A stretch of 24,000 bases of DNA, taken from positions 992,039-1,016,038 of the forward strand of contig DFXZ01000004.1 of NCBI GenBank assembly GCA_002381805.1, given 5' to 3'. How positions within the stretch are numbered: position 1 is the stretch's first letter; every line of letters begins with the position of its first letter. The translations under genes were made by a program, and so were the position numbers. The DNA is from Bdellovibrio sp. UBA4095 (GTDB lineage: Bacteria; Bdellovibrionota; Bdellovibrionia; Bdellovibrionales; Bdellovibrionaceae). This document shows, piece by piece, positions 1-24,000 of this stretch. The notes under the pieces were generated by a model that did no database searches, was not told where the DNA came from, and was given only the letters and a program-made list of their open reading frames with translations.

Positions 1-185
1 GTGTGATCAATCCTCAAGATGGCAAAAATACAAGTCGTTACTCAATGCCTTTCTTTATGCATCCTCATCCGGATGCGATGCTCAGCTGTTTGCCTTCGTG
101 TCGGGGTTCCGGTGTGAAATATCCGGATATCACCGGACATGACTTTTTGATGCAACGATTGCGTGAAATTGGCTTGCTAAAATAG
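1..185 (+). CDS. 3' end of a 2-oxoglutarate/Fe(II)-dependent oxygenase family gene (partial, open at the left edge)
   Basis: The frame is open to position 1. The C-terminal sequence NTSRYSMPFFMHPHPD...KYPDITGHDFLMQRL resembles the RxS 2OG-binding strand and C-terminal tail of IPNS/flavonol-synthase-like 2OG oxygenases. Confidence 0.6.
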   Translation, partial: VINPQDGKNTSRYSMPFFMHPHPDAMLSCLPSCRGSGVKYPDITGHDFLMQRLREIGLLK

Positions 186-231
186 TTCGACTGTTGATTG
201 CCTGAGGCCAAAAATTAGCGCATAAGAGGTT

Positions 232-981
232 ATGCAGAAAAAATATTTGGCCTTTGGACTTTTGATACTCGCTCTTGTTGTGCTTTATTTTTATTTTCCA
301 TTGTCTCAAAGGCAAGAATTGCCACCTGCCGTGGCTCAACCAGCAAATGAATCAGAAGAAAGTCCCGAGGATATCCCGAGGCCGCCTGAAAGCAATTCGG
401 CTGAGGTGTCATCCGGATCTTCAGGTTTTCTTCCCACCCAAATGGAAAACTCTGTCCGTTTCGAGAGCTACCAGCAACAGATGAAAGCTTTGTCGGCCTG
501 TCTCAACATAAAAACGAGTCCATTTGATGCAAATGCAGAGATTGGTCTAGAAACGCTGCATGAAGCGATTTCAGGAGATTTGGGAGCCATCGTTTCAAGA
601 AACAAGGATTGGACTGTTACAGATATTAAAACGCCCTCTAATGAAATGCGCAGAATCTTTTTTAAGAATACGCCTGACTTGGATCCCCAAGTTTTAAGTT
701 CGGTCAAATACTACGCGTTTTCTGCGGATGGCAGCAGAAAAGAACTTCCTTTATCGAAAGAACAATCCGAGAACCCTTCCGAGACGCTCCTGGCCAGTCT
801 CGAGGCGGATGGACAAGTGATTGCTAGATCGAACGCTTGGAGAGTTTTCTATCAGAACGGTTATGATCTTATCGCCACTGAAAAAAACGGAAGAATCTAC
901 TCTTTCGAGTTGAACCGAGATGATAAGGCGTTTCGTTGTCAGGAAAATGCGCAGGGTTCGCTGCAGTGCCGATGTATCTAG
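232..981 (+). CDS. Hypothetical N-terminally anchored or secreted protein
   Basis: 249-aa ORF with an AAGAGG RBS 7 nt upstream. It has a hydrophobic N-terminus (LAFGLLILALVVLYFYF) and then an acidic/Pro-rich linker. I recognise no family. Confidence 0.6.
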   Translation: MQKKYLAFGLLILALVVLYFYFPLSQRQELPPAVAQPANESEESPEDIPRPPESNSAEVSSGSSGFLPTQMENSVRFESYQQQMKALSACLNIKTSPFDANAEIGLETLHEAISGDLGAIVSRNKDWTVTDIKTPSNEMRRIFFKNTPDLDPQVLSSVKYYAFSADGSRKELPLSKEQSENPSETLLASLEADGQVIARSNAWRVFYQNGYDLIATEKNGRIYSFELNRDDKAFRCQENAQGSLQCRCI

Positions 982-988
982 GAAATTA

Positions 989-1017
989 ATCCCGCCCTCG
1001 TTAGACAAGAGCGGGAT
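989..1017. terminator. Hairpin between convergent genes (candidate terminator, best for valS)
   Basis: ATCCCGC (989-995) pairs with GCGGGAT (1011-1017), and the stem can extend by TC/GA with one bulge. On the minus strand it is followed by TAATTTCC, a weak U-tract. Confidence 0.4.
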
Positions 1018-1024
1018 AGATGAA

Positions 1025-3706
1025 CTATTGGAATCGAGTCAATGCATCCTGAAGGGATGCAATTTGAATCTTCGACTGAGCAAGAAGAGCTTTGTCAGCA
1101 GCGACCACGTCTTCATCGGCATTCGCTATGAATTTTTCATTCGAAAGCTTTCCAGTCAGAGTCGAAATATCTTTGTGAAGTTTTTCGATCAGCTTGTTGA
1201 TGCGCTTGATTTCTTCTTCAAAGTCGACCAGTCCTTCGAGTGGAATAATCACTTTTACATTCGCATCTTTAACGGCAACAGGAGCAACAGCACACTTCAT
1301 CAAATCGCCATCGGCACCAATCTCAACTTCCTCAAGACGACCCATTGTCATAATCGCCGTGCGATTATTTCCAAGAATTTTTTGAACTTGATCATTGGTA
1401 ATTCCTAGTCGAGCTTTAATTTTAAGGGCAGGACTGATTCTGTTTTCACCGCGAATATTACGAATAGCCGTGATCACTTCTTTCACAATATCAATTTCAA
1501 AGGCCGCCTGAGATGATCCCAGATTTAGGAACTCTTTGTCGTTCCGAACGTTCGGGAATTGATCAATAATGCAGGCCTTGTCTTTAATTGGAAGCTTTTG
1601 ATAGATCTCTTCCGAAATAAACGGCGCAAATGGATGTAGAAGGCGCATAATGCGATTCAGAACCTGAGCAATCACCAGTTGGGTAGCTTGTTTCTCTGCC
1701 GCGTTATTGCCATTCAGTATCGGCTTCGTGAATTCAATGTACCAATCACAGAACTGATTCCAGATAAAGTGATAGAGCGCATTGGCAGCATCGGAAAACT
1801 TTTCTGCTTCCATGGCTTCTTCAACTTGCTTTGTGACCTCTGCTAACTTCGTAATGATCCACTTGTCGAAAACACTGATGTCGGCCTGATTAGGAAGGGC
1901 TTTGACACCATCGGCGGGAGCTTTGAAATCTGACAAGTTAGACAAAGCGAAGCGAGCGGCATTCCAGATTTTATTCATGAAATTGCGATAACCTTCAAGG
2001 CGTTGTTCACTGAATTTTAAGTCTTTGCCAGAGTAAAGGTGCGCAGCAAAGGTAAAGCGCAAAGCATCGGCTCCGTACTTTTCGATCATTTCGACTGGGT
2101 CGATCGAGTTACCCAGAGATTTGGACATTTTGCGACCTTGAGAGTCTCTGACCAACCCATGGATATAAACTGTGCGGAACGGGACGTCTCTCTTGAACTC
2201 GAGTCCCATCATGATCATTCGTGCAACCCAGAAGAAGATAATGTCGTGGCCGGTGACCAGGTAACTTGTTGGATAGAAGGTTTTAAGGGTTTCCGTTTCT
2301 GTCGGCCAGCCCATGGTGGAGAACGGCCAGAGTGCCGAACTGAACCACGTATCCAAAACATCGTCGTCTTGTTTTATAGTAGTGCTATTACATTTTTCGC
2401 AAGAGGTGACATCAGTTTCGCTTACAGTGTGGTGGCCGCATCCTTCACAGTACCAAACAGGAATACGGTGTCCCCACCAAAGTTGGCGGGAAATACACCA
2501 GTCTTCGATATTGTTCAGCCAGTGCAAATATACCTTTGTCCATGATTCTGGTTCGAAGCGAATGGTGCCACTTTCAACAACTCGCTTAGCAGGAACTGCG
2601 AGCTGCTCCATTTTTACGAACCATTGTTCTGAAAGGTAGGGTTCTACGACTGCTCCAGAGCGCGAACAGTGACCCACAGAGTGAATATGCGGTTCCTCTT
2701 TGACTAAAAGATTCTGAGCTTTCAAGTCGTCGATAATGCGTTTGCGGGCCTCTTGAACTTTTAAACCCTTGTAAGGGCCGGCGTTGTCGTTAAGTTCAGC
2801 TTTCTTCGTGAGGATATTAATAAACTCAAGATTATGCGTTTTGCCGATCTTATAGTCATTGAAGTCATGCGCAGGAGTGATCTTAACTACTCCAGATCCG
2901 AATTCCTTGTCGACATACGTATCCGCAATGATCTTAATTTTTTTATTGATCAATGGAATGACAACATTTTTGCCAATCAGTTTTTTGTAGCGCTCGTCCT
3001 CGGGATGCACACAAACCGCAGTATCCCCAAGCATTGTTTCGGGGCGGGTCGTAGCGATCGTAAGATAGCCAGATCCATCTTCTAGCGGATAATTGATATG
3101 ATATAGGGCCCCTTTAACTTGCTTGTGCTCGACTTCCAAATCGGAAATTGCAGTCTCAAGGGGGCCAGACCAGTTCACGAGTCGTTTCCCGCGATAGATC
3201 AAACCCTTCTTGTGTAGAGTTACAAAAACTTTACGAACCGCTCTAGAGACGCCTTCATCAAGGGTGAAAACGCCGCGATCCCAGTCGCAGGAATCGCCCA
3301 GTCTGCGCATTTGGCTATAGATGCGGTCGCCATATTGGTGTTTCCAATCCCAGACTTTTTCGACGAACTTTTCGCGGCCTAATTGATGACGGGTGACGCC
3401 GCCATCTTTTTTAAGTTCTCGTTCAACGACGGACTGAGTCGCAATGCCGGCATGATCCGTACCAGGAAGCCACATTGTATTGAAGCCATTCATTCTTTTC
3501 CAGCGGATGAGCATGTCTTGGATCGTGTGATCCAAAGCGTGGCCCATGTGAAGGAATCCAGTAACGTTCGGTGGCGGTAAGATGATCGAAAAGGGTGGCT
3601 TTGTGGATTGATCTTGTGCTTTGAAAAAGCCTGAATTTTCCCACCACTGATAAGTGCGGCCTTCGACCTCAGTCGGATTGTAGCGATCTGACAATTGCTC
3701 TGACAT
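1025..3706 (-). CDS. valS: Valyl-tRNA synthetase
   Basis: 893 aa. Class I aaRS HIGH-type motif (PNVTGFLHMGHA), KMSKS motif (RKMSKSLGN), an editing-domain-length insertion, and the C-terminal coiled coil typical of ValRS. Confidence 0.97.
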   Translation of the reverse strand: MSEQLSDRYNPTEVEGRTYQWWENSGFFKAQDQSTKPPFSIILPPPNVTGFLHMGHALDHTIQDMLIRWKRMNGFNTMWLPGTDHAGIATQSVVERELKKDGGVTRHQLGREKFVEKVWDWKHQYGDRIYSQMRRLGDSCDWDRGVFTLDEGVSRAVRKVFVTLHKKGLIYRGKRLVNWSGPLETAISDLEVEHKQVKGALYHINYPLEDGSGYLTIATTRPETMLGDTAVCVHPEDERYKKLIGKNVVIPLINKKIKIIADTYVDKEFGSGVVKITPAHDFNDYKIGKTHNLEFINILTKKAELNDNAGPYKGLKVQEARKRIIDDLKAQNLLVKEEPHIHSVGHCSRSGAVVEPYLSEQWFVKMEQLAVPAKRVVESGTIRFEPESWTKVYLHWLNNIEDWCISRQLWWGHRIPVWYCEGCGHHTVSETDVTSCEKCNSTTIKQDDDVLDTWFSSALWPFSTMGWPTETETLKTFYPTSYLVTGHDIIFFWVARMIMMGLEFKRDVPFRTVYIHGLVRDSQGRKMSKSLGNSIDPVEMIEKYGADALRFTFAAHLYSGKDLKFSEQRLEGYRNFMNKIWNAARFALSNLSDFKAPADGVKALPNQADISVFDKWIITKLAEVTKQVEEAMEAEKFSDAANALYHFIWNQFCDWYIEFTKPILNGNNAAEKQATQLVIAQVLNRIMRLLHPFAPFISEEIYQKLPIKDKACIIDQFPNVRNDKEFLNLGSSQAAFEIDIVKEVITAIRNIRGENRISPALKIKARLGITNDQVQKILGNNRTAIMTMGRLEEVEIGADGDLMKCAVAPVAVKDANVKVIIPLEGLVDFEEEIKRINKLIEKLHKDISTLTGKLSNEKFIANADEDVVAADKALLAQSKIQIASLQDALTRFQ

Positions 3707-3838
3707 TTCAAGTACCTCAAAAGGCTTAGCGGAGAAAAAATCCCCGAGATTTTCAACCGTTTGAGAGTATCAGATATGGTTCTATTACGAAAGTGAAAGG
3801 GCGCTGATGGGCCCGAGAAAAAACCTATGTGACGCCGC

Positions 3839-3866
3839 AAAAAAAGGGAGCCTCTAAGGGCTCCCT
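3839..3866 (-). terminator. Rho-independent terminator after the porin-like gene
   Basis: Minus-strand reading is AGGGAGCC-CTTAGA-GGCTCCCT followed by TTTTTTT (plus-strand A7 at 3839-3845). It lies 26 nt downstream of the stop codon at 3892. Confidence 0.8.
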
Positions 3867-3891
3867 TGTCAAAGGTCTATCTGTGTGAGGT

Positions 3892-4932
3892 CTATTTCAA
3901 GAAATCAGCAAGGAGTCTCGTTCCAACTACGATCTCTTGGCGAGTCACGCGGTTACCAGTCTCTGGCTTTAACTCAACATTAGTGAAGGCAACCTGATAA
4001 CGGAAATTTTTATCTGTATAAGGATAGTATTCAACAACCGCGCCGTAACCAAAGTACTTGTTCTTTTCGGCAGCTCCAGTTTCATGCTTTTCTTCAGAGG
4101 AAGTGATTTCAAGGCGTGGCATCCAATTTTCCCAGCCCAAATAGGCAATCTTTCCAACGACTGAGGTAACAGAATCAGTTTCGTTAGCACTGTCCAGCTT
4201 GAACGTGGAAACCAGATAGTCTGCGACAGCCATAAACTGGGAGCCTCTCCACATCAAGCCTGCGGCCATGAATTGGTGACGATCACCACTATTGTCACCT
4301 TTTTGCGTATGGTAGCTGAGTGTTGTTCCCAAACCTTTTTCAAAGAAGTTTCCTCTCCAAACAACGCCCACCATAGGTGCGTCTTGGTTCACTTGGGCGG
4401 CCGCTTCGTCGATATTCTCGTTGGTAGCCAATAGGTGGAACAGGTGATTATCAGTGCTGTATGTCGCCTTTATCCCTGTCATGTAAAGAAGGGCAGCGGT
4501 GCCGTAATTGTCACCTGGTAAATTGCCATTGGGTCCTGACTGCGTATAGAACTCAGAAGTTAAATAGAGATCTGGACTTCCATTCATGCCTTCGAAACCA
4601 CCGAACTCTGTGTTCAGACGCCCTAAGGTCAAAGTGAAATTGTCGGACAGTTTATGCGAAAGGTAAGCAAGCTCGAGTGCCTTCTGAGCGTTATCTGTTT
4701 TAAGAACTGTAGCGTCTTTAGCGAAAGCCCAACGAACTCTGAAGGAGATGTCCTCGAGTACTTTGCCATTGTAGTCCAAGCGACCTGTTTTCAAATAGAA
4801 TCGATTCGAGTCAGGCAAGACTGATTCTTTATAACTAGTAGAGCTGTAGTCAGCTCGCATGTCCAGATTGAGGCTTCCAGCAAACGATGTGCTTGCTAAT
4901 CCAAAAGCGAGCGCGAAGAGTGTTTTTTGCAT
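3892..4932 (-). CDS. Outer-membrane porin-like beta-barrel protein
   Basis: 346 aa. It has a signal peptide (MQKTLFALAFGLASTSFA|G), alternating amphipathic strands rich in Y/G/T, and an RFYLKTGRLDYNGK segment reminiscent of the porin and porin O/P families. Confidence 0.75.
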   Translation of the reverse strand: MQKTLFALAFGLASTSFAGSLNLDMRADYSSTSYKESVLPDSNRFYLKTGRLDYNGKVLEDISFRVRWAFAKDATVLKTDNAQKALELAYLSHKLSDNFTLTLGRLNTEFGGFEGMNGSPDLYLTSEFYTQSGPNGNLPGDNYGTAALLYMTGIKATYSTDNHLFHLLATNENIDEAAAQVNQDAPMVGVVWRGNFFEKGLGTTLSYHTQKGDNSGDRHQFMAAGLMWRGSQFMAVADYLVSTFKLDSANETDSVTSVVGKIAYLGWENWMPRLEITSSEEKHETGAAEKNKYFGYGAVVEYYPYTDKNFRYQVAFTNVELKPETGNRVTRQEIVVGTRLLADFLK

Positions 4933-4968
4933 TTGTACGTCCTTGTTGAATATTACTTTGTGAGGTTA

Positions 4969-4997
4969 AGGATAACCAAAAGGGCTAGGTCCATCAA
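4969..4997 (-). promoter_or_regulatory. Candidate sigma70-type promoter of the porin-like gene
   Basis: Minus strand reads TTGATG (plus 4992-4997), N17, TATCCT (plus 4969-4974), about 35 nt upstream of the ATG at 4932. This is a consensus match only. Confidence 0.35.
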
Positions 4998-5007
4998 AGA
5001 CTTTGAT
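4993..5007. promoter_or_regulatory. Perfect 15-bp palindrome ATCAAAG-N-CTTTGAT overlapping the candidate -35
   Basis: Read directly: atcaaagactttgat has 7-bp perfect arms around one central base. A function as an operator is inferred only. Confidence 0.4.
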
Positions 5008-5048
5008 ATTTTATACTGATCAGCATCAGATGTATTGTTGCAGAGTAT

Positions 5049-5396
5049 TTAACCTTGGCGTTCCTTTTCCATTCCAAGAATTCCACCTTTTACCACAAAC
5101 ACATTGGTGAAGCCTGCAGCCTCGAGTTTTTGTGCGACCACAGGCGCTTGGCTTTCATCTTTATCCAACACGACAAGTGCAAAATGGAAAGGAAGTTTTT
5201 TTTCTTCGACCAAGGGTACTGCAGTATCGAGTGTGCACGGAACAGTGATGTTCTCGAGGTGGCGTGCGGCCATGCCCTTGTACCAGGCACTGATGCTAGT
5301 ATCGAGATCCAAAAGATAAAAAGGAACTCTGCCTTGTACAAGATTATCGAACTGAAAAAAACCGATCTGATTAAGTTCCATGAGAGACCCTGCCAT
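5049..5396 (-). CDS. Rhodanese-homology domain protein lacking the catalytic Cys
   Basis: 115 aa with a rhodanese-like C-terminal half (VVLDKDESQAPVVAQKLEAAGFTNVFVVKGGILG). Asp occupies the active-site-loop position normally held by Cys. The start (5396 or 5381) overlaps the end of the upstream MFS gene. Confidence 0.65.
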   Translation of the reverse strand: MAGSLMELNQIGFFQFDNLVQGRVPFYLLDLDTSISAWYKGMAARHLENITVPCTLDTAVPLVEEKKLPFHFALVVLDKDESQAPVVAQKLEAAGFTNVFVVKGGILGMEKERQG

Positions 5397-6597
5397 GTTC
5401 GGGCATTGATTTGTAATTCTTAAGGATAATAATTAAAGCAACTGAGGCAAGTAATGCCGAAACCCAAAACGGTGCCGTAATTGCTATACTTCCATAAATG
5501 GCTCCGCCAATTGCGGGCCCGATGATTCGTCCTAGCGATGCCATGCTTTGGGTCACACCCATTGCTGCGCCCTGTTCGTTAGGATCTGTGAGCAGACTGA
5601 CGCTGCCAAGAATCGACGGATTCGATAGACCATTGCCTAAAGAAAGTAAAGTCATCGTAATTGCCATTATGGTCAGATTTTCTGCTACGCCAATGCCAGC
5701 AAGTCCGATAGCGAATAGAATCAGTCCCAAGCGGAGGACACGCTTTTCTCCCCACTTTGGTAAAAGCTTTCGGACCAGATAACCTTGGGTGAAAATTATT
5801 ATTACTCCGATATAAGCAAAACCAAAGCTGACCTGTTTAACGTCCCAGTTAAACTTTTCGCCCATAAACAGAATGAGAGTGGCTTCCATCGCGGACATTG
5901 CTAAAGAGCTAAGCAAGAAAACAACCAAAAGGGGACTGACAGTTTTCAGCCGAAGGTAATGCCAGATAACAGAGAGTCTTTTTTTCTTTTCAGCAGAGGC
6001 GTTCTTAGAGGTAAGAGATTCAGTAAGATATTTTAATCCGAAGAGAAAGTTGGCAAAACAGAGTCCGGCAACCCACAGTGCAGAAAAAGAGGTGTCAAAA
6101 TGAGGTGCCGCAGAAATATGGTGTCCCCAAACAGCAAGGCCTCCTCCCAAGGCAGGTCCGAAGACAAAGCCCAAGCCGAAAGCTGCGCCAATCAGAGCCA
6201 TACCCTTCGAACGCTCGTGTTTCGGAGTAATATCAGAGATGTAGGCCGAAGCAGTCGACAAACTGGCTCCAAAAAATCCTGCCAGCAAACGCGCAACAAA
6301 GAGCCACTCAAGGCTGCGAGCCCAGGCGAAAAGAAGATACGACAGGCCTTCTCCGACCAAACAAAAAAGAATTATTGGTCGACGCCCCATTCGATCACTG
6401 AGGCGACCCCAAAATGGTGAAAACAAAAACTGCATCAATGAATAAATCGAAAGGAGAAGTCCCGTTTCAAGTGCGGTGGCTCCGAAATTTCGACTTAAGA
6501 TAGGAATGATGGGAATCACTACACCAAAGCCTACCAGATAAAGAAAAACAGTGAAAAAGATGGTGGCTAACTGGGATTTGTTTGAAGTCTTACTCAT
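5371..6597 (-). CDS. MFS transporter (drug/H+ antiporter-like, 12 TM)
   Basis: 408 aa and highly hydrophobic. It carries MFS motif A (GRLSDRMGRRPIIL) between TM2 and TM3 and resembles TetA/TCR-type MFS proteins. Confidence 0.9.
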   Translation of the reverse strand: MSKTSNKSQLATIFFTVFLYLVGFGVVIPIIPILSRNFGATALETGLLLSIYSLMQFLFSPFWGRLSDRMGRRPIILFCLVGEGLSYLLFAWARSLEWLFVARLLAGFFGASLSTASAYISDITPKHERSKGMALIGAAFGLGFVFGPALGGGLAVWGHHISAAPHFDTSFSALWVAGLCFANFLFGLKYLTESLTSKNASAEKKKRLSVIWHYLRLKTVSPLLVVFLLSSLAMSAMEATLILFMGEKFNWDVKQVSFGFAYIGVIIIFTQGYLVRKLLPKWGEKRVLRLGLILFAIGLAGIGVAENLTIMAITMTLLSLGNGLSNPSILGSVSLLTDPNEQGAAMGVTQSMASLGRIIGPAIGGAIYGSIAITAPFWVSALLASVALIIILKNYKSMPEHGRVSHGT

Positions 6598-6620
6598 ACG
6601 ATTGTTAATATTAGGAAGTT

Positions 6621-7739
6621 ATGAAAATAGCAATTAATCTTAAGCCATGGAACCTGTTTGCTTTAGCATTTTGTCTGTCATCGTCGGTGGCGATGGCAAA
6701 GGATAACTACAGGGAGTTCAAGAGAGACCATTGGGACTTCGAACTAAGTACCGAGTACTTCTATTCCGAAGCAAACTACACCTCTTTTGGAGAGAGTTCC
6801 TCGTCTTTACCCAGCGGTAACCACTTTCAATTGATGGATTTCTCCTTTGCGACTCGTTATATGCCGAACAAAAAGTCTTCCTATTTTGCCATGATGAATG
6901 TGGGGGTTGCAGAAAGCAGAAATTCTTTTGCGACCCGCACTAACAGCACAATCAACAAGGTCATGGCTGGAGTCGACTTTTTGGTTTACTCTGATCAGTT
7001 TCAGTTGATCCCCGAGGTGTCTTTGCTTTTTCCGATCGATAAGGTGGACCCGGATTCCGATACCGTTGCCAACAATGAGGGAGTTCTGGAGCTACACACG
7101 CGCCTTCATGTGCAAAAAGATTTTGGTGGCAGTCGGGGTTACGGTTGGTTAGGTTTCGATTTCCGCAGCGAGGGGCGATCTTTTCTTTTACCTTGGGGAA
7201 TCGGGTTTCAAAAGAGGATGTCGAAGTATCGGGTGGGAGCTGAAGTTTTCGGGTTTCAGAGTGTGACCGATGATACGGTCGAAAATGATACCTTGCGCAG
7301 ATCTTACATTAATGCGGTCAACGCGGGATCTTTTAAATTCTATTCTGCGAATCCAGCACTGGTAGATGCTATGCTGTACGCAACCTGGTTGGCCTCGCAA
7401 CAATGGAACTTTCAGGTTACAGCGGGAAACACCATCATGGGCGACAATATGGCGGCCGGATTTCATGTGGGTGCGAGTGTGCTCTATAGTTTTGATTTAA
7501 CTGACGGCTATTCGAGCGAAACCTATCGCCCCATAAGCTCACCGGCGCCGCGATCCCGTTCTAATATGTATCGAGAATCCGAATTGAGCTCCGAGCGAAA
7601 AGTGCGTCAGTTTGAAGAAGATATCAATGATGGCGTTGATCAAAAGCAGTTTCGAGCTCGCCCGACTCAGAATAAAAGAAAGTCCCGAGAAGCTCCAGAT
7701 GAAGATTTCGACGTGGATCTTCAGCCAAACCGAAGATAG
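6621..7739 (+). CDS. Outer-membrane beta-barrel protein with a charged, disordered C-terminal tail
   Basis: 372 aa with an AGGAAG RBS, a signal peptide (...SSSVAMA|KD), and amphipathic beta-strand periodicity. A terminal-strand-like GFHVGASVLYSF at aa 280-291 is followed by an 81-aa K/R/E/D/S-rich tail (nt 7494-7736). Confidence 0.7.
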   Translation: MKIAINLKPWNLFALAFCLSSSVAMAKDNYREFKRDHWDFELSTEYFYSEANYTSFGESSSSLPSGNHFQLMDFSFATRYMPNKKSSYFAMMNVGVAESRNSFATRTNSTINKVMAGVDFLVYSDQFQLIPEVSLLFPIDKVDPDSDTVANNEGVLELHTRLHVQKDFGGSRGYGWLGFDFRSEGRSFLLPWGIGFQKRMSKYRVGAEVFGFQSVTDDTVENDTLRRSYINAVNAGSFKFYSANPALVDAMLYATWLASQQWNFQVTAGNTIMGDNMAAGFHVGASVLYSFDLTDGYSSETYRPISSPAPRSRSNMYRESELSSERKVRQFEEDINDGVDQKQFRARPTQNKRKSREAPDEDFDVDLQPNRR

Positions 7740-8021
7740 TTAGATTTTTATTCGATTGCGAAGTTCTTCTTCGTCAATTCCAGAAATCTCCACAACCTTG
7801 TGTCGTCCGGCGTCTCCGCGGATCAAGGTGAAGTTCTTTTTAGGCATTTTTAGAACGCCGGCAAGAAATTTGATCAAGGCCTCGTTGGCTTTACCATCAA
7901 CGGGTGGCGCAGTAAGCTTTATTTTAAGCTCGTCGTTATAAGGCCCGACAATTTCGTCTTTGGAAGAGTTTGGTTGAATAAAAAGGTGGAGTCGAACCCC
8001 ACCTTTTGTCACTTCTATCAT
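7740..8021 (-). CDS. yggU: DUF167/UPF0235 family protein (YggU-like)
   Basis: 93 aa. The signature LKIKLTAPPVDGKANEALIKFLAGVL is typical of YggU/DUF167. Confidence 0.9.
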   Translation of the reverse strand: MIEVTKGGVRLHLFIQPNSSKDEIVGPYNDELKIKLTAPPVDGKANEALIKFLAGVLKMPKKNFTLIRGDAGRHKVVEISGIDEEELRNRIKI

Positions 8022-8033
8022 GATTACTAAAAA

Positions 8034-8591
8034 TTACTCTGCGGATAGCGGAGAAACATTTGTCGAGCGAGACCCCGAGTTCGAATTTCCATTTCCGCCA
8101 TTTTCGTTCGCAAGGTTGTGGTTAGGCAGATGCATTTGCGGCATATACTTTTCACCTTGTTCAAGAAGGGCCAAATGAGCCTGCGCGAGGGCCTTTAAGT
8201 TGGCTTCGAACTGCATGCGCATTCTCTTTAAATCTGTAACTTCTTGGTACATTTTTTTCAAGGAGTCACGAGAATCTCGAGTGATGATCTCTGCCTTTTG
8301 TTGAGCATCGGCAGTAATAAGCTTCGCTTCTCGCTCGGCGTCCTGACGTAATCTTTCAGACATCTTAGTGGCTGTTGTTATCGTGTCTTTTAGGACCTGA
8401 TCGCGCTCCTTGTATTCCATCAACGAAAGATCTTTTTCGCGCAGAGATTCTTTTAGCGCATTTCTTTCCTGGATAAGAGCTTCCATTTGGGCCGCGATTT
8501 GCTGAAGGAAATCCATAACCTCTTCAGCATCCAAGCCCATCATTTTCTTCGTGAAAGATTTGTGAGCGATATCGATAGGAGTGATTCTCAT
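8034..8591 (-). CDS. divIVA: DivIVA-family cell-division/polarity protein
   Basis: 185 aa. It has the N-terminal lipid-binding motif MRITPIDIAHKSFTKKMMGLDAEEVMDFL, then a coiled coil and an N/G/S-rich tail. A strong AAGGAGGA RBS lies upstream. Confidence 0.9.
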   Translation of the reverse strand: MRITPIDIAHKSFTKKMMGLDAEEVMDFLQQIAAQMEALIQERNALKESLREKDLSLMEYKERDQVLKDTITTATKMSERLRQDAEREAKLITADAQQKAEIITRDSRDSLKKMYQEVTDLKRMRMQFEANLKALAQAHLALLEQGEKYMPQMHLPNHNLANENGGNGNSNSGSRSTNVSPLSAE

Positions 8592-8620
8592 TTTGTTCCT
8601 CCTTGAACAAGTATGACTTT

Positions 8621-8650
8621 AGGATAAAGGTCAGCTCTGTGACTAGGCAA
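8621..8650 (-). promoter_or_regulatory. Possible internal promoter in front of divIVA
   Basis: Minus strand reads TTGCCT (plus 8645-8650), N18, TATCCT (plus 8621-8626), in the 61-bp proC-divIVA gap. This is a consensus resemblance only. Confidence 0.25.
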
Positions 8651-8652
8651 GA

Positions 8653-9480
8653 CTATTTGATTTCACGGCCCATTTCTTTATTTCTCATGGCCGCCTTTTC
8701 AAAACTTATACGTAGTGCTCGTTCGATTTCCAGTTCGCGCATGGACTGAAGTCCAGCTGCAGTTACACCTTTTTTGGACGTGACCCGAGCTTGTAAATCC
8801 TCGATGCCTTCCCGCGCTTGAGCAGCTAGGGCCGATGCACCCACAAAAGTTTCGATGGTCATTTGCCGAGCCTCTTCGGGTGAAAAGCCTCTTTCTTCGA
8901 TCCAGTCCTGCCAGTACATCATCATTTCAAAAACAAAACCGGTGCCGCTGGAACACGACACTGTGACAGCTTCAAACTGATCCTCATCACTGACCTTGAT
9001 GACTTTACCTAGCGGAGCGAAAAGATCTTCAACAGTACTTTCAAGCGCATTGTCTTTCTCATCGTTCAAAAGATAACCAATTACGCCCTTTCCAATTAAG
9101 GATGGAGTGTTGGGCATAACTCGAGCTAGTCGTCCTCCTGAAATGTACTTTTCCAGTTGGCGCATCGGAATGCCTGCAGCGACGCTGATTACGATTTTGG
9201 TCGAATCGAAAGCTCGAGTAACGGGCTCCAAAGCAGATAATAGATCTTGAGGCTTTATCGCCAGCACGATAATGTCGCAAGCATCAATCAGCTCTTCATT
9301 GCTCGAAGCGCCTTGTATCGAGTAAATTTCCACGAGTTTTTGAAGTTTTCCTTGGGAGCGATTAGAAGCGTAGATATTTCTTACTGGGATGCCTCCTTCT
9401 ATGAGGCCTTTGATCATGGCTTGAGCCATATTACCTGCACCCAGAAATCCGATTTTTTGAGCTTTCAAAAATGGGTTCAT
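8653..9480 (-). CDS. proC: Pyrroline-5-carboxylate reductase
   Basis: 275 aa with a Rossmann motif (IGFLGAGNMAQAMIKGL) and P5CR C-terminal motifs (MPNTPSLIGKG, SKKGVTAAGL). Confidence 0.95.
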   Translation of the reverse strand: MNPFLKAQKIGFLGAGNMAQAMIKGLIEGGIPVRNIYASNRSQGKLQKLVEIYSIQGASSNEELIDACDIIVLAIKPQDLLSALEPVTRAFDSTKIVISVAAGIPMRQLEKYISGGRLARVMPNTPSLIGKGVIGYLLNDEKDNALESTVEDLFAPLGKVIKVSDEDQFEAVTVSCSSGTGFVFEMMMYWQDWIEERGFSPEEARQMTIETFVGASALAAQAREGIEDLQARVTSKKGVTAAGLQSMRELEIERALRISFEKAAMRNKEMGREIK

Positions 9481-9490
9481 TCTTCAGATC

Positions 9491-10720
9491 CTATCGTTTC
9501 GCAGGACGTTCGCCAAACAAAATAGTCCCAAGACGCACAATAGTTGCGCCTTCTTCGATGGCGACTTTAAAGTCATGGCTCGTGCCCATTGACAGTTCGT
9601 TTAAGGGATGGGTTTTCAGATCCGTATTTTTCGCGAGGTCCTCCCGCAGTTCGCGCAGCTGCCTAAAGTAGGGACGTGCTGACTCCCCAGTTTCGGTTAA
9701 TGGTGGCATCGTCATGAAACCGCAGATTTTAAGATGACTAAGCTGTACAAGTTGATTCCAGGCAGTCCAAAGCGCTGCTTTATCGAACCCACTTTTGGTG
9801 GCCTCTTTCGCTAAATTCACCTGCACAAGAATAGACTGATGAATATTTTTGTTTATGCAGGCCTTATTCAGGACTTCGGCAAGCTCCAAGGAGTCGACAG
9901 AGTGAATAAGATGAAAACGACCGACGACGAGCTTGGCCTTATTCTTTTGTAAATGACCAATAAGATGCCACTCAATTTCAACGAGATCTTGCAATGAATC
10001 GAGCTTCTCGAGCGCCTCTTGCACGTAGTTTTCCGCAAACTTCCTTTGACCTAGTTGATAAATCTCGCGAATTCTTTCGCTTGTCTGAAGTTTAGAAACG
10101 GCGAGCAATTTTGCCGGTCGGCTTTGTTCTGAGAGGTTTTGAAAATTCAGTCTATCAAGTAATTTGCGGACGACTTGAATCGGCAAACCCACGACATTGT
10201 CGTACGATCCTTCGAACTTTTCGACGAACTCACGACCTTGGCCTTGTATTCCGTAGGCACCGGCTTTGTCCATGGGTTCGCCGGTTTGAATATAGGCTCG
10301 TATTTGCTCGGGACTTAGTTTTTTGAAGAACACGTTTGTGATCTCAACATGAGACACTTCCCTCTGGGTTTCGCTATCGATCATACATACAGCAGTCATC
10401 ACCTGATGTGCTTTCCCCGACAAAAGGCTGAGTATGCGAAAGGCGTCGTCCGGATTCTCCGGTTTGCCAAGGGGAGCATTGTCGAAAATGACTTCGGTAT
10501 CCGCTGACAGGACCGTGAAACTTTCGTTGCGACTGGACTTTAGGTCAGATAGTGCAGCACTGGCTTTTCGTCTAGCGATGTCTAAAATTTGCTCGTTCAC
10601 ATTCAGGTTTTTGTCAGGAATTTCCGATACTTTAACTGATACCACGTCGAATGAAAAACCGGCCTCATTAAGAAGTTCGCGGCGACGTGGTGACTGTGAT
10701 GCCAGAATGAGTGGTTTCAT
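9491..10720 (-). CDS. maf-yggS: Fusion protein: Maf nucleotide pyrophosphatase (aa 1-~189) + YggS/YlmE PLP-binding protein (aa ~190-409)
   Basis: Maf motifs: LILASQSPRRRELL, GKPENPDDA, DKAGAYGIQG, GSYDNVVGLP. YggS motifs: LLAVSK (PLP Lys, aa 210), WHLIGHLQKNK, LSMGTSHDFKVAIEEGATIVRLGTILFG. It is one uninterrupted 409-aa frame. Confidence 0.9.
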   Translation of the reverse strand: MKPLILASQSPRRRELLNEAGFSFDVVSVKVSEIPDKNLNVNEQILDIARRKASAALSDLKSSRNESFTVLSADTEVIFDNAPLGKPENPDDAFRILSLLSGKAHQVMTAVCMIDSETQREVSHVEITNVFFKKLSPEQIRAYIQTGEPMDKAGAYGIQGQGREFVEKFEGSYDNVVGLPIQVVRKLLDRLNFQNLSEQSRPAKLLAVSKLQTSERIREIYQLGQRKFAENYVQEALEKLDSLQDLVEIEWHLIGHLQKNKAKLVVGRFHLIHSVDSLELAEVLNKACINKNIHQSILVQVNLAKEATKSGFDKAALWTAWNQLVQLSHLKICGFMTMPPLTETGESARPYFRQLRELREDLAKNTDLKTHPLNELSMGTSHDFKVAIEEGATIVRLGTILFGERPAKR

Positions 10721-10729
10721 GAGTTTTAC

Positions 10730-10749
10730 TTGAACACAAAGAGGTTCAA
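10730..10749 (+). promoter_or_regulatory. Inverted repeat TTGAAC-N8-GTTCAA enclosing the RBS and abutting the start codon of the tadC-like gene
   Basis: Read directly: ttgaac acaaagag gttcaa, then ATG at 10750. The AAGAGG SD (10739-10744) sits in the loop and 3' arm. A regulatory role is inferred. Confidence 0.35.
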
Positions 10750-11658
10750 ATGGGAAGTGCAGAGTTAATGCTCATCTTAGGACTTCTACTCGCAGGAGTA
10801 GCGGTCTTCCTATTTGTAAATTCGATCTTTGCAAGCAACCAAGACAAGCAGCAATTGTCCTGGGCGAATAATGATGAACCCATTAAATCAAAAAATCCGG
10901 TTATCAACTTTTCGCGGCCATTAGTGCATCAGTTTACGCTTCAGCACGCCTTAAGAATTCGCAGTGAGAACTATCGTAAGCGTGTTTCGAAGTACATTAA
11001 AACTGCCGGACTCTCTGCCGAGCTGAATGTGGATGAGTTTATTGGTTTGCAATTACTTTGGGGAATCATGTTTCCCATCTTTTTGCTGATCATGAACTTT
11101 TCATTGCAGCTGGGGTTGTCTACTGGAATGGTCGTCGGCATGGGATTGATAGGCTTTTATTTGCCGCAGATTCACGCTAAAGGCGAAAAGAAGCGACGTG
11201 AACTTTCTGTTCGCGCGGATTTACCATTCTTCATTGACCTGTTGGCATTGTCAGTCGAAGCGGGCTTGGACTTTTTCTCTTCCATCCAGAAAATCGTGGA
11301 TAAGGCACAGGGTACTAATAGTGTATTGGCTGACGAACTTGGAACGGTCCTAAAAGATATTAAAATTGGTGCGTCGAAAACTCAGGCTCTGAAAGACATG
11401 GCGGAGCGTTTGGATATGAATGAAATTACCAGCTTTGTGGCAGTTCTGATCGATGCTGAAACAACGGGGGCAAGTATCTCGATGGTTTTAAAAGATCAGT
11501 CTGAACAGATGCGCCTGGAGAGATTCGTGCGAGCGGAAAAAGCTGGTGCCCGTGCGTCTCAAACAATTTTGATTCCTTTGATGCTTTTTATATTGCCCGC
11601 TGTTTTTATCATCGTATTCGGTCCAGTGGCGGTTTCATTTATGTATGGGAATAAGTAA
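10750..11658 (+). CDS. TadB/TadC-type (T2SS-F/GspF domain) inner-membrane platform protein
   Basis: 302 aa with an N-terminal TM, a central TM pair and a C-terminal TM. The single T2SS-F-like domain is RADLPFFIDLLALSVEAGLDFFSSIQKIV...ITSFVAVLIDAETTGASISMVLKDQSEQMR. Size and topology are typical of TadB/TadC, and I cannot tell B from C. Confidence 0.85.
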   Translation: MGSAELMLILGLLLAGVAVFLFVNSIFASNQDKQQLSWANNDEPIKSKNPVINFSRPLVHQFTLQHALRIRSENYRKRVSKYIKTAGLSAELNVDEFIGLQLLWGIMFPIFLLIMNFSLQLGLSTGMVVGMGLIGFYLPQIHAKGEKKRRELSVRADLPFFIDLLALSVEAGLDFFSSIQKIVDKAQGTNSVLADELGTVLKDIKIGASKTQALKDMAERLDMNEITSFVAVLIDAETTGASISMVLKDQSEQMRLERFVRAEKAGARASQTILIPLMLFILPAVFIIVFGPVAVSFMYGNK

Positions 11659-12011
11659 TGATGTCTGCAGTGCTTGAAAATAAAACCACAAATCAAAAGT
11701 TGATCGCTGATCTTGAGATCGCGAGTGACTTTTGGTCTCGCGGCAAGGGACTTCTGGGAAGGTCTTCCCTTGCTGAGGGGCAGGCTTTGTGGATTCATCG
11801 CTGCAATAGCATTCATACATTTTTTATGAAGTTCTCAATTGATTGTGTTTTTGTAGATAAAAATCTGAAAGTAAAGGCCCTTTATCAGAATGTTCAACCG
11901 TGGCGCTTAGTTCCTCCAGTATGGGGAGCGAATTCTGTCATTGAAATGCGTTCGGGAACGATTGGTGAAAGAAAAATTTCGGTAGGAGATCAACTCTATG
12001 TGGGCACTTAG
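11658..12011 (+). CDS. DUF192 (COG1430) family protein
   Basis: 117 aa. The pattern DFWSRGKGLLGRSSLAEGQALWIHRCNSIHTFFMKFSIDCVFVDKNLKV...SVIEMRSGT...VGDQL fits DUF192. There is no signal peptide. The start overlaps the upstream stop (TAATG). Confidence 0.85.
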   Translation: MMSAVLENKTTNQKLIADLEIASDFWSRGKGLLGRSSLAEGQALWIHRCNSIHTFFMKFSIDCVFVDKNLKVKALYQNVQPWRLVPPVWGANSVIEMRSGTIGERKISVGDQLYVGT

Positions 12012-13653
12012 AATACTTTCGGGCCCACAGTCGGGCCAAATATTAGATTTAAAAAGTGGTAGAAATCTTCTAGGTCGCTCTCCACATTGTGACGTCAAAA
12101 TCACCAGTCCGGGTGTTTCCAAAGAACATACCGAGATCACAGTTTTCAAAGACAAGATCGTGGTAACGGATTTGAAGTCAAGCAACGGGACTTATTTAAA
12201 TGGAGTTCGCATCCAGACTGGTATCATGCGCTTAGGTGATAAGCTCAGTGTTCATGAGGTTTTGGTAGATATTATCCCTGCGCCTCAGGCTCACTTGGGT
12301 CCTTCGGCCGCAGCAGCGCCTATGCCTTATTATGGTGGCGCTGCACCTCAAATGCCTATGGGAATGCCACTTGGTGCAACTGGTGGAATGCCAGCAGGAA
12401 TGCCGCAACCGATGGCGATGGGTGTGCCCGGAGAAGGTCCGCTGGAAAACGAAGCTCCAGCTCCAGCATATCATCCTGGTGGTATCAAAGCCATTCTTGA
12501 TCGTCTGCATGAGTACTTAGAAAAAGTTGCTTTACCAGGTGTTTATAAACTTCCGCAATTTATGGAGCTTAAGTTTGTCTTGTTAGGCTTTGTTATTCTT
12601 TTCATATTCTCGACGACTTTGCTGTCCATGCTCCCTATGGTACAGATAACTCGTGCGAGCATAATTAACGAAAGTAAAAGAAGAGCGGCTTCCATTGCTA
12701 GAACTGTGGCGACTCTTAATCAAACGGCTTTGTTGCAAAATAATTATGCCTCATTAAGTACGAATGCCGCAGAGTCCGAGGAAGGCGTTACTCAAGTTTT
12801 AATCGTTCAGCAATCCGATGGCATGATACTAGCTCCTGCATCGCGAGCGGGAACGACGCCGGACCTTCCATTTGTTCATACGGCCCGTCGCGAGATGCGG
12901 CCTCAGTCTGTCGCTGTCGATTCGTCCACTATTGGTGCTAGTTTTCCCATAGGACTTTTCGATGCCAGCACGGGTGAGCAATCGATCAAGGCTCATGCTA
13001 TTGTACTTTATGATATCGGAAGTTTGGCATTTGATGATGGCCGAGCAATCAGCCTCTTCATGCAGACACTGGTCATTGCGATCTTACTTGGGTTGTTGAT
13101 TTATTTCTTTATGTACAAGTTAATTGTCTATCCGATTTCGACTTTAAATTCACAGCTCGATGTGGCAATGAGGGAAAAAACGGATAACACTGAAGTGAAC
13201 TTTAACTTTCCACCTCTTCAGGCTTTGATAGGAAATATCAATAGCTTGCTGTCTCGCTATATTCACGGCGACGCTGAGTCTGGAAGCGGTGGAGCAGGAT
13301 TTTTCAATAAGGATGGCGAAGCAGAGAATCTAGTGCAAATGGTAGGATTCCCATGCGTTAGTATTTCTCGAGAAGGTCGAATTATTTCGTGCAACACCGC
13401 CTTTACTCAGGTAGCTCACGCGGAAGTTGCGCAGCTGCAAGGACAAATGTATCAAGTTTTGCCGGATGTGGCTTTGCAACAGAATATTCAAGGACTGTTG
13501 GCGAAAACCACTGAAAACCCACGATCCATTCATACAGACCAACTGGAGTTTGGAGGTCATCCTTGTATCTTGAGCTGTCAGGCGATCACGTCTTCAGCAG
13601 GAGAAGTGGACTATTTCCTTATCACAGTATCACCGAATGAAGGAGGCTCCTGA
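11998..13653 (+). CDS. Membrane sensor-like protein: FHA, Pro/Met/Gly-rich linker, TM, periplasmic domain, TM, HAMP-like, PAS-like (no transmitter domain)
   Basis: 551 aa. FHA is aa 1-92 (nt 11998-12273) with GR...SKEH...SSNG. The linker is aa 93-162. TM1 is aa 192-215 (12571-12642), followed by a ~137-aa predicted periplasmic segment, then TM2 at aa 353-377 (13054-13128). The HAMP-like part is YPISTLNSQL...LQALIGNINSLLSRY. The PAS-like part is aa ~440-548 (ISREGRIISCNTAFTQV...). An AGGAG RBS is present, and the gene overlaps DUF192 by 14 nt. Confidence 0.85.
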   Translation: MWALRILSGPQSGQILDLKSGRNLLGRSPHCDVKITSPGVSKEHTEITVFKDKIVVTDLKSSNGTYLNGVRIQTGIMRLGDKLSVHEVLVDIIPAPQAHLGPSAAAAPMPYYGGAAPQMPMGMPLGATGGMPAGMPQPMAMGVPGEGPLENEAPAPAYHPGGIKAILDRLHEYLEKVALPGVYKLPQFMELKFVLLGFVILFIFSTTLLSMLPMVQITRASIINESKRRAASIARTVATLNQTALLQNNYASLSTNAAESEEGVTQVLIVQQSDGMILAPASRAGTTPDLPFVHTARREMRPQSVAVDSSTIGASFPIGLFDASTGEQSIKAHAIVLYDIGSLAFDDGRAISLFMQTLVIAILLGLLIYFFMYKLIVYPISTLNSQLDVAMREKTDNTEVNFNFPPLQALIGNINSLLSRYIHGDAESGSGGAGFFNKDGEAENLVQMVGFPCVSISREGRIISCNTAFTQVAHAEVAQLQGQMYQVLPDVALQQNIQGLLAKTTENPRSIHTDQLEFGGHPCILSCQAITSSAGEVDYFLITVSPNEGGS

Positions 13654-14747
13654 TGAGTGCTGCTCCCAAGGTGAAAGACAGTTTGAAATTCGATATTGAG
13701 GTCATCAAGGGGCCTCACATCGGCTTAAAGCTTTCCTTTGAAAAGGGAGTGGTATCTATTGGTAGAGGTCCCGAAAACGATTTGGTCCTTGCCAGTGATC
13801 CAAGAGTCAGTCGTGCTCATGCGGAGATTCGCCAGCGTGGAGCGGACTTCGTTATCGTTAATCTAAGTCAAAAGAACTTTGTTTTGGTAAATGGTGAAAA
13901 TGTTCAATCAGAAGTTTTAACGGCAAACATGCTGGTGCAAATTGGAGACACGGAATTCCGCTTTATTCCGCCAATAGTTCCTTCGACCCCAGAACCTGTG
14001 GCACCTCAGGGTATGGTGCAGAATGTTCCGGCAAATCCAGCCATCTTAAATCCTCAGTCAGGGACTCCCGTTTTAAGACCTCAGGCTCCACCGCCCGGAA
14101 TGCCTTCACCTCCGCCCGTAAGGCCTCATGCTGGTGGGCAACCTCAGGGGGCAAGAGCTTCGGCTTCTCGGCAGGCAAGGCCTCATAGCCCACCGTCTTC
14201 AGGGATCGATCCAAGAGTTCGATTCTATGGGATTGTCGTTATCATAGGTTTAGTGGGTTGGTTTTTGTTGTCGCCTTCCAAGAATGGCGCAAAAAAAGAT
14301 CCTAACGAGATACGAACATCAGTGATTTCTCTTCAAGATGTGGCGGAAGCGGAAAAGCGAACTCAGGAATTATTGACAATTAAAAAAGAAAAATATGACT
14401 CTGTTCAGTATCGCAGGGCGCAGGAGAATTTCATTAAAGGCTTTAGGGATTTTCAACAAGGGCAATATGCTAGAGCGCGTGAATCTTTCCAGGTCGTATT
14501 GAACTTGGATCCAGAAAATGAGCTAGCAAAAAGATATTACAGTCTATCAAAAATTAAATTCGACGAGCTAGTAAAGTTTAATATGATTCAGGGTAATAGA
14601 TATCGAGAAAAGAAGAACTGGCGTATGTGTCAGTCAAATTATTCGAATGTTATGACCATGCTGCAGAATCGCAAGGACGACCCAACATATAAAGAAGCGA
14701 AGCAATTTTACGATGAGTGTACTTTGAATCTGGAGGGCAGATTCTAA
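13653..14747 (+). CDS. FHA-domain inner-membrane protein with a periplasmic TPR-like domain
   Basis: 364 aa. FHA is aa 11-104 (nt 13683-13964) with IGRGPEN...VSRAH...VLVNG. The Pro-rich linker is aa 105-187. The TM is FYGIVVIIGLVGWFLL (14220-14273). The C-terminus has TPR-like repeats (FRDFQQGQYARARESFQVVLNLDPENELA). AGGAGG RBS, and the start overlaps the upstream stop (TGATG). Confidence 0.85.
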   Translation: MSAAPKVKDSLKFDIEVIKGPHIGLKLSFEKGVVSIGRGPENDLVLASDPRVSRAHAEIRQRGADFVIVNLSQKNFVLVNGENVQSEVLTANMLVQIGDTEFRFIPPIVPSTPEPVAPQGMVQNVPANPAILNPQSGTPVLRPQAPPPGMPSPPPVRPHAGGQPQGARASASRQARPHSPPSSGIDPRVRFYGIVVIIGLVGWFLLSPSKNGAKKDPNEIRTSVISLQDVAEAEKRTQELLTIKKEKYDSVQYRRAQENFIKGFRDFQQGQYARARESFQVVLNLDPENELAKRYYSLSKIKFDELVKFNMIQGNRYREKKNWRMCQSNYSNVMTMLQNRKDDPTYKEAKQFYDECTLNLEGRF

Positions 14748-16726
14748 TGGCTCGTTTGAAAGTGCGCCTTCGCGGTCAGATTTTACACGACATAATTCTT
14801 GCGGAAGATCGCGAGTATATTGTCGGTCGCAAAGAAGATTGCGATATAGTTCTGCCTGTTGAAAAAGGGATCTCACGTGAACACATAAAGATTTCTTTTG
14901 TCGATAATTTTTGGACAGTGGAACTCGTATCTCGTTACGGAGAACTAATACATAAAGGGGAACAGTCTCCACATTTTGCTTTGGATCAAGATGGCACTTT
15001 TTCTATCCCTCCTTTTGAGTTCGACTTTTTGAAAAACTCTGAGGGACGCAAAGAGAAAGCGACAGCCAGTGCGAATCTTCCTGCGGTGACCGGAGTCCAC
15101 GAAGTGGCCTTCGGCGGAGATGATGAAAAAACGATCGTGGGCGCTCCACGGACATCGGCTTTCGTTAAAGTGACGGATCCCAACGGCGGCGTGAAGGAAA
15201 TGATTCAGCTAGATGCAGGGGACTCGTGGCTTGCTGGTCGAGATTCAACCTGTCAAATTCAGATTCACGATCAACGTGTCAGCCGCCGTCAGTTCGAATT
15301 GCGACTGGTAAATTCACAGTATGCAATCGTTGACTTGGGAAGCGTTAATGGAACTCTGGTAAACGGAAATCCAATATCAACGTCAGAGCCGTTGATACTA
15401 AAGAGCGGCGATGCAATTAGTGTTTTAGATAACTATTTTTATTTCGAGCTTCACGATGCAAATTTCCAGCGTCGGTTAGAGCTTGTGGTCGCACAACCGA
15501 TGAGCCCTTTGGTTCAGGGGCAAGATTACGGCCATTCGCCGATGACGCCAATTCCATATCCTCAACAGTATCCTGCTCCTTATCAGGCTCCCTATCCTGG
15601 GGTTGTGACAACACCTGATTCAGAGTCCGGAAGTAAGAAGTTTGATTACAAAAAAAATCGACCCAAAATTATCGCGGGTGCAATTGCACTTTTAGTTGTC
15701 GCATATTTCTTTAGCGGTGGGGAAAGTCAGCAGTCGGCAAATTCGCCTACTGGGGCATTTGCGCCGGGTTCTCCACAAGAAGTCTTTTCCAAGCTGAAGC
15801 CCGAACAGCAAGCTCTAGTTCGACAACGTTATAAAGATGCTAAGAATCTTTATATGCAGGGGAAATATCAGCTCGCCCAAGATGAGATTATTAAAATACA
15901 AGAGCTTGTTCCTGACTATGAAGACATTCGAGAAATCGAAAGACTTTCAAAAGAAGCGATTTACATTCAGGACCAGCAGCGTCGACATGAGGAGCTTGAA
16001 AAAGCTAAAGCAGAAAATGAGGCGAAGATTCAAACGCAAGTAGCCCAATGTCGAAAGATTATTAATCCTTCGATCACTGTCGCGCAAATGGACGAATGTG
16101 TAAGCCCAGTGCTGCAGTTCGGACCGGAGCATCCAGGAATTTTGGATTTACGCTCTCAAGTGGAAGCTATTGTAGCTCAGCGTGAAGCAAAAGCAGCAGA
16201 GCGTGAAGCATACCAGGAAAGGGTAGCGCGTCTGACTCACCTCTATAATAAAGCACAGAGCGTTCAGAAGAGTGGCAAGCCTTTGGATGCCATCGCGGCA
16301 TTTGAAAAAGTCGTCGAGTCAAGTCTGCCGGACCCGCACCGCTATAAAGATCAGTCTAAACGGACGATTGCTTCGATACGCTCGATGATGAACTCGAAGA
16401 CTGCGAGTTTACAAGCAGAGGCTGAAAAGTTTTATCAAGCTCAGAATCTGCGTATGGCAATTATGACTTTGCGAAAGGCGCGTCAGATTGATCCGACCAA
16501 TGATGAGTTGCCCGAGAAAATCGAACGTTACACCGTTGAACTAAGGAAACAGATGATGTCGCTTTATCAGGAAGGAATTCTTGAAGAGAGTTTTGGCAAT
16601 GTGGACGGAGGCGAGTCGCGTGCCGGAGCCAAGGATAAATGGAAAAAGATTCTTGAGCTGGATATCGCAGATGGTGAGTACTATAAAAAGGCATACATTA
16701 AGCTTAAGAAATACGGTGCTCTATGA
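14747..16726 (+). CDS. Tandem-FHA inner-membrane protein with a long periplasmic TPR/coiled-coil domain
   Basis: I prefer the ATG at 14747 (MARLKV...; GGAGGG RBS 9 nt upstream; TAATG overlap) over the GTG at 14717 in the ORF track. FHA-a is aa 1-94 (14747-15028) with VGRKED...ISREH but YG in place of NG. FHA-b is aa 138-236 (15158-15454) with AGRDS...VSRRQ...SVNG. The P/Y/Q-rich linker is PIPYPQQYPAPYQAPYPG. The TM is IIAGAIALLVVAYFF (15665-15712). About 330 aa of helical TPR-like C-terminus follow. Confidence 0.85.
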   Translation: MARLKVRLRGQILHDIILAEDREYIVGRKEDCDIVLPVEKGISREHIKISFVDNFWTVELVSRYGELIHKGEQSPHFALDQDGTFSIPPFEFDFLKNSEGRKEKATASANLPAVTGVHEVAFGGDDEKTIVGAPRTSAFVKVTDPNGGVKEMIQLDAGDSWLAGRDSTCQIQIHDQRVSRRQFELRLVNSQYAIVDLGSVNGTLVNGNPISTSEPLILKSGDAISVLDNYFYFELHDANFQRRLELVVAQPMSPLVQGQDYGHSPMTPIPYPQQYPAPYQAPYPGVVTTPDSESGSKKFDYKKNRPKIIAGAIALLVVAYFFSGGESQQSANSPTGAFAPGSPQEVFSKLKPEQQALVRQRYKDAKNLYMQGKYQLAQDEIIKIQELVPDYEDIREIERLSKEAIYIQDQQRRHEELEKAKAENEAKIQTQVAQCRKIINPSITVAQMDECVSPVLQFGPEHPGILDLRSQVEAIVAQREAKAAEREAYQERVARLTHLYNKAQSVQKSGKPLDAIAAFEKVVESSLPDPHRYKDQSKRTIASIRSMMNSKTASLQAEAEKFYQAQNLRMAIMTLRKARQIDPTNDELPEKIERYTVELRKQMMSLYQEGILEESFGNVDGGESRAGAKDKWKKILELDIADGEYYKKAYIKLKKYGAL

Positions 16727-17421
16727 TTGCGATGAAACTTCAAGAGCGATCTTACAGTACCAAGATCATCCGTCCCAAGCCTATGATTCACCAGGAAGAC
16801 GACGGCTCTCTGATCGTTCTAGCAACTGTATGGGGGCAAGCTGAGCACGGGCAAAGGGCGATAGATGAAGTGGTTAAATATGTGAATGCAGCAAAAGCGG
16901 ATGTGGAAGTAACATCACCTTTCGAGTATCTTAACTGCCTAACTGATGAGGCAAACTACGTTAGAACGGCCCTTCATATCGCCAATGACATCCTCTATCG
17001 CGGCGAAAACAGAAAAGAATATATTTCCGGCGTGGAGATCATGGCATTGTTCTGCAGAGGCAACCAGGTGGCCTGGGCTCATGTGGGATGCCCTAGTTTA
17101 TTTATTCAAAGAAGTGATCGTAGGCTGCAGCCGTTGTCCATTGGAATGGATCTTTCTTCTGAACTTAAAGAACATGACCAGATTATGGCTCCTTTGCCGG
17201 CGCAGCTATTAGGGTTAGAACCAACCTGTCATGTGCGCAGTGGCCATACTCGAATTAACAGTGGTGATCAGTTGGTTCTTCTGGGCAGTTCGTTAATTGC
17301 CAATTCTTTATTGATTCGACCTTTTGGGGAGTTCGCTCTGGCCGATATTACCAATCGGATGATTCAAGAGGAGCCTGAAAATCCATTCTGGCTTGGCCTT
17401 GTTGATTTGGCAGATAGCTAG
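16723..17421 (+). CDS. PP2C/PPM-fold protein with degenerate catalytic motifs (probable pseudophosphatase)
   Basis: 232 aa, aligned by eye to bacterial PPMs (PrpC/Stp type). Motif 1 is kept (IHQEDDG vs. xHNEDD). Motif 2 is LATVWGQAEHG instead of VADGMGGH (Asp lost). ALFCRGNQVAWAHVGCPSLF replaces ALxxxxxxxxAxxGDSRxY. GDQLVLLGSSL replaces GDxLLLCSDGL (Asp lost). PENPF replaces GxDNxT. The start overlaps the upstream stop (ATGA). Confidence 0.65.
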   Translation: MIAMKLQERSYSTKIIRPKPMIHQEDDGSLIVLATVWGQAEHGQRAIDEVVKYVNAAKADVEVTSPFEYLNCLTDEANYVRTALHIANDILYRGENRKEYISGVEIMALFCRGNQVAWAHVGCPSLFIQRSDRRLQPLSIGMDLSSELKEHDQIMAPLPAQLLGLEPTCHVRSGHTRINSGDQLVLLGSSLIANSLLIRPFGEFALADITNRMIQEEPENPFWLGLVDLADS

Positions 17422-19226
17422 TTTTCATGTGCAGAGACGGAACGATAAACTTGTGCTCGAAGACGAGAATACTCCGGCAAATTCAACGCCAACTCGGTTC
17501 GTGAAGGCGCAAAAATATTATCTCTGTTGGTGTCCCAAATCATTCCGGCAGCTATATTCACACGCTGAATTTCTTGATCCAGAAGATAATTCCGAAATGA
17601 CCGTTCGAAGCGCACTCGTTGAGCCTCTTTGGAAAGCCCACGAATATCGGCACGAACCCAGTCAATGAGCTCAAGAAACAGCGGATCGCTACAGGCTTTT
17701 AGCTGTGGGGTATCTATTTCTTTGGCCTGCAGAAGTAAAAAGCAGCTATCGTCTATTTTAGCCTTTTTATTCTTTAGATTGCGGTCCGCAATGTAAAGCC
17801 ATGAGGATATTTTATGCTTGGTGCCCAGTTCGCGCAGTACGGCCCAATCTCGACGGTTCAGTGCGATCTGTGCCGTCCAGTTTAAAAGATCTAAACTTCT
17901 GGGTTGAAAATTACTCAACCTGTGCAGTGAGCTCAAAAGATGTCGCTCCTGATCTGGCTTCATCCAAGTAGGGAAAGAGATGCTTAATTTCGTGCTCCAT
18001 TCGCGGGGAAGGCTCGGAAAGGGAGTCATTTTATTTTTTTGTAACAGATGCTGTAGTCGAGTGGTCGTCGGCAGGATGCTCTCTTGAAGTAGTGGAAGTG
18101 GGTTTACTTCGAATCGATCGACAAGTGTATTGTATAGTCGGGGAGACTCGTCATTAATAAAGAGAACATGTTGGGCCAGTCCGGCAGTGCGTAGCGGTCC
18201 GGCTTTTCGCCATAGTGCCCAACCTGATTCAAGAAGAATGGGACGGTTCTCTGAAAAAGTAAGCTCTGGAGATTTAAGAGCCCCCAGAAGTGAGTGAGAG
18301 GGAAAGTCAACATTATCATTTTCGACGATAGGTTGTCCCAGAAGATCAAAAAGTGTCCTGCCAACATCCACTAAAGTTACGTTCTGATCGATCTTCCAGT
18401 GTATTGCTTCGTCGCGCTTTTTTTGCGCGGGCTTAATAAATAGTGCGACCTGGGTATTTTCACCGTGCAGATTGAGCGGAGCTATTTCGCGATCGCGAGT
18501 GGAAGTGGTATGCCCATTTAGTCCTGTTAGGATAATGGTTGTATTATCCCAGCGATTACTTTTTTTAAGCACTGAAAAAAGACCGAAAAGGGATTCGTCA
18601 AGTTCATCTCGTTGGCTTTCGAAGCTTAAGTTTCGTGTGTCACCAAGTTCGGACACCGTTTCGGTCGTCGTAAAAACCAGATCAGGGATATAGATGAAGC
18701 TGAAAAAGGGGCTTTTAGTGCTTTCTTCCGATACCCATTGCAAAAAAAGCTCTGCGTTTCTTTGAAAGGGGCGATAGAGACTGGAAAATGTCGGGATGAT
18801 GTTGTCTTCGTAAAGTTCAAATCCTTGGTTCAAGCCACTACGACGAAAGACGGGCGCTCCGCCCGAAAAGAAACTCGTTCGATAGTTTTTTTGAATGGCC
18901 ACTTCCGAGGCGAGTTCAAACTCCGCCTCTAGTCCTGGCCCACCATTGTTGCGAACTTTATGTTGGTATGGGTAAAGACCCGTCAGAATAGAAGCAAGCG
19001 CCGGTACAGAAAGGGTGGATGGAGTAAAGGCATGTGTAAACCTTACCGATTCTTTACAAAGGATGTGAAATCCAGAACGTTCATTGATTTCTCGATGGCA
19101 TGGCACGTCGCCAATGGTCAGTTCATCCACCGCAATAACCAATATCGAGCTTCTGTCGTTTGATTGACAGGAAAGCTGGACCAAGCTCAGTAGAATGAAA
19201 AGTGCGGCAAAAATGATTTTCGGCAT
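17418..19226 (-). CDS. Sulfatase/alkaline-phosphatase-superfamily exported protein with a non-canonical nucleophile motif and a ~250-aa helical C-terminal extension
   Basis: 602 aa with an N-terminal signal sequence (IIFAALFILLSLVQLSC). The sulfatase-type N-terminal block is ILVIAVDEL...FTPSTLSVPALASILTGLYPYQHKV. The (C/S)xPxR position reads SVPAL (nt 18996-19010), so the Arg is absent. Confidence 0.8.
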   Translation of the reverse strand: MPKIIFAALFILLSLVQLSCQSNDRSSILVIAVDELTIGDVPCHREINERSGFHILCKESVRFTHAFTPSTLSVPALASILTGLYPYQHKVRNNGGPGLEAEFELASEVAIQKNYRTSFFSGGAPVFRRSGLNQGFELYEDNIIPTFSSLYRPFQRNAELFLQWVSEESTKSPFFSFIYIPDLVFTTTETVSELGDTRNLSFESQRDELDESLFGLFSVLKKSNRWDNTTIILTGLNGHTTSTRDREIAPLNLHGENTQVALFIKPAQKKRDEAIHWKIDQNVTLVDVGRTLFDLLGQPIVENDNVDFPSHSLLGALKSPELTFSENRPILLESGWALWRKAGPLRTAGLAQHVLFINDESPRLYNTLVDRFEVNPLPLLQESILPTTTRLQHLLQKNKMTPFPSLPREWSTKLSISFPTWMKPDQERHLLSSLHRLSNFQPRSLDLLNWTAQIALNRRDWAVLRELGTKHKISSWLYIADRNLKNKKAKIDDSCFLLLQAKEIDTPQLKACSDPLFLELIDWVRADIRGLSKEAQRVRFERSFRNYLLDQEIQRVNIAAGMIWDTNRDNIFAPSRTELALNLPEYSRLRAQVYRSVSAHEN

Positions 19227-19229
19227 ACC

Positions 19230-19259
19230 TTGACCGGATCTAATGGTTTTAGTGATAAT
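19230..19259 (+). promoter_or_regulatory. Candidate sigma70-type promoter for exbB-exbD
   Basis: TTGACC (19230-19235), N18, GATAAT (19254-19259), about 40 nt upstream of the RBS-supported ATG at 19303. Confidence 0.4.
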
Positions 19260-19302
19260 GAATCAATTAATTTGTTCAGTCAAAGATTTGGAGGATCTCT
19301 TC

Positions 19303-19932
19303 ATGCTCACGGAAAAAATATTTACAGTTGCACACTTGATCGATCAAGCTGTCTTGTGGGTCCTGCTTGTGCTCAGTGTGTTGAGCATTGGAATGATTCT
19401 AGAGCGTTTTTTTGCTCTCAGAAAAGTTTCTGCGGAATCGCAGAGAGTTCGGGCAAAAATAAAAATTGCTTTGCAAAGCAATAGTGTCGAAGACGTCGAA
19501 GACCTTTCTAAAGATCCTAATTCACTGGAAGGAAGAGCGGCGAGTTATGCACTGAAACACATGAGAACTTCGGGAAGCAAAGGTCTTTCAGAAATCTTCA
19601 ATACGTTTGCATTGACTGAAAAGCCCGAGTTGGAAAGATTTTTGGGGTTTCTTGCGACAGTGGGATCGAACGCTCCTTATATTGGGTTGTTTGGAACAGT
19701 GCTAGGAATTATGAAAGCATTTAATGATTTGGCATTGGCACCGGAAGCTGGTCAGCAAACAGTGATGGCCGGTATTTCAATGGCCCTCGTAGCGACTGCT
19801 GCCGGACTGTTCGTGGCGATTCCGGCCGTTATTTTCTATAACTATTATAGCAAACAGGTACGGGGCATCTTTAATAGTTTGGAAAGCGTGAAAGAACTTT
19901 GCTTGGCATACGCTAAGAAAAAAGGTGTTTAA
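19303..19932 (+). CDS. exbB: MotA/TolQ/ExbB-family proton-channel protein
   Basis: I prefer the start at 19303 (MLTEKIF...; GGAGGA RBS at 19290-19295). The ORF-track start at 19243 lies upstream of the candidate promoter's -10. There are three TMs, and the conserved segment is GSNAPYIGLFGTVLGIMKAF...GISMALVATAAGLFVAIPAVIFYNY. No tolA-tolB-pal follows, so I label it exbB rather than tolQ, tentatively. Confidence 0.88.
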   Translation: MLTEKIFTVAHLIDQAVLWVLLVLSVLSIGMILERFFALRKVSAESQRVRAKIKIALQSNSVEDVEDLSKDPNSLEGRAASYALKHMRTSGSKGLSEIFNTFALTEKPELERFLGFLATVGSNAPYIGLFGTVLGIMKAFNDLALAPEAGQQTVMAGISMALVATAAGLFVAIPAVIFYNYYSKQVRGIFNSLESVKELCLAYAKKKGV

Positions 19933-19934
19933 GA

Positions 19935-20339
19935 ATGGCTATGAATACTGGAGATAACAACGAGGCGATAGCCGATATCAATGTGGTCCCACTCGTAGAT
20001 ATTATTCTAGTGGTCCTCATTATTTTCATGGTTACAGCACCTATGTTTATGAAGCCAACTATCAACGTGAATCTGCCTAAAGCAGCCAGCGGTGACCAGA
20101 CAGCTCCCAGTAAGCTGAACATAGCTCTTACGCCAGATGGACGAATCAACCTTAATGGAGCATTCGTAAGCGAAGAAGAAGTTCTTGCTAGGGCGACAGA
20201 AGAAGTTGGAAAAAATACCGAAGTTCAAGCGATCATTTCTGCGGATAAAGAGGTCCCTCATGGTCGGGTAGTCGGTGTGCTCGACATCGTGAAAGGCGCG
20301 GGCGTAAAAAAGTTCGCGATAAGTATCGATAAAAAGTAG
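19935..20339 (+). CDS. exbD: ExbD/TolR-family protein
   Basis: 134 aa. The N-terminal TM carries the conserved Asp (INVVPLVDIILVVLIIFMVTAP), followed by a periplasmic domain. It begins 3 nt after the exbB stop. Confidence 0.9.
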   Translation: MAMNTGDNNEAIADINVVPLVDIILVVLIIFMVTAPMFMKPTINVNLPKAASGDQTAPSKLNIALTPDGRINLNGAFVSEEEVLARATEEVGKNTEVQAIISADKEVPHGRVVGVLDIVKGAGVKKFAISIDKK

Positions 20340-20413
20340 ACCTAAGTCTGATCTGCCTGATGATCTCATTTTGACACAGCTAAAGTCCTGCGTGCAAAAG
20401 CCGATCAAAAGGC

Positions 20414-20914
20414 ATGTCTTTTTCTCAACCCAAGCAAAACCATTTTATCTTTGTTACCCTTGTTCTCGTTTTGATGATGGGTGCGCCAACGTTTTTTTCT
20501 TTAACGGATGATAGCGACTTCGCAGAGGCGACAGAGCCAACGTCAATGACCGTTCAAGCTGCAAGATCCCCAGCTAGTCTGCCGCCGATCTCTCCAGTAA
20601 GTAAAGAAAGAAACCTAGGTCGTTTCTTTAACTATGATCTTAGCTGCGCCAAAAAAATGGGTGGTGCTCCTTTGGAAATCCACGGAAACTTTGTTCAGCT
20701 CCAGGGAAAGTCCTGTTTAAGCAAAGGGCAGCGTCAACAAGTTGAAATTATCAATAAAACCAATGGCTACACGGCTTCCATCTTTGAAAGTGGGACTGAC
20801 AAATATCAAACCGACCTAATTCAGTTGGCGGATGGCGAAAACGAAATTTCTGTGCGCTATCGTGAGGCCTCCGGAAAAACTGTTGAATCCGTTATTTTAA
20901 TCCGCTCAATATAA
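20414..20914 (+). CDS. Hypothetical N-terminally anchored periplasmic protein in the position where tonB would be expected
   Basis: 166 aa. It has a TM (HFIFVTLVLVLMMGAPTFFSL), a short P/S-rich spacer (SPASLPPISPVS), and a beta-rich ~100-aa C-terminal domain (GENEISVRYREASGKTVESVILIRS). I see no TonB C-terminal motif. Confidence 0.6.
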   Translation: MSFSQPKQNHFIFVTLVLVLMMGAPTFFSLTDDSDFAEATEPTSMTVQAARSPASLPPISPVSKERNLGRFFNYDLSCAKKMGGAPLEIHGNFVQLQGKSCLSKGQRQQVEIINKTNGYTASIFESGTDKYQTDLIQLADGENEISVRYREASGKTVESVILIRSI

Positions 20915-20953
20915 GTCTACCTGAGTAATTCCAAAGCCTTAATGCAGATTGCT

Positions 20954-20982
20954 AAGGAAAATCAATTAAATTGATATTCCTT
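20954..20982. promoter_or_regulatory. 29-nt imperfect inverted repeat AAGGAA-a-ATCAATT-a-AATTGAT-a-TTCCTT
   Basis: Read directly. It has 6+7 bp arms with one A:A mismatch. Its 3' half overlaps a possible promoter: TTGATA (20971-20976), N17, TAACTT (20994-20999), upstream of the ORF at 21025. Confidence 0.35.
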
Positions 20983-21024
20983 CCGTGAGCCTTTAACTTA
21001 GCGGCCATCGTGGGTTAGGGTGAG

Positions 21025-21690
21025 ATGATACTTGAAGGATTTATACAGGCAGTGGATTTAAAGAAGCGTTCGGACATACATTATGCTCGTAAGATCTGGC
21101 ATATGACCGGAGTGTTCGGGATGTTCCTGGCTTACGTTTATCTACCTTCTGCTGTTTCAATGTCCATACTTGTAGTTGCCTGGAGTCTCTTCGTTCCTTT
21201 TGATTTTCTTCGCCACCGGCACGCGGGACTTAATGACTGGGCGATTCATGCGTTTAAGCCCATCATGCGACAAAGTGAAGTTCGCAAGTTAGCGGGGACA
21301 ACTTATCTTCTAAGTGGTGTGTTAATTGTTGATATTCTTTTCCCCCAGCCCGTCGTTGCTCTGACCCTTCTTTTTTTGGCTTTTGCGGATCCCATCGCCA
21401 GTTATTTCGGAATTCTTTATGGGAAAGACAAAATATTTGGCCACAAATCAATTCAGGGTTTTATGGCCGCGTTTTTCGTTTGTGCCTTTTTAACCTTCGT
21501 CTTTTTGGCATTTCACAATTATTTGCGTGAACGTTTGATCGTCGTCAGCTTGTTGGCTGGCCTAGTGGGTGCTTTCGCAGAGCTCATACCTATTGGCAAA
21601 TTGGATGACAATCTTACTCTGCCAGTGATCAGTGCCGTAGGCCTTTCCCTGCTCTTTTATTTCTTTGGTTTTTTCGCTAATGTCGGATAA
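21025..21690 (+). CDS. Polytopic CTP-dependent lipid kinase / cytidylyltransferase-family protein (dolichol/phytol/DAG-kinase-like)
   Basis: 221 aa with about 6 TMs. The motif FADPIASYFGILYGKDKIFGHKSIQGFMAAFFV matches the DxxAxxxGxxxGxxxxxxKSxxG signature of the CTP_transf_1 / SEC59-DGK1-VTE5 group. Confidence 0.7.
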   Translation: MILEGFIQAVDLKKRSDIHYARKIWHMTGVFGMFLAYVYLPSAVSMSILVVAWSLFVPFDFLRHRHAGLNDWAIHAFKPIMRQSEVRKLAGTTYLLSGVLIVDILFPQPVVALTLLFLAFADPIASYFGILYGKDKIFGHKSIQGFMAAFFVCAFLTFVFLAFHNYLRERLIVVSLLAGLVGAFAELIPIGKLDDNLTLPVISAVGLSLLFYFFGFFANVG

Positions 21691-21717
21691 GTTCATGTTG
21701 TCTCTTTAAGAAGACTC

Positions 21718-22602
21718 ATGAACACAACCAGGCAGAGAGAAATGGCAACAGAGAGCTCAATTGAAAAGATAGATTCTGAAGACGCGCGGGCGCAACGCTT
21801 GGCGATGTACATATATATTTTACCGAACCTTATGACGACAGGTAATCTGTTCTCGGGTTTTTTCGCTATCGTGCAGGCGATTAAAGGAAATTTTCTTTTC
21901 GCGGCTTACGCAATCGTTGTTGCTGCTGTTTTTGACTTGTTGGATGGCCGTCTTGCGCGTTTGACCCGATCGACAAGTAAGTTCGGTGCCGAGTACGATT
22001 CACTCTGCGATTTAGTCAGCTTTGGGGTTGCGCCTGCAGTCCTCATGTTTCAGTGGGCTCTTCATCCGTTTGGTCGACTGGGGTGGATTGCATCTTTCTT
22101 AATGGTGACCTGTGGCGCTTTAAGATTGGCGCGATTTAATGTTCAGGCAAATGTGGTCGAAAAAAACTATTTTCAGGGTCTACCGATTCCTATGTCAGCT
22201 GGTATCGTTGCCTCTTCTGTTTTGGCATTCCAGGATTTAGAGCTCGAACCACTTCGTAACGTCGGTTTGTTGTTAATGACTGTGTTACTGGCCATCGTCA
22301 TGGTTAGTAACTTTCGCTACCGCAGCTTTAAAGACTTGGATCTAAAAGAACGTCTGCCTTTCCGATATTTGCTTCTGGGAGTGGGCGTTTTGGTTGTGGT
22401 GGCTCTCAGACCTGAGGTTATGCTCTTTGTACTCTTCATGGGCTATGCTACTTTAGGTGCCGTGTTTGGTACCTTTAGACTGGGCAAGAATATTCGTAAA
22501 ATTAAACCGAGTGTTTATGCACCAGCTCAAGTCCACGAGAGTGACTTGGTGTTAGAGGAAGAAGAAGTAGAAGAGGCGAAGGAAGATGAGAAGAAAACTT
22601 AA
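21718..22602 (+). CDS. pssA: CDP-diacylglycerol--serine O-phosphatidyltransferase
   Basis: 294 aa. The CDP-alcohol phosphatidyltransferase motif is DLLDGRLARLTRSTSKFGAEYDSLCDLVSFG. It has a PssA-like N-terminus (LPNLMTTGNLFSGFFAI) and an acidic C-terminal tail (LEEEEVEEAKEDEKKT). Confidence 0.88.
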   Translation: MNTTRQREMATESSIEKIDSEDARAQRLAMYIYILPNLMTTGNLFSGFFAIVQAIKGNFLFAAYAIVVAAVFDLLDGRLARLTRSTSKFGAEYDSLCDLVSFGVAPAVLMFQWALHPFGRLGWIASFLMVTCGALRLARFNVQANVVEKNYFQGLPIPMSAGIVASSVLAFQDLELEPLRNVGLLLMTVLLAIVMVSNFRYRSFKDLDLKERLPFRYLLLGVGVLVVVALRPEVMLFVLFMGYATLGAVFGTFRLGKNIRKIKPSVYAPAQVHESDLVLEEEEVEEAKEDEKKT

Positions 22603-23596
22603 AGTCGGAGTCGTCGGTGCGACCGGTATGGTCGGTCAAACATTTATGAAACTTCTCGAGCAGAGAGCGTTTCCAATTGCCGAACTAAGACCCTTTGCTT
22701 CTGAAAATTCACTTGGCAAAAAAATTGATCTCCAGGGTCAGTCATGGGCTTGTCAGACTCTTAAGCCAGCATGTTTTGATGGTTTAGATTTGGTGTTCTT
22801 CTCTTCTGGCGATGATATCTCTAAGGAATGGGCTCCCCTGGCTGTTAAAGCAGGCGCGTTCGCAGTGGATAATTCTGCGGCATTTAGAATGGATCCTAAT
22901 ACCGTACTGGTTGTTCCCGAAGTAAATGGCAATCTTGTAAATAAAGACTCAAAACCGCAGATCATTGCGAATCCAAATTGCTCAACAATTCAGTTGGTTG
23001 TTGCTCTGAAGCCCCTGTTGGACAAATTCGGTTTGGAGGAAGTCAGGGTCAGTACTTATCAGGCAGTCAGCGGAGCCGGACAAGCAGGATTCGATGAGTT
23101 GATCGAGCAAACCTCGGCTCACCAAAAAGATGAGCATGCACCTAAGACCTTTCCGCACACGATTCTGTTCAACTGTATTCCGCAAATTGGCTCTTTCGAT
23201 GATCAGGGCTATTGCAGTGAAGAGGTCAAGATCATGAAGGAGACCCGTAAAATTCTGGGTCAAGAAGGTCTAAAGGTTTCCGCCTTCACAGTACGTATAC
23301 CCGCACTAAATGCGCACAGCGAATCTGTGTGGGTGACTCTTAAGCAAGAGGTCACTCGTGAGCAGGTTTTGGCTGCGCTTAAAGATTTTGATGGAATTGT
23401 CTTGCAGGACGAACCTAAGCAATCGATTTATCCACTGGCTCGTGATGCTTCTGACAAGGATCCTGTGTTTGTGGGACGCGTACACCGAGATCCCGAAAAT
23501 CCAAAGATGTGGTTGATGTGGGTCGTTGCCGACAATATACGCAAAGGTGCAGCCCTCAACGGTATCCAAATAGCTGAAAAAATCTTTTTTAATTAA
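22586..23596 (+). CDS. asd: Aspartate-semialdehyde dehydrogenase
   Basis: 336 aa with KVGVVGATGMVGQ (NADP fold), the active-site block IANPNCSTIQ, and a C-terminal VADNIRKGAALN. AAGGAAG RBS, and a 17-nt overlap with pssA. Confidence 0.95.
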   Translation: MRRKLKVGVVGATGMVGQTFMKLLEQRAFPIAELRPFASENSLGKKIDLQGQSWACQTLKPACFDGLDLVFFSSGDDISKEWAPLAVKAGAFAVDNSAAFRMDPNTVLVVPEVNGNLVNKDSKPQIIANPNCSTIQLVVALKPLLDKFGLEEVRVSTYQAVSGAGQAGFDELIEQTSAHQKDEHAPKTFPHTILFNCIPQIGSFDDQGYCSEEVKIMKETRKILGQEGLKVSAFTVRIPALNAHSESVWVTLKQEVTREQVLAALKDFDGIVLQDEPKQSIYPLARDASDKDPVFVGRVHRDPENPKMWLMWVVADNIRKGAALNGIQIAEKIFFN

Positions 23597-23616
23597 CACG
23601 CAGTTCTTCTCGTAGA

Positions 23617-23659
23617 CTTAGGTCTGGCGGACTCGCATTTTTTGACATACCGACCTAAG
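23617..23659 (+). terminator. Inverted repeat downstream of asd (weak terminator candidate)
   Basis: CTTAGGTC (23617-23624) pairs with GACCTAAG (23652-23659) across a 27-nt loop. The loop contains a mini-hairpin (GCG-GACT-CGC) followed by a T6 run. The structure is atypical for an intrinsic terminator. Confidence 0.25.
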
Positions 23660-23679
23660 CCATGGTTCGATGGAGGGGT

Positions 23680-24000
23680 ATGACTTTTGTTCAAGCGAGA
23701 ACTTTCTTACTTCTCTGTGCTTTGTTGTGGTCTGGCGCAAGCTGGGGCGCTTTAACATCTAATTTTATTGGTGGCGTTTCGAGCACAGATTTGACGGATC
23801 CGGTAAAGCCCATAATTTATGCCGGCTTTGCTGGTACTTGCTCTCCCGATGCGAGCAGCCAAGAGACTTGCAATAGCTGCGACGGAACCGGCCCACTTCC
23901 TTGTAACAGAACGAATGCTTATCCTGCTTTACGATTGCGATTGCAATTAACCTCAACGAACACGGCCCTGACCCCAGCGGGTGTCACATTAACACTTGGT
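23680..24000 (+). CDS. 5' part of a secreted Cys-containing protein (partial, runs off the right edge)
   Basis: This ORF is not in the supplied track because it has no stop. ATG at 23680 follows a GGAGGGG RBS. My own translation is MTFVQARTFLLLCALLWSGASWG|ALTSNFIGGVSS...GTCSPDASSQETCNSCDGTGPLPCNRTNAYP..., open to position 24000. It has a clear signal peptide. Confidence 0.5.
   Translation, partial: MTFVQARTFLLLCALLWSGASWGALTSNFIGGVSSTDLTDPVKPIIYAGFAGTCSPDASSQETCNSCDGTGPLPCNRTNAYPALRLRLQLTSTNTALTPAGVTLTLG

What the first reader, a model, noticed from the sequence alone, without database searches (positions are those of the whole stretch)
10750..17421. Six-gene coupled operon: orphan Tad-type platform + DUF192 + three FHA membrane proteins + degenerate PP2C, with no kinase, ATPase, secretin or pilin
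Seen in sequence: six same-strand ORFs in which every junction overlaps. The junctions are TAATG at 11656-11660, a 14-nt overlap at 11998-12011, TGATG at 13651-13655, TAATG at 14745-14749, and ATGA at 16723-16726. This gives one 6.7-kb unit bounded by a divergent gene on the left and a convergent gene on the right. Its products are: (i) a 302-aa TadB/TadC-type T2SS-F platform protein; (ii) a DUF192 protein; (iii-v) three inner-membrane proteins carrying four N-terminal FHA (phosphothreonine-reader) domains, each followed by a Pro-rich low-complexity linker and a TM helix; and (vi) a PP2C-fold protein with eroded metal-binding motifs. The window has no Hanks kinase, TadA/CpaF ATPase, secretin, prepilin peptidase or Flp pilin. 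Established knowledge: FHA + PP2C + STPK modules gate T6SS firing (Fha1/TagH-PpkA-PppA), and FHA-TM-periplasmic proteins build T3SS basal rings (YscD/PrgH class). To my recollection (to be verified), FHA genes also sit in the Tad-like Kil predation clusters of Myxococcus xanthus. Inference: this is a pThr-dependent trans-envelope scaffold or regulatory module that docks onto a Tad-like machine encoded elsewhere. I do not know a characterised system with this combination of a sensor-FHA, two FHA-TPR anchors, a pseudo-phosphatase and DUF192.
Basis: partly seen in the sequence, partly recalled or inferred. Interest (0 to 1): 0.82.

Follow-up and report, generated by a model that had tools for sequence, protein, structure and literature searches.

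The report
Bdellovibrio tadC operon with FHA proteins
This is the already-described "tadC locus" of a predatory Bdellovibrio: the pilus platform gene tadC is co-transcribed with five accessory genes that B. bacteriovorus needs to invade prey, and how they work is still unknown.

Summary
Six same-strand ORFs (10750-17421) have overlapping junctions and encode TadC (T2SSF), DUF192, three inner-membrane proteins with four FHA domains, and a PP2C-fold protein lacking the catalytic Asp motifs. The window has no kinase, ATPase, secretin, peptidase or pilin gene.

The unit is not new. It is the orthologue of B. bacteriovorus Bd0470-Bd0475:
- All six genes score near zero in predation Tn-seq.
- Bd0474::tn attaches to prey but cannot kill or round it.
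- Bd0474 binds the TPR protein Bd0075.
- Bd0475 already had a Phyre2 serine-phosphatase hit.
- A 2026 preprint names the "tadC locus" and notes its FHA, TPR and PAS neighbours.

What I add:
- The six-gene order holds in every Bdellovibrionales genome with enough sequence.
- TadC-DUF192-FHA genes also occur in distant lineages. In Desulfonatronum they sit inside a complete Tad locus with a TadZ-TadA fusion, a second ATPase and a Hanks kinase.
- The phosphate-contacting Arg and Ser are conserved in all four FHA domains.
- The pseudo-PP2C is specific to Bdellovibrionales and has a conserved TSPF loop.

Most likely this is a phosphothreonine-reading control or scaffold module of the Tad pilus that acts after attachment. 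That mechanism is inferred, not shown.

The parts
10750..11658 (+). P1, TadC: the second inner-membrane platform protein of the Tad (type IVc) pilus. 302 aa.
   Evidence: Pfam T2SSF E=2.5e-15. TM helices at residues 5-23, about 97-128 and 273-291. It matches the second T2SSF gene (TadC position) of full Tad loci far better than the first: L090 TadC E=4e-42 against TadB E=7.5e-7. It is 88-92% identical to B. bacteriovorus TadC loci. Bd0470 is named TadC/KilH in the literature.
11658..12011 (+). P2, DUF192 protein, 117 aa. No TM helix and no obvious signal peptide, so probably cytoplasmic.
   Evidence: Pfam DUF192 E=5.8e-20. No hydrophobic segment. A DUF192 gene lies directly after tadC in 6 of 8 distant contexts examined: Desulfonatronum, Cupriavidus, two high-GC contigs (L086, L089) and two further contigs (L087, L093).
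11998..13653 (+). P3, 551 aa. Order of parts: cytoplasmic FHA (residues 1-90), low-complexity linker, TM1 (194-212), periplasmic loop of about 135 aa, TM2 (350-368), cytoplasmic PAS (451-544).
   Evidence: FHA E=4e-15 and PAS_4 at 25.4 bits, above its cut-off. TM helices. G26, R27, S41, H44, N63 and G64 are at least 95% conserved in 81 sequences. The non-FHA part aligns with its positional counterparts in L088 and L089; in L089 it is split into an FHA gene and a PAS gene.
13653..14747 (+). P4, 364 aa. Order of parts: FHA (residues 16-106), Pro-rich linker, TM (189-207), periplasmic helical or TPR-like domain of about 155 aa.
   Evidence: FHA E=9e-13; TPR_2 is sub-threshold at 20.5 bits against a 27-bit cut-off. 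TM helix. G, R, S and H are at least 95% conserved and N at least 80%. It is collinear with the FHA2-TM-periplasmic part of P5, E=0.002. The Bd0473 orthologue is predicted to bind Bd0475 at ipTM 0.60.
14747..16726 (+). P5, 659 aa. Order of parts: FHA1 (residues 1-95), disordered linker (99-134), FHA2 (136-237), disordered Pro/Tyr/Gln-rich linker (244-298), TM (305-326), all-alpha periplasmic domain (343-655).
   Evidence: Two FHA stretches, E=4e-26. AF2 model pLDDT 79.8 with these segments. Foldseek top hits are pThr-binding FHA domains: Ki67, GarA/OdhI, FhaA and DgcB. The orthologue Bd0474 is needed after attachment and binds Bd0075.
16723..17421 (+). P6, 232 aa (alternative start at 16732). 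Soluble PP2C-fold protein without the catalytic Asp motifs, i.e. a pseudophosphatase. It carries an invariant loop D60-V-E-V-T-S-P66 at nt 16900-16920.
   Evidence: No Pfam hit. AF2 pLDDT 87.8. Foldseek matches PstP 4.6e-13, tPphA 7.4e-13 and PppA 7.4e-12. Only D60 is an invariant Asp, and the positions expected to hold DGxGG, SDG and DN read T/S-x-W-G, S-S and P-F-W. The family was found only in Bdellovibrio-like sequences. Distant orthologues keep the TSPF loop and also lack the Asp motifs.

Best explanation
**What it is.** This is the tadC locus of an uncultured Bdellovibrio species, orthologous to Bd0470-Bd0475 of B. bacteriovorus.

**The parts.**
- P1 is the TadC platform subunit of the Tad pilus. 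The rest of that machine (secretin, TadZ-TadA ATPase, TadB, pilins) is encoded elsewhere in the genome.
- The five tightly coupled downstream genes encode an accessory module that assembles on or next to the TadB/TadC platform in the inner membrane.
- P2 is a small cytoplasmic DUF192 protein that travels with TadC across phyla.
- P3, P4 and P5 are membrane proteins whose cytoplasmic FHA domains keep the residues that grip phosphothreonine. Flexible linkers join the FHA domains to periplasmic helical domains. P3 also has a periplasmic loop and a cytoplasmic PAS domain.
- P6 is a PP2C-fold protein that has lost its metal ligands.

**How it probably works (inferred).**
1. A Hanks-type Ser/Thr kinase phosphorylates Thr sites on Tad or module proteins when the predator engages prey. 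That kinase is encoded inside the locus in Desulfonatronum and one other lineage, and in trans in Bdellovibrio.
2. The FHA domains dock on those sites and couple events sensed in the periplasm to the cytoplasmic Tad motor. The periplasmic side includes the P5-type protein bound to a Bd0075-type TPR partner.
3. This licenses the step after attachment: prey killing, rounding and invasion.
4. P6 acts as a non-catalytic adaptor. It could be an FHA ligand through its invariant TSPF loop, or a shield for phospho-sites.

**Shown versus inferred.** Shown: gene identities, folds, conservation, synteny and the published mutant phenotypes. Inferred: phosphorylation, docking partners and the order of events.
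For: **Identity as the Bd0470-Bd0475 operon.**
- P1-P6 order, with 65-88% identity, in B. bacteriovorus strain Tiberius, record CP002930.
- The literature names Bd0470 as TadC/KilH and states that the six genes form one operon.

**Function in predation.**
- Tn-seq fitness W is 0.002-0.03 (V. cholerae planktonic prey, VCPL) and 0.03-0.13 (V. cholerae biofilm prey, VCBF) for all six genes in the full screen, and at most 0.064 in the mini screens.
- Bd0470::tn cannot attach. Bd0474::tn attaches but cannot kill or round prey. Both were complemented.
- TadC could not be deleted and sits at the invasive pole.

**Link to Tad beyond Bdellovibrio.**
- TadC-DUF192-FHA-FHA, in three cases followed by a 2xFHA gene, follows TadB inside or next to full Tad loci in Desulfonatronum (L088), L086 and L087.
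- L088 and L086 also carry a second T2SSE ATPase and a Pkinase gene, E=1e-40 and 4e-52.
- P3 and P5 align with their positional counterparts outside the FHA domains.
- M. xanthus has FHA and FHA-TPR genes next to kilH.

**Competence to read pThr.**
- The Gly-Arg pair and the phosphate-contacting Ser are at least 95% conserved in all four FHA domains across 72-81 orthologues. The Asn is kept in three of the four.
- Structural neighbours of the FHA domains are pThr-binding FHA domains.

**Coupling of the genes.**
- The five junctions are overlapping or at most 10 nt apart in most of the roughly 80 genomes. The 14-nt P2/P3 overlap occurs in 74 of 80.
- There is no excess of internal promoter-like or terminator-like sites.

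**P6 as an inactive PP2C.** AF-Multimer predicts Bd0473 with Bd0475 at ipTM 0.60.

**Candidate trans kinase.** Bd3148 has a Phyre2 hit to PknG at 100% and Tn-seq W of 0.003.
Against: - No phosphorylation event, kinase-substrate pair or FHA ligand has been shown for any of these proteins.
- The Bdellovibrio operon contains no kinase and no active phosphatase.
- The low Tn-seq fitness of upstream genes could partly reflect polar effects. Only Bd0470 and Bd0474 were complemented, and complementation needed Ptac induction.
- FHA1 of P5 has Tyr in place of the canonical Asn, and FHA2 has Gln in place of His.
- The assignment of lost catalytic residues in P6 rests on secondary-structure register and invariant-residue counts, not on a residue-level structural superposition.
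- The whole neighbourhood (Maf, sulfatase-like gene, ExbB) is syntenic across Bdellovibrionales, so gene order within the order is weak evidence on its own.
- Only 8 distant contexts were sampled. Two of them (L091, L092) lack both DUF192 and FHA genes.
Confidence: 0.6

Rival explanations
1. Phosphorylation-independent structural role. The FHA-TM-periplasmic proteins would be fixed building blocks of the Tad basal body. They could form an inner-membrane ring like T3SS SctD (YscD/PrgH), or act as TolA/GltG-like connectors that link a motor to the periplasm. In this reading the FHA domains are plain protein-protein interaction modules.
For: - All four FHA domains also score above threshold on Pfam Yop-YscD_cpl, at 53-68 bits against a 33.2-bit cut-off.
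- The operon has no kinase or active phosphatase.
- GltG has the same 2xFHA-TM-long periplasmic layout and binds a TolQ-like motor. Its partner GltJ has a GYF domain, as does Bd0075, the partner of Bd0474.
- An ExbB/ExbD pair lies 1.8 kb downstream and is syntenic across the order.
- The 2025 BACTH interaction runs through periplasmic and TM parts, not through the FHA domains.
Against: - The phosphate-binding Arg and Ser are at least 95% conserved in all four domains.
- The nearest structures are pThr-binding FHA domains, not SctD.
- A Hanks kinase is encoded in the same locus in two distant lineages.
- The periplasmic domains are all-alpha, not SctD-type ring-building motifs.
- No ExbBD pair accompanies the module outside Bdellovibrionales.
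Confidence: 0.25
2. An independent signalling pathway that is merely co-transcribed with tadC. The FHA/PAS proteins and P6 would regulate something else, such as gliding, the type IVa pilus, c-di-GMP signalling or the growth-phase switch, and would have no physical link to the Tad machine.
For: - The Bd0474 mutant phenotype (attaches but does not invade) differs from the TadC mutant phenotype (does not attach).
- Bd0474 binds Bd0075, which is encoded far from any tad gene, and Bd0075 is also predicted to bind a DNA-binding protein, Bd3743.
- Another Bdellovibrio FHA protein, DgcB, controls c-di-GMP at invasion (abstract).
Against: - The same FHA trio follows TadC-DUF192 in genomes from different phyla, inside complete Tad operons.
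- The junctions suggest translational coupling and are conserved.
- Kil clusters of M. xanthus show the same adjacency.
Confidence: 0.1
3. P6 is an active phosphatase with a non-canonical catalytic site. The module would then carry its own eraser, as PppA does in the T6SS threonine-phosphorylation pathway.
For: - P6 has a PP2C fold with PppA among the top structural matches.
- R17 is invariant at roughly the position of the PP2C phosphate-binding Arg.
- There are faint SpoIIE and Stp1 profile traces.
Against: - Only one Asp (D60) is invariant across the family, and it lies in a loop between helices.
- The strand-end positions that hold the metal-binding Asp residues in PP2Cs carry Thr/Ser, Ser and Pro/Phe.
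- No Pfam PP2C model reaches threshold in the window protein or in six distant orthologues.
- A profile of the family finds no solved PP2C by sequence.
Confidence: 0.05

Closest known systems
Bd0470-Bd0475 operon ('tadC locus') of Bdellovibrio bacteriovorus HD100/109J
   Same: - Orthologous gene for gene: TadC, DUF192, FHA/PAS, FHA, 2xFHA and a PP2C-like protein.
- Same order, same flanks and the same coupled junctions.
- Published data show all six genes are needed for predation, and that Bd0474 acts after attachment and binds Bd0075.
   Different: - Different species: 65-88% protein identity to strain Tiberius.
- Here Maf and YggS upstream are fused into one ORF.
- No experiment exists for this organism.
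Myxococcus xanthus Kil system, cluster 2 (MXAN_4648-4652)
   Same: - A Tad-like predation machine in which FHA and FHA-TPR genes sit directly beside the TadC-type platform gene kilH.
- Bd0470 is the reciprocal best hit of KilH.
   Different: - In Myxococcus, kilH stays next to kilG, kilB and the pilin genes.
- The ATPase KilF carries its own FHA domain.
- The published table lists no DUF192 or PP2C-like gene.
- I could not fetch the M. xanthus DNA, so I did not test homology of the FHA proteins beyond their domains.
Tad locus of Desulfonatronum thiodismutans (JPIK01000023; locus L088) and related uncultured lineages
   Same: - The same TadC, DUF192, FHA, FHA/TPR and 2xFHA/TPR series.
- P3 and P5 align outside the FHA domains.
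- The ATPase is a TadZ-TadA fusion, as reported for B. bacteriovorus TadZA.
   Different: - The module is contiguous with the whole Tad machine.
- It is followed by a TPR protein, a second ATPase and a Pkinase-TPR protein instead of a pseudo-PP2C.
- The host is a sulfate reducer (class Desulfovibrionia), not a known predator (my own knowledge).
- It is uncharacterised.
T6SS threonine-phosphorylation pathway (Fha1/TagH, PpkA, PppA) of Pseudomonas aeruginosa
   Same: - FHA proteins together with a Hanks kinase and a PP2C-fold protein, associated with an envelope machine that responds to cell contact.
- PppA is among the best structural matches of P6.
- There is a weak NCBIfam TagH hit for P4.
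   Different: - The machine is a Tad pilus, not a T6SS.
- The FHA proteins are membrane-anchored with periplasmic domains.
- The PP2C-fold protein lacks catalytic residues.
- There is no kinase in the operon.
GltG/GltJ of the M. xanthus Agl-Glt gliding machinery
   Same: - GltG has two cytoplasmic FHA domains, disordered linkers, one TM helix and a long periplasmic extension, like P5.
- GltJ carries a GYF domain, as does the Bd0474 partner Bd0075.
   Different: - GltG and GltJ end in TonB-C-like domains and work with a TolQR-like motor.
- P5 ends in an all-alpha domain.
- Sequence similarity is confined to the FHA domain: NCBIfam GltG scores 29 bits against a 650-bit cut-off.
T3SS inner-membrane ring protein SctD (YscD/PrgH)
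   Same: A cytoplasmic FHA-fold domain, a single TM helix and a periplasmic domain. The Pfam Yop-YscD_cpl model is matched.
   Different: - The periplasmic parts are helical, not ring-building motifs.
- The pThr-binding residues are conserved here.
- There are no T3SS genes nearby.
- NCBIfam SctD scores 26 bits against an 86-bit cut-off.

Membership tests
TadC (T2SS-F family platform protein of Tad/Flp pili) | GspF/T2SSF domain above the curated threshold | tested here: met
   PF00482 scores 57 bits against a 25.2-bit cut-off.
TadC (T2SS-F family platform protein of Tad/Flp pili) | Polytopic inner-membrane protein with about 3 TM helices | tested here: met
   Hydrophobic segments at residues 5-23, 97-128 and 273-291.
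TadC (T2SS-F family platform protein of Tad/Flp pili) | Orthology to the second (TadC) rather than the first (TadB) platform gene of Tad loci | tested here: met
   BLASTP against the Cupriavidus locus gives TadC E=4e-42 and TadB E=7.5e-7. The same pattern holds in L086.
TadC (T2SS-F family platform protein of Tad/Flp pili) | Encoded with tadA, tadB, rcpA and flp | tested here: not met
   None of these genes is in the 24-kb window. This separation is the known state in B. bacteriovorus. The feature is met in distant relatives.
FHA domain (phosphothreonine-binding) | FHA fold or profile above threshold | tested here: met
   PF00498 scores 49-92 bits against a 20.7-bit cut-off for four domains. 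AF2 beta-sandwiches match FHA structures at TM 0.8-0.9 on the target.
FHA domain (phosphothreonine-binding) | Conserved phosphate-contacting residues: G-R, S-x-x-H and N-G | tested here: met
   G-R and Ser are at least 95% conserved in all four domains. P3 is fully canonical. P4 keeps Asn in at least 80% of sequences. P5 FHA1 has Tyr for Asn, and P5 FHA2 has Gln for His.
FHA domain (phosphothreonine-binding) | Binds a pThr peptide | not testable with these tools
   Needs ITC or pull-down experiments with phosphopeptides.
PP2C/PPM Ser/Thr phosphatase | PPM fold: a beta-sandwich flanked by helices | tested here: met
   Foldseek against PstP, tPphA and PppA gives E=1e-13 to 1e-11, probability 1.00 and TM 0.60-0.69.
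PP2C/PPM Ser/Thr phosphatase | Conserved metal-binding Asp motifs: RxxxxD, DGxGG, GDSR, SDG and DN | tested here: not met
   - Only D60, in a loop, is an invariant Asp.
- The strand-end positions read T/S35-x-W-G, G122-x-P-S, S188-S189 and P221-F-W.
- Distant orthologues show the same pattern.
- The register is inferred from secondary structure, not from a residue-level superposition.
PP2C/PPM Ser/Thr phosphatase | Sequence profile above the curated threshold | tested here: not met
   No Pfam PP2C or SpoIIE hit. NCBIfam Stp1 scores 16.8 bits against a 230-bit cut-off. The family profile finds no PDB sequence.
T3SS SctD (YscD/PrgH) | Periplasmic ring-building motifs and a T3SS gene context | tested here: not met
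   The periplasmic domain of P5 is all-alpha. TIGR02500 scores 26 bits or less against an 86-bit cut-off. There are no T3SS genes in the window.
T6SS Fha/TagH-PpkA-PppA pathway | Hanks kinase and active PP2C encoded alongside T6SS core genes | tested here: not met
   The window has no kinase and no T6SS genes, and P6 lacks the catalytic motifs. TagH TIGR03354 scores 35.7 bits against a 120-bit cut-off.
Kil-type (FHA-associated) Tad system | FHA-domain genes adjacent to the TadC/KilH platform gene | tested here: met
   Three FHA genes follow tadC here. MXAN_4648 and MXAN_4649 lie next to KilH in the published table, and Bd0470 is the KilH orthologue.
Kil-type (FHA-associated) Tad system | Single Tad ATPase with an N-terminal FHA domain (KilF) and a short secretin lacking the N0 domain | not testable with these tools
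   These genes lie outside the window. In B. bacteriovorus the reported ATPase is a TadZ-TadA fusion. An FHA-TadA fusion was seen in the Cupriavidus locus.
DUF192 (COG1430) | PF02643 above threshold | tested here: met
   71.7 bits against a 27-bit cut-off.

The most novel reading that the evidence does not exclude
TadC-DUF192-FHAx3 may be the conserved core of a phosphothreonine gate that defines a distinct, cross-phylum subclass of Tad pili. These pili would have a TadZ-TadA or FHA-TadA motor and would be served by a dedicated PknG-like Hanks kinase.

In Bdellovibrionales, on this reading, the kinase moved in trans; a candidate is the predation-essential Bd3148. The slot after the 2xFHA gene is filled by a pseudo-PP2C (a HEAT-repeat or TPR gene in other lineages). 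Its conserved TSPF loop would serve as the phospho-switch or FHA ligand that licenses prey invasion after attachment.
Probability: 0.3. Interest if true: 0.65.

Novelty: already known. Interest (0 to 1): 0.4.

Why it matters
The Tad pilus is required for Bdellovibrio to hold on to and enter prey. A related Kil machine kills prey in Myxococcus. Reviews name the FHA proteins around these machines as the likely, but untested, link between prey contact and machine activity.

This window adds no new system. The comparison made here sharpens the question in four ways:
- The FHA trio and DUF192 are ancestral Tad accessories found across phyla, including a sulfate-reducing Desulfonatronum. I know of no report that it is a predator (my own knowledge).
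- In some lineages they are encoded together with a Hanks kinase.
- Their phosphate-binding residues are under strong constraint.
- The PP2C-like partner in Bdellovibrio is catalytically dead but carries a conserved TSPF loop.

These points give concrete point mutants and a candidate kinase to test.

Tried and rejected
1. **FHA-TadC fusions as a 'Rosetta stone'.** Many TadC relatives carry N-terminal extensions of 120-240 aa. Pfam finds no FHA or any other domain in ten of them. The extensions look like signal-peptide plus Cys-rich periplasmic regions. Idea dropped.
2. **Sequence-level proof that P6 is a PP2C.** A family profile against PDB sequences gave no hit even at E<=10. The PP2C assignment therefore rests on fold alone.
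3. **Foldseek against afdb50.** The library was unavailable.
4. **Reaching Myxococcus through the genome scan.** The single genome-contig scan returned the best 80 loci, all Bdellovibrionales. The M. xanthus comparison therefore rests on the published table. Distant contexts came from the look-up of encoding contigs instead.
5. **DUF192 function.** The literature search gave nothing relevant, and phmmer against the PDB gave no hit.
6. **RomR proximity network.** Neither the main text nor the held supplements mention Bd0470-Bd0475.
7. **Internal promoters or terminators that would split the unit.** Counts were at or below shuffle expectation, and none sits at a junction.
8. **RNA genes.** Rfam and tRNA scans of the window were empty.
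9. **Active PP2C in deep-branching orthologues.** The sixth genes from 18 distant loci lack the catalytic Asp motifs by eye. Six of them were scanned and have no Pfam PP2C hit.

Full report
**1.

The window carries six + strand ORFs:

| Product | Coordinates |
|---|---|
| P1 | 10750-11658 |
| P2 | 11658-12011 |
| P3 | 11998-13653 |
| P4 | 13653-14747 |
| P5 | 14747-16726 |
| P6 | 16723-17421 |

These are listed. The junction strings are exactly as reported: TAATG, a 14-nt overlap, TGATG, TAATG and ATGA.

Two small corrections apply.
- The longest ORF5 begins at GTG 14717, but all homologues begin at MARLKV, so ATG 14747 is the right start.
- ORF6 homologues begin at the fourth codon, MKLQERSYS. 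The true start may therefore be 16732, a 5-nt gap rather than an overlap.

The left neighbour is a divergent Maf-YggS fusion whose start lies 29 nt from the tadC start. The right neighbour is a convergent sulfatase/phosphodiesterase-like gene whose stop overlaps the P6 stop.

**2. Domain content**

Pfam results:
- P1: T2SSF, E=2.5e-15.
- P2: DUF192, E=5.8e-20.
- P3: FHA plus PAS_4.
- P4: FHA plus sub-threshold TPR.
- P5: two FHA domains plus sub-threshold TPR.
- P6: nothing.

Hydropathy shows two TM helices in P3 (residues 194-212 and 350-368), one in P4 (189-207) and one in P5 (308-326). Each follows a stretch rich in Pro, Gly, Ala, Met and Gln. P2 and P6 have none.

The AF2 model of P5 has mean pLDDT 79.8. 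It shows two FHA sandwiches, disordered linkers at residues 99-134 and 244-298, a TM helix, and an all-alpha periplasmic domain built from long helices. 'TPR' is therefore only loosely right. Its structural neighbours are pThr-binding FHA domains: Ki67, GarA/OdhI, FhaA and Bdellovibrio DgcB.

The rest of the window encodes ValRS, a porin, an MFS transporter, DivIVA, ProC, ExbB/ExbD, PssA, Asd and hypothetical proteins. It has no kinase, T2SSE ATPase, secretin or A24 peptidase, and no ORF with a Flp motif. It also has no Rfam or tRNA hit.

**3. P6 is a PP2C-fold pseudophosphatase**

P6 homologues (175 hits) come only from Bdellovibrio-like sequences and carry no Pfam domain.

An AF2 model built from 37 sequences has pLDDT 87.8 and pTM 0.87. 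Foldseek matches it to PstP (4.6e-13), tPphA (7.4e-13) and the T6SS phosphatase PppA (7.4e-12).

By sequence the family is unrecognisable as PP2C:
- The family profile finds no PDB chain.

Only one Asp (D60) is invariant. The strand ends that carry the metal-binding Asp residues in PP2Cs read Thr/Ser-x-Trp-Gly, Ser-Ser and Pro-Phe-Trp. This register comes from secondary structure, not from a residue-level superposition.

The sixth genes of 18 very distant Bdellovibrionales loci show the same pattern. Six of them were scanned against Pfam and have no PP2C hit. Most keep a conserved acidic-x-acidic-x-T-S-P-F loop, which here is D60-VEV-T64-S-P-F.

**4. It is the published Bd0470-Bd0475 operon**

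Exact-sequence look-ups place the window in uncultured Bdellovibrio assemblies. B. bacteriovorus Tiberius and a Bdellovibrionales MAG at about 50% identity have the same six genes and the same flanks.

What the literature already reports:
- **Seef et al. 2021.** Bd0470 is the orthologue of M. xanthus KilH. FHA (MXAN_4649) and FHA-TPR (MXAN_4648) genes sit beside kilH.
- **Duncan et al. 2019.** Bd0470 is TadC. BD0470::tn fails to attach. BD0474::tn attaches but cannot kill or round prey. Both were complemented. [quoted passage not shown]
- **Duncan et al. 2019, Data Set S4.** All six genes have predation fitness far below 0.3: W of 0.002-0.03 on V. cholerae planktonic prey (VCPL), 0.03-0.13 on V. 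cholerae biofilm prey (VCBF), and at most 0.064 in the mini screens. A Phyre2 hit of Bd0475 to serine phosphatases (91%) is recorded there.
- **A 2025 paper.** Bd0474 binds the GYF-TM-TPR protein Bd0075 by BACTH. AF-Multimer predicts Bd0473 with Bd0475 at ipTM 0.60. The paper states that Bd0470-Bd0475 form one operon.
- **A July 2026 preprint.** It names the 'tadC locus'. It reports that tadC could not be deleted and that TadC localises to the invasive pole. It notes neighbouring genes with TPR, FHA and PAS domains but does not study them.
- **A 2025 review.** It still lists the FHA proteins of kil clusters as untested candidates.

The unit is therefore known. Its mechanism is not.

**5. New comparative evidence**

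*Within Bdellovibrionales.* A genome scan anchored on TadC returned 80 loci, with P1 identity of 56-92%. By tblastn, every locus with enough downstream sequence has P1 to P6 in order, down to about 25% identity for P6.

An automated pass scored 52 of 59 eligible loci as complete. In the seven it did not score, the table still shows all six best hits in ascending order. The large negative P3/P4 gaps suggest FHA cross-hits confused the ORF parsing.

The junctions stay tight. The 14-nt P2/P3 overlap is present in 74 of 80 loci, and at the other four junctions overlaps of 1 or 4 nt are the commonest spacing. The flanking Maf, sulfatase-like and ExbB genes are also syntenic, so order alone is weak evidence inside this order.

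*Beyond Bdellovibrionales.* An exhaustive HMMER search with P1 found 286 cluster representatives at E<=1e-30. A profile of the distant ones gave proteins whose contexts could be read. I examined eight:

| Locus | Source | Context |
|---|---|---|
| L088 | Desulfonatronum thiodismutans (Desulfovibrionales) | A24 peptidase, Tad-domain (PF13400) gene, RcpC, secretin, TadZ-TadA fusion, TadB, TadC, DUF192, FHA (502 aa), FHA/TPR (341 aa), 2xFHA/TPR (593 aa), TPR, second T2SSE ATPase, Pkinase-TPR |
| L086 | 68% GC contig | Same core, ending in an ATPase and a Pkinase |
| L087 | 2.9-Mb contig | TadC, DUF192 and three FHA genes next to TadE, RcpC and secretin genes |
| L089, L093 | 72% GC MAG contig; an SRA (Logan) assembly contig | Isolated TadC, DUF192, FHA (plus a separate PAS gene in L089), FHA, 2xFHA, then a HEAT-repeat protein |
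| L090 | Cupriavidus | FHA-TadA fusion, TadB, TadC, DUF192, TadE |
| L091, L092 | two further metagenome contigs | No DUF192 or FHA genes |

P3 and P5 align with their positional counterparts outside the FHA domains. P4 is collinear with the FHA2-TM part of P5.

From this I conclude:
- TadC-DUF192 is a conserved pair.
- The FHA trio is an ancestral accessory of one Tad subclass.
- A Hanks kinase is part of the locus in some lineages.
- The sixth position is variable: pseudo-PP2C in Bdellovibrionales, HEAT or TPR elsewhere.

**6. Are the FHA domains likely to read pThr?**

Across 72-81 orthologues, the Gly-Arg pair and the phosphate-contacting Ser are at least 95% conserved in all four domains.
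- P3 is fully canonical (G26, R27, S41, H44, N63, G64).
- P4 keeps its Asn in at least 80% of sequences.
- P5 FHA1 has Tyr in place of Asn.
- P5 FHA2 has Gln in place of His.

This pattern favours phosphopeptide binding over a purely structural FHA fold, but binding itself is untested.

Candidate ligands (speculative):
- The invariant T64 in the TSPF loop of P6. That loop is modelled with lower confidence; the 61-70 block averages pLDDT 73.
- The invariant T129 in the disordered inter-FHA linker of P5.

**7. Most likely mechanism and rivals**

*Best-supported reading (0.6 overall).* Identity as a Tad-associated module is about 0.9. The pThr gate is about 0.5. The module sits with TadB/TadC at the invasive pole. 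It reads Thr phosphorylation by a kinase encoded in trans. It couples periplasmic or prey-contact cues to the Tad motor and so licenses the step after attachment. P6 acts as a non-catalytic adaptor.

A candidate kinase is Bd3148, which is PknG-like by Phyre2 and has Tn-seq W of 0.003. Its kinase-TPR layout is my own knowledge of PknG. The layout matches the kinase encoded within the Desulfonatronum locus. I did not test orthology between the two.

*Rivals.*
- A phospho-independent scaffold like SctD or GltG/TolA (0.25). It is supported by the architecture, by the GltG/GltJ parallel with Bd0474/Bd0075, and by the adjacent ExbBD pair.
- An unrelated signalling pathway that is merely co-transcribed (0.1).
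- An active, non-canonical P6 phosphatase (0.05).

**8. Verdict**

Its claim that no characterised system has this combination is not.

The finding is an orthologue of a described, predation-essential operon whose mechanism remains open. The comparative results here turn that open question into specific tests: FHA binding-site mutants, a candidate kinase, the TSPF loop and DUF192.

Interest is moderate at 0.4. It is not a new kind of system.

Noticed in passing
window 9491-10720 (minus strand): Maf (nucleotide pyrophosphatase) and YggS (PLP-binding, Ala_racemase_N) are fused into one 409-aa ORF. In B. bacteriovorus Tiberius they are separate genes with other genes between them. tblastn coverage of about 99% suggests the fusion also exists in several other lineages (L022, L027, L034, L038, L039 and others), while most loci show about 50% coverage.
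   Followed up: partly
window 10720-10750: Only 29 nt separate the divergent start codons of maf-yggS and tadC. No sigma-70-like match was found there. The tadC promoter must therefore overlap the maf-yggS coding region or be of a non-sigma-70 type.
   Followed up: partly
window 17418-17421: The stop of P6 overlaps by 4 nt the stop of the convergent sulfatase/phosphodiesterase-like gene (17418-19226). This leaves no intergenic space for a terminator on either strand.
   Followed up: no
window 19243-20914: An ExbB/TolQ-like gene, an ExbD gene and a 166-aa ORF lie 1.8 kb downstream. The ExbB gene is syntenic with the operon across Bdellovibrionales. GltG, a 2xFHA membrane protein, binds a TolQ-like motor in Myxococcus, so a functional link is conceivable. 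The pair is absent next to the module outside this order.
   Followed up: partly
window 16900-16926 (P6 residues 60-68): The loop D-V-E-V-T-S-P-F-E is the most conserved motif of the P6 family. D60 to P66 are invariant in 37 sequences, and most distant orthologues keep '[DE]x[DE]xTSPF'. It lies between helices 1 and 2 in a lower-confidence part of the model. It is a candidate phospho-acceptor or FHA ligand, which is speculative.
   Followed up: partly
window 15131-15133 (P5 residue T129): An invariant Thr (EKT-x-I-G) sits in the otherwise disordered, poorly conserved linker between the two FHA domains of P5. This recalls the self-binding pThr tails of GarA/OdhI. The comparison is speculative.
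   Followed up: no
proteins P0253, P0265, P0266, P0270, P0271, P0276, P0283 (TadC relatives): Many TadC relatives at 32-38% identity carry N-terminal extensions of 115-240 aa. These have a signal-peptide-like start and Cys-rich, Sel1/TPR-like sequence, but no Pfam domain. This would be a periplasmic add-on to a platform protein that I have not seen described.
   Followed up: partly
L088 1-20888 (Desulfonatronum thiodismutans JPIK01000023): A sulfate reducer, not a known predator (my own knowledge), carries a complete FHA-associated Tad locus with a TadZ-TadA fusion, a second ATPase and a Pkinase-TPR gene. This does not sit easily with the published view that Kil-like Tad systems are confined to predatory deltaproteobacteria.
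   Followed up: partly
L089 16616-17791 and L093 16336-17517: In two lineages with an isolated tadC locus, the gene after the 2xFHA protein is a HEAT-repeat protein of about 392 aa, occupying the slot held by the pseudo-PP2C in Bdellovibrionales. In L089 the P3-type protein is split into separate FHA and PAS genes.
   Followed up: partly
Duncan et al. 2019, Data Set S4: Bd3148, annotated as a Ser/Thr kinase with a 100% Phyre2 hit to PknG, has predation fitness W of 0.003. It is a candidate trans kinase for the FHA module. Its sequence could not be fetched here.
   Followed up: no
window 232-981, 6621-7739 and 21025-21690: Three sizeable ORFs (249, 372 and 221 aa) have no Pfam hit. The 221-aa one looks like a polytopic membrane protein just upstream of pssA.
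   Followed up: no

Follow-up and report, generated by a model that had tools for sequence, protein, structure and literature searches.

The window analysed here, a 24,000-nt stretch of Bdellovibrio sp. UBA4095 DNA, contains a real open reading frame at positions 11998..13653 (+) that encodes a protein of 551 aa. In this protein, an N-terminal FHA domain is followed by a disordered linker, a first transmembrane helix (TM1), a periplasmic domain, a second transmembrane helix (TM2), a HAMP-like module, a Gly/Ser linker and a PAS domain. The gene lies in an operon whose products are, in order, a TadC-like platform protein, a DUF192 protein, the 551-aa protein, an FHA-TPR protein, a 2xFHA-TPR protein and a PP2C-like protein, the last of which has no Pfam or PDB sequence hit. 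The start of the fourth gene overlaps the stop codon of the third by 1 nt. This order agrees with the annotation list of Bd0470–Bd0475, and by gene order the 551-aa protein is the ortholog of Bd0472 of B. bacteriovorus. The coordinates of all of the features are given in Table 1.

Table 1. Genes of the operon and parts of the 551-aa protein (positions in the window).
Feature	Position	Strand	Basis and remarks
Operon gene 1, single-domain T2SSF (TadC-like) platform protein, Bd0470 ortholog	10750..11658	+	Pfam T2SSF E 2.5e-15
Operon gene 2, DUF192 protein	11658..12011	+	Pfam DUF192 E 5.8e-20; conserved position; overlaps start of next gene by 14 nt
Whole gene, 551-aa FHA-TM-periplasmic domain-TM-HAMP-like-PAS protein	11998..13653	+	Bd0472 ortholog by gene order
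Cytoplasmic FHA domain, aa 1–95	11998..12282	+	Pfam FHA E 4e-15; pThr-binding residues R27, S41, H44, N63 intact
Disordered low-complexity linker, aa 96–162 (67 aa)	12283..12483	+	pLDDT <50 over 98–161; Pro/Ala/Gly/Met-rich in own lineage
Conserved juxtamembrane segment, aa 163–190	12484..12567	+	YxxxVxLPGVYxL motif ahead of TM1; model helix 163–178
TM helix 1, aa 191–215	12568..12642	+	Hydropathy up to 2.48; helical in model
Periplasmic domain, aa 216–349	12643..13044	+	Long helix, then five-stranded sheet with inserted helices; PAS/Cache-like topology
TM helix 2, aa 350–373	13045..13116	+	Hydropathy up to 2.52
HAMP-like module, aa 374–424 (51 aa)	13117..13269	+	Pro379-led helix, 11-residue connector, second helix
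Second flexible linker, aa 425–437	13270..13308	+	Gly/Ser-rich here; pLDDT <50 over 415–435
C-terminal cytoplasmic PAS domain, aa 438–546	13309..13635	+	PAS_4 match; pLDDT ~90; protein stops 5 residues on
Operon gene 4, FHA-linker-TPR protein, Bd0473 ortholog	13653..14747	+	Pfam FHA E 9e-13, weak TPR hits; synteny
Operon gene 5, 2xFHA-TPR protein, Bd0474 ortholog	14717..16726	+	Pfam FHA, two stretches, E 4e-26
Operon gene 6, 232-aa PP2C-like protein, Bd0475 ortholog	16723..17421	+	Only weak NCBIfam Stp1 PP2C hit, E 0.0038

More than 480 full-length homologues of the protein were found. At 50% identity they form 235 clusters (E ≤ 1e-30), mostly of 500–580 aa. The part without the FHA domain has a match in 382 of the 401 sampled genomes of the predatory phylum (~95%), usually one per genome, and the gene is present in a single copy in its own genome. 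The gene order was kept in 54 out of 54 close loci as far as the contigs reach, and the five core operon genes were found in order in all of the 15 distant genomes. The T2SSF gene is conserved upstream in each locus, close or distant, that reaches that far, while a family profile located the PP2C-like gene immediately downstream in 14 of the 15 phylum-distant loci. The architecture thus always adjoins a Tad-type platform gene and other FHA genes, a neighbourhood that the first-pass annotation had raised as a possibility. Elsewhere in the same genome, the main tad locus encodes a secretin, RcpC and a fused ParA-TadA ATPase, and has one platform gene only; therefore, the T2SSF gene of the operon can supply a second. 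Two Hanks kinases are encoded in the genome, both elsewhere and none in the operon.

The domain layout proposed by the first-pass annotation proved right overall, based on Pfam, hydropathy and an AF2 model, with the HAMP part unseen by Pfam and moderately supported by profile–profile comparison. The best structural match to the whole AF2 model is the part of WalK that comprises TM, extracellular PAS, TM, HAMP and PAS (9a5d_A; E-value, 1.3e-12; 389 aligned columns), which makes "input half of a two-component sensor", the wording used by that annotation, a fair label. At the sequence level, a profile search of PDB sequences with the family alignment matched FHA domains only (Rv0020c, GarA, OdhI and DgcB), leaving the rest of the protein without a sequence handle, and when paralogues of the sensor core, or kinases related to it, were sought in the own genome, FHA-level matches alone came up.

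The Pfam FHA match (PF00498) spans residues 25–83 (56.4 bits against a cut-off of 20.7; E-value, 4e-15), and the same family matches all of the 59 diverse homologues. As had been noticed on first reading, the motifs of canonical pThr-binding FHA domains are all present, namely GR (G26 R27), SKEH (S41–H44) and SSNG (S61–G64); residues G26, R27, S41, H44, S61, N63 and G64 are invariant in the 59 homologues, down to 29% identity. The same N-terminal domain also matches Pfam Yop-YscD_cpl (E-value, 4e-14), and the cytoplasmic domain of PrgH (4g2s) is among the fold matches of the model.

The linker that follows, described at first as a Pro/Met/Gly segment with a thrice-repeated DNA unit, is indeed of this kind. 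It is 67 aa long, with 15 Pro, 13 Ala, 13 Gly and 8 Met among residues 96–162, and GGAATGCC occurs in its DNA at 12361, 12385 and 12397; the window as a whole holds 7 copies of this unit versus 0.73 expected. Across the phylum, this linker varies from 24 to 93 aa, shows ~5% identity to the distant members and differs in composition. A functional (e.g., metal-binding) Met/Pro/Gly repeat was considered and rejected: in other lineages the linker is Ser-rich to Asp/Glu/Lys-rich, and its length changes. The juxtamembrane segment ahead of TM1 is conserved, with Y173, V177, P180, G181 and Y183 invariant in a 32-sequence alignment and P180 almost invariant in the 59 diverse members.

The two hydropathy peaks (19-residue means up to 2.5, at ~191–215 and ~350–373) confirm the pair of strong TM helices noted earlier, and the segment that they enclose, estimated at that time at ~137 aa, is 134 aa long. 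In all of the 74 family members compared, TM1 has a length of 25 residues and TM2 of 24, while the HAMP-like segment has 50–52. These fixed lengths point to a mechanically constrained core.

The periplasmic domain is modelled with good confidence, both in the full-length model (pLDDT ~87–92) and when folded alone (pLDDT 81; pTM 0.75), and it forms part of the 389-column match to WalK. Searched alone against the PDB, the fold had no significant match, the best hits being the weak ones to the periplasmic domain of LuxQ (E-value, 0.055) and the dCache domain of Mlp24 (E-value, 0.078), with TM scores of ~0.3. No Pfam family, Cache or other, was hit within residues 208–356 at E ≤ 10, and stray Cache scores were seen in other family members only (sCache_3_2, E 0.13; dCache_1, E 0.05). 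The earlier proposal of a Cache/PDC-like domain thus agrees with the topology of the models but finds no Pfam Cache match and only weak fold matches; based on the model topology and these weak matches, the Cache/PDC label is only suggestive. The name "Cache domain" was not adopted, given the lack of a significant fold match in the PDB. As the domain alone has neither a significant structural match nor a Pfam Cache hit, it is called a sensor by analogy.

In the best reading of the topology, the protein crosses the inner membrane twice, and its N- and C-termini are both cytoplasmic. The positive-inside rule was tried as a guide and found to be uninformative: the most K/R-rich flank comes after TM1, and an N-in topology is not predicted by charge alone. 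The topology therefore rests on the 190-residue FHA head, which lacks a signal sequence, and on the fact that HAMP and PAS domains are cytoplasmic.

Past TM2, the AF2 model continues as a helix up to residue 393, with TM2 running into the first HAMP-like helix and Pro379 lying 6 residues beyond TM2; a loop (394–404) and another helix (405–422) follow. The pLDDT of this segment is 50–66 in the monomer model. When the segment was compared by hhalign with 11 HAMPs of the same genome, it aligned end to end and in register over 51 columns (P 7.9e-5; probability, 61%), whereas three control segments gave P-values of 0.07–0.86. Pfam HAMP (PF00672) had no hit at E ≤ 1 in the protein or in 10 phylum-distant members, it is absent from the families listed for the 59 diverse members, and none of the 21 HAMPs found by a genome-wide PF00672 scan lies in this gene. 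HAMP-like identity is thus supported only moderately, by profile–profile comparison. Of the HAMP domain originally placed after TM2, the helix-loop-helix of fixed length and its hhalign match were retained, but there is no Pfam HAMP match in the family members scanned.

The linker from the HAMP-like module to the PAS domain is 9–21 aa long in the family and not conserved in sequence. According to the model, it is disordered, so that no continuous signalling helix joins the two parts, an observation that counts against the reading of the protein proposed below.

The presence of a PAS domain after TM2, also part of the initial description, was borne out. PAS_4 scores marginally above its cut-off of 23.1 bits, with 25.4 bits in the whole protein and 27.9 bits in the C-terminal piece alone, and PAS families match 14–24 of the 59 diverse members (best E-value, 6e-8). 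The model of residues 438–546 (pLDDT ~90) has the strand-strand-helices-strand-strand-strand order of a PAS fold, and its Foldseek matches include 3fc7_B (TM 0.75; rmsd 2.9), PYP and FixL. It is the least conserved folded domain of the protein, with 19% identity to phylum-distant members. Three residues of the domain (H521, C523 and C527), invariant in the 32-sequence alignment, were considered as a Cys/His cofactor or redox site; this was rejected as a family feature, because they are not conserved in the 59-sequence or the phylum-distant sets. The statement that the protein carries no catalytic output was correct as well: no HisKA, HATPase, GGDEF, EAL, MCP-signal or kinase domain was hit in the protein or in 69 homologues, Pfam and NCBIfam scans detected no hidden output domain, and the aligned homologues share its end point, just past the PAS domain.

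From TM1 on, the order of TM, extracellular PAS/Cache-like domain, TM, HAMP and cytoplasmic PAS is that of WalK (WalK/YycG, Bacillota), although no relationship between the two was detected at the sequence level by the PDB profile and own-genome searches. WalK goes on to a DHp and a catalytic ATPase domain and has no FHA domain, whereas the present protein stops after the PAS domain, carries an FHA domain at its N-terminus and connects HAMP to PAS through a disordered linker. As it lacks DHp (HisKA) and HATPase_c, it is not a sensor histidine kinase, and it is not a methyl-accepting chemoreceptor, since MCPsignal has no hit and a PAS domain comes next instead. An N-terminal FHA domain, there the input from a Ser/Thr kinase, is combined with PAS domains in one chain in EspA of Myxococcus xanthus (FHA-PAS-PAS-histidine kinase-receiver), but EspA is a soluble protein whose output part, kinase and receiver, is complete, whereas the protein described here is membrane-embedded and has no output domain; the NCBIfam EspA model covers its FHA region only (E-value, 9.5e-12; 43.7 bits against a cut-off of 1400).

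SctD/YscD/PrgH proteins of type III secretion share a cytoplasmic FHA-fold head, a membrane anchor and periplasmic alpha/beta domains with the protein. They differ in having one TM helix, three ring-building domains and neither HAMP nor PAS, and the pThr residues are intact in the present protein. It is not an SctD/YscD ring protein: TIGR02500 covers the FHA part only, and the protein has a pair of TM helices with a single periplasmic domain.

The conceptually nearest system is the threonine-phosphorylation pathway of the Pseudomonas aeruginosa H1 T6SS, in which a periplasmic cue, the Hanks kinase PpkA, the PP2C PppA, Fha1 and TagQRST jointly control the time and place at which an envelope machine is assembled. 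In the operon studied here, three FHA membrane proteins and a PP2C-like gene lie by a pilus platform gene; unlike that pathway, the operon has no kinase, and a single chain unites the sensor-like and FHA parts. T6SS genes are not present, and the TagH model had no hit on the protein. Within the same organism group, DgcB (Bd0742, FHA-GGDEF) of B. bacteriovorus is another FHA-headed signalling protein that controls prey invasion, and its FHA domain was recovered by the family profile (6hbz; E-value, 2.4e-6). DgcB is a cytoplasmic protein whose output is a diguanylate cyclase, whereas the present protein has a transmembrane sensor-like core and no enzyme domain. The FHA domain of DgcB acts as a phosphopeptide-binding input (PMC6733907).

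That the layout had not been described, as the first-pass annotation stated, holds for the TM-sensor-HAMP-PAS part of Bd0472, of which no description was found in the searchable literature, but not for the gene. Public annotation names Bd0472 only as "FHA domain-containing protein", while the gene, its requirement in predation and the listing of the Bd0470–Bd0475 operon are already known. In a published Tn-seq study, the fitness values of Bd0472 were 0.0021 and 0.0007, prey survival with the mutant was 95%, and its attachment score was 0.57 (Duncan et al. 2019, PMC6561027). Bd0470–Bd0474 were all strongly required for predation, as was the Ser/Thr kinase Bd3148 (PMC6561027). Polar effects of the transposon insertions on downstream genes are possible, and mutant complementation has been reported only for Bd0470 and Bd0474. 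The Bd0474 mutant attaches to prey yet does not kill it, and Bd0474 binds Bd0075 in a two-hybrid assay. A published AlphaFold-Multimer screen of the gene cluster yielded three pairs with ipTM >0.6, none of which includes Bd0472; the PP2C-like Bd0475 was paired with Bd0473.

We propose, with a probability of about 0.5, that the protein serves as sensor-adaptor subunit within a conserved module of six genes that belongs to, or controls, a Tad (type IVb/c) pilus-linked predation apparatus. In its build, the rigid core, in which TM1 and TM2 enclose the periplasmic PAS/Cache-like domain and the HAMP-like module follows, resembles the input part of sensor histidine kinases like WalK, with the position of the kinase taken by flexibly tethered protein-interaction domains only, i.e., a pThr-reading FHA domain at the N-terminus and a PAS domain at the C-terminus. 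The module comprises the TadC-like platform, the DUF192 protein, the sensor-adaptor itself, the two FHA-TPR membrane proteins and the PP2C-like protein. The FHA domain may dock the protein on a partner that is Thr-phosphorylated by one of the distant Hanks-type kinases, and the periplasmic domain may report a periplasmic ligand or the state of a partner, for example prey contact or the state of the pilus. The output would then be a changed assembly or activity of the complex, brought about through protein–protein contacts and not by catalysis. Several results speak against this reading: the missing Pfam HAMP hits, the lack of a significant match for the isolated periplasmic domain, the charge distribution around the TM helices, the absence of Bd0472 from the three predicted pairs and the possible polarity of the insertions.

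The main rival is a purely structural role, in which nothing is sensed and the protein is an inner-membrane alignment or ring subunit of a Tad-like machine (cf. SctD/PrgH, PilN/PilO/GspL-M), its periplasmic PAS-like domain making fixed protein contacts and its FHA domain anchoring cytoplasmic parts. The N-terminal domain matches Yop-YscD_cpl no less well than FHA and its model matches 4g2s, the gene is strictly linked to the platform protein and the two FHA-TPR membrane proteins, the isolated periplasmic domain lacks a significant match to any ligand-binding domain, and two cytoplasmic domains on flexible tethers are scaffold-like. However, SctD has a single TM helix and three periplasmic ring-building domains, whereas the present protein joins a pair of TM helices to a fixed-length HAMP-like module and a PAS domain in the cytoplasm, the hallmark layout of transmembrane signalling proteins; the SctD model TIGR02500 reaches 25.9 bits against a cut-off of 86. 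In addition, the pThr-binding residues, which FHA folds of the SctD type are not known to retain, are invariant in this family. We regard the scaffold as a serious though rather unlikely alternative. Partner switching, in which the PAS domain, with or without the FHA domain, binds and regulates either a Hanks kinase or the operon's own PP2C-like protein and so sets the phosphorylation of the FHA-TPR proteins, would make the link to the Tad machine an indirect one. PAS-regulated PP2C phosphatases of the RsbP type are an established theme, the PP2C-like gene is co-conserved at the operon end across the phylum, and predation also depends on the Ser/Thr kinase Bd3148. Nevertheless, the published complex predictions join Bd0475 to Bd0473 and not to Bd0472, phosphatase activity is doubtful for a protein with a marginal hit (E 0.0038) and no Pfam or PDB sequence hit, and the PAS domain that would do the switching is the least conserved folded domain, so the chances of this alternative appear slim.

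The first-pass annotation itself had suggested that the binding of pThr partners by the FHA domain changes in response to periplasmic or PAS signals; the FHA domain would then be the output. The FHA domain is the only one with a defined binding activity, it is fully canonical, no other output domain exists, and the conserved juxtamembrane helix that separates the linker from TM1 might conceivably act by sequestration. Yet the FHA domain is separated from the membrane core by a linker that is disordered, 24–93 residues long and ~5% identical to phylum-distant members, which excludes a conformational signal to it, and as the linkers of both the FHA and the PAS domain are disordered and variable, a mechanical relay to either end is unlikely. 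This suggestion is not favoured and is given very little chance of being right; the FHA domain seems better described as a tethered module for recruitment or input. In the Bdellovibrio enzyme DgcB, too, the FHA domain is an input and not an output (PMC6733907).

With regard to prey recognition and the decision to invade in Bdellovibrio and its relatives, the ortholog Bd0472 is of note as one of the genes most strongly required for prey killing in published Tn-seq. A complete transmembrane input module in the style of a sensor kinase, but without an enzyme, provides a testable candidate for coupling periplasmic events to pThr signalling and pilus function. It also represents a natural case of a HAMP-type receptor core that has no catalytic output, and bears on the question of signalling through scaffolding alone. 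In a bolder and unlikely version of the sensor-adaptor reading, the protein would found a class of transmembrane receptors with assembly, not catalysis, as their output, a core of the sensor-kinase type gating a Tad-pilus-linked predation machine via tethered FHA and PAS adaptors. If true, this would be the long-sought checkpoint that tells the Bdellovibrio cell that it has attached to suitable prey and that invasion may proceed.

The start of the target gene lies 14 nt inside the DUF192 gene before it, and the target stop codon shares one base with the start of the next gene; it is therefore part of a tightly packed run of six genes on the plus strand, in a window with a G+C content of about 45%. 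The first-pass annotation had read from it an N-terminal FHA domain, a linker, two transmembrane (TM) helices bracketing a periplasmic domain, a HAMP-like segment and a PAS domain with no output domain, and as an observation this was confirmed in all of the parts checked. The coordinates of the features are collected in the table. Judged by the lengths of its segments, the protein has a rigid core joined to floppy tethers.

Coordinates of the features discussed. Positions are those of the window (nt), of the target protein (aa) or of contigs C7 and C14 of the same genome; lengths of linkers, TM helices, periplasmic domain and HAMP-like segment are those found in 74 family members
Feature	Position	Strand	Length or content
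Target ORF	11998–13653	+	551 residues
FHA domain	aa 25–83		
Linker 1	aa 96–162		24–93 aa
TM1	aa ~191–215		exactly 25 aa
Periplasmic domain			131–149 aa
TM2	aa ~350–373		exactly 24 aa
HAMP-like segment			50–52 aa
Linker 2			9–21 aa
PAS fold	aa 438–546		
H521, C523, C527	aa 521–527 (13558–13578)		one PAS strand
PP2C-like gene, last of the operon	16723–17421	+	232 aa
Maf–YggS-type ORF	9491–10720	−	409 aa
Poly-HAMP protein (L089–L106)	C7:12307–15513		one open frame of 1833 aa
Main tad locus (L109)	C14:737000–755000		ORFs 13177–14076, 11615–13141, 9345–11561, 8466–9341, 6780–8435, each on the − strand

The FHA domain was matched in Pfam with an E-value of 4e-15, and the related Yop-YscD_cpl family with an E-value of 4e-14. 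The motifs named earlier (GR at 26–27, SKEH at 41–44 and SSNG at 61–64) are present, and G26, R27, S41, H44, D58, S61, N63 and G64 do not vary among 59 aligned homologues with identities as low as 29%. When all PDB sequences were searched with the family profile, only FHA domains (Rv0020c, GarA, OdhI and DgcB, a cyclase of Bdellovibrio) were matched. Linker 1 (P15, A13, G13, M8) is disordered (pLDDT < 50) in the AlphaFold2 model, which was built with 32 homologues as input and has a mean pLDDT of 72. The DNA repeat GGAATGCC was found in the linker at 12361, 12385 and 12397, as had been stated; the linker itself shares about 5% identity with distant members, and its composition varies from Pro/Ala/Gly/Met-rich to Ser-rich or Asp/Glu/Lys-rich. 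Both TM helices are strong, with 19-residue hydropathy means of up to 2.5.

In the model, TM1 runs on into a long periplasmic helix, followed by strands 264–271 and 277–279, helix 291–299, and strands 303–308, 311–321 and 328–339 (pLDDT ~87–92). Folded by itself (pLDDT 81, pTM 0.75), the periplasmic domain shows the PAS/PDC/Cache sensor topology. This topology fits the Cache/PDC-like domain proposed earlier, but there was no Pfam match and no PDB match at E ≤ 0.001, the best being the periplasmic domain of LuxQ (E 0.055) and the dCache domain of Mlp24 (E 0.078); Cache/PDC is therefore a reasonable but unproven label for the predicted fold.

The segment after TM2 follows the HAMP plan: Pro379 lies six residues past TM2, and the model consists of helix 348–393 (TM2 and the first cytoplasmic helix), loop 394–404 and helix 405–422. 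Compared by hhalign with a profile of 11 genuine HAMP domains from the same genome, the segment profile aligned end to end and in register over 51 columns (P 7.9e-5, probability 61%), and three other segments of the protein, used as controls, gave P 0.07–0.86 over 20 columns. On the other side, Pfam HAMP gave no match at E ≤ 1 in the target or in 10 phylum-distant members, the 59 diverse homologues have no HAMP among their listed families, and a PF00672 scan of the whole genome found 21 HAMP domains, the target segment not among them. The plan, the fixed length and the profile alignment argue for the earlier description of the segment as HAMP-like; membership of the HAMP family itself is not proven. 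The same genome also encodes a poly-HAMP protein, in which 13 or more HAMP domains stand in tandem, one every ~92 residues.

A disordered stretch (415–435) precedes a confidently modelled PAS fold, and the proposed C-terminal PAS domain was borne out by PAS_4 scores of 25.4 bits in the whole protein and 27.9 bits in the C-terminal piece alone (cut-off, 23.1). No catalytic family was matched in the target, the 59 diverse homologues or the 10 phylum-distant ones, in agreement with the claimed lack of an output domain, and all of the aligned homologues close with the same short tail past PAS. A Bdellovibrio-level alignment of 32 sequences shows no variation at C523 and C527 and hardly any at H521; remoter members of the family lack these three residues, which may form a lineage-specific redox or metal site. 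The protein is thus a two-pass membrane protein with two tethered interaction domains and no enzyme.

Far ahead of all other Foldseek matches of the full model was the WalK sensor kinase (9a5d_A; 389 aligned columns, E 1.3e-12), followed by the two-PAS proteins DhaR, PpsR and DosP, by single PAS domains and by the FHA-fold head of PrgH, a type III protein. WalK is ordered as TM, extracellular PAS-like domain, TM, HAMP, PAS and kinase. The cores are alike from TM1 onward, whereas the kinase is missing in the target; thus, from TM1 onward the target is built like a sensor-kinase input module minus the kinase, as had been proposed. The nearest systems by parts are WalK for the core, EspA of Myxococcus (FHA, PAS and kinase) and DgcB of Bdellovibrio, in which FHA acts as input.

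The closest named homologues (~530–575 aa) are all from Bdellovibrio or Pseudobdellovibrionaceae, save one on a contig labelled as a Bacillota MAG. This contig ('Bacillota bacterium', JBLMWG010000092.1), which carries a complete Bdellovibrio-type operon with its flanks and a target of 71% identity, probably belongs to Bdellovibrio and was mis-binned. When 1.84 billion cluster representatives were searched exhaustively with HMMER, 235 clusters were matched at E ≤ 1e-30, most of them of 500–580 aa and matching end to end, down to ~29% identity; the 23,994 weaker matches at E ≤ 0.001 are expected to fall mainly on the widespread FHA domain. There is one copy of the gene in its own genome of 3.33 Mb, where the other matches are FHA domains only. 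With residues 170–551 as query, leaving FHA out (E ≤ 1e-5), 382 of the 401 sampled genomes of the phylum were matched (323/337 good-quality genomes; 192/203 genera), usually once per genome, and the open frames are mostly of 500–600 aa among the matches listed. All families keep the gene except f21, in which 4 of 14 genomes match; several f21 genomes with no match are >90% complete, and this family could be a lineage that lost the module. All 15 full ORFs from distant genomes share the plan from FHA through PAS, with a variable linker on either side of the membrane core, a periplasmic domain of ~135–150 aa and a HAMP-like segment of the KPFEVLN...DEL..L...N type. The target is a real, well-conserved feature.

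The operon order, T2SSF (TadC-like), DUF192, target, FHA-TPR, 2xFHA-TPR and PP2C-like, holds in 54/54 loci of named Bdellovibrionales genomes, as far as the contigs reach. The first five genes keep their order in 15/15 phylum-distant genomes, and a gene-six profile found the sixth directly downstream in 14 of them. The survey of neighbours suggested earlier thus places a Tad-type platform gene and FHA genes beside the target in all of these loci that reach far enough, and the operon context is fixed across the phylum. In the main tad locus of the same genome, RcpC/CpaB and a secretin are followed by a 738-aa protein that fuses a ParA/CpaE-type NTPase to the TadA (T2SSE) ATPase, then by the only T2SSF platform gene and an RHS-repeat protein. 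Canonical Tad systems have two platform proteins, TadB and TadC, and no second platform gene was found at this locus; therefore, the operon T2SSF can plausibly supply the second one, which ties the operon to the Tad pilus. No Hanks kinase was found in the operon; two are encoded on the same contig, far from it. The PP2C-like protein has a marginal match (NCBIfam Stp1, E 0.0038) and no Pfam or PDB sequence match, yet its gene is kept across the phylum, as would fit a phosphatase fold that is divergent or inactive. Elsewhere in the window, a single ORF combines Maf and YggS-type domains in a fusion. Its best tblastn segment spans only about half in most related loci, and in two (L085, L087) the halves give separate matches; perhaps not all related loci carry the fusion.

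Gene order and annotations agree with those of B. bacteriovorus HD100 (Bd0470, T2SS F family; Bd0471, DUF192; Bd0472–Bd0474, FHA domain-containing proteins; Bd0475, hypothetical protein), from which, rather than from an accession match, we infer that the target is the Bd0472 ortholog. This gene is not new, and its importance for predation has been published. Duncan et al. 2019 (PMC6561027) give Tn-seq fitness values for Bd0472 of 0.0021 and 0.0007 with Vibrio cholerae prey; in the killing assay 95% of the prey survived, and the scores were 0.57 for attachment and 0.46 for prey rounding. In the same study, the whole run Bd0470–Bd0474 was strongly required; attachment fails in Bd0470::tn, Bd0474::tn attaches but fails in rounding and killing, and both were complemented. 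The Ser/Thr kinase Bd3148, also required (Tn-seq fitness 0.003; PMC6561027, Data Set S5), is a candidate for the kinase acting upstream of the three FHA proteins of the operon. A 2025 study (PMC12034629) reported binding of Bd0474 to the TPR protein Bd0075 and a predicted Bd0473–Bd0475 contact; Bd0472 is in none of its three pairs with ipTM > 0.6. A single paper names Bd0472 in the searchable literature, in which the combination of FHA, HAMP, PAS and transmembrane segments was not found; the architecture, a sensor-kinase input module with FHA and no output, is undescribed in the literature searched.

An N-in, C-in topology is inferred because a head of 190 residues that lacks a signal peptide cannot be exported, because FHA needs kinase-made pThr, and because HAMP and PAS past the last TM helix are cytoplasmic; charge bias is no help, since the flank past TM1 is the most basic. 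The earlier suggestion that periplasmic or PAS signals alter pThr binding by FHA is unlikely, as the linker between FHA and the membrane is disordered and variable in length. The signalling helices of sensor kinases are continuous, whereas in the target a flexible linker detaches PAS from the HAMP-like module. This detachment keeps alive, as a rival explanation, a purely structural protein that senses nothing.

Among known mechanisms, the nearest is the H1 type VI pathway of Pseudomonas, in which threonine phosphorylation switches the system on by way of a periplasmic sensor, a kinase of the Hanks type, an FHA scaffold and a PP2C phosphatase. In the likeliest mechanism for the target, FHA would dock the target onto a Thr-phosphorylated partner, the periplasmic domain would read a ligand or partner, and the membrane core would carry this reading across the membrane, so that a Tad-linked complex would change its assembly or activity with no catalytic act.
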